In this document: piece after piece, positions 1-46,238 of the stretch
How the letters are laid out: each line of letters opens with the position of its first letter
Numbering within the stretch: position 1 is the first letter of the stretch
Origin: a virus
Lineage: Duplodnaviria; Caudoviricetes
Length of the DNA: 46,238 nt
IMG/VR virus record: IMGVR_UViG_3300037100_000084
Location: 1-46,238 of that record
Direction: 5' to 3' (one strand)
Notes under the pieces: model-generated
What the model saw: the letters and a program-made list of their open reading frames with translations, nothing else
The model's database searches: none
What the model was told of the DNA's origin: nothing
Program-made: the position numbers and the translations under genes

Positions 1-183
1 TCGATCTATCTGCTCGTGAGCCTGGACCATACCGTAGGGTGCGTTGCCCACGTGGTTGGTCAACATCGTTACTCCGTCGTCACCGAGGCGCACGAACTTG
101 GGGTCGTAGCATCCGGGGATCAGGCAGTTCCATGTGACGATCCCGCCGTCCCACTCGTGGATGGTGACCTGGGGCTTTTTCAC
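1..183 (-). CDS. Hypothetical protein, 3'-partial (MKKPQVTIHEWDGG...)
   Basis: Own translation: GTG at 183 abuts the upstream stop; frame stays open to the window edge. Confidence 0.45.
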   Translation of the reverse strand, partial: MKKPQVTIHEWDGGIVTWNCLIPGCYDPKFVRLGDDGVTMLTNHVGNAPYGMVQAHEQIDR

Positions 184-285
184 TCAATGTCCTTTGTAGA
201 CCTGTAGCCCAGCATAGAGAACCACGAGGAGCCCTCCATACCAAGCGATTCTCAGTGTCGTTCGCGTTTTTTGCAGAAATTTCAT
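184..285 (-). CDS. 33-aa hydrophobic peptide MKFLQKTRTTLRIAWYGGLLVVLYAGLQVYKGH (cassette slot 5, left)
   Basis: Own translation; ATGA overlap with 282..578, AGGAG upstream, one hydrophobic stretch. Confidence 0.5.
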   Translation of the reverse strand: MKFLQKTRTTLRIAWYGGLLVVLYAGLQVYKGH

Positions 286-578
286 TCGCTGGACTCCTGT
301 GAGAGGGACTCCAAAATGGCGTCACGAAGGAGTGTGAACGCGTCGTCGTAAACATCTTTGTGCGCCCACGGCAGGTTCCCGAGCGGTCGTGCGTCGGAGT
401 TCCAAATCTTCTCAATCAGCGAATCCAAAAATTCGCGGCTCAGTACAGGTGGCTCTACCGGGGCCGCGAAGTGACGCCATTCTCGGTACTGAGGGTCGGC
501 GTGAAACCATTTCTGTAGGAATGAATCCCACACGATTCCCTCTTCGCAGATTTTGCAAGTCAGGTCGCGGTCACTCAT
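282..578 (-). CDS. Modular cassette protein MSDRD-[CxxC..H module]-APVEPPVLSR-[module]-DAILESLSQE
   Basis: ORF track; shares three motifs with 44519..44929 but the intervening segments are unrelated. Confidence 0.75.
   Translation of the reverse strand: MSDRDLTCKICEEGIVWDSFLQKWFHADPQYREWRHFAAPVEPPVLSREFLDSLIEKIWNSDARPLGNLPWAHKDVYDDAFTLLRDAILESLSQESSE
294..329. repeat. Junction repeat C, copy 1 (36 bp)
   Basis: ctcctgtgagagggactccaaaatggcgtcacgaag; 35/36 identical to 44528-44563. Confidence 0.95.
434..465. repeat. Intragenic junction repeat B, copy 1 (32 bp)
   Basis: cgcggctcagtacaggtggctctaccggggcc; identical to 44677-44708. Confidence 0.95.
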
Positions 579-593
579 TCGCGGGGCTCCCCA
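564..593. repeat. Junction repeat D, copy 1 (30 bp)
   Basis: gtcgcggtcactcattcgcggggctcccca; identical to 44915-44944. Confidence 0.95.
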
Positions 594-841
594 AAAGTGA
601 AAGGTTCAGGGTCAGTTTGCGCGAAGTCTTGACCCGCGCACTCGTGAGAGCAGTACCATGACCAGTCGTGCCAGACGCCTCGCAGCCCGACCTTTCCGGG
701 CGCAAGTTGATTGAATGACGCGCCGCACTTTCGGCACGAGCGTAGGAAACGCTGCCCTTCTACGGAGTCTTTTGGGTATCCCATCACGGACCGCTCACGA
801 AGTGGATAGTCGTACGGCATGATTTTCGTTTCGTCGTTCAT
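575..841 (-). CDS. Small Cys-containing (CxxC...CxxxC) hypothetical protein, cassette cargo
   Basis: ORF track; ATGA overlaps at both ends. Confidence 0.7.
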   Translation of the reverse strand: MNDETKIMPYDYPLRERSVMGYPKDSVEGQRFLRSCRKCGASFNQLAPGKVGLRGVWHDWSWYCSHECAGQDFAQTDPEPFTFGEPRE

Positions 842-861
842 CCTTGCGTCCCTACAGGTGG
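838..861. repeat. Junction repeat A
   Basis: tcatccttgcgtccctacaggtgg; reads PPVGTQG-stop/ATG on the minus strand. Confidence 0.95.
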
Positions 862-1410
862 TGCCGCCAGCCTTTGCGAAAATCTGTCTAACGCCCGTTG
901 CATCGAGTGACTGCCGGGGAACAGGTCTATGAACTCGTCGTCGGTTTCGTACACCAAGAGGTCGAGTATCCAGTCATTGAAAGCGTCGGGCTTGGCTCCG
1001 CGTTGTCCGGTCTGTCGCGTCACCGCGCAGCTGAGCCAGTCGCGGACCATTGGCTTACGCTTGTTGTCTTTCCGCGCTGGTTGGAAGATCACCGGCTCCC
1101 AGGCGTATTGAACGGTCGTTGGCCTGATCTGGTGCCAGGTCTTTGTCCACGCAGCGACGCGAAACGGAACATTCACGGCCTTCCCGTCCTCTTTGCGCTG
1201 GCGGCAACCCGTCGCTACATGCAAGTCGCTGGGATTGCAGGAGTAGGCCCAACCGTCAGCGTTCGCGGCAAGCCAGCTGAGAAGTTTGTTGTGAGTGTTC
1301 GCCGCGTCCCAGCACTCCCCATCCCACGGCATTTCTCCGCCATCATTGTGAAAGTGCTCGTAGCTGGCGCATTGTCCTAGGTAAGGAGGATCGGCGTAGA
1401 CGAGTTTCAT
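838..1410 (-). CDS. Compact amino-(N4-C/N6-A) DNA methyltransferase-like protein
   Basis: N-terminal DPPY, later KP and DLFPGS (FxG-like), i.e. beta-class motif order. Confidence 0.7.
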   Translation of the reverse strand: MKLVYADPPYLGQCASYEHFHNDGGEMPWDGECWDAANTHNKLLSWLAANADGWAYSCNPSDLHVATGCRQRKEDGKAVNVPFRVAAWTKTWHQIRPTTVQYAWEPVIFQPARKDNKRKPMVRDWLSCAVTRQTGQRGAKPDAFNDWILDLLVYETDDEFIDLFPGSHSMQRALDRFSQRLAAPPVGTQG

Positions 1411-1431
1411 TCTTGCGTCCCTACAGGTGGC
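1407..1431. repeat. Junction repeat A
   Basis: tcattcttgcgtccctacaggtggc (PPVGTQE-stop/ATG). Confidence 0.95.
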
Positions 1432-1628
1432 CCCGAATCAACAGGCGTTAGAGTTGCGATGCCGTGAAGGGCGTTCGCCAGATCGTCCAATGAGCAAAAC
1501 TTCTCTTGAATGATCGTGCCACCACCCCACGGCTTTGGACCGGCGATGCGCGTGTCATTGAGATAGAACGAGTTGCCCTCAACGCCCTTCATGAAGAGGA
1601 TGCTGATGGTCTTGGTTTCGTCACGCAT
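1407..1628 (-). CDS. Hypothetical protein, cassette cargo (73 aa)
   Basis: ORF track; AAAGGAG SD upstream; ends in PPVGTQE. Confidence 0.75.
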   Translation of the reverse strand: MRDETKTISILFMKGVEGNSFYLNDTRIAGPKPWGGGTIIQEKFCSLDDLANALHGIATLTPVDSGPPVGTQE

Positions 1629-1671
1629 TTTTCAATCTCCTTTCGGTTGCGTCCCTACAGGTGGCGACAGA
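1626..1671. repeat. Junction repeat A* (long variant)
   Basis: catttttcaatctcctttcggttgcgtccctacaggtggcgacaga; first 27 bp identical to 46212-46238. Confidence 0.95.
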
Positions 1672-2009
1672 ACAGCGGCCAACTTTTCACGCCATTTTTC
1701 GACGGCGATCCGCCATGAGTTGCTGGGCCAACCCGAGTCCGCATAACGGTCCTCGATCAGCCGCGAAGCCTCGTTCAGCGCGTCAACAACTTCCTGCTCC
1801 AGGCGCGGCGCGGGTACTGGCTCTACCGGCGCACGCCAATTTTTGCAATCGCACGCGGGACGCGGCGCAAAGTCAGTTGGTGTCCAAGGAAAACGGCACG
1901 AGAAGTGACCGCAGTCGGGATTGGCTCCGCACTCCATCTGGAGCAAGTCATCATCGTGCCGGTGAAATGACATCGCGTGACCGCACTTACACGGATCTTC
2001 GTCGCTCAT
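1632..2009 (-). CDS. Two-module protein: Cys/His-rich domain, APVEPV linker, helical domain
   Basis: Start moved to MSDEDPCKCGH (ATGA overlap with 2006..2560); ends SPPVGTQPKGD. Confidence 0.7.
   Translation of the reverse strand: MSDEDPCKCGHAMSFHRHDDDLLQMECGANPDCGHFSCRFPWTPTDFAPRPACDCKNWRAPVEPVPAPRLEQEVVDALNEASRLIEDRYADSGWPSNSWRIAVEKWREKLAAVLSPPVGTQPKGD
1814..1832. repeat. Degenerate repeat B (intragenic)
   Basis: gtactggctctaccggcgc, encoding APVEPV. Confidence 0.7.
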
Positions 2010-2036
2010 TTCTCTTCCCGCCCCTCTACTGGTGCA
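2006..2036. repeat. Junction repeat A' (variant)
   Basis: cccctctactggtgca core at 2021-2036, shared with 2566-2581; APVEG..stop/ATG. Confidence 0.85.
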
Positions 2037-2560
2037 CCGAAAATCAAAAGCACGCATCCGAACGGAGGGCGGTTATTTGCAGCCGCTCCCTCATCGCCGG
2101 GGTTGGTGAACTTCAATCGCCCTCGAATGAACTGTGTCCGTAGTCTCGAGTCGTCTCTGTCGCGAATTGGCTCTACAAGGTCTTGCCACCACGACTGTTC
2201 TGTGCGGTTTGCCGGAAGCAACATGACCGTTTCGCACGATGAATTAAGAGCTTTACGGACCCACGGCTCGATATTGGAGTAGGGAGGGTTGCACCACACG
2301 ATCTCGTCGTCCCAGTCTTGCTCTAACCCGTTGTCTTGCGCCGTGTAGAACTTTGCGCACTTGGCATTGGCTACGCTCGCCGCAACGTCCACTGTGAAAC
2401 GAAAGTTTCGATCCCACTCGTCAAAGAACGATTGGGGGGTTCCTCGGTCATCGACCTCTTCTGCCGGATCCACGTCAGGGCCAAACAGTCGCGGCGAGTT
2501 CGGGCGCTTGGCTACCTGTTGAGGATGGTTCTTAGCCTTGAAACGTGAAAGTCCGCTCAT
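2006..2560 (-). CDS. Phage DNA N6-adenine methyltransferase (phage Dam-type family)
   Basis: TP..FF, FTVDVAAS..NAKC, WCNPPYS, LLPANRTE..WW and GRLKF motifs. Confidence 0.9.
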   Translation of the reverse strand: MSGLSRFKAKNHPQQVAKRPNSPRLFGPDVDPAEEVDDRGTPQSFFDEWDRNFRFTVDVAASVANAKCAKFYTAQDNGLEQDWDDEIVWCNPPYSNIEPWVRKALNSSCETVMLLPANRTEQSWWQDLVEPIRDRDDSRLRTQFIRGRLKFTNPGDEGAAANNRPPFGCVLLIFGAPVEGREEK

Positions 2561-2581
2561 TCCGTCCCCTCTACTGGTGCA
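2554..2581. repeat. Junction repeat A' (variant)
   Basis: cgctcattccgtcccctctactggtgca; APVEGTE-stop/ATG. Confidence 0.85.
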
Positions 2582-3144
2582 GCGGACTTCTCTCCCTCGT
2601 CGGTCGGTTCGGGGTCAGCGACTACCTCTACTATTAAATCTTTCGAGTTGTTTAATGCTGCCGCCTCAATCGCCGCGTGAAGTCGTCGCAACTCTTGTTG
2701 AAGATACGCCTCAGGCATCGTCTCCGCGACGAACCACAGCAATTCGTCCTCGGCTTGCGCGTTCACAATCGCCAGCACGTGCGAACAGTTCTCGCAGCCG
2801 TCGCCCAAACACGTCGGGTGGTCAGCGACTACGAGGGGCAGGGACTCGATGATTTCGATTGCCGTTTCCAGACCTGCCCAAAAGTGGGGCTCCATAGCTG
2901 CCTCGCGCGGGTCGTCAAGTCGAGCGGTCTCGTCACTGTAGGTTTGCAGCGCATCTATCGCTTCTTTTCTGCTAATGGCGTCAGTCATGGGGGGCCTCCA
3001 GTTCTCGTCTAGCTCGAAGTCCTCGCACGGGCAGTCGTCGCAGCCATGAGGCGCGGGCGCGTGCCAGTGGCGCACTCCTCCGCAGACGCAGCGGTCCATG
3101 GCAGGGACGCCGTGGCGGATCGGGTAGTCGGGGTGCTTTATCAT
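2557..3144 (-). CDS. Multi-module hypothetical protein with N-terminal Cys/His-rich domain
   Basis: Start MIKHP at ATGA overlap; CVCG...H...CDDCPC; internal MTDAISRKEAI could be a second start (2988). Confidence 0.65.
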   Translation of the reverse strand: MIKHPDYPIRHGVPAMDRCVCGGVRHWHAPAPHGCDDCPCEDFELDENWRPPMTDAISRKEAIDALQTYSDETARLDDPREAAMEPHFWAGLETAIEIIESLPLVVADHPTCLGDGCENCSHVLAIVNAQAEDELLWFVAETMPEAYLQQELRRLHAAIEAAALNNSKDLIVEVVADPEPTDEGEKSAAPVEGTE

Positions 3145-3602
3145 GTCCCGCTCCCAGCTGCGCAGCCGCACCAGAATGAGTCGTACTCCATGTGAGGGTG
3201 CGCCTCAAAGGTCGAATTGGTCGGGTCGGACTCCTTGATGTGCTTGCAGTAGGGACAGCGCATCTGGCGCAACTCGGGCTCAGACTCGTTGATGCCGACG
3301 TCGTCGCGCTCGGCCTCGGCCTTCTTGGCCTTCTCCTGGTCGATGCGCGCCAGGACCTCGGAGCGCGAGAGGGTGCACACGTCCTTCGAACCCTCCCAGG
3401 TCGCCTTCTCCTCGTCGGTGAGGGGGAACGACCAGTGGATGCGCACCGGCTCGTCACACTGGGGGCAGCGGTCCTCTATCGGGCGAATCTGGACCATCCC
3501 GCACGGGCACGCGCGAGACTCACTCGGCATCGCCATCGCCGACCCGTCGCCCTCGATCGGTGTCCACGTGTCCGGGTACTTGTGGAAGTGCTCGACGACC
3601 AT
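3141..3602 (-). CDS. Cys-rich (zinc-ribbon) hypothetical protein
   Basis: Start MVVEH at TGATG overlap; several CxC/CxxC motifs. Confidence 0.65.
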   Translation of the reverse strand: MVVEHFHKYPDTWTPIEGDGSAMAMPSESRACPCGMVQIRPIEDRCPQCDEPVRIHWSFPLTDEEKATWEGSKDVCTLSRSEVLARIDQEKAKKAEAERDDVGINESEPELRQMRCPYCKHIKESDPTNSTFEAHPHMEYDSFWCGCAAGSGT

Positions 3603-3940
3603 CAGATCGCCTTTCCCCCGTGGCGCCACTCGCGCGTGCGGTTGTAGGCCATCTTCCTCTCGAACTCGGTCTCGAGATCGAACCCTTGGGGGGCAACGAA
3701 CTGATTCCACGTCGAGAGCAGTCGCACAAACACGTCAACCAACTCGGACGGCACTCCCTCGGGCTTGCCGTCCTCAAGGACGAACGCCATAAAACCACTG
3801 CCGCGGAACGCCTCGAGCGCTTCGCTCACCTCAGAGTGAAGCAACGCCAGTGAGGTCCCGAACTGGTTCTCGTTCGGTTGCCAGCCCTTCGAGTGCTCGA
3901 GTTCGACCACCTCAGCTTCCATCTGCAGTAGCGACTTCAT
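3602..3940 (-). CDS. MazG-like nucleotide pyrophosphohydrolase
   Basis: LALLHSEVSEALEAFR...ELVDV..R...KMAYN..R..RHGGK. Confidence 0.85.
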   Translation of the reverse strand: MKSLLQMEAEVVELEHSKGWQPNENQFGTSLALLHSEVSEALEAFRGSGFMAFVLEDGKPEGVPSELVDVFVRLLSTWNQFVAPQGFDLETEFERKMAYNRTREWRHGGKAI

Positions 3941-4056
3941 CGCCTTACCACCGAACACGCGATGTTGGGGAAGTTACCGACGAATCGCCACAGGTGCGCG
4001 TGACTAACCGATGCCGAGAACGTAGCTGATCCGACGGTGCAGAGAAGATGGACCAT
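3937..4056 (-). CDS. 39-aa hypothetical protein
   Basis: Fills the gap exactly, with TGATG and ATGA overlaps. Confidence 0.4.
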   Translation of the reverse strand: MVHLLCTVGSATFSASVSHAHLWRFVGNFPNIACSVVRR

Positions 4057-4433
4057 CAGTCCTCGACCGGTTCGTACGTTTGCTCGAAGATGTCGGGCTT
4101 GCTCCAGCGCCGTTCCCACGTCCTAATGCGATGGCAGTTAGCACAACGAACTTCGCATTTGGCTATTTCTGCGTCAGCCTGGGCGCGGCTTTTGCACGAC
4201 GACACCAGAAGCAATTTCTCACCATCGACGTGATCGAAGTCCAGCGCCGAAGGATGGCCGCTAAACCCGCAGTCAACACAGCCGCGCTCCGTCTTGATTG
4301 AATCCAAGTATCGTCTTAGATCGGTAGCGCGAATGTTCGCCTTGGCTTGCTTCTCCGCCTTGCGCTCAACGGGAAGATTCTTCCACCAGTTACGGCGATA
4401 GGCCCTCTCAGCATCTTTGTCTTTAAGAGGCAT
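4056..4433 (-). CDS. HNH endonuclease (putative free-standing homing endonuclease)
   Basis: CVDCG...LDFDHV...EIAKCEVRCANCHRIRT. Confidence 0.88.
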   Translation of the reverse strand: MPLKDKDAERAYRRNWWKNLPVERKAEKQAKANIRATDLRRYLDSIKTERGCVDCGFSGHPSALDFDHVDGEKLLLVSSCKSRAQADAEIAKCEVRCANCHRIRTWERRWSKPDIFEQTYEPVED

Positions 4434-4725
4434 CTTCAACCCTTTCATAAGTGGCCTCGAAGATATCCGGTTTTACTGGATAGAACTCGCCCTGGACGCC
4501 GCGAATAATCCAGTCGCCAACCGTCGCCCGCATCTCTCCTTCGAGCGTCACCACGAAGATGTCGGTGCCATTGTGCCAGGCGTGGCCCTTACCTTCGTTT
4601 GAGGGTGGACGTCCCTGGTTAATCCAGTTCACGATCGCGTCCATGTCAGGCGAGCCAACCTCGTTGTTCGTGTTGAATCTCATCGCCTCGATGACAACGG
4701 GCTTCTTACGGAACTTAGTCGCCAT
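4423..4725 (-). CDS. Conserved phage protein (KFRKKPVVIEA...TLEG...GDWII.G..GEFYP.KPDIF family)
   Basis: Recognisable motif set of a widespread small phage protein; function unknown. Confidence 0.8.
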   Translation of the reverse strand: MATKFRKKPVVIEAMRFNTNNEVGSPDMDAIVNWINQGRPPSNEGKGHAWHNGTDIFVVTLEGEMRATVGDWIIRGVQGEFYPVKPDIFEATYERVEDAS

Positions 4726-5197
4726 CTTCTTCGTCCTCGTCATCTTCGATGAGCGTCGTCGGGAAGTCGTGAAGAGGTGACCCACCGACGCAGAACTCGC
4801 CCTCTGCCTCGCCCTCGCGCCATCCGCACGCTCCGCACGTGCGCAGCATCGCTCCCTGGTCAGGGTTCACCTTTGAGGCAGCAATCAGCGCGTCGCTGCG
4901 AGCGATGGCCTGGCGAACCACTTTCTCGTCGATGAACGTGGCCGAGCTCGCAGCGAAGACCTGGACCAGCGTGACGCTCTCGACGTCGCCATCCTCGTCG
5001 AACTCGTAGACAAAGTCATCCTTGATCTTCTTGGCGCGGATGGCGAGGTACACGGTTTCGCCGGCACCCACCAGGACAGGGTCGACTTTTACAGCTGCGC
5101 TCAGCCCGTCGCCCAGCTTTAGGACCTTGACGCTGGTCTTCTCGATTGCGTAACCCTCGGACGTCTTGCCAAGATCTACCGTTTCCTTTTCAGCCAT
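4715..5197 (-). CDS. Hypothetical protein with acidic tail
   Basis: ORF track; overlaps neighbours; GC-rich third positions. Confidence 0.75.
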   Translation of the reverse strand: MAEKETVDLGKTSEGYAIEKTSVKVLKLGDGLSAAVKVDPVLVGAGETVYLAIRAKKIKDDFVYEFDEDGDVESVTLVQVFAASSATFIDEKVVRQAIARSDALIAASKVNPDQGAMLRTCGACGWREGEAEGEFCVGGSPLHDFPTTLIEDDEDEEDGD

Positions 5198-5546
5198 GAT
5201 GCCTCTCTCTTGTTTCGATTAACTCGGCCCACTCTGGGTGAGTGTCGATCAGCAGGCGCGCGTACAGCGCCGTGTAGTTGTTGGAGACCTTGAACTCCGA
5301 GTTCGGGTCGCTGGTCTCGAGGTAGTACTCGTAGCGCAGCACCTCGACGAGCATCTTCACGCCAATGCGCTTGCGGCCGCGAGACGCCATCTCGCCAGCC
5401 ATGCGCTCCAGCGCTTCGAAGACGTGAGGGTTGCGGACGTGAAAGAAAGAGAACTGCTCGAGGGGCGTGAGGCGACGCTCCAGCCGCGCCTCGAGCGCCT
5501 CGGTGTCTTCGAACTGGTCGAAGATGGAGGTCTGGACGTTGGTCAC
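5190..5546 (-). CDS. Conserved phage hypothetical protein (FH..NPHV...NNY.A.YAR)
   Basis: ORF track; motif familiar from phage proteins. Confidence 0.75.
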   Translation of the reverse strand: MTNVQTSIFDQFEDTEALEARLERRLTPLEQFSFFHVRNPHVFEALERMAGEMASRGRKRIGVKMLVEVLRYEYYLETSDPNSEFKVSNNYTALYARLLIDTHPEWAELIETRERHHG

Positions 5547-5794
5547 AACGGCTCCTCGGCGCGGTCCTTGCCCCAGAACAACTCAGCGAGTGCCCCCACG
5601 GGGCACGGCCAGAGGTGACCGCAGTTGAGGCAGCGAAAGCGAGGTGGTACGGATCCCTGCTCCCAGGTCACCATTTCTGGTGGTTGATGCTTCGCAAACG
5701 AGTCGAGCATCTGTGCCATGCCCACCCAATGCTCCAGTGGTATCCCGGGAACGTCTTCAAAGGTCTTCATGTGCTTTACGAACTCGGTGGTCAT
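5543..5794 (-). CDS. Hypothetical protein (C..CG..WPC)
   Basis: ORF track; start moved to MTTEF at ATGA overlap. Confidence 0.65.
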   Translation of the reverse strand: MTTEFVKHMKTFEDVPGIPLEHWVGMAQMLDSFAKHQPPEMVTWEQGSVPPRFRCLNCGHLWPCPVGALAELFWGKDRAEEPL

Positions 5795-5922
5795 CCTTCG
5801 TCCTCCCACCACGGGTCACGCGCCTCACGACGCTCGCGGTTCTCGTCGCGCACGCACCACCAGATCGAACCGCCAGCGATGACAAAGACGAAGCCTAGGA
5901 ACACGCCCATGACCTCAGTCAT
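5791..5922 (-). CDS. 43-aa single-TM peptide MTEVMGVFLGFVFVIAGGSIWWCVRD...
   Basis: Own translation; fills the gap with overlaps on both sides. Confidence 0.55.
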   Translation of the reverse strand: MTEVMGVFLGFVFVIAGGSIWWCVRDENRERREARDPWWEDEG

Positions 5923-6085
5923 CGAAGATCACCCAGTTGTCGCCGTTGCCGAGGTACGCGATGGTGTCGGCGATTTCGGTCTGGCGCTCGGAATCCGCGG
6001 GTATCTGTGCCGAGACCATGCCAAGCGACGTAATGATCAGCGCAAGCCGGTCAGTTTCCAATGGAATAAGAATTCTTGGTGCCAT
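5915..6085 (-). CDS. Small hypothetical protein
   Basis: GAAGGGAG SD upstream; first gene after the predicted promoter. Confidence 0.6.
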   Translation of the reverse strand: MAPRILIPLETDRLALIITSLGMVSAQIPADSERQTEIADTIAYLGNGDNWVIFDD

Positions 6086-6108
6086 CACTCTCCCTTCAGA
6101 GTGCAGTA

Positions 6109-6137
6109 ATCCTGCCATGAATAAAGCGGTGAGTCAA
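6109..6137 (-). promoter_or_regulatory. Sigma70/SigA-like promoter
   Basis: TTGACT-17 bp-CAGGAT with TG extension, in an AT-rich intergenic gap. Confidence 0.55.
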
Positions 6138-6179
6138 GCCAATCAGCAGAAAATATGTAAAAAATTCTGAGGCCGATTC

Positions 6180-7073
6180 CTACCTTTGGTTTTCCGCAGC
6201 CTCACGTGCCAGACGCTCTTCACGGTCCCAGGCGCTCTCGTGGTCATCTTCACCGGCGTCCACAATCTCAGCGTCGACCACGTCGTCATCTAGCAGGCTG
6301 TCGTCGAAGGGCTGAACGTCAGGCTCTTCCTCGGCCGTCATCTGACGCACGACGTGGTTGTCGACTGCCTCGGCTTGCATCAGCTCGACACTCATCGGGA
6401 GCCACGCCTTCATGCGCAGGAAGCAGGTCTTCCAAGCCATCGCTTCGAACTGATCCTTGTCAGCCCACGGGCCCTTGAGTTGACCACCCTTCTTGCCGTA
6501 GCGATCACGGTGATGCTCGACCTCGCTCTTGTGCATGACGACGAAGTTGCGACCGCCGTTGGTCTTGCGCACGACGACGTAGTAGTGCGTCGCGGGCCCA
6601 CGCTCTTCGACTGGGCAGGGCACGTGGACGAGGCGCTCGTCGAGTCCGTACTCCATTTCCAGCTTGTCGCCTTCGAAGACGGTGCGAGGAGTGATCGACA
6701 GGATCTCACCGGTGCGGTGAGCGAGCTCGGCGTAGCCCCGGTAGCCAATGATCAGCGTGGCCTCGTGGCCATACGGCACCAGGTACGCCTGCTGCATTGG
6801 ACCGAACTCGAGACCAAGGGCCGCGGCGTTGAGGATGCCACCAAAGAACGACGCCGGCGAGCAGTCGAGCAGCTTGGGCGTGGTGCGCACCAGCGTCTGG
6901 ACGGTGCGAACGTATCGCGCGGCGTCCATCTGCATGGGCAACGCCTTCTGGATCTCGGGCGTCTGCTTCTCGATCATGTCGCGCAGGCTCTTCGAACCAG
7001 TGGTTGCAATCTCGGTGGACGCTGCTTCTTTGACGGCGTTACGCGCCGCCTCGGCCTTTGAATCTTGTGTCAT
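6180..7073 (-). CDS. recT: RecT family single-strand annealing protein
   Basis: IQKALP...PKLLDC...LGLE...AYLVPY...IIGYRGY.EL..R...W...FEAMA.KT; acidic tail; adjacent exonuclease. Confidence 0.95.
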   Translation of the reverse strand: MTQDSKAEAARNAVKEAASTEIATTGSKSLRDMIEKQTPEIQKALPMQMDAARYVRTVQTLVRTTPKLLDCSPASFFGGILNAAALGLEFGPMQQAYLVPYGHEATLIIGYRGYAELAHRTGEILSITPRTVFEGDKLEMEYGLDERLVHVPCPVEERGPATHYYVVVRKTNGGRNFVVMHKSEVEHHRDRYGKKGGQLKGPWADKDQFEAMAWKTCFLRMKAWLPMSVELMQAEAVDNHVVRQMTAEEEPDVQPFDDSLLDDDVVDAEIVDAGEDDHESAWDREERLAREAAENQR

Positions 7074-8008
7074 TTTGCCCCCTTCGGCACTGACCAGCGC
7101 CGCGACTCGCTCGCGGCGACTGTGTATTCCTTACGCTGTACAACTTGCCACTTGGCTACGATATCCCCGTCGTGTCGCGCCACTTCTGCCCCATCCATCA
7201 GGACAATCATCCGATTCTCAATCTCGTTCAGGCGCTGGGTCTCTATCTCGATCGCGGCCTTTTGTGTGGCGCGTCGTTGCAAGAGCGTTACGAACTCATC
7301 GTCAACTTCGATTTCCTCGCGCGTGGCGTTGGCGTAGTGCGCCCTCAAGGCTTCCTTGGTGGACTCTGAGCCATCGATCTCTGGCATGCGCTGAAGCGTG
7401 ATGAGTGTCCACATGCGCTCCTCGGCCTTCACCATGTCAGCGATCAGTTCCTCGTCGCGATCGACGGCGAACCAGGTGAACTTGTTGCCCCCAATGAGCG
7501 CCGCGAAGTAGACCCGGCTGAGTCCCGTGACCGCCAGGTAGTGCTGCCCTTGAAGGCGCACGTGCAACGGAGGTCCCTCGGCCCACTCTTTGGCGTTGTA
7601 GGACCCAACGTTCTTCGCCTCGAGTATCTCAATCTCGCCGGTCTCTGAGTTGGTCACGAAGGCGTCGACGTTAGCGAGCATCCAGTTCCACTTCGTAGAG
7701 CGAAGCATGACCGGCTGGCGCTCAACGACGAGTTTGTTCTGGTCTGCGAACCAGGAGGTGATCAGGGGTTCGGCGCGACGGCCCGCTTCAAAGATTTCCT
7801 TGTCCTCGTCGGGCTGAGGGTCGACCTTGTCCAGGTAGAGCGCGACGGGACTCATGTAGGGCGACAATCCCATGGAAGCAGCTGCGTCCGAGCCACCTAG
7901 TCCGGTGCGCCGCAACTCCAGCCACTCTTCGCGCGAGACGGCGTCGGTGTCCTCGCAGACCACCTCGCACTGAAAAGTGCTAAAGAAATCTAGGGCCGAT
8001 TTCGTCAT
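7070..8008 (-). CDS. YqaJ-like viral recombinase exonuclease
   Basis: WLELRRTGLGGSD...G...E...MLANVDA...LEAKN...QGQHYLAVTG. Confidence 0.93.
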   Translation of the reverse strand: MTKSALDFFSTFQCEVVCEDTDAVSREEWLELRRTGLGGSDAAASMGLSPYMSPVALYLDKVDPQPDEDKEIFEAGRRAEPLITSWFADQNKLVVERQPVMLRSTKWNWMLANVDAFVTNSETGEIEILEAKNVGSYNAKEWAEGPPLHVRLQGQHYLAVTGLSRVYFAALIGGNKFTWFAVDRDEELIADMVKAEERMWTLITLQRMPEIDGSESTKEALRAHYANATREEIEVDDEFVTLLQRRATQKAAIEIETQRLNEIENRMIVLMDGAEVARHDGDIVAKWQVVQRKEYTVAASESRRWSVPKGAK

Positions 8009-8009
8009 C

Positions 8010-8294
8010 TCATTTTCCTTTTGGCGCTCCACACGCCGGGCAAAATCCTGAGCGCAACTTCGTGTGGTCACGTTGGCAGGTCTCTGTGACATCGACGGCG
8101 CCACCGCCAGCCTTGGCTTGTTCGAGTCGTCGCTCGCAGTCGACGAGGATGTGGAAGCACTTCATGGCCTTCTCGCGTGCGACCCCGAGTTCATCTTCGA
8201 GTCGCTTGACCTCGCCCTGCGCACTGGCCGTGTCCATGACTGCGTGGTCGTACTCACGTTGGGCACCGATCAGGGTGATCATGGGCTCAGTCAC
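8010..8294 (-). CDS. Hypothetical coiled-coil protein with C-terminal Zn ribbon
   Basis: ORF track; FCPACG. Confidence 0.65.
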   Translation of the reverse strand: MTEPMITLIGAQREYDHAVMDTASAQGEVKRLEDELGVAREKAMKCFHILVDCERRLEQAKAGGGAVDVTETCQRDHTKLRSGFCPACGAPKGK

Positions 8295-8500
8295 GACGCC
8301 GCTACTTGCTCGTCCTTCGCTCGCTCGGCGAACCAGGTTCGAAAGAGTTCACGGCCGACGTCGACGCGCGTCTCCTTGGAGATGAAGGCTGCGCAGGCTT
8401 CAAACGAAGCGCCCTCTCTGCGCAGCTCGAGGACTTGCACTACCAGATCGGGCCTCATTTGCTCGATCGCTTTCATGGCTGACGTTTTGGCCAAGATCAC
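8291..8500 (-). CDS. Small putative helix-turn-helix DNA-binding protein
   Basis: LRREGASFEACAAFI...VGRELFRTW pattern; first gene of the recombination operon. Confidence 0.55.
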   Translation of the reverse strand: MILAKTSAMKAIEQMRPDLVVQVLELRREGASFEACAAFISKETRVDVGRELFRTWFAERAKDEQVAAS

Positions 8501-8559
8501 CCCTTCACTTGTGCCGCGATGCTATCACTCTGCCAAGTATCGTGCCAGCATTAGTGACA

Positions 8560-8600
8560 GAAAACACAACGTCCACCGCTCGAAGGGGAACGGTGGACGT
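8560..8600 (-). terminator. Intrinsic terminator of the structural/lysis operon
   Basis: 10-bp stem acgtccaccg/cggtggacgt followed by tgtgttttc on the minus strand. Confidence 0.7.
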
Positions 8601-8640
8601 CGCGTTGATTCAACGTTGCGCCGGTTACGGGCCGACAGGA

Positions 8641-9138
8641 TTACTGTACCAGCGCGCCGTAGCCCTGTGCTGGAGTGACGCAATAAATATCAACCCAGTC
8701 GTGCAGCCAGCCGCCGTAGCGCAGCCCCTCATTGACCAGCGCCGAGCAGATCCACGACGGCTTGCGCGCGCCGCGGAACGCCGGAAACCAGTCCCAGGTC
8801 ACGATGTCGATGGCGATCGCGAGGATGGTGCCAACGCCGTAGCGGATTCCAAGCTGCGAGCGACAGAACACGAGCAGCTCGTGACGATCGACTGCGTCCG
8901 GCGGCGCCATGGTGACGTACCTGCCACCGGGCGCGACGGTCTCGAGTGGCGACTCGATTACTCCTCTGAGGGTGGCCTGGATGATGAGCGCCGTGCCGTC
9001 CTCAAGCACCTGGCTCACGACGAACTCGTGATTCCAGGTGCTCCACTTCTTGAACCTGAAGGTCTCGCCCAGCCGGATCAGCCGGCCCATAATGCCGTGG
9101 TTGTGGGCAAATCCAACGTCCCCGGCCTGAACGGTCAC
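8641..9138 (-). CDS. Permuted papain-like (YiiX/YaeF-type NlpC/P60) amidase
   Basis: GD..F, early WNH, G.RY and late ICSALV (His before Cys). Confidence 0.7.
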   Translation of the reverse strand: MTVQAGDVGFAHNHGIMGRLIRLGETFRFKKWSTWNHEFVVSQVLEDGTALIIQATLRGVIESPLETVAPGGRYVTMAPPDAVDRHELLVFCRSQLGIRYGVGTILAIAIDIVTWDWFPAFRGARKPSWICSALVNEGLRYGGWLHDWVDIYCVTPAQGYGALVQ

Positions 9139-10136
9139 GGGATCTTGGTGTAGGTCTCGAGTATCTGCTCGAGCGCCGCGAGGATGTCCTGCTCGGGGAC
9201 ACGCTTGATGGCCATCTCAGCCACGTGCAGGACGTCCCTGACGAGGCTGTCGGCACGTCCTAGAAGCCCCTCAGCCGGTTCGGTGGGTGTGGGAGTGCCG
9301 GGAGGTGCCTCAGCGGGGGAGTCTGGCTCACCTGGAGGCGCTGCTGCCAATGTGGGAGAAGTCTGGAGTTGCCATTTGGACACCAGATCATCGGCCGCGG
9401 CCTGACCGTTCTTCAGGATGAACCCGTCGGTGATCGAGAGCACCAGGCCCTCGATGCAGTTGATGTCGAACTCCTCGAGCATCCCCTCGAGCGCGGCCCA
9501 GGTGATGCAGGTCGTGATCGGGTTGCCCTGTTGGTACTTCACGCCCGACACGGCGTGGCCATCGCTCTGGTCTGGCGTGGTCGACTGCGTGCCCCATGGC
9601 TGGTTGTCGTCGAACTCCTGCTCGGCGTCGGCGTCCAGGGCCAAGAGGAAGATCACCCCGCCTTGGAAGTCGTAGATCGCTTCCTTGATCGTCAGCGGTT
9701 CAAAGTACGGCGTGCCGTCTGGGAGACGCGAGCTTGGTCCGAGCACGCCGGCGTACTTCCAGTCGCCGCGCTTGAGCAGGAACGTGGTGCCCTGGTAGGG
9801 GTCAGTGCCGTCGCCCGGGAATGCCTGGCCGACCGACTCGAGGAACTCGCGGTACAGCGTGGCACCGGCATCTTCAGCGTCCTCGACGAAACCCTCGACG
9901 AAGGTGTCGGCCGTGAGGGTTCCCTGGACCGTGCGCGAGTGAACGCGCGCAGCGAAGAAGCAGTTGGGAAGCGTGGCGTTGCCCTGCATCGCGTACTTCG
10001 TGCGCCCATACGTGGCGTCGTACTCGGCTGGCGCCTGAAGCACCGGCGAGGGAGAAGCGGCGATGGCCTCGTCGACTGGCGCGTGGCGCTTGACACCGCG
10101 CTGACCGTGCGCTCGCACTTCGATCTGGTCACTCAT
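9135..10136 (-). CDS. Papain-fold cysteine peptidase-like protein, possible lysin
   Basis: MQGN....NC..AA..H ... DGHAV..VKY ... ITW; located in the lysis region. Confidence 0.55.
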   Translation of the reverse strand: MSDQIEVRAHGQRGVKRHAPVDEAIAASPSPVLQAPAEYDATYGRTKYAMQGNATLPNCFFAARVHSRTVQGTLTADTFVEGFVEDAEDAGATLYREFLESVGQAFPGDGTDPYQGTTFLLKRGDWKYAGVLGPSSRLPDGTPYFEPLTIKEAIYDFQGGVIFLLALDADAEQEFDDNQPWGTQSTTPDQSDGHAVSGVKYQQGNPITTCITWAALEGMLEEFDINCIEGLVLSITDGFILKNGQAAADDLVSKWQLQTSPTLAAAPPGEPDSPAEAPPGTPTPTEPAEGLLGRADSLVRDVLHVAEMAIKRVPEQDILAALEQILETYTKIP

Positions 10137-10440
10137 TTATGTGCTCCTCGTGGTGTGCGTTGAAGTCTTCAACGGTGGGCCGATTGTCGGTCGCAGGGTG
10201 GTGCTTGTGACAGAGGTGGTACTTCACGCCGTCCAGATCGTACTCATGCTTGGCGAGGCGCCAGCAGTTCTTGATATGGCAGTTCCACTTTTTGTAGGTT
10301 CCGATTACGGCGGCGATGATGGCCAGTTCGCCGATGTCCGACACCCAGCCCGACCACGCGTTGTACCAGACGTTCGGTTTGAGTTCCGAGGTGCCACTGT
10401 GGACGAGCCACCAGTGCCAGGAGGCGTGAAGCCAGTGCAT
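10129..10440 (-). CDS. Small membrane protein with Cys/His-rich C-terminus
   Basis: YNAWSG..SDIGEL + hydrophobic helix + NCH...CWRL. Confidence 0.7.
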   Translation of the reverse strand: MHWLHASWHWWLVHSGTSELKPNVWYNAWSGWVSDIGELAIIAAVIGTYKKWNCHIKNCWRLAKHEYDLDGVKYHLCHKHHPATDNRPTVEDFNAHHEEHINE

Positions 10441-10515
10441 CTACCGGCGCCCGAAGATGACGAGCAGTGCTGCGATGACGACGACAACGGCGCCGACGAT
10501 TTCCCAGATTGGCAT
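10441..10515 (-). CDS. 24-aa transmembrane peptide MPIWEIVGAVVVVIAALLVIFGRR
   Basis: Own translation; AAGGAG SD; fills the gap. Confidence 0.6.
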   Translation of the reverse strand: MPIWEIVGAVVVVIAALLVIFGRR

Positions 10516-10518
10516 GTG

Positions 10519-10704
10519 CTACTCCTTACTGCCCCTGCGTAACTCTCCCACAAGAAACGCTCCGCAGAAGGCAGTCTCAGCCAGGCCGGTGAAAGCCGTG
10601 TGATGACCGTAGGTGTTCCACGGGCCACCGATCACCGAGACCAGGGAAGCGGCGAAGAACATCGCTGTGGCGACGGCTAGCAGCCTCGCCTTCCACGACT
10701 TCAC
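10519..10704 (-). CDS. Two-TM membrane protein, holin candidate
   Basis: Two hydrophobic segments, basic C-terminus, lysis-region context. Confidence 0.55.
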   Translation of the reverse strand: MKSWKARLLAVATAMFFAASLVSVIGGPWNTYGHHTAFTGLAETAFCGAFLVGELRRGSKE

Positions 10705-11243
10705 GCGGGTTTATCTTGCGTGAGTGATTCTTCTAGGCGCGTCTGAGAAGCCTCAATGCGAGCTTGCGACGCTTCGGTGCGGTAGAGGGCGTCTCGCGTG
10801 CTAGATCCGTCATTGTTCTGCGTGTCCTTGACGAGGATTCTCGACGATGCCACGAGAGCGGCGAGTTGCTTGCCCTGCGCCTCGAGGATCTCCCCGTTGT
10901 GCTTAATTGTCAGGCCGTGCGCAATGACCGTTTCCATGAGACCTCCCTGCCCCATGATCGCCGTCGCGAGACCAGGCGCGGGGCGCGGATTCAGAAGACT
11001 CGGTTCCTCGCCTGCCACCACGACGACGAGCTTGTCCACCTGAGTTGCGACCTTGGCGATGGCGACCGCGTTCGTAGTCGAAGTGGCCTTCATGTCGTCG
11101 ACGCTGGTGCGCACCTTGCGGATGCTGTAGCCGATGACTGCGGGTACCGCCAGGAGGATGAGTCCCGCGACGATTGTTCCGGTGGTCGAGACTACGAGAC
11201 CGTGACCATAGGGCACGTGATTGCTAGCAGCCGCCAAGATCAT
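10701..11243 (-). CDS. Membrane-anchored coiled-coil protein (lysis region)
   Basis: N-terminal TM segment; directly downstream of the NlpC/P60 gene. Confidence 0.65.
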   Translation of the reverse strand: MILAAASNHVPYGHGLVVSTTGTIVAGLILLAVPAVIGYSIRKVRTSVDDMKATSTTNAVAIAKVATQVDKLVVVVAGEEPSLLNPRPAPGLATAIMGQGGLMETVIAHGLTIKHNGEILEAQGKQLAALVASSRILVKDTQNNDGSSTRDALYRTEASQARIEASQTRLEESLTQDKPA

Positions 11244-11782
11244 GCCGAGACTCGGTTCGCTGGCCGGTAAAAGCCAACAACCCCCAGACCATTGGACAGG
11301 TTGTGTACCTGGTCACGATTGAACGGGATCTCGCAGTTGTTTCGCTCGGAGTCGTAGGCGTTGAGGAGCAGGCCGGTGCGCGTCTCGTGGTCGTACTCAG
11401 CCACGATGCCCGTGTGGCCCGCGTAGCCCGGCGTGTTGTCACTGCCGAGGAAGCAACCGACGTCGCCAGGTAGGAGAGGCTGACTGGGATGGACGATGCC
11501 GCCCAAGTGCTGCTTCCACTGGTCGTTGGCGTTGCCATTGGAGATCGAGAAGAAGCCAGCGCGGCGCAGGCACACGACGATCTCGCCGGAGCAGTCAACG
11601 CGAGTTGGCCACGGCTCACCTGGCATCCAGTCGTGGCCATCGCCGTCAGAGCCAGCAGGCGATTGCTCGGAGTACGGGGTGTGGAGAAGCTCCTCAGCCG
11701 TCGCGACGATCAGCGCAGCTGCGGCCTCGCGAGGAGTTGGAGGAGGCGAACTCGGTGGCGCGTGGAGAGGGAGATCGCTCAT
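11240..11782 (-). CDS. NlpC/P60 peptidoglycan endopeptidase (endolysin candidate)
   Basis: PY...VDCSG...PGD..F...GHTGI; start moved to MSDLP at TGATG overlap. Confidence 0.85.
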   Translation of the reverse strand: MSDLPLHAPPSSPPPTPREAAAALIVATAEELLHTPYSEQSPAGSDGDGHDWMPGEPWPTRVDCSGEIVVCLRRAGFFSISNGNANDQWKQHLGGIVHPSQPLLPGDVGCFLGSDNTPGYAGHTGIVAEYDHETRTGLLLNAYDSERNNCEIPFNRDQVHNLSNGLGVVGFYRPANRVSA

Positions 11783-13122
11783 CAGTCGACCAGAAACGAT
11801 ATGCCGTCGAGGATGAAGAACGACAGGGTCCCGGCGAATACTGGGGCCACCGTGTTGGGTCCGAGGATGAGGAAGGTCGGGAACGAGGCCCCCGTAGCCA
11901 CTGCGGGGATATACGTGGACTGAGTGGGGTCGTAGAAGCCAGAGGGCATGGTCCAGGCCGTCGTATTGGTCGAACCACCCGACATCTGGCCACGTAACTG
12001 AACACGGTTGCCTATGAGGCGATACTGAGGGTTGGGTGGGTTTGCTCCAACCCACGAGTTCCCCAACGCCGGAGTAATCCATCCCGAATCCTGCGCCCCC
12101 TCGCAGACGAACCAGTTTGTACCGTCCGAGACGAGAACTACGAAGGCGTTTTGAGCACCCAAAATAATAGAGGTCGTTGAGGCCGGTATTCCGGGGCCGA
12201 TGATGTGGCCGCTCGCGGCGGTGAGCGTGACGGGCGAAGCGTTGGACGCGGCGTAGTTGGCGGTCGCACCGAAGGTTGCGCCCTCGGCGGCAGTAGGCGA
12301 CGTGACAGTCAGTGCCGCAGAGGCCACAGCGAAGTCGAAGCTCGCTGCGGTGTAACCAGAACTCTTGGCAATCGGCTGCAGCCCGCTGGGTGTAGGCGCC
12401 GCCCACGCCAGCGCGCCAGCCACCATCGAGAGGATCTGACCGTTCGAACCCTTCCCCAAACGGGTGACAGTGCCAGCGCCCGTCCCGACGATGAGGTCCC
12501 CGGCGGTCGTGACCACGCTTGACGTTGAGGCCGCCCACGCTGGTGAGCCGCTGACCACGGTGAGCACGTAGCCCGTGGTGCCGATGGGGAGACGAGTGAG
12601 AGCGTGAGAACCTGAGGCGATGAGCATGTCGCCGGTGGCGCTCAGGATCGACTTCGAAGAGTCCTGATAGGCCGGCACGCCCGAGGACCCGGCACCAATG
12701 ACCTGGTACTCAGTGGCCGAGATGGGCAGGCGCGACATGACCACGCCGGTGGTGGTGCTGACGTAGACCATGTCGCCCTTGGTGGTGGGCACGAAGAGAC
12801 GCGCTGAGACGTCGGCGCAGAAGGCAGCGTCGAGGGTGTGGACAACCGGCGCATCCTCGGCATGGTTCTGCGCGGTAGTCCCGTCGTACCCGCGCCCGAG
12901 AAGGGTGTCAAGCGTCACCGTGGTGCCCGAGTAGGAGTCGACGAGAACGGTTTCCTGGAGGGTTTCATTTCCCTGGTCCAGGGTGACGGTGAAGGGAAGC
13001 CCTGAAGATGGCCAGCCGGCGACCGAAGCGACGGCGAAGGTCAGTGCACTGCTATTGATGGCGCTGGTGAGAGTCGTCTCAACCGCTGCCCCCGAGAAGC
13101 CCTGTTGGCGCCCTAGACCCAT
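11782..13122 (-). CDS. Tail fibre / minor tail protein
   Basis: Three GD-RL-G-L-PAW repeats; C-terminal L.N.W...YR..GN.V.LRG domain typical of fibres. Confidence 0.75.
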   Translation of the reverse strand: MGLGRQQGFSGAAVETTLTSAINSSALTFAVASVAGWPSSGLPFTVTLDQGNETLQETVLVDSYSGTTVTLDTLLGRGYDGTTAQNHAEDAPVVHTLDAAFCADVSARLFVPTTKGDMVYVSTTTGVVMSRLPISATEYQVIGAGSSGVPAYQDSSKSILSATGDMLIASGSHALTRLPIGTTGYVLTVVSGSPAWAASTSSVVTTAGDLIVGTGAGTVTRLGKGSNGQILSMVAGALAWAAPTPSGLQPIAKSSGYTAASFDFAVASAALTVTSPTAAEGATFGATANYAASNASPVTLTAASGHIIGPGIPASTTSIILGAQNAFVVLVSDGTNWFVCEGAQDSGWITPALGNSWVGANPPNPQYRLIGNRVQLRGQMSGGSTNTTAWTMPSGFYDPTQSTYIPAVATGASFPTFLILGPNTVAPVFAGTLSFFILDGISFLVD

Positions 13123-13146
13123 GCGACAACCCTACGCGAGGAGACC

Positions 13147-15432
13147 CTAGTCAAGCGTCACCAACTTAACGGTGGTGACTCCCGTGAACCACGTGCGTAA
13201 GTCGTTGACGTTCTCGGGCTTCATCATTATCTGATCGATGTACGCGCTGCGCGTGATGCCGAGCATCGTCACTTGGATGACCTGGCCCGTCGCCTCGAGG
13301 CCCTTTAGGAAGAGATACTCAGCGAGGCAGTCGATGACGAAGCGCCGCTGTGACTTGCCCAGTGTCTCGACGCGATCCTTCCAGATGAGCGCAAGCAGTA
13401 TCTCGTCTTGGCGCTTGGTGACGACCATGGCCTTGGAGATGTGGCTGAGAAACGTTGGCCCGCTCTCCTGGCCCGTCGCTGCGGTGAGTGTGACGAGAGG
13501 TAGGAAGCGATCGGCGGTGTTGAGTCCGGCCGAGAGGGGCGTGTCGACGGTCGTCGATCCCTCGACGTCGTTGGTACCCACCTCGATGATGGTGGCCATG
13601 TCCTCCATGACGATCTGGTAGGTGACGCTCGCGCCGGCCGGCAGCGGGAGGTGCTGGAAGTCGACCTCGACGACGATCTTGGTCTCCAAGGTTCCGTATC
13701 GCACCCAGCCGGATTCGAACCAACCCGACTCCACGACGTTTCCGTCAGGACCGTAGAGCGCATAGTCCCCTCCGTTGTTGATCACGAAGTACGGGACGCC
13801 AGCCATGACGACGACCTGGCTGGTGGTGCCGACGCTCGCTCCCATGACGTCGGTCGCGTAGGCGGGGACGCCCGGCGTCGTGTACTGGCTCAGGTCCGCA
13901 CGTCCGATGCCCGAGATCGTAGGTAGCTCTGAGGACCACGGTTCGCTCGGGTCGTAGTTGGACCACCCGAAATACTGGTACTGCGCCCACGCCGCGGTGC
14001 AATAGACCGGACCCGGGTCCTCGATCACTGGGTTGATGTCGAAGATGCCGTCGGAGTTGGCGTCGGTGCCGGTGCGCACGCCAAGCGACGTGCCGAGCAG
14101 GATCGAGCCGGCGTTGTAGGCAATCGCATTGATCGTCTCGCCGTAGGGGAGCGCTGTTGCCCAGGTAGGAGGCGCGAGAGTGGCGCCGTCGTTGGTCGAG
14201 TCCGGCTGGATCGCGCCGACGAACGCTAGGCCACTGTCGGGACCTCCCGAGTTGCCAGCGACGATGATGGCCGAAGGCAGTTCGGTCCCGCAGTTGAAGA
14301 CGAAGTCGGGGTTCTCATGCTGATAGATGAAGGTGATGTTGCCGTTGGCGAGTATCTCCACCAAGTCCTGACCGGTCGAGGCGATGAGGTGCGTCTTGGC
14401 GTAGAGGACGAAGGTCGCCTTGTAGGGCGTCGACCCCGTGCCGTTGCTCGTTGGGTGAGCGCTGACCGTACCGGCCACCGTGCCGTCGTCGACGAAGCTC
14501 GGGGTGTCGCCGGTGTAGATGAGCAGGTCTGAGCCACCGATGTTGCGACGCACCTTGAAGTTGCTCGCGTTGGTGTCGGGGTTCCATGAAAGGTTCACGG
14601 GGGTACTGGCCACAGTGACAGTCACCTCGACGGCCGTCGTCTCGTTGCCGAAAGCATCAACCTCGCTGACGTAGTAGTGCGTCGTTCCGTTGGGGAGATT
14701 CGTGGCGTTCACGGTGCCCGCCCCGGCGAGTGTGGCAATGACTCCTCCGACGCCATTCAGCGCGGCCGGCGTGGCAGCTGCGGCTGATGTCGTGGTCCCT
14801 GCGGAGGTGACGTAGACGCCGTCCGTTCCAGTGGCGAACCAGACACGCGATCCATCGCTAGTGAGCGAGACAATCGTCGTTGAGTTGGCGCTCGTGACCT
14901 CGGTCCAGGAGGGCGAGTCGACGCCGACTGGGTTCAGCGTCCAGTAGAGGTGCGCGCCGTCGGTCTTGTAGAGGTAGTTGCCACACGCCACGATGAGTAG
15001 GTTTGACGTTGACGTCGCGATCGAGGCGTACTCGGGGAGCAGCGTGAGTTTGCCCTGCGTCCACGGATTGATTCCCTGGCTCTTCCAAAAGCGCGTGCGC
15101 ACGCTGGGGTACTCGCCCGAGTGCACGTAGACCGACTCGAAGGCGAAGCGGTTGTCAAGAAACTCCTGGCCAGCGCCGAGGAACCAGTTATCCTGTGCGC
15201 GTGGCCAGATGCCAGCAGCTGAGAGAGTCTGTTCCCCCGGCTCGACTGAGTCGTCGGCACTCTGGCGACGTACTTGCATCGTGGTGATCTGAGACTTGAC
15301 GAAGTCGATCTGGTACGTGTGACCATTGATCGAGATCGGCAGAAGGAACGGAACGATGCCCCCAGCGGACGAGCTCGAGCCCGGCCACCACGGAGTGTGG
15401 ATTGGATTGTGGAAGGTGGTGACCGAGCCCAC
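13147..15432 (-). CDS. Tail tubular/nozzle-like protein (beta-rich)
   Basis: 761 aa, beta-propeller-like composition; position after the adaptor-like gene. Confidence 0.6.
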   Translation of the reverse strand: MGSVTTFHNPIHTPWWPGSSSSAGGIVPFLLPISINGHTYQIDFVKSQITTMQVRRQSADDSVEPGEQTLSAAGIWPRAQDNWFLGAGQEFLDNRFAFESVYVHSGEYPSVRTRFWKSQGINPWTQGKLTLLPEYASIATSTSNLLIVACGNYLYKTDGAHLYWTLNPVGVDSPSWTEVTSANSTTIVSLTSDGSRVWFATGTDGVYVTSAGTTTSAAAATPAALNGVGGVIATLAGAGTVNATNLPNGTTHYYVSEVDAFGNETTAVEVTVTVASTPVNLSWNPDTNASNFKVRRNIGGSDLLIYTGDTPSFVDDGTVAGTVSAHPTSNGTGSTPYKATFVLYAKTHLIASTGQDLVEILANGNITFIYQHENPDFVFNCGTELPSAIIVAGNSGGPDSGLAFVGAIQPDSTNDGATLAPPTWATALPYGETINAIAYNAGSILLGTSLGVRTGTDANSDGIFDINPVIEDPGPVYCTAAWAQYQYFGWSNYDPSEPWSSELPTISGIGRADLSQYTTPGVPAYATDVMGASVGTTSQVVVMAGVPYFVINNGGDYALYGPDGNVVESGWFESGWVRYGTLETKIVVEVDFQHLPLPAGASVTYQIVMEDMATIIEVGTNDVEGSTTVDTPLSAGLNTADRFLPLVTLTAATGQESGPTFLSHISKAMVVTKRQDEILLALIWKDRVETLGKSQRRFVIDCLAEYLFLKGLEATGQVIQVTMLGITRSAYIDQIMMKPENVNDLRTWFTGVTTVKLVTLD

Positions 15433-15438
15433 GCGCGC

Positions 15439-16482
15439 CTAGTAGTTCGAAGAGCGGTAGGGAAAGTCGCTCAGTAGTTGGATCTGAGCATCCATCAGCC
15501 GGTTGTCGCGCTCCTCTTTGAACTGCGCGGCCGTCTGGAGTATTGACGCGGCGGTCACAGCTTGGTCATCTTGTGACTGGCCTTGGACGTTGAGCATGTT
15601 GCGCCGCACTGCGATCATGCGCATCAACCTCGCGGTAACGCCGAGGGCTGGAATGTCGAGATAGCGCTCATCGAGTCCGACGTCGCTGATCATGTCGGTG
15701 TCGTCATCCCACGATGTGTCGACGTTAAAGGGCGTCGCGAAGATCACGTTGAGATTGCCCGTGACGGTGGGCAGCGCGGTGCCCGTGAGGATGAGCGAGT
15801 GACCCGAAGGAAACTCGACCGGGTTCGCATTGGGCTGGTAGCGAAACGGGAACGAGGGGTTCGCCTGTTCGATGTCGACGCTCCCCGGTACGAACCAAAA
15901 GCCAGGCGCGCCAATGTAGGGCGGCTGAGGAGCAGTGACGAGCAGGATGCGGTTGATCGTGGCACCGAGGCCACCAGCCGAGACCGGGTTCACAATCGCA
16001 CCGAGGTCGTAGCCCCGCTGCCAGAGCACGATGGGGATCTGGACGTTAGCGACACCGTAGACCTGAGGACCCCACTTGCGAATCTCGTCTCGGATGCGGT
16101 TCTGCAAGAGAGCACGCGGCCACGGCGGGTCGACGATCACCTGTGCGTTCGCCCCGGCCGCGACCGGCGTGGTGTCGTCGAATCCCCTGATCACTTGAGC
16201 AGTGTTCGCCGACTCATCGACGTTGAGAACGTACATGGTCTCGGTGCCTACCGCGAGAAGAGACCCGATGGTGATGCCATTCAGTGGGTTGACGAAGCCA
16301 ATGCCGCTCTCGACGGTTCCAGAGGCCGGCGCGTCGATCGACCCCGCCAAGAGGTTGATCTCGTCGCGCGTGGTGCCACGAAGTTGCTGGATCAGGTCAT
16401 CGGTCATCTGACCCAGCGTGTAGGTCGTGGTGATGATCTGGCCGTCCTCGAGGAACGTGGAGGTGTCGGTGGGGAAGACCAC
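15439..16482 (-). CDS. Head-tail adaptor / tail tubular A-like protein
   Basis: Size and synteny after the capsid genes. Confidence 0.55.
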   Translation of the reverse strand: MVFPTDTSTFLEDGQIITTTYTLGQMTDDLIQQLRGTTRDEINLLAGSIDAPASGTVESGIGFVNPLNGITIGSLLAVGTETMYVLNVDESANTAQVIRGFDDTTPVAAGANAQVIVDPPWPRALLQNRIRDEIRKWGPQVYGVANVQIPIVLWQRGYDLGAIVNPVSAGGLGATINRILLVTAPQPPYIGAPGFWFVPGSVDIEQANPSFPFRYQPNANPVEFPSGHSLILTGTALPTVTGNLNVIFATPFNVDTSWDDDTDMISDVGLDERYLDIPALGVTARLMRMIAVRRNMLNVQGQSQDDQAVTAASILQTAAQFKEERDNRLMDAQIQLLSDFPYRSSNY

Positions 16483-17324
16483 TATGCCCTCACTCGAGCG
16501 TCGGCGCGGCGCTGTTCACGGTTGCGCGGGTCGGTGGGCAGGATCAACTGGCTCTTTGCAGCGGCCTCTTTAATGACCTCGGGTGCTCCGAAGCCAGTGA
16601 TCGACTTCAGCCCCGACATGCCGGTGCGATACATGGTCTCGTCCATCACGATCGTCTTCACGTGGCCGACCTTCGCTGCGGTGTTGACGTAGATGGGAAA
16701 GCCCAGCCCGTTGCGGATCCTCATGCAGAACGTCCAGTCCTCACCAAAGCTCTGGCCCTTGTACTCGCTCTCAGCGAACCACGGCGATGGCTCGGGGAAG
16801 GTCTGGGCCATGAGTTCGAGAATCCCGCGGTGAATGAGCAAGCACGCCGCCCCGGTCGCGTCGACCGAGACGACCTCGTTTGGCTCCCACTCTGACACCA
16901 GTGCAAAGGCCGATCCGTTGTTCGTTTCGGGATCGACGAAGCGATACATCGTCGGTAGGATCGAGCCGTGACCACCCCCGAAGCAAAGGCCACCAGTCAC
17001 TGGGCGCACGATCTGGCCCTGTTCGTTGCGCGTCCCGTCGAGGAGAGTGTGTACGAGCGACCCGTCAAACACCATGTCGGCGTCGAGCATGAGCAGCCAC
17101 TCGACGTCTTTCCAGGCTTCCTTCGCGAGGAAACTGCGGACTAGGTCGTTGCGGCCGGCCGCGATGCGAGGACCTGACTCGAGGAATGAGTGACCGGCTA
17201 CGAGCTCGGGAAGATCCAGTTCAGCGCGGCGCCTGTCCTCGTAAAAGAGCCTGATCACAGAGTCCATGAACTTGCCGCCCACGTTCCCTGGTTCGACCCA
17301 GCACAAGATGACCTGGTCGGTCAT
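16482..17324 (-). CDS. Glycosyltransferase (GT-A fold, GT2-like)
   Basis: GRN.LV..FL, WLLMLDADM (DxD), GAACLLI.R, GED..FC.R, VGHVK. Confidence 0.85.
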   Translation of the reverse strand: MTDQVILCWVEPGNVGGKFMDSVIRLFYEDRRRAELDLPELVAGHSFLESGPRIAAGRNDLVRSFLAKEAWKDVEWLLMLDADMVFDGSLVHTLLDGTRNEQGQIVRPVTGGLCFGGGHGSILPTMYRFVDPETNNGSAFALVSEWEPNEVVSVDATGAACLLIHRGILELMAQTFPEPSPWFAESEYKGQSFGEDWTFCMRIRNGLGFPIYVNTAAKVGHVKTIVMDETMYRTGMSGLKSITGFGAPEVIKEAAAKSQLILPTDPRNREQRRADARVRA

Positions 17325-17668
17325 TACGACCAGAAGAGACAGCCGGTGAGGTCGGCGTTGTCACAGACCGCGAAGAGGCCGTCCTTGAAGTAGACACCAC
17401 GGTCTGTGAGGAACTCCTTGGACGCCGGCGTGGCACCGCAGACGATCTCGAAGAGCAGTGTTCCACTGGCGCTAGGCGCAGCAGGCTTGCCGGTCCCGAG
17501 AACGCCGGGGAGGGGAACGTAGAACTTCACGTTGTGGCCTGCGCTGTCGGAGTTGCCCAATGCCCAGCCGTTCAGCGTCACCTCGTAGGGGGCGATCTGA
17601 GGGCCGACGATGATTCCGGTTACCCCGGTGAGAAGTTGAGGCTGAATTAAGCCAATTCCACGACCCAT
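17324..17668 (-). CDS. Putative capsid decoration / small structural protein
   Basis: Immediately downstream of the MCP; beta-rich; G..F..GL motif. Confidence 0.55.
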   Translation of the reverse strand: MGRGIGLIQPQLLTGVTGIIVGPQIAPYEVTLNGWALGNSDSAGHNVKFYVPLPGVLGTGKPAAPSASGTLLFEIVCGATPASKEFLTDRGVYFKDGLFAVCDNADLTGCLFWS

Positions 17669-17686
17669 GTTGCTCCAATCTCGTGG

Positions 17687-17731
17687 CCCAACCGGGCCGA
17701 TCTAGTACGAGACTAGACCAGCCCGGTCGAG
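17687..17731 (-). terminator. Long hairpin directly after the major capsid gene (terminator or mRNA stabiliser)
   Basis: ctcgaccgggctggtctagt / actagatcggcccggttggg, a 20-bp stem with G-U pairs; no U tract. Confidence 0.55.
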
Positions 17732-17740
17732 CACCAGCGC

Positions 17741-18862
17741 TTAGGTAAGCGCTGAGAACCGAGCCGAGTGGCTCTGGACGCGGTAGCGCAGGGACTTCTC
17801 AGCCAGCACCTGGCCGAGCGTCGAGTCGCCGGTCTTGGCGAGCATCTCGAACTGCATGGGTCGCAGTGTGCAGATGGTCGCCTGTTCGCGGCTGAACAGG
17901 AACGCTTGGTTGGTGAGGCACCAGCGGTTGAGGATGATGCTCCACTCGCCGAAGTCCGTGTCGTAGCTGCGCACGACTTGACCACGCTTGTCCGTCTCCT
18001 GCCAGTAACGGATGTTCGTGCTGTCCAAGTACGACAGCGTCCGCTTCTGCTTGGAGCCGACCATGAAGCGGTCAGGTGTGCCACCAGCGTCAAAGCACGC
18101 CTGGGCTTGGACCATCAGCGCCGAGTCGCTCAGGGTCGTGGTCGTCGAGTCGACGTTGGAGAGGATCCAGTTCGTGAACCCTCCCATCGTGCGTCCGACG
18201 GTCGCCGATCCTGCGCTCACGATGCCGTTGATCAGGGCCTGCTCGAACCCGATCGCCAATTCCTTGATGCGGTTGGCGACCTGGTGGTCGAACTCAGTCC
18301 CGACGAGGCCGTACTTCTGGACCACGTTCTCCGTGCCCGACACCTGGACAGCCACGGGCCCAAAGATCTGGGTGTAGTTGAACCGGTCAGTGCGGTCGAC
18401 GGCGCGCGCCGACGGAGGAGCCGAACCTTCAGCCAGCGCTGAGCCCAGCCCGATCACGGTGTCACCGGTTGCCCAGGTGGTCGCTGTGGTCGAGTTGAAG
18501 CCTCGCGTGACGACGAGGAAGTCGACGGTGGTCCCGTAGGCCGTGACCAAGAGCTGCTCGGAGTCAATTTGCAGAACGTCGCCGGTCTGGAAGTTGATTC
18601 CGGTGCCCGCCGCGACCTGGATCGTCGTCTGAGTCGACGTCGCCGTGGCCGCGTTGGTGGTCTTCGGGGTGAGCAAGGTCTCGTCGAGCCACTCGACCTT
18701 CTTCTCGAAGCAACTGGCCGAGGAGAGCGCTGTTCTGCCGTCCGCGCCCATGCCGCCCTGGAGAGGAACGTCGAAGGGGCTGATGAGGAAGATCGCATCC
18801 TCGACGTCGAGCTTTACGCCCGCGACGAGGTCATACGTCTGGAAAGTACCGGGAATTGCCAT
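17741..18862 (-). CDS. Major capsid protein (SU10-like/DUF5309 type) with inserted beta domain
   Basis: EWLDE...NYTQIF...VSGT...E...Q...KEL...E.ALING...RTMGG...LAKTGDS. Confidence 0.88.
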   Translation of the reverse strand: MAIPGTFQTYDLVAGVKLDVEDAIFLISPFDVPLQGGMGADGRTALSSASCFEKKVEWLDETLLTPKTTNAATATSTQTTIQVAAGTGINFQTGDVLQIDSEQLLVTAYGTTVDFLVVTRGFNSTTATTWATGDTVIGLGSALAEGSAPPSARAVDRTDRFNYTQIFGPVAVQVSGTENVVQKYGLVGTEFDHQVANRIKELAIGFEQALINGIVSAGSATVGRTMGGFTNWILSNVDSTTTTLSDSALMVQAQACFDAGGTPDRFMVGSKQKRTLSYLDSTNIRYWQETDKRGQVVRSYDTDFGEWSIILNRWCLTNQAFLFSREQATICTLRPMQFEMLAKTGDSTLGQVLAEKSLRYRVQSHSARFSALT

Positions 18863-18874
18863 TTTGTTCAGTCC

Positions 18875-19201
18875 TTAGGTCGTGGTGGTGGCTCGGCTGG
18901 ATGCTTCCAACTTCGCCCTGTTGTCCTCGATCTGATGGGCTTTCCTATTGAACTCAACCTGGCGCATGGTTTCCCCGTCGGCACGAAGGTACGGCATCTC
19001 GCTCCCGTCCGGTCGTCTCGAGGTGGGGATACCAGCCTCATACGACGCGTTCGGCGTTCGAGCCTTACCTCGTCTGGTCCTGCTTCGAAAGTCTCGTGGG
19101 AGACCTACGCCGACAGAGCCAATGTGACACTTGAAGCATTGAACCTCGCGCGTCCGACAAAGTTCGTCGTCGTGCTCGGGGCGCTCAACTTCCGGGGACA
19201 T
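18875..19201 (-). CDS. Hypothetical head-module protein
   Basis: ORF track; between scaffold and MCP. Confidence 0.6.
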   Translation of the reverse strand: MSPEVERPEHDDELCRTREVQCFKCHIGSVGVGLPRDFRSRTRRGKARTPNASYEAGIPTSRRPDGSEMPYLRADGETMRQVEFNRKAHQIEDNRAKLEASSRATTTT

Positions 19202-19742
19202 CCAACTTGCTTCTTGATCCGTCCCGGTTCAGCGTCTCCAACTGTCCCTCCATGGCGCCAACGGCTCGCGTGTGGAGCAGAGCACCGATTCCTTGGGCTT
19301 CGGAGCCACCTGCAGCGATGACGGCTCTGCCCTCATCGACGCTTTGACTTCTCACGTCAGGAACTGCCGCTCCACTGGGCTGGGCTCCGTCAACGAGTGC
19401 TGCTCGCTCGGCGCTTCCCGTCGGGGCGACAACTGGTGCTGCTGGTGTTGCAGGCGCTCCTGGAGCCGCCGCTGGAGATTCGCCCTTGATGATGATCGGG
19501 TCAAACTCCTTGGCTTCTGCCAGAACCGCGTCTCGATCGGTGATGTCGCTCGTAAGAGTCGCGGCGAACGCCCGACCTTTGGGGGTCGAGAGGTCGATGC
19601 CAAGCTCGAGTAGCGCCACCTTCTTTTCGAGTTCGGGAACCTGAGCCGCTCGCTCCCCCATTTTCGCTGCGTACTCACGCAACTGCTTTGGGGCTTCGGG
19701 ACTGTTCAGGTCGATCTGGTCAAGGGTGAGTTCAGGTGCCAT
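19185..19742 (-). CDS. Putative capsid scaffolding protein
   Basis: Helical N-terminus, Ala/Pro linker, upstream of the MCP, GGAGA SD. Confidence 0.65.
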   Translation of the reverse strand: MAPELTLDQIDLNSPEAPKQLREYAAKMGERAAQVPELEKKVALLELGIDLSTPKGRAFAATLTSDITDRDAVLAEAKEFDPIIIKGESPAAAPGAPATPAAPVVAPTGSAERAALVDGAQPSGAAVPDVRSQSVDEGRAVIAAGGSEAQGIGALLHTRAVGAMEGQLETLNRDGSRSKLDVPGS

Positions 19743-19949
19743 TCAAATCATCTCCATAGCTACGCGGACGCGCGGAGAACGCGCCCGGATCGTTTGTGGT
19801 GAAGAGGAAACAGGGACTCGCTACCACGGCGAGACTGTCTGGCCTAGGTACGGAGTGTGAGCGGCGACCTCACACCTCGATGAGTCAGCTCTCGGGTTCG
19901 ACACCGGCCGTTCTCGCTCGTAAACGTATCACCTCTAATTGCATAAAAT

Positions 19950-20444
19950 GTGTTTATGTCTCGTGCCAAGCATTGTCGCGTTCCAGGATGCGAAGAACTT
20001 AAATCAAAAATGGGTCTATGCGATAGCCATCTGGAGGAGTTCGACCCGGCAATAGTGCTCGGGCCCGCGCGGCCTAAACCGTTACCCGATCCCATGTGCA
20101 TCTTCTCCCAGTGCGACGGGTTCGCACTTGAAGGATTTTCCTACTGTGTCGGCCACGTCCTCCAGATCATGCACGGACGCCGATTACGTCCAGTTCAAAG
20201 ACGCGACGGAAACTATCGGTTCGTTCAATTCAACGGGAAGCGCGTCGCGGAACATCGCTGGGTCATGGAGAAAATTCTGAAGCGACCCCTTGGCGACGGC
20301 GAGAATGTTCACCACAAAAATGGGGTGCGCGATGACAACCGCGAATCGAACCTCGAGCTTTGGGTTATTTCCCAGCCCTCAGGTCAGCGCCCCGATGACC
20401 TGGTCAAGCAGGCTAAAGAGATTCTCGGACGTTACGCCCGCTGA
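19950..20444 (+). CDS. HNH endonuclease (HNH_3 type) with N-terminal C..GC...GLC..H zinc motifs
   Basis: EHRWVME..L.RPL...[19 protein letters not shown]. Confidence 0.92.
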
Positions 20445-20619
20445 CTCCACGGCTACGCGGCCATCTCCATCTGGAAGGTGACTGTAGCACGGAGCACACG
20501 TGAGAATCGCGATCAAGCAAAACACTTTGCATCCCGTAGTGGGGCGGCGAGTTCTCTTTGCACTTCCGACAGCGGAACCACACGTGTCCGAGTCGGTCAC
20601 GGCGAATCTCGCTTCTCAC
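20413..20619 (-). CDS. Small zinc-ribbon protein
   Basis: AGGAGG SD before GTG; CRKC...HVC. Confidence 0.45.
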
Positions 20620-20732
20620 GAGCACCTCCTAGAAGAGATAGACCCGGTTACGCACCCGCGAGCGCCATTTCTGACGTGGGGGACGGTAAGGCTGTAACGG
20701 TGGTTTGCAGATGAGCCATTGGTTGAAAGTTC

Positions 20733-23108
20733 TCATACGCCAACCATAAACAGGAGAGGCGTAGCGTTTCCGGCTGAAGTAACAACGTTGGCAGCGGTGA
20801 TTGAGGTCGGTAGCGAACCGGTAATGGAGTTGAAGTCCACGGCGATCCGCAGGCCCAGACCTGAAAGCCCCTGATTGAGCAGTCCGGCTAGACCACCAGA
20901 CTTTGCAACAGTGGGAGCCGTCGTTCCGTTGCAGACGAATGCCGCGAAATAGTCCTGCCCGGCGACTAGATCAAGGGAGTTCGCCGCTTGCGCGGTCAGT
21001 GCGGTTGAGTACGTCCCCGCAGTCGTCCATACGCCGCTCTGGTCCGCCGAATAGCCGAGAAGAGTGGCCTGCCCAGCAGTTGACTGCCCCGTGTCATAGA
21101 TGCCCACGTAGTTCTCGTTCGCCGTAAGAACTGAGCCGCCATTGGTCACGTCGTAGCAGATGTGCCCGGCAATCCCCGTCTTTGCGGCACGAAACCGCAC
21201 GAGAATCAACTTGGAAAGGGTGGGAGTGAAGCCAGTCGGGTAGGCGTTGTTGGGATCACACGTCCACCCCAACCATCCGAACGAGTCAGCAGTGGGTGGG
21301 GTCGCTCCAAGTTGTGCGACCGAAGTCGTGGTCGTGCTGATGGAACTCATCACGGTCGTGTTGCCGAAGTTGCAACCGCTCACGGTGACAGCGGTGACGA
21401 CGGCGGACGCGTTCGTGACGGAGATTATTTTCCCGTTGGTAGCGGGCGAGTTGCAATTAACGAGATTGATCTGACCGATGGTGCACGCAGCGTTGACCAA
21501 GACCATGTTGCAGCCAGTGGTGTTCCCGGTGAGGTCCACTTCACGAAGATTGACCTGGTTCACCGTGACGTTGGCGACCGAGGCGTTCAGCACGGAGGTG
21601 GCGGCCCCGCTGTATTGAGCATTGACGACGCCGGTCAGGTCGAGAGTGTCGATGGTGACAGTTGACGCTCCGGTTATCTGACACGCTGCGGTGAGGGCGT
21701 AATTCACTCCGCTGGTGGAGTACATGCCCCAGTCGAACGCGGCCTTTATCTTCTTCGCGGCGGGGCTGATGAGCCCGACAATGCACGGAGCATTGACGAT
21801 TCTCCCAGCGATCACTCCCAGGTCGATATAGCCGTACGTCCCACCCACCATTGCGGTCCACACTGAATCGTCACCGACCCACACACCCTGGTTCGTCCCG
21901 TTCGCGCTGCCTCGCACAACGCCAACCTCAACGTCGTCAATCAGATTTCCGGCGCCCGCGATGAGGGTGCACCAACCGAGATTCGATTGCATGTCGATCT
22001 TATTGATTTTGATGCCTACGACGTTTCCGGAAATATCGGACATCGTGGGCTTGATTGAGCCCGACACGGAAAATGCATCGTCACCGCTGACGCCAGTCAG
22101 TTCGTCGATATAGAGGCCATAATGTGGCCCGGTGACGTGCCATATGTCGGTGTTGATCGCTGTGGTATTCGCGCCACGGACGTTACCTCTTCCGTCGGTA
22201 GCGTCGCCCACGCAGACGATGAACCCCTTGGCCGAGGCCGTGACGCCTTGAAGATCGACGGTGTAGTGATCGAGGTGCCGCAGAAGAAACTTGGCGCAGT
22301 ACAAGTCGTCGGCTGCGTCAGTGTTGGTGCCGAAGTTCCAATACCCTCCGATGATGCGAACGTTCGTATCACGAGTCCAAGTGCACACGTTCGCGCTGCT
22401 GACGGTATTGGAAGCAGCCAGCGTGCCGATGCCGGTCCCACCGCTTCCATCTATCTGAACGACGGTGATCGTATTGGTTCCCGTGTTGATGGCGTGAATC
22501 GCTCCGCAGATAGGAACGAGACCCGCCGCGCCAGCACCGGCCACGGTGAGCGACTGTCCGACCGTCGCGGTCGCAGCGAGCGATGTGACGCACGTGTTCG
22601 CCCCGGATGTCATCGCACCGTCGTTCGCGACGGAACCCGAGACGAGCGAGTAGTTGACGATAGGTGAAGCGCCTGTCCCGTTGACCAGCGTCACGGTGCA
22701 GTCGGTCATATCCAGCGTGGTGTTCGATCCGATGATGAGAGAGGCGTAGATCGTTGTTGTAGCCAGCGTGGCAGAGTTCGTGATTGGAGTCGCGGACGCA
22801 GTGATGTAGTACGTCGAACCAGGGTTTCCTCGAACGGTTCCCCCGCCTGCGATGCGAGCCGCAGTAAGTGCCGCTTGAAGTGCAGCGGTATCGGTCGCAC
22901 CAGTTGTATCACCGGAAGCCCGAATCATCGGCAGCCCATTCAGGTTCGCTAATGCTGTTACTGGGTTGGCTACATCTGAGAGGTTGTTGGCGCCGAGTAG
23001 AGCGCCCTCCCCAGGGGTGACCGTATGCGTGTGCCCCGGATTGACCATGGGGTCAAGGCCGTAGTCAGGACTATTGGGGTCGTACTTTCCTGGCGCTTGA
23101 CGAGGCAT
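20733..23108 (-). CDS. Tailspike / receptor-binding protein with predicted right-handed beta-helix (depolymerase-like)
   Basis: NNLSDV anchor motif, D.TGATDTAALQAA..A, GDD motif, Asn/Gly/Val/Thr-rich repeats. Confidence 0.75.
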   Translation of the reverse strand: MPRQAPGKYDPNSPDYGLDPMVNPGHTHTVTPGEGALLGANNLSDVANPVTALANLNGLPMIRASGDTTGATDTAALQAALTAARIAGGGTVRGNPGSTYYITASATPITNSATLATTTIYASLIIGSNTTLDMTDCTVTLVNGTGASPIVNYSLVSGSVANDGAMTSGANTCVTSLAATATVGQSLTVAGAGAAGLVPICGAIHAINTGTNTITVVQIDGSGGTGIGTLAASNTVSSANVCTWTRDTNVRIIGGYWNFGTNTDAADDLYCAKFLLRHLDHYTVDLQGVTASAKGFIVCVGDATDGRGNVRGANTTAINTDIWHVTGPHYGLYIDELTGVSGDDAFSVSGSIKPTMSDISGNVVGIKINKIDMQSNLGWCTLIAGAGNLIDDVEVGVVRGSANGTNQGVWVGDDSVWTAMVGGTYGYIDLGVIAGRIVNAPCIVGLISPAAKKIKAAFDWGMYSTSGVNYALTAACQITGASTVTIDTLDLTGVVNAQYSGAATSVLNASVANVTVNQVNLREVDLTGNTTGCNMVLVNAACTIGQINLVNCNSPATNGKIISVTNASAVVTAVTVSGCNFGNTTVMSSISTTTTSVAQLGATPPTADSFGWLGWTCDPNNAYPTGFTPTLSKLILVRFRAAKTGIAGHICYDVTNGGSVLTANENYVGIYDTGQSTAGQATLLGYSADQSGVWTTAGTYSTALTAQAANSLDLVAGQDYFAAFVCNGTTAPTVAKSGGLAGLLNQGLSGLGLRIAVDFNSITGSLPTSITAANVVTSAGNATPLLFMVGV

Positions 23109-23114
23109 CGGACC

Positions 23115-23354
23115 CTACTTTCCGTTTTTGCGAGCGTTAATGCCCAGTTGAGCGCGGGCTTTGGCCTTGATCATCGACGCCTGAGACGTCGAGATATTCC
23201 CCGCGTTCGCTGATCGAGTGGCTCCTGAGATCGCCGCGCGTGCGTGCTTCTTGTCAGGCATCGGAAAGGCTGGTGCCTTCGATCCCTTGGTTCCACCGGA
23301 CAGAGCGAAGGTTGACTTCGGCAGTGCCCGGCGCTGGCGCGCGGTGAGGGCCAC
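23115..23354 (-). CDS. Small basic phage protein (R..LP.S.FA...FP.PD..HAR.A, DUF6582-like)
   Basis: Motif recognition. Confidence 0.7.
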   Translation of the reverse strand: MALTARQRRALPKSTFALSGGTKGSKAPAFPMPDKKHARAAISGATRSANAGNISTSQASMIKAKARAQLGINARKNGK

Positions 23355-23833
23355 TATTCCGTCTGGACGTCTGAGCCTTCGGGCAGCGACTCGGTCGGCT
23401 CAACTTCGCCGTCGTGGTCGTGTGCCTCGGACTCCGCTTCGACCTCTTCGGCTCGCGCTTCGGCCTCGGTGTCACCGTCGTCGTCGTTGATCGTCCGCTC
23501 GGCATTGTCCTCTTCGGCGTCGGCCTTCTCGTCGGCCTTCTCCTCGTCGGTGAGGACTGGCTCTTCGTAGGTGTACTGCGAAGAGACCGAAACTGACAGG
23601 ATCGTCTGCTCGCCCTTCTCGTGGGTACGGTCCACGCCTGAGAACGTGACCAGGAACGGACCTTCGCCGATCGTGTCACAGAGATCCTTGGCGGCCTTCA
23701 TGGCTCCAGGAAACAGGCCGTCCTTCTCAAGTTCCGAGAGTTGGCCGCTGGCCGCGAGCTCGGCGGCAAGGCTTTCCTCGTTGATTTCGTCGGACGCCTT
23801 GGCGCTAACGGTGATATTGAAACCTCGGGCCAC
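23354..23833 (-). CDS. Highly acidic hypothetical protein
   Basis: AAGGAGG SD; E/D-rich C-terminal half. Confidence 0.75.
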   Translation of the reverse strand: MARGFNITVSAKASDEINEESLAAELAASGQLSELEKDGLFPGAMKAAKDLCDTIGEGPFLVTFSGVDRTHEKGEQTILSVSVSSQYTYEEPVLTDEEKADEKADAEEDNAERTINDDDGDTEAEARAEEVEAESEAHDHDGEVEPTESLPEGSDVQTE

Positions 23834-23861
23834 GTGGCCTCCTTCGTCAAGTGGAATCGTA

Positions 23862-24236
23862 TCAGCGACCAGGCGCTGGCGGTGGCACTATGCCACCTTC
23901 TCCCAAGCCGGCGATTGTCGGTGCGCTGGGGTCACCAGGTGCTGCAGATTCAAGAGTCGCTTCACTGATGTTGGCACTGCCGAACTGAGTGATGTCGGCG
24001 AGGGGCGCTGAGCCGATCTGCTCCAAGTCGGCGTTGATCTGGTCCTGCTCGTCCTTTCGGCCCTGTTGCAAGTTCGCCCAGTAGTTGGCGCGCGCCGTCT
24101 CGCTCTGGGGGCTGAGCTTGCGGTCGGTGCGTTGCTTCTGAGCCCACGAGCGATCGAGAGGGAAATGCTTTGGATCGGCGGTGCGGCGTGGGCGAATGGT
24201 GCCCTTCGAACCGCGCGGCCGTGAAGGCTTTCTCAA
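23862..24236 (-). CDS. Hypothetical protein
   Basis: ORF track; overlaps the upstream stop. Confidence 0.55.
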   Translation of the reverse strand: MRKPSRPRGSKGTIRPRRTADPKHFPLDRSWAQKQRTDRKLSPQSETARANYWANLQQGRKDEQDQINADLEQIGSAPLADITQFGSANISEATLESAAPGDPSAPTIAGLGEGGIVPPPAPGR

Positions 24237-25369
24237 TACGGCTTGGCAGTGGCGAGACCGCTGAAGCCCTCTGACTCAGTGTTCGCAGCTGCGCCGCCTC
24301 CGCGGAACTCATTCGCCCGGGCCAGTGCCGCCTGGTGAACCTGCTGGTCAGCGTTAGCGTCAAGACCGAACGCGGCCTCGACACCCTGATTCGATTCGGT
24401 CATGGGGGCGTTGGCGTTCTGCGTGCCGGGCACCGGGGTCTGGCTGTTCTGCTCACCGACCGTCTGCTCGAAGAGACCGGCCTCGGCGGTCAGGCTCTTG
24501 AAGGTCGACTGCGCGCTCGAATAGGTCTGGCCCATGTCAGCGAGACGCTGGCTGAGGCCCTGGCTGATCGTGAGGTTGCTCGCGGCCGCGGCGCCCTGGA
24601 TCTGTGCGCCAGCGAGCATCTTTTGCAGCGTCACGGGGTCGATGTCGGGGTTGAGGAAGACCATGGCCAGAGCAGTGGGCCCGTTGGTCGCTCCAAACTC
24701 CTGAGCGAAGTAGTTCTGCACTTCGGCCGGCGCGTTCTCCACGGCATCGAAGCCAGCCGTGATCCGAGCAGCCACCTCGCTGGTGCTGTTGCCCTGAGCG
24801 ATGAGTTGGCCGACGGTCGTCGGGTTGATGAGCGATGTCGGGACGCCGCCCTGGAGCATCGCCGCAGTAATGCCCTCTTCGGCCGTGACGTAGTCCCCGA
24901 CGGTGCGAACGTACCCGTTTTGGAGGGCCTGCGCGTAGCCGGGGAAGGCAGTCTGGAACTGGCCAGTCGACGGGAGAAGGGTCGTGATCATGTCGGTGAT
25001 CGTGGTCGGATCAGTGAGACCCTCGCTGGTGATCGTGCTCCAAAAGTACGATCCGAGCGTCTGGCCCGCGTTCACCCCACCGGTCGCTACCTGGTTGGGG
25101 TCCATGCCGACGGTCATCAGCGCCGAGTCGATGATCTGCTGAGCGGTGTTGAAGTCGAGCGTCGAGGTAACGCCGTTCACGGTCTCGTTCAGCGTCGGGT
25201 CGTTCGGATTGGTGGTCACGTCGACACCGTTCGGAGGAGTCGTGGTCGTGGGAGTGGCTGGCGGTGGAGTGGTCGTAGGCGCAGGCGTTGTCGGCGTGGG
25301 GGTTGCGGCCGCGTACTGCTGTTGAAGAAGCTTCTCTTCGGCCTGTGTGGAGTCGAGTATCGAGGTCAC
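24233..25369 (-). CDS. Putative internal virion (ejection) protein
   Basis: Helical Ala/Gln-rich; Thr/Pro N-terminus; synteny after portal. Confidence 0.6.
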   Translation of the reverse strand: MTSILDSTQAEEKLLQQQYAAATPTPTTPAPTTTPPPATPTTTTPPNGVDVTTNPNDPTLNETVNGVTSTLDFNTAQQIIDSALMTVGMDPNQVATGGVNAGQTLGSYFWSTITSEGLTDPTTITDMITTLLPSTGQFQTAFPGYAQALQNGYVRTVGDYVTAEEGITAAMLQGGVPTSLINPTTVGQLIAQGNSTSEVAARITAGFDAVENAPAEVQNYFAQEFGATNGPTALAMVFLNPDIDPVTLQKMLAGAQIQGAAAASNLTISQGLSQRLADMGQTYSSAQSTFKSLTAEAGLFEQTVGEQNSQTPVPGTQNANAPMTESNQGVEAAFGLDANADQQVHQAALARANEFRGGGAAANTESEGFSGLATAKPY

Positions 25370-27129
25370 GAGTAACCGAACGCTTTCGTGATAGCACTGC
25401 CGATTTGCCAGCCCATTTCTTTAGCCCCGTTGGTCGATCCGAACTGAGGTTGCTGCATGAGGTAGCTCGTGAGTTGGTCAGTTGAGGGTGGCGCGAGCGT
25501 CCCCGACCCGGTGCTCGAACTGGACGTCGACGATGTGCCACTTCCAATCGTCGCGCCGGCTCCGGTGATGGATGCTGCGCCAGCAGCGCCCGATGCCGGT
25601 GGTGCGGTCCCTGAGAGAATCCACGACCACTGAGGGTTGGTCAGGTCGATCGTGTCAGGGTCGGCGTTGCCGGTGTACTGGGCGATAATGCTTCGGATGT
25701 TGGCCGTCGCCTGGTAAAGGTCCTGGTCGTTGGCGACCGAGGAGTCAGTACCGATGGCACCGGCGAACGCCGGGTAGAGCATCTTCGCCTGGTTCTGCGC
25801 GTAGGTGGTGAAGCTCGCGACCGCGCCTTCCTGGAAATTAGCTTGCCCGGTGTCGCCAGCCAGCGCGGACTGGACCATGTTGGCGATCTGGGTCGGCGTC
25901 AGCGGCAGCATGTAGTTGCGCGCGATGGCGGTGTACTGGTTGTAGAGGTAGGCCGCGTCGCCCTGGCCAGCTATCGCGGTCGTCTGAGGACTCGTGGCCG
26001 TCGCCGCCTGGGTCGTCGTTGCAGCGCCGGTGAGTGTCGCAGTCAGGTCGGTGGTCTGAGCCATGGCGGTGATGTAGCCAAGGATCTGCTGCTCGGTCAC
26101 CATCGTCGAGTCGTAGGTGCTCACGCCAGTCGTACCGTTAATCGACTGAGACGCGACGGTCTTCGCAAGCGTCTGCACTTGCTCCTGAGTTAGGGGCACG
26201 CCGAGCGTGTTCGCGTCATTGGTGATTCGAGCTGCCGCTTCAGCGATCGCGCTCTGGGCAGACGCTGGGTCGTCGGCGCTGAGTTCATCCCAGTTGCGCG
26301 CGCCGGTCGTGGTGGTCTTGTACCAACTGGTGTTCTGAAGTTCGGAGTTGAAGAGGGCCGGGTCCTTGTCCCAGCCGAGGAGCGTGCCGGCCACGAGCAG
26401 GGTGCGGACCTCGGGAATGTTCGCGGCCCACGCTTCGGACCCGTAGTTCTTGTAGATGCCGTTGAGGATTCCTTGGATCCCGCCGGGCTGAGCGAGGGCC
26501 TCGTTGATCGCCTGTTCGACGTTGGCGCGCTGGCCAGCGGTCACGCCAGAAAGGTCGAATCCCTTGTAGGCGTTCGGGCCGGTGTACGGGGTTTCGATCT
26601 CCTTCGACTCGGCCGCGGTGAGACCGTTGGTGTTCGTGGTGTCCTGTTCTGCAACGGTCTGACCTGCTCCGTTCGCGGTCGCACCAGCGATTGCCGTTCC
26701 ACCCGCCGCGCTGACAACGTCGTTGGCGTAGGAGAGCGAATCGGCTCTGGCCGCAGGCGTGGCAGACCCTTCCCAGTTGGCGTCAGCGAGAGCTTGGCCG
26801 AGCGACTGGACTGTCGACGATGGGTTCGTCAGTTGCTGCAGCATCCCCGTGAGACCTTGATTGATCAGGTACTTGTGAAGGGCCACGTAGCCATCAGTGA
26901 CGTTTCCAAAAGTCTTAACGCCACTGGAGTTGAAGTTGCTCGACTTCAAGCCTTCGTTGTTCTCGATCGCGAGCGTGTTCGTCGGGTTGGTCTGGACGTC
27001 GGCCTCTTTGTTCTCCCACGCCTCTAGGAAGAGAAGACGCGGGTCATCAGGTCCCGTCGCCGGCGCCTTGAGATACTCGAGGAAGCCCGCGGCCCACTGC
27101 TCCGCGGTCTGTGGTTGCGCCGCGGCCAT
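25366..27129 (-). CDS. Putative internal virion protein with N-terminal lysozyme-like domain
   Basis: WA..FL..L.AP....FL.AW...E....NP.NT...FNS.GVK.F....G pattern. Confidence 0.6.
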   Translation of the reverse strand: MAAAQPQTAEQWAAGFLEYLKAPATGPDDPRLLFLEAWENKEADVQTNPTNTLAIENNEGLKSSNFNSSGVKTFGNVTDGYVALHKYLINQGLTGMLQQLTNPSSTVQSLGQALADANWEGSATPAARADSLSYANDVVSAAGGTAIAGATANGAGQTVAEQDTTNTNGLTAAESKEIETPYTGPNAYKGFDLSGVTAGQRANVEQAINEALAQPGGIQGILNGIYKNYGSEAWAANIPEVRTLLVAGTLLGWDKDPALFNSELQNTSWYKTTTTGARNWDELSADDPASAQSAIAEAAARITNDANTLGVPLTQEQVQTLAKTVASQSINGTTGVSTYDSTMVTEQQILGYITAMAQTTDLTATLTGAATTTQAATATSPQTTAIAGQGDAAYLYNQYTAIARNYMLPLTPTQIANMVQSALAGDTGQANFQEGAVASFTTYAQNQAKMLYPAFAGAIGTDSSVANDQDLYQATANIRSIIAQYTGNADPDTIDLTNPQWSWILSGTAPPASGAAGAASITGAGATIGSGTSSTSSSSTGSGTLAPPSTDQLTSYLMQQPQFGSTNGAKEMGWQIGSAITKAFGYS

Positions 27130-28400
27130 TAGGGCGCTCCCACCAGTGGCGTCGTGGCGATGAGGCCGCCTGAGGCGCTCTGGCTAGTTGGCGAACTCGG
27201 AGTAGTCGGCTGCTGAAGGTCCCCGGACAAGGCGCGCTGGATGAGACCGTAGAGGTCCGAGCTTCCCGTCGCGTCGTACATGGAGGGGTTGATGCTCTTC
27301 GCGGTGGCGATGGCTTCAGCGTCGAGGTCGGGCGCGGCCTTGGTTGCTACTGCTGTCGGTCCTGGCGTCGCCGCAGCCTGGTCTGCCAAGGTGACGTTGC
27401 CAGACTGAAGATCCTTCATTTGCTGCTGCAGTTGCGAGACGTCGTTGAGGTCATTCTTCTTCTCCCCTGTGACTTCATTCTGCTCGGCGCTGACCTGGGC
27501 TTGAGAGAAGGCGCTCGCGAACTGGTCGATCTGGGCTGCGGTGAGGTTGATCCCCATGGAGTCGGCGGCGGTCTGAAGCGTCTGCTTGACCTGATTGGGG
27601 TCGGTGAGATCGACGCTCGAGCTCGTCGCGGAGTAGCCCGCCTCCTGGGCTGAGTTCATTTTTTCTTGGACGGCCTGCATGTCGCTGACGAGTTGGGGCG
27701 CGGCACTGCCAGCGGCGAGAAGAGAGGACGCCGAGACCAGCCCCCCGGTGCTTCCAGCGTCCTCGCCTAAAGCCTTCCACGCGTCTTTGGTCGCGGTGTC
27801 GAGAGTTCCGTAACTGGCCCACGACTTCGAGGTGTAGTAGCCGCCGGCCTTCAGTTGCTGTTGGACCTTGATGAGCTCGGCTTTGTCACCCTGGAGACTC
27901 GAGATCACGTTCATAAAGTCATCGAACGACATCGTCGTGCCGCCGCCAGACTGGGTGGTCTCGTCGGTCGCGGGCGCGGCGAAGTCAGGCTTCTCGCCGA
28001 CGAGGGTGAACGGGACGACGATCGCAGCTTCAGCGGCCGTGACACCGGGAGGGTTCGTGGTCGTGGCAGTCGCGGCCGTGCCGACTGGCGTCCCGAGTCC
28101 ATCGGTGCCGGCGTACTTGTTCAGTTGGCTAGCTGCAGATCCGGCCGGCGGCGCTGTCGTGGTGGTCGTGGGAGCCAGCGTGGTGGTCGTAGTCGGCGCC
28201 CCACTTTTGGTCACAGGCTGTCCGTTCGCCTCGAGCGTGACGCCGGCCTTCGAGGGGATCGACGAGGGGGGCGTCGGCATGTCCTTGAGGCTCTTCAGGA
28301 CGTAGGTGTAGACGTCGGAGTTGTGAGCGGTGAGGTACCCCGAGGGCGCTGCGGGTGGCTTCCCGTTGGCGGGCATCGGATACCAGGTGTAGTTAGCCAC
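27129..28400 (-). CDS. Putative internal virion protein
   Basis: Thr-rich tracts; VQQQLKAGGYY...G..D..T..A resembles a peptidoglycan-binding helix pair. Confidence 0.6.
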   Translation of the reverse strand: MANYTWYPMPANGKPPAAPSGYLTAHNSDVYTYVLKSLKDMPTPPSSIPSKAGVTLEANGQPVTKSGAPTTTTTLAPTTTTTAPPAGSAASQLNKYAGTDGLGTPVGTAATATTTNPPGVTAAEAAIVVPFTLVGEKPDFAAPATDETTQSGGGTTMSFDDFMNVISSLQGDKAELIKVQQQLKAGGYYTSKSWASYGTLDTATKDAWKALGEDAGSTGGLVSASSLLAAGSAAPQLVSDMQAVQEKMNSAQEAGYSATSSSVDLTDPNQVKQTLQTAADSMGINLTAAQIDQFASAFSQAQVSAEQNEVTGEKKNDLNDVSQLQQQMKDLQSGNVTLADQAAATPGPTAVATKAAPDLDAEAIATAKSINPSMYDATGSSDLYGLIQRALSGDLQQPTTPSSPTSQSASGGLIATTPLVGAP

Positions 28401-28418
28401 GGGTCAAGTGTTCCACGA

Positions 28419-31400
28419 TTAACCCGGCGTTTGCTTCATAAGGACGCCGTTCCAAAATGGTGCGACCGCGGGGTACGCGGCGGCGTACTGGTTGCCCCAC
28501 GTAATGAAGTTCTCCTTCTCGACCGTCGCGGCGTGCGTTCCCTTGTTGCCGGGCTGTCCGTCGACTCCGTTGTAGGCCGCTGAGACCTGGTCGTATGCGG
28601 CCATCATCACTTCGATCTGCTTGGACCATTCGGTCTTGGGCAACGCGTCGTTGAGGATGGCGTGCTGGAGGTCCTGGACAATGAGTCCACGTCGCGCAGC
28701 TGCTTGGCTTCCCTCGGTCACAACCTGCTCAGCGAAGATCGGGTTGGCCTGGTCGAAGTTCGTCTTGAACTCGGCCCACTTGTCCTGGACTTCCTTCTCG
28801 GTCGCGCCGGTCATGCCGACCTGGGCCTGAGCCTGCTCGTAGGTGAGGCCAGTCGCCGCCTGCGCCTCGACAGAAATCGCGGACGTTGGTGATTCGGCCG
28901 CTTCCATGAGGCTCTCGAGCGGGTAGTAGGTGGCTGCCGCCTGGCTGAACTTGTAGTCCTGATACCAGCCGTCGGTCGAACCGGGCGTCGAGAGTGGACG
29001 CCGAGAGCGAAGACCTTCGGAGATCTCCGTGTCGTAGGAGTCGGAGTTGAAGAGACCCTTCGCCGCCTTGGCTGGGATGGCCCACGGCGCGAGCGCTGGG
29101 TACGTCTCGAAGAAATTCGAGTTGTCGCTGATGAACTTCTGAGCTTGAACGGTGGCCGGGACGTAGGTGCCGGACTCGCCGACCTGTGACGTCGTCGACT
29201 CGAAGATCGTGTCAGCAGTCGCGTTGGGGTACGCCTTGATGAACGCAGCCACGGCCTCGTCGTAGGGCATCTCACTCATCAGCGCTGAGAGTGCCGCGCC
29301 CGCGCCGTTGTCGTTGATCTGAATGTTGGGCGACGCCGGCGCGAGGAGACCGGCCCACGCGCGAATCAGGATCAGGTTCTTGGTCCAGTTCGCGACCTTG
29401 TCGATGTATTGCTGGAGGTCCGTGGCGTTGGTCTGCTGCTGGGCGGTGAGGTCGTGGCCCGACGAGGTGAGGTACTGCAGCGCCTGGACAGCGGCCGACA
29501 TGTAGAGCGATGATCCGATGTTGGTGGTGGCGTTACCGGGCTCTTGCTTCGTGCCACCGCTGGGCTCGTTGTACCACTCCGAGAGCCGGCTCGCGATCGA
29601 GGGCAGCATCTGATCGATGACCTGCGTGGCCCAGTCGCCGTTCTTCTCGGGCGGTGCTTGAGGGCCGAGAATGCTCTGGGCGATGGGCTCGAGGTGTGGG
29701 AAGAAGCCCGCGAGAATCGACATTGGCACGGTGGCGATGGGACCGAACGAGGGCCATGGTGCCCCACCAGTGGTGAGGGTCGGGTTCAGTGCGGAGATCT
29801 CGCCAGTGAAGGACGCCTGCACCGGGACGTTCGCGTGAAAGATCGAGTTGGCGAGGAAGCCGAGCATCGTCTGGCTGCCGGGGTAAACGAAGGCTTCCTT
29901 ACCGTACTGATCGGTTGTGACAAAGCCGACTGACTTGAGCCCATTCATGGTCTGGCTGAGCTTGTACCATGCCTCGGGGTAGGTCGCGAAGAGTCGAAAC
30001 CAGCGCTTATAGAACTGCTCCTGGGCGAACCAGAAGGGCCAGAGGTTGCGGGTGATCACGCTGAACTGCGAGCGACTTTGGGGATCGTGGATGAAGGGGA
30101 TCGTCATGTGGAACGCGCGGTCCATGGCGATGTCGTGGGCGAGCGCGTCGACAAGAGCGCTGTGCTCCTCCTCGGTCATGCCTTCGGTCATCTTCACCAG
30201 GCCGCGTGCGGTGATCATCGTCTTGGCCTGGTCGAGGGAGATGGCGTAGTTGTAGGTGAAGATCGGCTGGCGACTGAGCCAGTTGGCAGGGCGTCCAACG
30301 GCTTCCTTCATCCCGTACTCCATGATGCGGTTGATGATCCCACCGCTCTCGATCTTCGCGATCTGCTTGGGTGCGAGGATCTCGGTTGGCCAGTGGAGAC
30401 GCTCCACCTTCTCGAGCTCGGTGGCGTCGGGCACGATGCCCTGGCCGAGACGGTCGATGAGCAAGTTCCGCGACCCGTCGCCTTCCTTGCCGTGCACGAC
30501 ATCGCCCGACTCGAAGACGCCACGCGTGTCGGGATGCGCACCGATGTGCTGCATCTCGTCGATGTGGGTCAGGTAGTCGTTGACGTTGCCGCCGCCGTTG
30601 TACCCGATCATCTCGTAGAACTCTTTGCGTTGAGCCTCGCTAGGCCCATGGTTCATCTGGTCGCTGAGCTCGTGCAGTTTCGCGGCATCCGCGTGGTTTC
30701 GTGCGACGTATATCCAGTCGCCGTCGCTCACTACATGGAGCCCTGCGCGCCTGGCCTCGTCCTCATAACTGATGTCTTCCGGGTCGCCATCATCCTTTAT
30801 TTCGGCTGCTCTCTTACTTCCAGATGCGACGTCTTCAATCATCCGCTGGCTCAATCGGTGTGCGTCGCCGGGCATGCTGACGTGGCCGTCGTGCGCGGCC
30901 TCGGGGTAGCGCGCGTCATATGCCGCTTGGCCCGATGCGGGATGGTAGTCATAGTCACGTCGAGCCACGTCGATCGGGACGTCGATTTTGTAGACCTCGC
31001 CGTCAGTACCCGCGCGGTCCATAGCCGACTGGAAGTTCGGAGTCCAAGAGCGCCCGGGGTTGCGAAGCGCTGGCAGTCCCTCCTGAGAGGTCGTCGCGTT
31101 CTCGGCCTTGAAGAGACGCACCTCGCCCTTCGCGATCCCGCTGTAGGGGTTGGTGTCGTTGGCCGGATCGATCTGGCGGTCGACGTCGCGTGTCCCGATC
31201 TTCCACGGCGTCTTTGCAGTGAGGGAGTCGGCGAGTCGGATGGGCTGAGGACCGTCGACAGCCTCGCGAGTGGCGTCTTCGTTGTCGGCGTGCATCTTCC
31301 AGTTGGTGCTCGTCGTGCCGTCAGGCAGTGTGAACTCTTGGCCGTGGTCGGTCATGGTGAAGTGGTTCACGTGGTTGACCAGCGCGTTCGCCCAGTCGTT

Positions 31401-34400
31401 GTTGATCTCTTCCTGGGTCGCCGTGCCGTCGGCGACCGTGCCACCAGCCTTGGTCTTGTACCCCACGCGGAAGTCAGAGATCAGCTTGTTGTGACGCTCC
31501 ATCTCGCTGCGAGCGGCCTGTAACAGGGTGCGAGTACCTTCATTCGAGTCGGCAGCGAACGCGGCCTGGCGGTCCTCGATCTTCGCGGCGATGCGCCGGC
31601 CGGTGATGATGTCCAAAGCGGTCTGCATCTGCGCGTCGCGCCCGCCACTGGCGTTGGCCGCGGCGATGCGCCTGAGCCACGGGTCGGTCGCGATGCCGCT
31701 CAGTTGGAAGTGCAGAGGGTCGATGAAGTCTTGTGACTCGTTGCCGTAGGACTGGTACGGGCCGGTGCGACTGATCGAGACCGGTGTCCCCTCGAGCGTC
31801 TGGATAGGCGCCTCTTGGTCGCTGCGTCCGATGTCACCGATGTAGATAGGCGTGTGGCCACTGATGTTGTCGATGTGCTCAGCGAAGGGCGTGTCGAGTA
31901 CTCCGCGGTCGGCGAGCGACTTGGCACCGTCCATGATGACGTCGGGGGTGAAGGCCGTGCCGGCTCGACGAAGCCACTGAACGGCGTGCCAGCCCTGGAT
32001 CGATGCGAGGATCTCGCCGCGGGTCTTGATCAGGCGCTGTGCCTCTTCAGGAATGTGGCTGGTGAGCGCGTTATACATTTTCCCAGCGTCGAGCTTGTTC
32101 ATGGCGCCAACGTCGCTGGCGTCGATGTTGAGATCAGCGGCCTTGGCGAGCACTGCGGCCTGGCGCGCTTCTTTCGTAGCGTTGGCCGTGTTCTCAATCG
32201 AACTGGCGACACGACCCTGCAGGTACGCGGCCGGCCCGTGACGAAGGATGAAGCTCAGCGCCTCCTCGCCGGCGAAGCGAACGGCGAAGCCGGGCCGGAG
32301 CAGCACGACGCGCTTCCAGTATGTCTGCATGAAGCGATCGAACATGTCCTGGTTGAGGCCCATTTGCATGGCCGACATGAACATCGACTTCTTGCCGAAC
32401 TGATAGACCTCGCGAAAGTTCGGCAGTGCGCGCAGATTGGAGAGCTGCGTGGGAGCGATGGCGTTGTCTTGGACCGGCGCGGTCGGATCCTTCGGGTTCG
32501 CGTACTTCGCGTTCTCGCCGTAGGAGTAGTGCTCGCGGTTCCAAAATTCATCGATCCACTGTTGGCCCTCGGGCGTCTTGTCGATGCCGGCGTAGGCGAA
32601 GCCGTCGTTGATCAGCGCCTTCAGGAAGTCGTCCTTCATGTCCGTCGACGTGAGCATTGACCAGCCGTTGCGAGCCTGGACGACCTTGTCCTCGGGCAGT
32701 GAGAGCGAGCGAGCGAGACGCTCAATCTGAGTGGCGTTCTCAGAGTCAGTGAGATCGATCCAGGTCTTCGGTTCGATGTTGGTGAGACGTCGACCCATAC
32801 GAGCGACGAAGCCGAGGTCCGCACTGTCTTCCTTCTCAGCTTCGATGGCGTCGCGCGCGGCGTTGCCGAATGCCTCGGTAGTGAGTTGGTTGAGCGACAT
32901 GGCGCCGGGGTTGAAGCGACGTCCCTGCAGGACCTTGTTGCCAACACCACGGAGATCCTCGAGTACGGCCTGGGGAATGGTGAGGTGAGGAAGGAGTACT
33001 CCGTTCTTGTAGAGACCACCGGCCTTGCCGCGAAAGAGGTTGGTGAGCGCCTGGTCCTTGGCCATCATCTCGCCGACGCCGACCTCGGGCGTGCCGGCCT
33101 GCAGGGTCTCGACGATGCGCGGGTACGCCTCGGTGATGTCGTGCTCCATGCCAACCGTCGAGATCCCGAGCTTGTCGAGGGCTGCGAAGTTGGGCGTCGA
33201 CGCGACCTTGGTCCCTTCGAGCGTCCCCTTCCCAAAGTCCTCAGTGACGGCCTTGGCGAACGAGTTCGCGAATCGCTTCGCGCCACCGATGTTCTTGAAA
33301 TACTGCAGGACGTCGCGGCCACCGCCCATCGAGTCGAGCGCCGTCGCGGAGTACTTCGCGGCCTTGAAGGCGCTGTTGGCCTGCATCCCGACAAAGAGGG
33401 GGTTGAGGTACCAGCCATTGAGCCCGTCCATGATGCCCGAGATCGGGTTGATCTTCATGCCGAATGGACTGATCTGGGTGGCTTGGTCGGGCGTCTCGCC
33501 ACGTGCAGTGGCGAGCGCGCTGGATCCCGCGAGGAGTCCACCAGTCCCGAGTGCGACAGCACCGCGGAGAGTCCCCGCACTTTCAAGCGCGGACGGTGCC
33601 TCCGTCGCTGCAAGGTCAAAGCCACCTTCGGTCGCCGCGCCACCGAGAGCGTCGCCGAGCGCCGGCCCGACGCCCCCGCTGTAGATCGCGGCCGCGGCTG
33701 CTGCAGCAGCGGACGTGTCGGTCGCGACTCGCACCCCCTCAATAGCACCGGTCTTCGTGAAAGGGTCGACGTCGTGCATCTGCTGAGCGCTGAGCCCACC
33801 AAAGAGCATCTGGCCGATCGAGAGGTGCGAGTCACTGAGAAGTTTCACAGCATCCATGAACTTGGGGTTCGACTGGATGAGCGCCGCTGCCTGGGCGCGC
33901 TCGCTCTGGGGAAGCGACGCGAGGCCAGCCTTCAGTGCGCCGGACGGGTCACTCGTTCCACCGTTCGCTGCGACGACCTTTGCGAGCGCGAGCGTCGGGC
34001 CAGTGATGCCCATGAACTTCTGGACGTACTGGATCGACGCCGGTTGAAAACTTGACGCACCGTTCTTGACCGCGCCCCAGTTGTGGAGGAGCGCTGAGGG
34101 GTCGAGGATGTGTAGCCAGTCGCTGACGCGCTGGCCAACGCTTTGCTGGGTGGACTCTTCGATGAGATTTGGAGAGTTCGTTGGTGCCGTGGGGCTCTCG
34201 CCGAGGAGACTTCGCTGCGCGGTGAGCGCGACGTCGCGCTCGGCCTGATTGATTGGCTTCATGGCCGCACCGAACACCTCGCCAGGCCCCTTGATGGCGA
34301 CATCGTTGACTCCTTGACCGACGTCGCCGGCGTAATGGCGCACCTTGTCGAAGACCGACGAGCCGGCGTGACGAACATCGTCGGCCGCGTGGACAATCGA

Positions 34401-34856
34401 GTGCCAGAACCCGCCGCTCGAGGCTTGCTTGGCGACGTCCTGCTCCTTCGGCGGGATGTAGCCACCCTGGATCAGCATCGACTTTGTCGAGTCCGAGAGG
34501 TTCTTCCAGTAGTTCGACTGCCAGTCGACGTCCTGCTTTTGGAGCATTTTGGCCATCTTCGAAGCGGTCTGTTGGGCGGTGACGACCTGCGCGCGTATCG
34601 CAGCATCGTTGGCAGTGGTCGCCGAGGACGCAACGCCGACGACTGACGCCGGATCGAGGGTGGGTGCTGCGTTCGCCGCGGCCGCGAGCTTGTCGCCGAT
34701 CGGCGTGGTGGTGACGGGACCGCCGATCGGCGTCGACGTGGCAGCTGCAACGCCGCTGGTGTTGGGCGTGAGGGTCGGCTGGGTCGTTGTCGTGGTCGGA
34801 GGAGGAGTGATCGGCCCGGTGGTGACCGGGCCCCCCGCGCCCATGGTGTCGGTCAT
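28419..34856 (-). CDS. Giant (2145 aa) internal virion / DNA-ejection protein
   Basis: Size, helical composition, WK..VLLRPGF..R and PF..AQEQF..RW motifs, podovirus-like synteny. Confidence 0.7.
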   Translation of the reverse strand: MTDTMGAGGPVTTGPITPPPTTTTTQPTLTPNTSGVAAATSTPIGGPVTTTPIGDKLAAAANAAPTLDPASVVGVASSATTANDAAIRAQVVTAQQTASKMAKMLQKQDVDWQSNYWKNLSDSTKSMLIQGGYIPPKEQDVAKQASSGGFWHSIVHAADDVRHAGSSVFDKVRHYAGDVGQGVNDVAIKGPGEVFGAAMKPINQAERDVALTAQRSLLGESPTAPTNSPNLIEESTQQSVGQRVSDWLHILDPSALLHNWGAVKNGASSFQPASIQYVQKFMGITGPTLALAKVVAANGGTSDPSGALKAGLASLPQSERAQAAALIQSNPKFMDAVKLLSDSHLSIGQMLFGGLSAQQMHDVDPFTKTGAIEGVRVATDTSAAAAAAAAIYSGGVGPALGDALGGAATEGGFDLAATEAPSALESAGTLRGAVALGTGGLLAGSSALATARGETPDQATQISPFGMKINPISGIMDGLNGWYLNPLFVGMQANSAFKAAKYSATALDSMGGGRDVLQYFKNIGGAKRFANSFAKAVTEDFGKGTLEGTKVASTPNFAALDKLGISTVGMEHDITEAYPRIVETLQAGTPEVGVGEMMAKDQALTNLFRGKAGGLYKNGVLLPHLTIPQAVLEDLRGVGNKVLQGRRFNPGAMSLNQLTTEAFGNAARDAIEAEKEDSADLGFVARMGRRLTNIEPKTWIDLTDSENATQIERLARSLSLPEDKVVQARNGWSMLTSTDMKDDFLKALINDGFAYAGIDKTPEGQQWIDEFWNREHYSYGENAKYANPKDPTAPVQDNAIAPTQLSNLRALPNFREVYQFGKKSMFMSAMQMGLNQDMFDRFMQTYWKRVVLLRPGFAVRFAGEEALSFILRHGPAAYLQGRVASSIENTANATKEARQAAVLAKAADLNIDASDVGAMNKLDAGKMYNALTSHIPEEAQRLIKTRGEILASIQGWHAVQWLRRAGTAFTPDVIMDGAKSLADRGVLDTPFAEHIDNISGHTPIYIGDIGRSDQEAPIQTLEGTPVSISRTGPYQSYGNESQDFIDPLHFQLSGIATDPWLRRIAAANASGGRDAQMQTALDIITGRRIAAKIEDRQAAFAADSNEGTRTLLQAARSEMERHNKLISDFRVGYKTKAGGTVADGTATQEEINNDWANALVNHVNHFTMTDHGQEFTLPDGTTSTNWKMHADNEDATREAVDGPQPIRLADSLTAKTPWKIGTRDVDRQIDPANDTNPYSGIAKGEVRLFKAENATTSQEGLPALRNPGRSWTPNFQSAMDRAGTDGEVYKIDVPIDVARRDYDYHPASGQAAYDARYPEAAHDGHVSMPGDAHRLSQRMIEDVASGSKRAAEIKDDGDPEDISYEDEARRAGLHVVSDGDWIYVARNHADAAKLHELSDQMNHGPSEAQRKEFYEMIGYNGGGNVNDYLTHIDEMQHIGAHPDTRGVFESGDVVHGKEGDGSRNLLIDRLGQGIVPDATELEKVERLHWPTEILAPKQIAKIESGGIINRIMEYGMKEAVGRPANWLSRQPIFTYNYAISLDQAKTMITARGLVKMTEGMTEEEHSALVDALAHDIAMDRAFHMTIPFIHDPQSRSQFSVITRNLWPFWFAQEQFYKRWFRLFATYPEAWYKLSQTMNGLKSVGFVTTDQYGKEAFVYPGSQTMLGFLANSIFHANVPVQASFTGEISALNPTLTTGGAPWPSFGPIATVPMSILAGFFPHLEPIAQSILGPQAPPEKNGDWATQVIDQMLPSIASRLSEWYNEPSGGTKQEPGNATTNIGSSLYMSAAVQALQYLTSSGHDLTAQQQTNATDLQQYIDKVANWTKNLILIRAWAGLLAPASPNIQINDNGAGAALSALMSEMPYDEAVAAFIKAYPNATADTIFESTTSQVGESGTYVPATVQAQKFISDNSNFFETYPALAPWAIPAKAAKGLFNSDSYDTEISEGLRSRRPLSTPGSTDGWYQDYKFSQAAATYYPLESLMEAAESPTSAISVEAQAATGLTYEQAQAQVGMTGATEKEVQDKWAEFKTNFDQANPIFAEQVVTEGSQAAARRGLIVQDLQHAILNDALPKTEWSKQIEVMMAAYDQVSAAYNGVDGQPGNKGTHAATVEKENFITWGNQYAAAYPAVAPFWNGVLMKQTPG

Positions 34857-35389
34857 CGGCCGAGAAAGTTGCCCTGGAAGGGACTCGTGGGCACGGGGGA
34901 TGTTCCCGCAGTGGCCATCGCTTGAGCGGCAAGCGCCTTCAGCGCGGAACTACCGCTCGCCTGAGCCGCTTCTTGGAGGATGTTCGCGATTGTCATGTCG
35001 CTCTGGCCCGGGATCGACTGAGCCATCGGGTCTGTAGGTCCTGGTGCCATGGGCGCGCCGGCGGTCACCGACTCGAGCGGCCGCTGAGTGGGAGCAAAGA
35101 GCGGTGTCACAGCCGGGTGATAGTTCTTCATGGCCTGGTGCGCCGCGTGAGCGCCGGGAGAAACTCCAGGAGGTGCTGGCGTCTCGGCAGCAGCCGCGGC
35201 TAAGGCACTGCCCTCGCCGTAAGGCTCTGGTGACGTCCCAGCGCCGGCACGAGCGAGGGCTCCAGTTACGGCGCTCCGCGGTGCATTACCGTTCGGCTGG
35301 CCTGACTTCGGATTCGAGACGTTTCCGTTCGTTATCTCCCCGTCACTTCGAACGCCTGCGGCGCGAGGCTTGGCGGCGCGCGGGCTCAT
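34853..35389 (-). CDS. Low-complexity Pro/Ala-rich protein after portal
   Basis: YGE and PLFAPTQRP.E.VTAG motifs; ATGA overlaps. Confidence 0.7.
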   Translation of the reverse strand: MSPRAAKPRAAGVRSDGEITNGNVSNPKSGQPNGNAPRSAVTGALARAGAGTSPEPYGEGSALAAAAAETPAPPGVSPGAHAAHQAMKNYHPAVTPLFAPTQRPLESVTAGAPMAPGPTDPMAQSIPGQSDMTIANILQEAAQASGSSALKALAAQAMATAGTSPVPTSPFQGNFLGR

Positions 35390-37221
35390 GTCGCTCCGCT
35401 AGAAACTTGCTCGTTAATGCCCTGGATGGCGTGACGAAGGCTCATCATGTCGGGCTGTGCGGCGGGAATCTGAGATCCCGGTGCCACTGCTGGGCCAGCC
35501 CCGGACGCGGCGAGAGCCTGGGAGAGACCTGGAGGAATGGGCGCGCCAGAAGGGCTGGTGGGCGCGGCATCGGGACCACCGGGAACGCCGCCCGGCTCCT
35601 GCGTGGCGATCTCACTCTTCGCCTGCAGCCACGCTGACCCCACGGTTATTCCCTCTTCCATCAGTTGAGACGCGCGCGCGGCGACGTCGAGCTGGGTGGG
35701 GTCAGTCGCGATGACCTGCGCGATGCCGGAAGCGACCGCGTCATTGATCTCCTCGAGCGCGACGAACATCTCTTCCTCGGCCGCGTCGTCGATCAGGGGG
35801 TGCTTGTCGCGCATGGTCTTGCGGCTCATGCCCTTCGCGGCAACCAACTGGGTGAGCGCGACCGCGTACTGGTTGATGTCGGCGCCCGGGGCGACGTAAG
35901 AGACCACGTTGTCGGTACGTTCGAAGTGCTTGTTCGGCGTGTAGGTGACCGTCTTCGCAGACCCCTGGAGACCGAGGATGCAGGTGAACTCCTTGTCGCC
36001 GTAGTAGCCCTTTTGGACCTCCATCCACGAGCGGTTCACCTCGGCGAGGGTGTACTCCATGATGAGTTGCGCCTCGGCAGCCATCGGGTTCACGCTGAAA
36101 TTGCCGAGCGCGTCGACGCCAGCACCGGTGCGCATCCCACCGTTGCTGCCGCCGTAGAGGGGTGAGGCACCAGTGCCGCCACGAATGTGGTTGTCCATCA
36201 TCTGCAGGACAGGCATCGTGGTTGGGCTCGTCTCTTTTCCGATCGTTTCGACCGTACCGTCGATCACCATGTTGATATCGCCGGTTCGACCGTCCTTCCA
36301 AACGCCACCAACGAGCTGAGGGGGCATCCCGGTGCGGCCCATGACGACCATGTCGGGGAAGATTCCCTTCTCAGCGGCCACGATCTCGAGGGCCAAGAAG
36401 CGCGAGTAGGTGTCGGAGTAGTTGATCATCGCGGTCAACTGGCCCATGATGCGGTCCAGGGTCACGCGACGAGGCACGGCAACGGGCACACAGCCAGCCT
36501 TGTTCGGCCAGCGGCCTAGCTGGATTGCGTTGTAGCCGTAGGGCCGGCTGTCGGCGTAGCCATAGGGCGGGAAGCGCGGGCCCATGACACCGATGACGAT
36601 CTGGTCCTCGTCGATCCACTCGACGACGTCCCACAAGGTGTCCCACCCCTTCGAAGAGGACATCGCCAGGTACTCGGGCGCGCCGGGGTAGTGGCTCTTG
36701 ATCCACTGCGCCGAGCGAGCGAAGAGGAAACCGCAGTCGCGAGGGGGTCGAATGTCGTCTGGTGCGCGAAGTTCGGGGTACGCGGTCAAGGGATCGCGGA
36801 TTTGGATGTCGGCGCGACCGAGGTTGTCGTCGGGAATGACGATGAACGCGCATGTTCCATAGGCTGCGAGGTGGCGATAGGCACGACCGAGCTTGAGTTC
36901 GAGCTGCGTTTCGAACCATTGACCGTAGAGAGCGCCCTGGCGAATGGCTGAAAGCTCCTCGCTCTTGGGCTTTCCGGGGTCGTAGACCGGGGTGTTGATC
37001 TTGGGCATGATTGCATTGGCCGACCTGGCCAGTCCGTCGACCGCTTCCTGGAAGAAGTTTGGACCCGGACGATTGACCGCGGGGATCGAGGAGACATCGG
37101 GCATCACGGTGATGACGTCGCCGTTGAATCGGTCGCGGTTTTGAATCGCTGCTCGAATGAGAACCGAGTCGGCGGTGCGTCGTTGGCGCATTATCGAGAT
37201 GATCTCGTCGAACTCGTACAC
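35386..37221 (-). CDS. Portal protein
   Basis: 611 aa directly after TerL; YG...I......I..RDP...YP pattern; low-complexity tail. Confidence 0.85.
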   Translation of the reverse strand: MYEFDEIISIMRQRRTADSVLIRAAIQNRDRFNGDVITVMPDVSSIPAVNRPGPNFFQEAVDGLARSANAIMPKINTPVYDPGKPKSEELSAIRQGALYGQWFETQLELKLGRAYRHLAAYGTCAFIVIPDDNLGRADIQIRDPLTAYPELRAPDDIRPPRDCGFLFARSAQWIKSHYPGAPEYLAMSSSKGWDTLWDVVEWIDEDQIVIGVMGPRFPPYGYADSRPYGYNAIQLGRWPNKAGCVPVAVPRRVTLDRIMGQLTAMINYSDTYSRFLALEIVAAEKGIFPDMVVMGRTGMPPQLVGGVWKDGRTGDINMVIDGTVETIGKETSPTTMPVLQMMDNHIRGGTGASPLYGGSNGGMRTGAGVDALGNFSVNPMAAEAQLIMEYTLAEVNRSWMEVQKGYYGDKEFTCILGLQGSAKTVTYTPNKHFERTDNVVSYVAPGADINQYAVALTQLVAAKGMSRKTMRDKHPLIDDAAEEEMFVALEEINDAVASGIAQVIATDPTQLDVAARASQLMEEGITVGSAWLQAKSEIATQEPGGVPGGPDAAPTSPSGAPIPPGLSQALAASGAGPAVAPGSQIPAAQPDMMSLRHAIQGINEQVSSGAT

Positions 37222-39135
37222 CTAGGCGCCCACCTTCTCCGTCAGTCGGTCCCAATTCTGTTCGTAAGTGATCGGTGCGCGCGCCCTCTCAGCTTCGTCC
37301 AGCCCTTCGAGATGAGTCCTGGCATGAGGATAGTGGGTCGCATCGTCCATACCCTGGCGTTTCCACCCCGAAAGATCGAACTCGACCTGCTCGCGGAGCT
37401 TCTTCCACAGCAGGTAGCAGAACCAGAGCGCCATCACCTCGTCTTGGACCAGGCGCTTCGAGGGGATGTCGGGACGCCACGATTTGAGTTGGTCGAACAG
37501 GCGCGAGAAGCCGATGTGATCAGCGCTGATCTTGGGAAAGCGAATCTCGCCGCGACAGATCGCGGCCATCATCGTCGGGACGCCGAGCTTCTCGTCTTCC
37601 TTTTGGCCACCCGTGTGGTGGCCCACCGCGTTGAATTTGAACTCGTCGCGCAACTCGAGGAAGGCATCGTCGGTCAAATAGCCTGATTGGAGGGTGTTGT
37701 TCTCGATCACCCACCAGTCCGGCTTGTACTTCATGGTGCCGCGTTGGATCTCGGCGAACATCCGCTGGTTGGTGGTCGGCTTGTAGAGGTCGATCACGTC
37801 CAGCACGAAGAGGTGTTGGGAGTCGTACCCACAGTGCACGTAGGCTGCGTGGTTCTGCAGCGACGGGTCGAAGCCGGCCATGCGTGCGACTTCGCCTTTG
37901 GCCGGTTGGCCCACCTGGCGGTCAAGGTCGGTGGCGTCGAGGATGTTCTCGTCAGTGAGGAGTGAACTGAAGTCGCTCTGGGGCTGTTGCATATAGACGC
38001 GCGACCACTGGTCCTCGCCCACCTTCTCGCGACGCTGGGCCAGGTCCTCGTCGGACCAGCCCATCTGCTCGCCGGCCTCATTGACGATCGGTACGCCATC
38101 GGGGGTCGTCTGGCGGGGGAAGTTCGACTGCTGGCCAAAGGGCTTGTGCAGGTCAAGGGCTGGCAGGATGAAGAGCTCGTCGATCAACTCGAGGCGCTCC
38201 ATCTCGCCGTAGACGTCCTCGCGACCGACTCGAGACCCCGCGAAGATGAGCTTGCCGTCCTTGCCGGGACGCGTGACGACGTCACCTCGGATGACCTGGA
38301 TGATCTTCGCGGTCGCGGTCAGGTTGCGCAGGGACTGGATGTCGTCGCCATAGACCCGGTTCCAGCGAAGTCCTCGGATCGCGCCCAAGATCCCGACGCT
38401 GAGAACGGTCGGGTCGGCCTCGTCATGGTCGGACGTCAGGATGGTGAACTCATCGGCGTTCCACTTCTTCGGGCTGGAGGGTGCCGGCTTGAAAGGACCA
38501 AAATGCTCGATGAGAGGAGGTACGCCGTCGCCGCCGTCGTAGGTGAGCCGGCGCTGGAGTCGCCCGAGCTGCTTGCGCGCGAGGTCCTGGCCTTCAGAGA
38601 GAAGCGCGATGCGAAAGTTCGGGTCGTCGCAGATGTCGCCCACGATGACGTCTGAGATCAGGGTCGACTTCGTCCACTCAGGCGGGATGAGGATCAGCGT
38701 GATGCCACCGGCCGGCGCGCGCTCGAGAGCCTCGAGCATCTTCCACTGGTGATCGAAGGTGTCGTGGTTGAAGTACTGCTTGCGAAAGTCGACCTGGTAC
38801 TCGACCCAGGTTTTGTAGTTTTTCCGAAGGACTGGCTCGAACTCGTCTTGGCGTTGGCGCCACGGCATGCTGGCTTGGCGCTGCGAATTGAGCCACGCCT
38901 CTTGGGCCGCGGTCGCGCCTTGGGCGAACTTGGCCGACTTATACATCCAGTCGTAGTACGTTTTCCCTGATCGCCCCACCATCCCCATGGCCTCTTCGGG
39001 AGTCTTCCCCTGGCGAAGGTGGCCGATCACCTCGACGCGGGCCTTTTCCATGGCGTCGGTGGCACGACGTCGCGAGGGCGTGTCGCCTACTCGCCTCCCG
39101 ATCGTTCCCTTATCAGGGTCGGGCTTTTTCGTCAC
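37222..39135 (-). CDS. terL: Terminase large subunit with N-terminal HTH extension
   Basis: PPEWTKST (Walker A-like), IRG.R....GDD (Walker B-like), YMQQP, GFDPS, QD.VMALWF nuclease motifs. Confidence 0.9.
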   Translation of the reverse strand: MTKKPDPDKGTIGRRVGDTPSRRRATDAMEKARVEVIGHLRQGKTPEEAMGMVGRSGKTYYDWMYKSAKFAQGATAAQEAWLNSQRQASMPWRQRQDEFEPVLRKNYKTWVEYQVDFRKQYFNHDTFDHQWKMLEALERAPAGGITLILIPPEWTKSTLISDVIVGDICDDPNFRIALLSEGQDLARKQLGRLQRRLTYDGGDGVPPLIEHFGPFKPAPSSPKKWNADEFTILTSDHDEADPTVLSVGILGAIRGLRWNRVYGDDIQSLRNLTATAKIIQVIRGDVVTRPGKDGKLIFAGSRVGREDVYGEMERLELIDELFILPALDLHKPFGQQSNFPRQTTPDGVPIVNEAGEQMGWSDEDLAQRREKVGEDQWSRVYMQQPQSDFSSLLTDENILDATDLDRQVGQPAKGEVARMAGFDPSLQNHAAYVHCGYDSQHLFVLDVIDLYKPTTNQRMFAEIQRGTMKYKPDWWVIENNTLQSGYLTDDAFLELRDEFKFNAVGHHTGGQKEDEKLGVPTMMAAICRGEIRFPKISADHIGFSRLFDQLKSWRPDIPSKRLVQDEVMALWFCYLLWKKLREQVEFDLSGWKRQGMDDATHYPHARTHLEGLDEAERARAPITYEQNWDRLTEKVGA

Positions 39136-39141
39136 AGCGAC

Positions 39142-39147
39142 ATTGTA
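39142..39147 (-). promoter_or_regulatory. -10 hexamer for a putative leaderless terL transcript
   Basis: TACAAT 6 nt before the GTG; no SD. Confidence 0.5.
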
Positions 39148-39260
39148 GGCAGTGAAGGCGTCGAGTTTGTGCTACCGAGGAGTGTCGGACCACTCGGCAT
39201 CTCTGGGCCTCACGGTGACCAGACACGACGCCTTCACTGCTTCACGGGGAAAGGTTCACC

Positions 39261-39290
39261 AGAACAAAGCCCCCGTGTCGGGCCAGGGGC
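39261..39290 (-). terminator. Possible intrinsic terminator
   Basis: gcccct..gggggc stem followed by tttgttct on the minus strand. Confidence 0.4.
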
Positions 39291-39311
39291 ACACAGCCCC
39301 GACCGCGATCT

Positions 39312-39404
39312 TTACTTCTTGAGCAACTCCTTTAGCCCTTTGGCGATCATTCCGACCGTGAACAAGAACACGATCACGATGGCGGTGGCTTCGACGACGA
39401 GCAC
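39312..39404 (-). CDS. 30-aa transmembrane peptide
   Basis: Own translation VLVVEATAIVIVFLFTVGMIAKGLKELLKK; TAGTG overlap. Confidence 0.45.
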   Translation of the reverse strand: MLVVEATAIVIVFLFTVGMIAKGLKELLKK

Positions 39405-39655
39405 TAGGAGAGTCCCGGGAAGTGCTGTTGGTCGAGGTGCACGCCCTTTGCGTTCAATTGCGCGAGGCGCTTGAACATCTCGGCGGGCGTGATCCCGAGG
39501 TCCCAGAACTGTGAGCTCACCGCGGCGTCGATGTCACTGAAGCCGAACCTCTTCGCGATGTCGACCAGTGCGTCGTGATACTGGAGGAAGTGCCCCACCT
39601 CGTTGGCGAGGATCTGGGCGCGAACGCCCTCTACCGCACCGTCTTCGTCTCTCAC
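39404..39655 (-). CDS. Hypothetical protein
   Basis: Start moved to the GTGA overlap (MRDEDG...). Confidence 0.6.
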   Translation of the reverse strand: MRDEDGAVEGVRAQILANEVGHFLQYHDALVDIAKRFGFSDIDAAVSSQFWDLGITPAEMFKRLAQLNAKGVHLDQQHFPGLS

Positions 39656-39984
39656 GGCTGGGTCTGCCCTCGATCGGCGTTGCCGAGGAACCCACGGCCG
39701 GCCACCGTTTTGCCCTTGGGTCGACGAGTCGTCCGCTTGGCGCACGTGTCGAAGTGGCAGGTGTAACGCAACCGAGGGTCAGTGGGAGTCGGCGAACACA
39801 TCTTGCCGACGATCGGAGCACCGTCGCTCGAGTGTCCCACGATCGTGAATTTCCCTGCGGCGTTGGGATAGAAGTCCATCACCATGATCTTGCCTTTGCG
39901 CGTCTTCACCTTCGCGACTGTGCGATCGCAGCGATAGCAGAGCTCGGGGTAACCGATCTTCTCCATGGTCTCCGTCGCAGACAT
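39652..39984 (-). CDS. Hypothetical Cys/His protein (C..C...K....D......G...CHF.TC)
   Basis: ORF track; promoter directly upstream. Confidence 0.7.
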   Translation of the reverse strand: MSATETMEKIGYPELCYRCDRTVAKVKTRKGKIMVMDFYPNAAGKFTIVGHSSDGAPIVGKMCSPTPTDPRLRYTCHFDTCAKRTTRRPKGKTVAGRGFLGNADRGQTQP

Positions 39985-39990
39985 ACTGCC

Positions 39991-40019
39991 ATGTTACATG
40001 CGCGACGCACTCATTTCAA
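39991..40019 (-). promoter_or_regulatory. Leftward SigA-like promoter giving a leaderless mRNA
   Basis: TTGAAA-17 bp-TAACAT, 6 nt before the ATG at 39984. Confidence 0.7.
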
Positions 40020-40091
40020 GGCATTACATGAATGTAGTTAAAGCCACGACCAGGGAGTTCACAACGACATTTCACGAAAACCCTTTAGTAC

Positions 40092-40120
40092 TTGTAATCC
40101 TTGACACGCCTTTATAGACT
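40092..40120 (+). promoter_or_regulatory. Possible rightward promoter into the non-coding region
   Basis: TTGTAA-17 bp-TAGACT. Confidence 0.45.
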
Positions 40121-40324
40121 CACAGTCTCGTCACCTTCGTTCCTCGCCTGCCCTCCTCGGGGTCTTTCGGCTCCGGGTCCTTCGCTTGCCAGGCAACTCA
40201 TCGGGAATCATCAGGACTGACGCGCTTCGCTTGTCTCTGCGCGTCGCTTCGCTCCTTGCGCCTCATCAGCACCCGGCCTGATCGGGTCAAGTTCGCCAGT
40301 CGCCAAGTTGAGAATCTCTCAGGA

Positions 40325-40340
40325 TGTTTCACGTGAAACC
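40325..40340. promoter_or_regulatory. parS: parS site (ParB-binding centromere)
   Basis: tgtttcacgtgaaacc, 15/16 to TGTTTCACGTGAAACA; perfect 14-bp palindrome GTTTCACGTGAAAC. Confidence 0.8.
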
Positions 40341-40460
40341 TTCCACTGGCTAGACCGGAAAGTAGCCAGACGAGTTCAGGCTGGTCAATCTGGTCGCTCA
40401 GAGTCAAGAATCAAGGTCCAGAAGAATACCGAGAAATTCCTCTGGGAGGCATAACGCACA

Positions 40461-40542
40461 AGCAGTCGTCGTCGCCGACACATGACCCCTTAGACAACAA
40501 CTGCAAGTGACTTGCGACTCGACTGGGGCGACGACGACTGCT
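40461..40542. repeat. Perfect 16-bp inverted repeat with 50-nt spacer
   Basis: agcagtcgtcgtcgcc (40461-40476) / ggcgacgacgactgct (40527-40542). Confidence 0.9.
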
Positions 40543-40872
40543 CTGCCGCGTGCGGCTGGTCGCCGCACACCCACTGTCAGCGCGCGTCGCCAGTGCAGGA
40601 CACGCATCGAACGACCCAGTGATATTGAGTGCGATACCAGTAAGTGGCGACTTGCGCAACGCCTAGCGCCGCTCAACTTGGCGGGGTTGACGAGGATTCA
40701 CCCAGTAGGCCGGGTGCAAAGCTGTGATAACTGCGGCGAGAATTGACTGGGGGGCAACGTCGCTGTGATCATGGCGCGCGTCGCTACCGCTTGACCCTGT
40801 GGGTAACGTGTCGAGAGATCCGGCGCGCTCACGAAATCACCACGTTTTCAACAGGTTTCGCGCTCGAATGAC

Positions 40873-40901
40873 TTGACGCCCCGCCAGTATTCTGCGATAC
40901 T
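40873..40901 (+). promoter_or_regulatory. Early rightward SigA-like promoter
   Basis: TTGACG-17 bp-GATACT with TG extension, ahead of the plus-strand gene run. Confidence 0.65.
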
Positions 40902-40948
40902 TGAGACGGTGCATACGGGTGCGCTGAAGTGAAATCGAAGGGACAAGC

Positions 40949-41086
40949 ATGATCAACTGTTCAAAGTGTGGTGGCGAAATCCACCCGCTAGAAGTTTTTC
41001 CTGGTGACAAGTGCATTAACTGTCACGCGGAAACTTTCACGATGCCAACGGCCGAAGACCTCACGCGCCTATGGGGTGGCAAGTGA
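40949..41086 (+). CDS. 45-aa zinc-finger protein MINCSKCGG...CINCH
   Basis: Own translation; GAAGGGA SD. Confidence 0.7.
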   Translation: MINCSKCGGEIHPLEVFPGDKCINCHAETFTMPTAEDLTRLWGGK

Positions 41087-41226
41087 TGACCGGCGGCGAC
41101 GAGGCAATCAAAGCGATTAAGGCTAGCCAGGCGCGAATTCACCAGGCAAGCGAAAAAGTGTTACGCGCCTACGCGGCCGCTGACGACATCGTAAACGCTA
41201 TCGAAGGAGAACTATTGCCAGCATGA
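41086..41226 (+). CDS. 46-aa helical peptide
   Basis: Own translation; TGATG coupling. Confidence 0.55.
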   Translation: MTGGDEAIKAIKASQARIHQASEKVLRAYAAADDIVNAIEGELLPA

Positions 41227-41317
41227 GACCGGCGCCTAGCGCGCCTACTGGGCCCGGTTACGCGGACCCGGTAGGGGTGAGAGTCACCCGAGAATCAAAG
41301 TAAATGAAGGGATTTAC

Positions 41318-41659
41318 ATGACCATGACCGAGACCAGGCAGGACGCGCGGAGCGCGCTCTACCTGCAGCTGGGCGAAACGCGGTACGAAACCGTGCGCGC
41401 TACGCTTACGAAGAAAGCCAGTATTTCGGCCGTTTTAAAGGGTTTGCAGTCTGTACGGGAGACTGAGACGCACCGGCGCGCCGAGATCATCGCCAAGACC
41501 GAAACAGTCAAAGGCGAAATGTTCCTCTCGCCAAGCGGGACATTCGTTTACGTGCTCAAGCCCGAAACGAGAAAGATCAACGGAGTCTCAACCAAGATGA
41601 TGAGCGTAAAGCACGTCATTCCTGTTGGCGACGTGCTGAGTTTCGAGGTGAAGCGATGA
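41318..41659 (+). CDS. Early hypothetical protein
   Basis: ORF track; GAAGGGA SD. Confidence 0.75.
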   Translation: MTMTETRQDARSALYLQLGETRYETVRATLTKKASISAVLKGLQSVRETETHRRAEIIAKTETVKGEMFLSPSGTFVYVLKPETRKINGVSTKMMSVKHVIPVGDVLSFEVKR

Positions 41660-41943
41660 CCGATCGCGCCGAGATCACCATTACCGAAATTCGCGCTGAC
41701 GAGGTAACAAGCATCGCGAAGATCCCGGGAATTGGGTACCGTTTCCGTGTTGTCTACGTGCTCGAGGATGGCACCGAGGAGCACAGCACCGAGACCCGCC
41801 GCCTACTGCGCGACGCAAAAGCCGAGCTGATGAGCTTGCCCAAGTCACCAGCACACCCTATGAAGGCGTGCTACACCGATGGCGAGTTTTGGGGAACCAG
41901 CACGAGCTACTACATTGGCCCGCGAGTGGGAGTAACCCAATGA
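41656..41943 (+). CDS. Early hypothetical protein
   Basis: ATGA overlap; GAGGTG SD. Confidence 0.75.
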   Translation: MTDRAEITITEIRADEVTSIAKIPGIGYRFRVVYVLEDGTEEHSTETRRLLRDAKAELMSLPKSPAHPMKACYTDGEFWGTSTSYYIGPRVGVTQ

Positions 41944-42230
41944 ACGAGGCCCGCCTAGACGCACTGTCACAGTGCGCGCGCGCAGTCGACGAGGTGCTAG
42001 ACACCATTCTGCGAAACCACGAGCCAGAAGCCTGGCAAGTGCTCACAGACGCCCGCGAAGCCGTTTTAGAGTCGGCAGACCCAGAGCTAGCAGCAACGTG
42101 GCGGGATCTCGAGAAGCAAGTGCGCGACTACGAAGACGGCGACCAAACCATGAACCAGGATCAGTACGAAGAGACCAGAGACGCGCGCGAAGAGGCTTTC
42201 TTCGCCATCGTGACAGATTGGAGGAACTAA
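41940..42230 (+). CDS. Early hypothetical acidic protein
   Basis: Start moved to MNEARL at ATGA overlap; GGGAG SD. Confidence 0.7.
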   Translation: MNEARLDALSQCARAVDEVLDTILRNHEPEAWQVLTDAREAVLESADPELAATWRDLEKQVRDYEDGDQTMNQDQYEETRDAREEAFFAIVTDWRN

Positions 42231-42355
42231 CAGGACCCAGCACGCGGAGCGCGTGCGCGCTGTCGATTGTCCCCGGCAGTGCGCAGGCGTTTCGAGTGAG
42301 ATCCATTCGATCGCTTCGCTGTTACCATGCGCAATAGGTCGCGCGAGGAGGAGAG

Positions 42356-42928
42356 ATGAGAAAGTCACTGGCCGCTGTCGCCGTGTTCGCTACGCTCGCC
42401 AATGTTTCGCTCGCCGGCGCGGCCGGGATCCACCAGCGCGCTCCCTACCAGGCGTTTGGCAATCTCTCGGGCGTGGGCGACTGCGGATATGAGAGCGACG
42501 CCAACCTGGTCCTACACCGCTGGCCACGCGCACGCATTACCACCGACGAAGTTGAGTCTGCCTATGACAACCTCGGTAACTTGTTCGCGGGCACGGACGT
42601 GACCACTGACGGTGGAGAGATCTGGACCGCGCAAGGACTATGGACCGCGCAGAACTACCTGTTATCCAAAGGCTTTGGTGGACACCGCGCGACGTCGATC
42701 GTTCAGGTAACTACCCGCGCAACGGAGATCGCCAGCGCCAACGACGGCGGTCTCGAGGTCGTGAACGAAGGCCCGGTGAGAATGCACGTGTTTGACATCA
42801 TCGCAGCGAATCGCACGCACGTGGTGATCGTCGACGACGGCTACGTGTATCACTACTCGTGGGCATGGCTCGACTGGGCCTACACGCAGAACTCAGAGAC
42901 CCTGAGCTACTACGCTGTCACCTGGTAA
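42356..42928 (+). CDS. Secreted papain-fold (cysteine peptidase-like) protein
   Basis: GAGGAGG SD; Sec-type signal peptide; GN....GDC and later H-V-F motif. Confidence 0.6.
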   Translation: MRKSLAAVAVFATLANVSLAGAAGIHQRAPYQAFGNLSGVGDCGYESDANLVLHRWPRARITTDEVESAYDNLGNLFAGTDVTTDGGEIWTAQGLWTAQNYLLSKGFGGHRATSIVQVTTRATEIASANDGGLEVVNEGPVRMHVFDIIAANRTHVVIVDDGYVYHYSWAWLDWAYTQNSETLSYYAVTW

Positions 42929-43133
42929 TTCGGTCCCACTGCGCGTACAGAACCTCGGGATCGCCGTCGCAGTTGTCGATGCGACGCCAAAGCTCCTCGG
43001 GGCTGGATTGCAACATTTCGTGTGAAGTTTCTACATCGATTGTTGCAACGTCGCCCCGCAGAAGTAGCGCGAGCGCGTCCTCAAACTCCATGTTCATCTT
43101 GATGGGTGTGTCGTAGTCAGGGTAATTCCTCAC
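42918..43133 (-). CDS. Hypothetical protein
   Basis: GTGA overlap with the resolvase gene. Confidence 0.5.
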   Translation of the reverse strand: MRNYPDYDTPIKMNMEFEDALALLLRGDVATIDVETSHEMLQSSPEELWRRIDNCDGDPEVLYAQWDRITR

Positions 43134-43621
43134 TTCTTTCGCGCATCCTTCGCCGCCGCCTTGAGCGTCTCGCGCTCCATGGTCGCCAGGTAGGTCATAT
43201 CGCACACCACGATCGTCGCGCCGACGTGAGAGAGGCCCACGGCGTACATCTTGACCGCACCAATGGAGTAGACCAGCGAGTCGTCGGCCAACAGGCCGGC
43301 GTCGACCATGGAGTCGAGACACGAGCGAATCAGCTTGTCGATGTCGGGCTTAGTCGTGTGCAGGACGCGGTACGGATCAGACTTCACGACCGGCAGTCTG
43401 AACTCGATATGGACGGACACGGGCCCACTGAAGGGCATCCCGCGGTCCTCCAGCGCCTCAAGGGCACCTTCAGCGACCAGCGTGCGCCAGACCTTGTGCT
43501 TCTCACGTCCAGTCTTCGAACTTCCATCCACGACCACGGCGCGCTTGCCGACCACGAAGGCCGACTTTGATCCTTGGGGATGGGGGACGCCTATGACCTT
43601 GAACTCAATATCGGCGGTCAC
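43130..43621 (-). CDS. rusA: RusA-like Holliday junction resolvase
   Basis: G.P.PQGSK...WR...KPDIDKL.R...D......DDS.V. Confidence 0.9.
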   Translation of the reverse strand: MTADIEFKVIGVPHPQGSKSAFVVGKRAVVVDGSSKTGREKHKVWRTLVAEGALEALEDRGMPFSGPVSVHIEFRLPVVKSDPYRVLHTTKPDIDKLIRSCLDSMVDAGLLADDSLVYSIGAVKMYAVGLSHVGATIVVCDMTYLATMERETLKAAAKDARKK

Positions 43622-43908
43622 GCGTCGACGCGCCTGCAAAGTTCACGAGCGAGTCCTACGCGAGCGTGTGGACTGATGCCGTGGCTGGAGATCGTGTAGT
43701 AGCCACTGTCTCCGTCGGGGTGAACGAACTGAACCACGACGATCCAGTCGCCGAGCAGTGAGCCCTCAGGGATGGAGTGGTCGTCGCCCCAGTCGCAGTC
43801 GGCCGGCGCATCGAGACGGTTCGCCTCGCTGAGGTGCGTCTGCTCGCTCGCCAGGGTCGACGCGATCGAGTCTTTGACTAGCTCGAGTACCTGCTCGCCG
43901 TCGGTCAT
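43618..43908 (-). CDS. Hypothetical protein
   Basis: ORF track; overlap with next gene. Confidence 0.65.
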   Translation of the reverse strand: MTDGEQVLELVKDSIASTLASEQTHLSEANRLDAPADCDWGDDHSIPEGSLLGDWIVVVQFVHPDGDSGYYTISSHGISPHARVGLARELCRRVDA

Positions 43909-43990
43909 TCACGGTCCTGATCGTAAATAGTTCCACATGTGTGTGGGCCGTTCAATTCGTCCTCGAGGTAGCACGCCACGCACCGGCCAC

Positions 43991-44341
43991 TCAGTACCCG
44001 TGACACGTGCCACCAAGGTCGGGCATCCCGTTCACCTTCGCGAACTGATACAGCGCCCACGTCTGTTCGAGTGGCGTCGCTAAGTTCATGGAGAAGGGCA
44101 TCCAGGACAGTCTGTACGTCGCCCACGTTGCTGATCTCCAACCCAAACCGCCGAAATACTTCGGCCCATCGATCGCCCACGGGTCCGGCTGGCCATCCTC
44201 CTCGCAGTGATCCACCCACCTCCCTTGGACCATCATCACGGGCGTGACGTGGAGCTGCGCCGGCGTCATTGGAATGGGAGCGCCGGCGTGCGACGAAAGA
44301 GAGAAGCTCAGAACTAAAGAAATTTTGGCTGCTAGAAACAC
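43991..44341 (-). CDS. Secreted Rpf-like / transglycosylase-domain protein
   Basis: Signal-like N-terminus; CEEDG...YFGGLG....TW.......ATPLEQ. Confidence 0.72.
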   Translation of the reverse strand: MFLAAKISLVLSFSLSSHAGAPIPMTPAQLHVTPVMMVQGRWVDHCEEDGQPDPWAIDGPKYFGGLGWRSATWATYRLSWMPFSMNLATPLEQTWALYQFAKVNGMPDLGGTCHGY

Positions 44342-44432
44342 GAGACCGCCTTGATTGAGGAATGGGACTTCGCACTGCGCGTCGGTCAGTCACGGCCCTC
44401 CCCTCTGTCTCGGAGTTCTGTAAGAACGCTAG

Positions 44433-44522
44433 TCAACGGTGAAACCTCACGATGGCCAGGCAGATGTCGCCGCCGATCTCAATGCCGATGAGCCAAAGCA
44501 GGATCGCGCGAAACAGTCTCAT
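44433..44522 (-). CDS. 29-aa hydrophobic peptide MRLFRAILLWLIGIEIGGDICLAIVRFHR (cassette slot 5, right)
   Basis: Own translation; ATGA overlap; AGGAGG SD. Confidence 0.5.
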   Translation of the reverse strand: MRLFRAILLWLIGIEIGGDICLAIVRFHR

Positions 44523-44929
44523 TCGGCCTCCTGTGAGAGAGACTCCAAAATGGCGTCACGAAGTTCTTCGATTCTTGCCATGATGACGCCCGTCTCGGTA
44601 TCAGAGTACGAGGTGCCCTCATAAATCCGGGAGCGCAGCATCGCTAACACTGCATCCGTAAATGGTCGAATATCGGCGCGGCTCAGTACAGGTGGCTCTA
44701 CCGGGGCCAAAAGTGTTGCCGCGATTTCTTCGGCTTTCGCGAATGGGTCTTGAAACGCGCCGAGGTCAACGTTGTCATATGGTCCAGCGGGGCGGCAGAG
44801 ATAAAGCGTGTTGTCCGCGTAGGCGTGGAACTGCAATCCATCACCAAAGGTCGCCTTCATGGCGTCGAACGGCCCTTTCAGTTCCTGCCATTCAAGAGTC
44901 TTTCGGCCTTTTTCGTCGCGGTCACTCAT
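44519..44929 (-). CDS. Modular cassette protein MSDRD-[module]-APVEPPVLSR-[module]-DAILESLSQE
   Basis: ORF track; motif scaffold shared with 282..578. Confidence 0.75.
   Translation of the reverse strand: MSDRDEKGRKTLEWQELKGPFDAMKATFGDGLQFHAYADNTLYLCRPAGPYDNVDLGAFQDPFAKAEEIAATLLAPVEPPVLSRADIRPFTDAVLAMLRSRIYEGTSYSDTETGVIMARIEELRDAILESLSQEAE
44528..44563. repeat. Junction repeat C, copy 2
   Basis: 35/36 identical to 294-329. Confidence 0.95.
44677..44708. repeat. Intragenic junction repeat B, copy 2
   Basis: Identical to 434-465. Confidence 0.95.
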
Positions 44930-44944
44930 TCGCGGGGCTCCCCA
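44915..44944. repeat. Junction repeat D, copy 2
   Basis: Identical to 564-593. Confidence 0.95.
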
Positions 44945-45218
44945 CAGAAAACGTCACGAAATCCCAGTCCTCGTCGTACGATTCGGCGGTAAAGGTGTAG
45001 CCAAGTTCCATCGCCAGGAGTTCCAACTGAGGACGAAGCGCCGGGTACTCATAGTCGCTCAGAACGGTCGGGCGTCCACTTTTCAGCCGGTGGCGCAGGT
45101 CCGAGTAGCGAGCGCCGCACACAAAGGCGTGGTCGTCAAGCGTGCCGCCTCCGGATTTACACACGACGAACGGGACCACCAGCGCATTCTCGTGCTCGTC
45201 GTGAATTTCGTCGCTCAT
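44922..45218 (-). CDS. Hypothetical protein, cassette cargo (LVVPFVVCKS.GG..DD.AFV.G)
   Basis: ORF track; bounded by repeats A and D. Confidence 0.75.
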   Translation of the reverse strand: MSDEIHDEHENALVVPFVVCKSGGGTLDDHAFVCGARYSDLRHRLKSGRPTVLSDYEYPALRPQLELLAMELGYTFTAESYDEDWDFVTFSVGSPANE

Positions 45219-45245
45219 TCTTGCGTCACTACAGGTGGCGACAGA
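45215..45245. repeat. Junction repeat A
   Basis: tcattcttgcgtcactacaggtggcgacaga (LSPPVVTQE-stop/ATG). Confidence 0.95.
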
Positions 45246-45913
45246 TGTTGCAGAAGTTGTTGGCCGATTTCTTGCGTGTATCGCGGCGGGATGGCTTGGT
45301 GGAGTTCCTTCTGAGTCATCCAGTCGATGCCCATGAGTTTCTCTTGAATGGATTTCGCAGGCGTGTAGCCACCGTGACGCACGTACTGAGCGTGTTTCTT
45401 GTCTCGTGAGCCCCCGCCATAGACCCCAGCTACCCTCGCACCTGATGCTCGATAAACCGCACAGTTACATTGCCAGCCGCCGACTTTCCAACTCAACTCG
45501 AAGAGCCGGTGTCGTTTCAGGTACAGCGTTTCCCCGTCGGTGTCCGTCGCCGTTAGGTCAAAGACCGTTCCACATAACAAAGCCGAGGGAAGCATTGGTG
45601 CACCGACGACATTCTCAATGATGTAGGGAAGGCCAATATCGTCAAGCAATTCTCTCGTTATTCCTACCAGATCGGGGTGCTCTTTCTTGTGGGTGTGTTT
45701 CGTTATCGAATACGCCTGGCATGGAGGAGAGGCGTGAATGGCGTCGAAACCCGTGAGATACCGCGCCGCGTTTAGGGCATTGCCCTGGTGAAACTCGAAC
45801 GGATAATTCTTCTGCGGACTCAGATCCACGCCAACAACTTCAAAACCGGCATCCGCGTACCCCATCGCCGCTCCACCCGCTCCGCAGAACAAATCCAAAA
45901 GTCGAGGCTTCAT
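45215..45913 (-). CDS. DNA cytosine-C5 methyltransferase
   Basis: LLDLFCGAGG, SPPCQ, IENV, R.R.F and AIPP motifs; start moved to MKPRLL. Confidence 0.92.
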   Translation of the reverse strand: MKPRLLDLFCGAGGAAMGYADAGFEVVGVDLSPQKNYPFEFHQGNALNAARYLTGFDAIHASPPCQAYSITKHTHKKEHPDLVGITRELLDDIGLPYIIENVVGAPMLPSALLCGTVFDLTATDTDGETLYLKRHRLFELSWKVGGWQCNCAVYRASGARVAGVYGGGSRDKKHAQYVRHGGYTPAKSIQEKLMGIDWMTQKELHQAIPPRYTQEIGQQLLQHLSPPVVTQE

Positions 45914-45935
45914 TCTTGCGTCCCTACAGGTGGCG
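45909..45935. repeat. Junction repeat A
   Basis: ttcattcttgcgtccctacaggtggcg. Confidence 0.95.
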
Positions 45936-45948
45936 CCGAACGACTCAT
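45910..45948 (-). CDS. 12-codon mini-ORF MSRSAPPVGTQE
   Basis: Own translation; ATGA overlaps at both ends. Confidence 0.4.
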   Translation of the reverse strand: MSRSAPPVGTQE

Positions 45949-46214
45949 CTTTCAATCCAAAGAACGATCTTTCCGTACTTCTCTATTGCGTCGATTAGTT
46001 CCCGAGCCTCGAGGCAGACTAGATCGTTGCCCCCACCGTCCATTAAACCTTCGAGGAAAGGCACAATTTCAGAGCCGACTTCGGTTTCGTCGGTTCGGAG
46101 CGTGCTGTCGTGCCCCCACAGACGTGGCGCGAGTTTCCACGGTAGTTGATCTAGCGGGTGAATGTCCTCTTTGGGGGGAGGACTCCACGGCTTCCAATAT
46201 GTCGTTGCGCTCAT
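45945..46214 (-). CDS. Hypothetical protein, cassette cargo (89 aa)
   Basis: ORF track; AAAGGAG SD from repeat A*. Confidence 0.75.
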   Translation of the reverse strand: MSATTYWKPWSPPPKEDIHPLDQLPWKLAPRLWGHDSTLRTDETEVGSEIVPFLEGLMDGGGNDLVCLEARELIDAIEKYGKIVLWIER

Positions 46215-46238
46215 TTTTCAATCTCCTTTCGGTTGCGT
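46212..46238. repeat. Junction repeat A*, truncated by the window end
   Basis: catttttcaatctcctttcggttgcgt identical to 1626-1652. Confidence 0.95.

Follow-up and report, generated by a model that had tools for sequence, protein, structure and literature searches.

The window (the whole stretch of DNA analysed, 46,238 nucleotides) represents a 46-kb phage in which short conserved linkers are confined to two end arrays, both on the minus strand. About 10 linker types are recognized in total, several of which lie within genes and create in-frame chimeric proteins. When the exact repeats of the entire window are ranked by length, the top five are linkers without exception, namely, C (32 nt, 465/44708), D (30 nt, 593/44944), H (27 nt, 1652/46238), A (26 nt, 1431/45934), and E (23 nt, 329/44563), and A' is repeated exactly over 16 nt (2036/2581). 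The type A core occurs in five minus-strand copies (844-861, 1413-1430, 1647-1664, 45221-45238 with one mismatch, and 45916-45933), against a mean of 0.00 in 100 shuffled sequences. The initial annotation placed type A at six sites, of which five carry it; at 46212 only the H extension is present, and an A core there would fall past the end of the contig.

Array 1 begins below the boundaries at 3141/3144 and 2985/2988, both covered by the range of the initial annotation but neither with a linker. The gene at 2557..2988 starts without a linker and is the first to end in one, the A' copy at 2557..2581 (repeat search), which is also found in locus L071. Both A' copies reported earlier are confirmed, except that the upper one ends the gene at 2557 and not at 2554. 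The second copy (2006..2036, repeat search) closes a Dam-family N6-adenine methyltransferase (2006..2560; PF05869, E value of 8.7e-27) situated between the two. The modular open reading frame (ORF) that follows (1632..2009) consists of a Cys-rich module, the intragenic linker C2/F (1800..1834, with 35 nt identical in the unrelated phage G002), a helical module, and linker A with the H extension (1626..1671). This extension supplies a strong Shine-Dalgarno (SD) sequence and a start, and 27 of its downstream bases recur as the right end of the window. Between A+H and the A linker at 1406..1431 (26-nt exact repeat with 45909-45934) lies a cargo gene of no family (1407..1628), and between this A and the next (838..863, repeat and core search) lies a gene that is likely N4/N6 DNA methyltransferase-like (838..1410). 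This assignment is a lead, given that the Pfam match to D12 is weak (E value of 0.0035, below the cut-off), while its Atlas neighbours at 0.90 bear N6_N4_Mtase. The next cargo, between A and D, has no family (575..841) and is 100% identical over 297 nt in locus L064, with the identity ending just past D. Linker D (564..593, a 30-nt exact repeat) includes the first codons of the next gene and can close the ORF before it in two alternative frames. The array closes with a modular ORF (282..578) that starts after D and joins two variable modules through an internal, in-frame linker C (434..465; 32-nt exact repeat with 44677-44708, also in G001, L064, and L075). It terminates in linker E (282..329), which comprises its last ~15 codons, an SD sequence, and a stop/start overlap, matches 44541-44563 over 23 nt, and is also present in L064.

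Array 2 opens at the contig end with linker H (46212..46238), whose 27 nt are identical to 1626-1652. The cargo gene after H has no family (45945..46214) and no linker at its end; a 12-codon mini-ORF (45910-45948) overlaps its stop and bridges it to the linker A contained in this mini-ORF (45909..45948). A C5-cytosine methyltransferase (45215..45913; PF00145, phrog_363) lies between this A and the next, which has one mismatch (45214..45245, core search). The cargo between A and D (44922..45218) has 93% nucleotide identity in the unrelated phage G001, and the alignment runs from A to D. Below linker D (44915..44944), a modular ORF with the arrangement D-C-E (44519..44929) shares its first half with P0122 and differs in its second half, the switch falling at the intragenic C (44677..44708); it ends in linker E (44519..44563), all three linkers being retrieved by repeat search. 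A RusA Holliday-junction resolvase (43130..43621, minus strand; PF05866, E value of 2.8e-11) is found downstream of array 2. The linkers claimed initially at every boundary from 2581 to 282 and from 46238 to 44519 do not include one at the end of the gene at 45945-46214, and the doubled D and C repeats are exact, although C sits inside the ORFs at 282-578 and 44519-44929 rather than at a boundary. Because the linker order H, A, A, D, C, E is identical in both arrays and the right end of the contig matches 1626-1652, the two arrays may be alleles of one locus joined by assembly instead of two arrays in one genome. Linker E, the internal C2/F, the intragenic linkers with their chimeric proteins, the sharing with unrelated phages, and the possible allelism had not been described in the initial annotation.

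The same linkers are present in three other phages (G001, G002, and G003), to which all true viral matches reduce, and in 12 metagenome fragments. No structural protein is shared between the window and any of these three phages (blastp, E value of <1e-6). The G001 genome is complete and carries direct terminal repeats. The backbone relative L300, with structural genes 74 to 86% identical, gave no linker match in 20.8 kb. No array was found among cultured phages, where matches are limited to methyltransferase fragments (19 records), nor in a scan of bacterial genomes (120 loci, 57 of 64 parts); linker A was not found in 401 genomes of the phylum of G004, with no host prophage seen. Matches set aside as chance or unrelated, on the basis of context or the lack of a second linker type nearby, amounted to 2/3, 1/3, 25/26, 27/29, 7/9, and 23/24 in the individual searches. 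In another search, all 62 of 62 matches were rejected as the start of a common prophage gene. Among 15 loci, L067 and L073 were also rejected, and L066 was dropped as a duplicate of L001.

The DNA between linkers is variable, with 53 segments from 17 array sequences falling into 47 families, and one cargo takes different linkers. Among the top 120 C5-methyltransferase homologues, a linker tail is seen in only 2, and the two tails differ in type; the tail is therefore not part of the cargo family. Breakpoints concentrate at the linkers, which cover 13 to 14% of the sequence. In contigs from four independent studies, 31/36 and 26/30 joint ends fall within them, counting the best-supported 15 of 22 and 15 of 15 joints, many of which have sides of <30 nt and which are not independent, as one contig may count in both sets and some joints reflect the other array of the window itself. 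Distinct loose-end places lie at linkers in 12/18 and 12/15 cases (best 24 of 71 and 24 of 43 loose ends). Of the 30 ends of long alignments between the loci compared, only 14 fall at linkers (12.6% cover); several of the off-linker ends reflect similarity fading inside methyltransferases, and some are true breakpoints, including 174/183, 1479, 1519, 2820, and 2856. In run X3, a single contig is missing precisely the C5-methyltransferase gene that otherwise separates two A linkers (joint 45214-45910; 487 nt, depth of 4.8, with flanks of 181 and 306 nt and 13 letters compatible with either flank). The linkers are real and mark exchange points, and because gene content often changes at joints common to structurally unrelated peat-soil phages, they are likely the points at which modules are swapped. 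The outcomes named in the initial annotation as refuting it, fixed gene content between linkers or gene-content breakpoints away from them, were thus not observed, which supports the integrase-free cassette exchange proposed there.

The window encodes a RecT single-strand annealing protein (6180..7073, minus strand; PF03837, E value of 5.7e-37), a candidate exchange enzyme, next to a YqaJ/RecE-like exonuclease (7070..8104, minus strand; PF09588, E value of 1.1e-24). G001 has a RecT-like protein and an exonuclease, and G002 has AAA_24 and PD-(D/E)XK proteins, so that an annealase-exonuclease pair or its likely equivalent is present in all three near-complete linker-bearing phage records. This co-occurrence suggests a role for RecT in the exchange, although L300 has RecT and yet no linkers. 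The accessory region consists of genes and gene halves connected by about 10 short, frame-fixed coding joints that are identical in sequence among unrelated peat phages, and these joints probably provide the homology at which phage exonuclease-annealase pairs of the RecT or Sak4 type exchange, insert, or remove modules. Coinfecting phages would recombine by single-strand annealing at boundary sequences of 16 to 35 nt, and no dedicated recombinase would be necessary. Gene-ending joints (A, A', D, E, and H) would provide a stop for the incoming gene and a start for the next one, whereas internal joints (C, C2/F, I, J, and K) would connect protein modules without a frameshift. Consistent with this, all 20 stop-free segments among the 24 examined after internal linkers are multiples of three in length. 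New cargo could be acquired when a gene is, by rare chance, joined upstream of a linker, and its later spread across the network would also preserve the uniformity of the linkers. The minimum homology given in PMC3945230 is 23 to 27 bp for Red-beta and 31 to 34 bp for RecA; the linker lengths straddle the former and mostly lie under the latter, with A' (16 nt) and several A matches (17 to 20 nt) below the minimum.

Most linker types share a six-base core made of a Pro codon and a Val codon, around which left and right halves occur in mixed combinations. In the arrays (24.6 kb), this core is found 69 times on the coding strand and 12 times on the other, whereas in the backbone (41.2 kb) the two strands carry 24 and 21 copies. 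These features would be expected if a dedicated recombinase or nickase of the integron, REP/RAYT, or resolvase kind, encoded by the host or by an unseen phage gene, acted specifically at the core, and the REP-like hairpins flagged at 21 of 120 bacterial loci have a left arm equal to the A core. We consider this unlikely. The core's Val codon, used for 25 of 603 backbone valines, accounts for 16 of 72 in cargo genes and hence is not rare there; D and E lack the core and yet have breakpoints; and identity runs a variable distance past the core, as general homology would give. Tyrosine recombinase PF00589 was detected in none of the four linker-bearing phage records (controls, 14/14), nor were serine resolvases/recombinases or the Y1 transposase PF01797. 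One C copy folds strongly (z of -4.7), which raised the idea of an attC-like hairpin. Folding of all copies ruled this out, with a coding-strand z below -2 in 1/5 C, 0/5 C2/F, 0/25 A, 0/6 I, 0/7 D, and 0/5 A' copies; an Rfam search of the linkers found no match, none of the 25 longest inverted repeats of the window lies at a linker, and linker folding does not exceed that of shuffled sequences. A broader proposal, that the joints derive from one Pro-Val core read by a dedicated recombination activity and serve both whole-gene exchange and combinatorial building of multidomain proteins, would make them a natural modular-cloning standard spanning the phage lineages of one host community; we regard it as speculative and rather doubtful.

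Alternatively, the linkers could be mainly translation signals resembling the start-associated sequences of mycobacteriophages, with breakpoints as a side effect. Gene-ending linkers do supply a stop/start overlap or close spacing, which suggests translational coupling across them, M-[SNR]-[DE] begins 17 of 38 pattern-picked starts after linkers, and the linkers H, D, E, and A' pair strongly with the anti-SD sequence assumed here (-6.9 to -10.3 kcal/mol at eight starts). The translations do contain the common C-terminal peptides and the M-[SNR]-D-E starts noted earlier, but the SD-like run ascribed to each intergenic linker is weak in the commonest type, A (-4.5, -4.5, -4.5, and -2.3 kcal/mol, where the 25th percentile of random 17-mers is -4.8). 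About half of the types lie inside ORFs, far from any start, the conserved bases are mostly upstream of the SD sequence, in coding sequence, and one cargo takes different linkers here, whereas a Cluster K gene family usually keeps its extended SAS across genomes according to PMC3203893; a primary role in translation therefore seems quite unlikely. Selection on the peptide, as a C-terminal tag (degron or docking motif) or a flexible Pro-rich hinge with DNA identity by descent only, would account for the single reading frame of the Pro-Val linkers (longest upstream-open frame, by hand count: 23/25 informative copies for A, 5/5 for C, 9/9 for F, and 6/6 informative for I). It is very unlikely, since synonymous positions are invariant while amino acid changes occur. 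Third positions 6, 9, 12, and 15 of the A core are identical in 25/25 copies, an invariance inflated by the many copies found by exact core match, and only one of eight substitutions at core positions 4 to 18 is at a third position. In addition, the seven D copies are read in two frames (four in one and three in another, by hand count), the same linker peptide ends some proteins but lies within others, and 118 of the 120 C5-methyltransferase homologues lack the tail. Misjoining of contigs from co-occurring phages at short repeats, which would make the mosaic an assembly artefact, fits the window's right end starting inside a linker, the depth drop of run X1 in the distal part of array 1 (4.6 to 5.0, versus 8.7 to 9.5 in the backbone), and run X6, where 567-1431 is present without the backbone; the two arrays of the window may well be one such join. 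As a general account it is the least probable of all, because misjoins presuppose linkers common to several phages, which is the claim itself, novel cargo is found between linkers within single contigs of separate assemblies, the X3 joint leaves only 13 ambiguous letters between long sides, and G001 is complete.

Exchange at short shared homologies remains the favored reading and can be set beside known systems. Integrons combine the integrase IntI and attC hairpin sites with arrays of promoterless cargo carrying one repeat per gene. The window likewise strings together unrelated cargo genes that lack promoters, each with one repeat, but IntI is missing from the phage records, no attC-like hairpin is present, and the repeats are coding and of many types; "integron-like" is an analogy only. 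A scan for sigma-70-type promoters found no sites in 1-3300 and two in 44300-46238, both inside the C5-methyltransferase gene, and array scanning and folding found no terminator stem-loops within linkers. The lack of folding in A copies and of the Y1 transposase also separates the linkers from REP/RAYT elements.

The joints can be regarded as a variant of the known linker or boundary-sequence model, here compared using the accessible parts of the cited reports. Botstein-Campbell linkers and lambdoid boundary sequences are short conserved boundary sequences at which homologous recombination exchanges modules while keeping placement and expression (cited in PMC2839356 and PMC3029335), although such sequences are not found at most mosaic boundaries (PMC3029335). 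The window agrees with this model in having short conserved sequences common to several phages at module boundaries, coinciding with mosaic breakpoints (57/66 listed joint ends); it departs from it in that the linkers are of ~10 types, coding, in several cases intragenic, and common to phages without a common structural gene. T4-type PeSLs are ~100-bp intergenic units of a promoter and a stem-loop that their authors compare with integrons (PMC2839356). They similarly flank nonessential genes in variable regions without an integrase, and loss of a single gene leaves one chimeric repeat, whereas the window linkers are 16 to 35 nt long and coding, lack a promoter or terminator, and connect genes within a single operon. 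In Arthrobacter cluster AU phages, a 32-bp repeat flanks a five-gene cassette (bioRxiv 10.1101/2020.01.10.891226). These are also actinobacterial phages with a repeat on both sides of each gene and deletions and translocations confined to the cassette, but with one intergenic repeat type, one related cluster, and a fixed gene set, and the portion of that report available describes neither intragenic joints nor cross-lineage sharing.

Start-associated sequences are 13-bp SD-centred motifs, mostly after intergenic gaps, with a proposed role in translation (PMC3203893 and PMC7302621). As in the SAS/ESAS of Cluster K mycobacteriophages and cluster EF Microbacterium phages, a conserved short motif occurs at accessory-gene starts, and an SD-centred motif upstream of starts is found in H, D, E, and A', is weak in A, and is lacking in intragenic types. 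Unlike in SAS, most conserved bases of the window linkers encode the end or middle of a protein, and the flanking 17-bp inverted repeats of ESAS were not found at the linkers. Domain mosaicism of phage proteins is attributed to ongoing fragment exchange in PMC10684548, which takes no position on the genetic mechanism and does not use the word "linker"; the window likewise points to fragment exchange and adds defined DNA joints at the fragment ends. The literature covered, as main texts and with most subscription papers outside its scope, contained no multitype coding linkers within and between genes across unrelated phages.

Whether phage mosaicism arises via conserved linkers or via random illegitimate joins filtered by selection has been disputed for decades. 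With exact joints, natural alleles on either side, a precise cassette absence, and candidate enzymes, the linker model becomes experimentally approachable. The case adds that the joints cross phage lineages without a common structural gene and that they work inside genes, offering a concrete route to domain shuffling in phage proteins. As the annotated cargo consists largely of DNA methyltransferases (Dam, C5, and N4/N6) together with a PAPS-reductase-like protein, the network likely circulates antirestriction genes.

Linkers account for the five longest exact repeats in the window (C, 32 nt; D, 30 nt; H, 27 nt; A, 26 nt; E, 23 nt), and these are confined to the two arrays at its ends. The type-A core is present in five copies, against 0.00 in 100 shuffles, and the linker system is real. 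The initial annotation, which saw a linker at every gene boundary from 2581 down to 282 and from 46238 down to 44519, was right in substance but needs correction: boundaries 2988 and 3144 carry no linker, the type A reported at 46212 comes down to its H extension, and C, described as a boundary linker, lies inside ORFs. Two further linkers were located, an internal C2/F at 1800 to 1834 and a terminal E. One gene gets to A only via a 12-codon mini-ORF. This adaptor-like mini-ORF (45910 to 45948), which carries linker A, overlaps the stop of the linkerless gene, and the same adaptor precedes other A copies in loose ends from metagenome runs X1 and X2. In one fetched locus (L004, 7860 to 7895), the end of linker A is partly duplicated in tandem, giving two possible starts in one frame.

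Linkers C, C2/F, I, J, and K are intragenic. Among the 24 segments that follow an intragenic linker, 20 are free of stops and all 20 (two of them near-duplicates) are multiples of three, while the remaining four include a gene end. The modular ORFs at 44519 to 44929 and 282 to 578 start after D, hold C inside, and end at E. P0122 has the same first half as ORF 44519 to 44929 and a different second half, with the switch at C; P0123 and ORF 282 to 578 retain of this ORF only the start, C, and E.

The 53 interlinker segments of 17 array sequences fall into 47 families. The window gene at 44922 to 45218 is 93% identical in the viral contig G001, with the match spanning A to D. Locus L064 matches the window exactly from A through D, diverges between D and C, and diverges anew between C and E. 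One module follows I in two loci (L062 and L071) but F in another (L072). The C5-methyltransferase family is usually tailless: a linker tail was found in 2 of the 120 best homologues (of 5928), one with an A+H tail and the other with a D tail. In contigs from four studies, the joint ends listed lay no more than 6 bases from a linker in 31/36 and 26/30 cases, against a linker cover of 13 to 14%, and distinct loose-end places did so in 12/18 and 12/15; these counts cover the best-supported cases, the joints are not independent, and some of them represent the other array of the window itself. A contig of X3 passes directly from 45214 into 45910 (sides of 181 and 306 bases, with 13 ambiguous letters) and lacks the methyltransferase cassette exactly from A to A. 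Counting against exchange at linkers, of 30 alignment ends between fetched loci no more than 14 coincide with linkers (12.6% cover), and real off-linker breaks occur at 174/183, 1479, 1519, 2820, and 2856.

Other repeats were also observed. In L063, a 118-nt segment is doubled (399 to 516 and 1519 to 1636, 88% identity), flanking a PAPS-reductase-like modular gene. At 4056 to 4433 and 4423 to 4785 of the window, an HNH endonuclease gene comes after a phrog_419 gene and duplicates 12 of 14 residues near its end, as would follow from an insertion that doubled the 3' end; this repeat is also present in the DNA and differs from all linkers. A 21-nt exact repeat (3403 to 3423 and 23535 to 23555) is shared by one ORF of the accessory genes and one of the late region.

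Scanning viral contigs for linker patterns retrieved three real carriers (G001, G002, and G003), and the metagenome scan gave 15 loci, comprising 12 new array fragments, one duplicate of G003, and two chance matches. No structural protein is common to the window and these carriers at E<1e-6, and the accessory proteins shared with the window number two in G001 and one each in G002 and G003. G001 is a complete 51.7-kb genome with 11 linker matches inside 4 kb, where the GC content is 0.51 to 0.58 (0.44 to 0.54 in the surrounding region), and G002 has a single ORF with three internal linkers and one terminal. In contrast, the backbone relative L300, with 58% identity in RecT (6180 to 7073, minus strand in the window) and 74 to 86% in structural genes, has no linker match within 20.8 kb. 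The linkers thus move together with accessory genes rather than with the backbone. In REP-like hairpins from a range of bacterial genomes (L077 to L196; 21/120 loci flagged), the left arm has the same sequence as the A core; the phage copies are without the right arm, and the likeness may reflect chance or origin.

The two arrays have the linker order H, A, A, D, C, E in common, and the right contig end starts with 27 bases identical to 1626 to 1652. By-eye comparison shows that the RecT region of L300 leads to genes matching window RusA (43130 to 43621) and the 42918 to 43130 genes, so that the two ends of the window are map neighbors. As a rough guide, depth in run X1 is 8.7 to 9.5 for the backbone and 11 to 14 for array-2 cargo but only 4.6 to 5.0 for distal array 1; run X6 contains 567 to 1431 without backbone, and runs X2 and X3 favor neither one array nor two. 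We lean slightly toward reading 1 to 1625 as an allele of another phage or strain; in both cases, identical joints enclose different cargo.

Across 25 nonredundant copies of the A core, many of them found by exact match, there is no variation at four third-codon positions, and of eight substitutions just one falls at a third position. For D, four copies close their ORF in one frame and three in another. The linkers are thus conserved at the DNA level. The Pro-Val core common to most linker types occurs 69 times on the coding strand versus 12 on the other in the arrays, and 24 versus 21 in the backbone, with no strand enrichment; this suggests one ancestral joint by descent or a recognized site. 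Selection on the encoded peptide is very improbable given the invariant third positions and the two frames of D. That the linkers are a translation signal is decidedly unlikely. H, D, E, and A' pair strongly with the anti-SD sequence (−6.9 to −10.3 kcal/mol), whereas the pairing of A is near background (−2.3 to −4.5 kcal/mol). No promoter or terminator was found at linkers. We infer that the linkers couple translation.

Exchange of cargo at the joints by phage single-strand annealing is the probable explanation. Such exchange would keep the reading frame and the stop/start overlap, and the joints would become homogenized as a consequence. Exact linker identity extends over 16 to 35 bases; PMC3945230 gives minimal pairing lengths of 23 to 27 bp for Red-beta and 31 to 34 bp for RecA. 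In each of three near-complete carriers, an exonuclease adjoins an annealase or likely annealase: YqaJ (7070 to 8104) and RecT in the window, an exonuclease and a RecT-like protein in the second, and PD-(D/E)XK and AAA_24, a mark of Sak4-type annealases, in the third. We infer the responsible enzyme from these pairs. A dedicated recombination site, for which the Pro-Val core could be the recognized element, is unlikely: searches of the four phage records turned up neither a tyrosine recombinase nor a resolvase or Y1 transposase, and linker folding is no better than that of shuffles, one C copy excepted. That the mosaic is an assembly artefact is most improbable.

The linkers work like the boundary sequences proposed for lambdoid phages, and both features of that class that were examined were found here, namely, a short conserved sequence at module boundaries common to phages and mosaic breakpoints that coincide with it. 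PeSL cassettes (PMC2839356) are also similar, but the linkers have no promoter or stem-loop, and the 32-bp repeat of Arthrobacter cluster AU (10.1101/2020.01.10.891226) is likewise similar. The linkers appear not to be SAS/ESAS (PMC3203893 and PMC7302621), and the arrays are not an integron. According to PMC3029335, boundary sequences are absent at most mosaic joints and one mycobacteriophage case has a common C-terminal 18 residues; PMC10684548 documents domain shuffling in phage proteins and names no mechanism. In the literature searched, we found no description of multitype coding joints that serve both within genes and at gene boundaries in unrelated phages; the multitype linker set, the intragenic joints, and their sharing across unrelated backbones are new. 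In cluster EF Microbacterium phages, an extended start-associated motif is centered on a six-base word (PMC7302621, S10 figure legend) that is also present in A' and C, probably by chance.

The window record (46,238 bases, classed linear, with a completeness estimate of 100%) also codes for a major capsid protein, portal, and terminase, and almost all of its genes are on the minus strand; a small block of ORFs on the plus strand, without family hits (41318 to 42928), breaks this pattern. The runs that hold arrays are peat and permafrost metagenomes. WhiB was not found in the window itself, but an actinobacterial host is likely because two linker-sharing phages carry it. Phage G002 encodes an adenylosuccinate-synthetase-family protein (L272, 10416 to 11462), which is a PurZ-like candidate for 2-aminoadenine DNA.

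Follow-up and report, generated by a model that had tools for sequence, protein, structure and literature searches.

Short linkers in nearly fixed order separate unrelated genes at the two ends of a peat phage record that are probably alleles of one locus

The window analyzed here is IMG/VR record IMGVR_UViG_3300037100_000084 in full, 46,238 bases long, which IMG/VR classes as linear with a completeness of 100%. It belongs to a tailed phage whose minus strand encodes terminase, portal, major capsid protein, a RecE-like exonuclease, RecT, Dam and RusA. The sequencing runs that contain the right end of the record are for the most part peat metagenomes. The host is probably an actinobacterium, since a colinear relative of the window lies in a MAG titled Acidimicrobiaceae, a phage that shares the linkers described below carries a WhiB gene, and methyltransferase matches occur in actinophages. 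At both ends of the window small genes stand in a row, separated by short recurrent sequences, the linkers, which are designated by letters. Table 1 lists the parts of both rows and the core genes that matter for their interpretation; L numbers denote loci on metagenome contigs.

Table 1. Features of the right row, the core and the left row, in the direction of transcription
Feature	Position	Strand	Remarks
Linker A*, truncated by record end	46212..46238	-	last 6 nt of A core, purine-rich ribosome-binding-like stretch, ATG
Right cargo 1, 89 aa, no family	45945..46214	-	Atlas: unnamed clusters only
12-codon ORF, linker A alone ('empty' cassette)	45910..45948	-	overlaps upstream stop and downstream start
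Linker A	45909..45940	-	31/32 with 1406-1437
C5-type DNA methyltransferase-like gene, 232 aa	45215..45913	-	PF00145 E 1.3e-6; phrog_363 E 2.2e-34
Linker A, one core mismatch, methyltransferase tail	45214..45245	-	
Right cargo 3, 98 aa, no family	44922..45218	-	
Linker D, gene junction	44915..44944	-	30/30 with 564-593
136-aa two-module protein	44519..44929	-	D-B module joined in frame via B to B-C module
Linker B, intragenic	44677..44708	-	32/32 with 434-465
Linker C, gene tail and ribosome-binding-like stretch	44525..44563	-	37/39 with 291-329
29-aa hydrophobic peptide	44433..44522	-	best 17-residue Kyte-Doolittle mean 1.96
Transglycosylase-like gene, downstream anchor of locus	43991..44341	-	38% / 43% identity to post-row genes of L021 / L034; Atlas 0.94
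RusA-like resolvase, downstream core	43130..43639	-	PF05866; 50% to relative's RusA
RecE/YqaJ-like exonuclease	7070..8104	-	PF09588, TIGR03033 above cut-off
RecT single-strand annealing protein, candidate swapping enzyme	6180..7073	-	PF03837, TIGR00616 above cut-off
Linker J, inside 143-aa gene (2557-2988)	2820..2845	-	26/26 with L033
Linker E, first copy, gene tail and junction	2556..2598	-	common to L029, L021, L024
Dam-type adenine methyltransferase, 184 aa	2006..2560	-	PF05869 E 8.7e-27
Linker E, second copy	2006..2039	-	
Overlapping linkers F and G, inside 125-aa gene (1632-2009)	1797..1834	-	15-copy family in window and relatives; also L039, L044
Full linker A*, where record's path passes locus a second time	1626..1666	-	1626-1652 = 46212-46238
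Left cargo 1, 73 aa	1407..1628	-	four other tails elsewhere (P0135-P0137, L024)
Linker A	1406..1437	-	31/32 with 45909-45940
Predicted amino-methyltransferase, 190 aa	838..1410	-	DPPY motif at N end, DLFPG motif at C end
Linker A	837..866	-	
Left cargo 3, 88 aa	575..841	-	L019 copy identical
Linker D	564..593	-	upstream gene reads D in a different frame from right-end copy
98-aa two-module protein, linkers B (434-465) and C (291-329)	282..578	-	
33-aa hydrophobic peptide	184..285	-	Kyte-Doolittle 1.63; L019 copy differs by one residue
Start of further gene, cut by record end	1..183	-	96% in L019; run depth far above core

An earlier sequence-only reading had described both ends as parallel arrays, and every ORF that it listed is present on the minus strand with the length it gave. 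Three details had escaped it. The record starts in mid-A*, as discussed below. The first A on the right forms a separate 12-codon ORF and not the tail of the 89-aa gene, which suggests that stop/start coupling is kept even in an empty slot. Furthermore, the left row extends upstream to about position 2845 with the additional linkers J, E, E, F and G. Linkers within genes join protein modules: in P0122 the first, D-B module of the 136-aa protein is followed by a different B-C module, and P0123 lacks both modules yet has the same linker peptides. The left DPPY protein is predicted to be an amino-methyltransferase from its motifs and from weak Pfam matches in its family; DPPY is invariant across 57 aligned homologues, of which 30 match D12 and 10 match N6_N4 weakly, the window's own copy staying below the cut-off.

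Direct comparison of the two ends showed that the linkers are indeed nearly identical. The proposed limit of one mismatch holds for A*, B and D, which match throughout, whereas C has two mismatches over its full match. Within the window, the 18-nt core of A occurs in five copies at three or fewer mismatches, against 0.02 expected in shuffled sequences. The claim that the genes between the linkers, their cargo, lack similarity was borne out as well: blastn and tblastx of 1-4500 against 41001-46238 returned linkers only, and the six slot-matched pairs, compared by BLASTP after removal of linker residues, gave a best E of 0.33 or no match. The two methyltransferases align only over a 19-residue cofactor-binding motif (hhalign probability 1.8%), which is C-terminal in the left protein and N-terminal in the right one. 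Thus, they belong to different classes. PDB sequence searches with both returned weak matches to the cofactor motif and nothing else. One might still consider that a single operon was duplicated long ago and that its genes diverged past easy recognition, as the order of parts is the same and a methyltransferase takes second place at both ends. However, linkers of 95-100% identity next to DNA without any likeness, methyltransferases alignable over one motif at opposite protein ends and unequal lengths of slot-matched cargo make such a duplication extremely improbable.

To place the rows in a wider context, metagenome contigs were scanned for the A core. This yielded 23 loci, 16 of them with rows, and L039 and L044, found through other linkers, brought the set to 18. 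The other seven (L015, L016, L017, L023, L025, L030 and L031) were dropped as bare short matches without a linker row, as were all four loci of one further scan (L040-L043). L021 is the same DNA as L009; L014 and L029 have 428 nt in common and were both kept in the order count. All relatives are metagenome assemblies, in which wrong joins at linkers are possible. An all-against-all comparison revealed about ten families of coding linkers. When neighboring linkers of different kinds were paired up in the 18 loci and at both ends of the window, 48 of the 51 pairs agreed with the order J, I, H, F, G, A, D, B, C, a ranking that was derived from the same contigs it scores, leaves out E, K, M and N, and includes F-G pairs that often overlap. 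The exceptions come from L020, L022 and L044; in L044 the D-B module of L019 exits through a stretch common to B and F into G and thus loops back in the order. Linker order in the relatives is therefore not random, and the earlier idea of ordered, addressable slots survives in so far as the order is mostly kept. It needs loosening because A occurs one to three times per row, E floats and three of the 51 pairs loop back.

The linker set is not confined to close kin of the window. In L033 the row adjoins genes for DNA polymerase A, adenylosuccinate synthetase and dUTPase; the linkers thus cross between phage groups with different replication genes. No RecT was seen in the stretches of L033 and L039, which are parts and not whole records. 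Linker A with its extension was absent from GTDB genome contigs, and none of the isolate phages carried the linkers, the start of the methyltransferase alone being matched, in actinophages.

The question then arises whether the phage possesses two rows at all. Read in the direction of transcription, the record starts inside linker A*, and the same 27 bases are found at 1626-1652 and as the record's last 27 bases. Contigs from graph assemblers end in brief exact overlaps where the graph branches. If the ends are joined at A*, the result is circular, 44,586 bases long and equipped with a single row, and 1-1625 becomes a side branch. The path of the record leads from A* through one version of the row and the whole genome to A* again, and out via the other version. 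A terminal direct repeat was considered and rejected, as no exact overlap of 10-199 nt exists between the record ends.

The strongest test of the one-locus reading is the colinear relative PLXU01000050.1 (41,182 bp), whose TerL, capsid, RecE, RecT and RusA are 64%, 70%, 57%, 44% and 50% identical to those of the window. On this contig RecT, a single row, a transglycosylase-like gene and RusA follow each other without a break, and all nine linker matches fall inside 1.8 kb, with none on the rest of the contig. In this one relative, the row is a single locus between RecET and the transglycosylase-like gene plus RusA. The transglycosylase-like gene also follows the row in L021 and L034, as it does at the right end of the window. 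The L021 gene passes the PF06737 cut-off; the L044 gene gave no BLASTP match to it and has a Pfam match below the cut-off. The likeness of the neighboring 96-aa gene (43618-43908) to an L034 gene, noticed by eye, was discarded when BLASTP gave no confirmation. Among IMG/VR proteins, neither the terminase nor the gene at 1-183 has a relative, and three weak ones of the transglycosylase-like gene were left unused.

Assembly data from individual runs point in the same direction. In two runs, Logan contigs attach right cargo 1 to the same A* node as 1626-1655: the 89-aa gene sits there on 30 nt or more of that stretch, with a joint 1437-1626 of side 30 in X2 and a loose end at 1626 in X1. Logan contigs break at linkers, and the upstream neighbor of the right A* lies beyond them. 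The right row and the core are found together in single contigs, without differences in X2 (44098-45000) and with two in X3 (43210-44556). In X1, the two sides of the core have contig depths of 9.5 and 8.7, right cargo 11-14 and left-only cargo 3.2-5.0; in X3, the core has 4.5-5.7, the right methyltransferase 5.8 and left-only cargo 6.8-8.7, where contig depth in these and all further comparisons between runs is not copy number. Since left-only depth exceeds core depth in X3, most carriers of left-only cargo in that run would lack this core. In X2, 601-900 and 1201-1350 are without cover at a core depth of 5-6, but such a hole proves nothing and was excluded from the count; the small-share runs X16-X20 were likewise left out. 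Besides, the 73-aa gene occurs with an A* tail in P0136, and X1 contains a path from E to A via another gene (joint 1677-2006) at core-like depth; the exact closure of the circle may consequently differ by a cassette or two.

Both rows could instead stand in tandem in the genome, with an unassembled gap between left and right row, as the result of an out-of-register crossover; the linkers would then still recombine homologously. L044, which repeats part of its row (D, then F, G and A again), would fit to this arrangement, as would the linear classification of the record, the continuation of its left end into DNA outside the window, and the record's own passage from core to left row. However, the colinear relative carries one row, and no A turns up after C, be it in the roughly 460 nt available in L019 or over the 40 kb past the right row. 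In addition, left-only cargo has half the core depth in X1 and exceeds it in X3 and X4, and right cargo reaches at least core depth in X1-X3. We thus consider true tandem rows unlikely. Taken together, the single-row relative, the shared node and the depths indicate that the two parallel arrays, which the sequence-only reading took to be parts of one genome, most likely represent alternative alleles at a single locus and their coexistence is probably a product of assembly. We therefore favor, with a probability of roughly two in three, a reading in which the record follows one phage genome once round plus about 1.6 kb, its ends are two alleles of one row, and the linkers are crossover points of RecET.

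That modules are exchanged at linkers is supported by several observations. DNA shared between contigs (60 nt or longer, 93% or more) has 25 distinct ends, which are not fully independent and come from metagenome assemblies; 14 of them coincide with a linker that both partners possess, compared to 10.9% of positions as background, and the other 11 lie off any defined linker. The 73-aa gene is found with five different tails and the C5 methyltransferase with three, and the left methyltransferase family has one tail in common with an unrelated C5 enzyme (P0016, L027). Logan contigs bridge C-B, B-D and D-A with other fills in 5, 6 and 4 cases. The linkers themselves hardly vary: B has one change in four copies and D none in five. 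D is read in two frames, all other linkers in one. Valine in linkers is nearly always encoded by GTA, which accounts for 4% of core valines. The two frames of D and the near-constant GTA point to a constraint acting on the DNA, as judged from copies found under mismatch limits that would hide more diverged ones.

A more conservative explanation would be that the linkers persist because they serve translation, through ribosome binding and overlap of stop and start, or act as flexible Pro/Val-rich spacers in the proteins. The mix-and-match pattern would then stem in large part from assemblers that switch strains wherever short words are identical. All linkers except D being read in one frame agrees with this, as does the purine-rich stretch with overlapping stop and start in which most of them end, and the ends of the record itself suggest one such crossing. 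Nevertheless, single contigs hold many unrelated modules with the same linkers on both sides, so that no phasing is needed. B, F, G and H are intragenic, synonymous positions scarcely vary, rare GTA codons included, and D works in two frames. We consequently judge this explanation improbable and return to exchange at linkers between alleles of one locus.

How might such exchange proceed? The starting point is what the contigs display: many peat phages, some of them with different replication genes, have linkers of 15-40 nt in common, which are lined up almost alike and enclose genes or gene parts that are unrelated. During co-infection, the RecE-like exonuclease and RecT may anneal these islands of identity, and a double crossover at two linkers would replace the DNA between them. 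Because the linkers are in frame or form stop/start overlaps with a ribosome-binding-like stretch, recombinants would keep open frames and coupled translation and would survive. Repeated exchange would in turn keep the linkers identical, and like linkers that cross over out of register (A with A, B with F) might add, delete or loop back modules.

An obvious competitor to homologous recombination is an integron-like, possibly host-encoded site-specific recombinase that exchanges cassettes at the linkers. In integron cassette arrays, co-oriented unrelated short genes likewise stand in a row and are separated by repeated sites. A CCNGTA core is indeed shared by A, B, E, F, G and H and enriched on the coding strand of the rows (13 in 4.8 kb versus 24 in 41.4 kb), and one copy of B folds as a DNA hairpin (z -5.45). 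However, the hairpin is lost in the other three copies of B (z -0.4 to -1.8) and the other seven folded linker stretches do not stand out. A six-frame search of the record gave no match to tyrosine, serine or Y1 recombinases (PF00589, PF00239, PF01797), although the enzyme could still be encoded by the host. About ten linker families instead of one common palindromic site, linkers that vary by slot and lie within genes, and ends of shared DNA at varying points inside linkers set the system further apart from integrons, and folding revealed no conserved attC-type hairpin, with no Rfam match at gathering score. A site-specific recombinase is hence very improbable here. RecT and the exonuclease provide a general recombinase within the record itself, and the linkers are likely crossover points for this RecET pair. 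For Red-beta, a minimal pairing length of 23-27 bp is reported (PMC3945230); B, C, D and the extended A are long enough for this, whereas A, E, F and G, taken by their exact cores of 15-20 nt, fall below it.

With respect to cargo, the earlier reading held that each slot keeps its function while its genes are replaced. Methyltransferases make up seven of the 20 distinct genes after A in a hand count: four C5-type, one N6/N4-type, one Dam and the left DPPY protein, besides one 30-aa stub. A methyltransferase match in one of three A slots is accordingly not rare. They stand back to back in L032 and two places apart in L036, and none precedes D in L021, where the gene two before D is no methyltransferase, the same being true of L035 and L044 as judged from the visible C-terminal end. 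A second like-for-like swap is given by L014 and L029, in which a C5 and a Dam enzyme precede the same 96-aa gene. Methyltransferases are thus favored cargo of the zone and not of a fixed slot. Similarly, a hydrophobic peptide, too short to judge homology, closes the row in three independent lineages (the left end of the window together with L019, the right end, and L021), but it does not follow the row of L035 and none was seen in L034. Phage methyltransferases have an established role against host restriction. The cargo, mostly small unknown proteins and several classes of DNA methyltransferases, presumably serves in part this defense.

Elements of this arrangement are known from other phages. 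At the mosaic joints of lambdoid phages, brief conserved sequences mark the boundaries (Susskind and Botstein, 1978; Clark et al., 2001; both as cited in PMC3029335), and PMC3029335 states that most mosaic boundaries reveal none. Short common joint sequences, unrelated DNA between them and a proposed homologous recombination are features in common with the row. In contrast to the boundary sequences as portrayed there, it comprises about ten families in near-fixed order within one row of small genes, several of them intragenic, and the linkers are common to phages with different replication genes. The same paper describes genes 67 and 68 of mycobacteriophage Island3, adjacent unrelated genes with 18 C-terminal residues (about 50 bp) in common, where recombination inserted or deleted a gene (PMC3029335). 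Shared gene tails are found here as well, and Island3 is an actinobacterial phage, as the window phage probably is; yet Island3 represents, by that account, a single event at one repeat and not a population-wide, ordered set of many linkers. In PeSL cassettes of T4-type phages, according to PMC2839356, genes are swapped by recombination between motifs repeated in variable regions, and these repeats also end in a ribosome-binding site and start codon. They are intergenic units of promoter plus terminator, whereas the linkers are coding and lie in reading frames or on stop/start overlaps. A scan of 1-9000 for promoters of the sigma-70 type, the only type it covers, gave no site, and the one of eight linker stretches that folds above chance, as a conserved terminator stem-loop might, does not do so in its three other copies. 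Finally, Rad52-like recombinases (Red-beta, RecT, Erf) drive mosaicism, as demonstrated in E. coli phages and with longer, diverged homology (PMC3945230). RecT and an exonuclease are encoded here too, linkers of 24-40 nt fit the pairing length given there, and small gene fragments are the common unit in both cases.

Population-wide, ordered, linker-guided shuffling is therefore a variant on the known boundary-sequence model. The literature covered, a scope outside which most subscription papers lay, contained no paper on an ordered, multi-linker, intragenic set that crosses phage groups. Tentatively, one might go a step further and regard the linkers as a community-wide address code, in which ordered coding words are selected for exchange itself among distant peat phages whose replication machinery differs. 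Genes, methyltransferases above all, and sub-gene modules would then be traded by position and fusion proteins built combinatorially, with no dedicated recombinase involved; we see this as a possibility that is rather doubtful at this stage. The boundary-sequence model is old, and it becomes directly testable at a locus that offers some ten linkers in order, alleles by the dozen within a single habitat and a candidate recombinase, for instance through crossovers per linker length, and with regard to whether linkers are selected for exchange or merely survive it. Such shuffling would explain the origin of small phage proteins without family as module fusions, as well as the spread of methyltransferase classes. 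On a practical level, linkers of this kind can send an assembler through a locus twice and so produce a seemingly complete record that holds two alleles.

Several contigs that share linkers, the short near-identical sequences at the joints of the variable gene row, differ in what the linkers accompany. In L039, a 48-kb phage record that is 97% complete, linkers H, F and G all lie within one single gene, and linker A found no match in this record. Contig L033 encodes an adenylosuccinate synthetase-like protein, whose gene adjoins DNA polymerase A and dUTPase; genes of this type are associated in some phages with modified-base DNA. The linker row of L035 is closely followed by a weak, below cut-off match to PF03175, a DNA polymerase B of the protein-primed type, which hints at a further phage type among the carriers.

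One ORF of the window consists of nothing but linker A and connects the stop of the 89-aa gene with the start of the C5-type methyltransferase, and a comparable filler is present in L044, another linker-sharing locus. In L028, a stub with a linker-like C-terminal tail was found, whose start resembles, by its motif, that of an adenine methyltransferase; the stub is possibly a deletion product. Fold computation gave a DNA hairpin (z -5.45) for the left linker B copy with its flanks, and none for the three other B copies.

Row genes, at window positions 1-3000 and 44400-46238, have a lower GC3 than core genes (0.63 vs. 0.79). GTA accounts for 27% of valine codons in row genes compared to 4% in core genes, and CCNGTA is over-represented on the coding strand of these row regions. 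Furthermore, the start of the 73-aa gene, as well as the gene that the left end truncates, reached several times the core depth in all four runs analysed; more abundant phages therefore share these segments.

In the core, a 2145-aa ORF after the portal region matched nothing in Pfam or PHROG and is kept at 35-50% identity in the colinear contig PLXU01000050.1. Between RusA and terminase, the minus-strand genome is broken up by a few plus-strand ORFs (113, 95 and 190 aa) to which no family was assigned. Near them, a short stretch of the window has 87% identity to the same contig.

Positions of the features discussed
Feature	Locus	Positions	Strand
226-aa gene with linkers H, F, G	L039	5800-6480	-
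Adenylosuccinate synthetase-like gene	L033	999-2057	+
Row A, D, B, followed by polymerase B match	L035	73-1275	-
Linker B hairpin	window	430-470	-
12-codon linker A ORF	window	45910-45948	-
17-codon filler	L044	9205-9260	
30-aa stub	L028	1024-1116	+
73-aa gene start, excess depth	window	1479-1666	
Gene cut at left end, excess depth	window	1-183	
2145-aa ORF	window	28419-34856	-
ORFs of 113, 95 and 190 aa	window	41318-42928	+
Stretch of 87% identity	window	near 41228-41289
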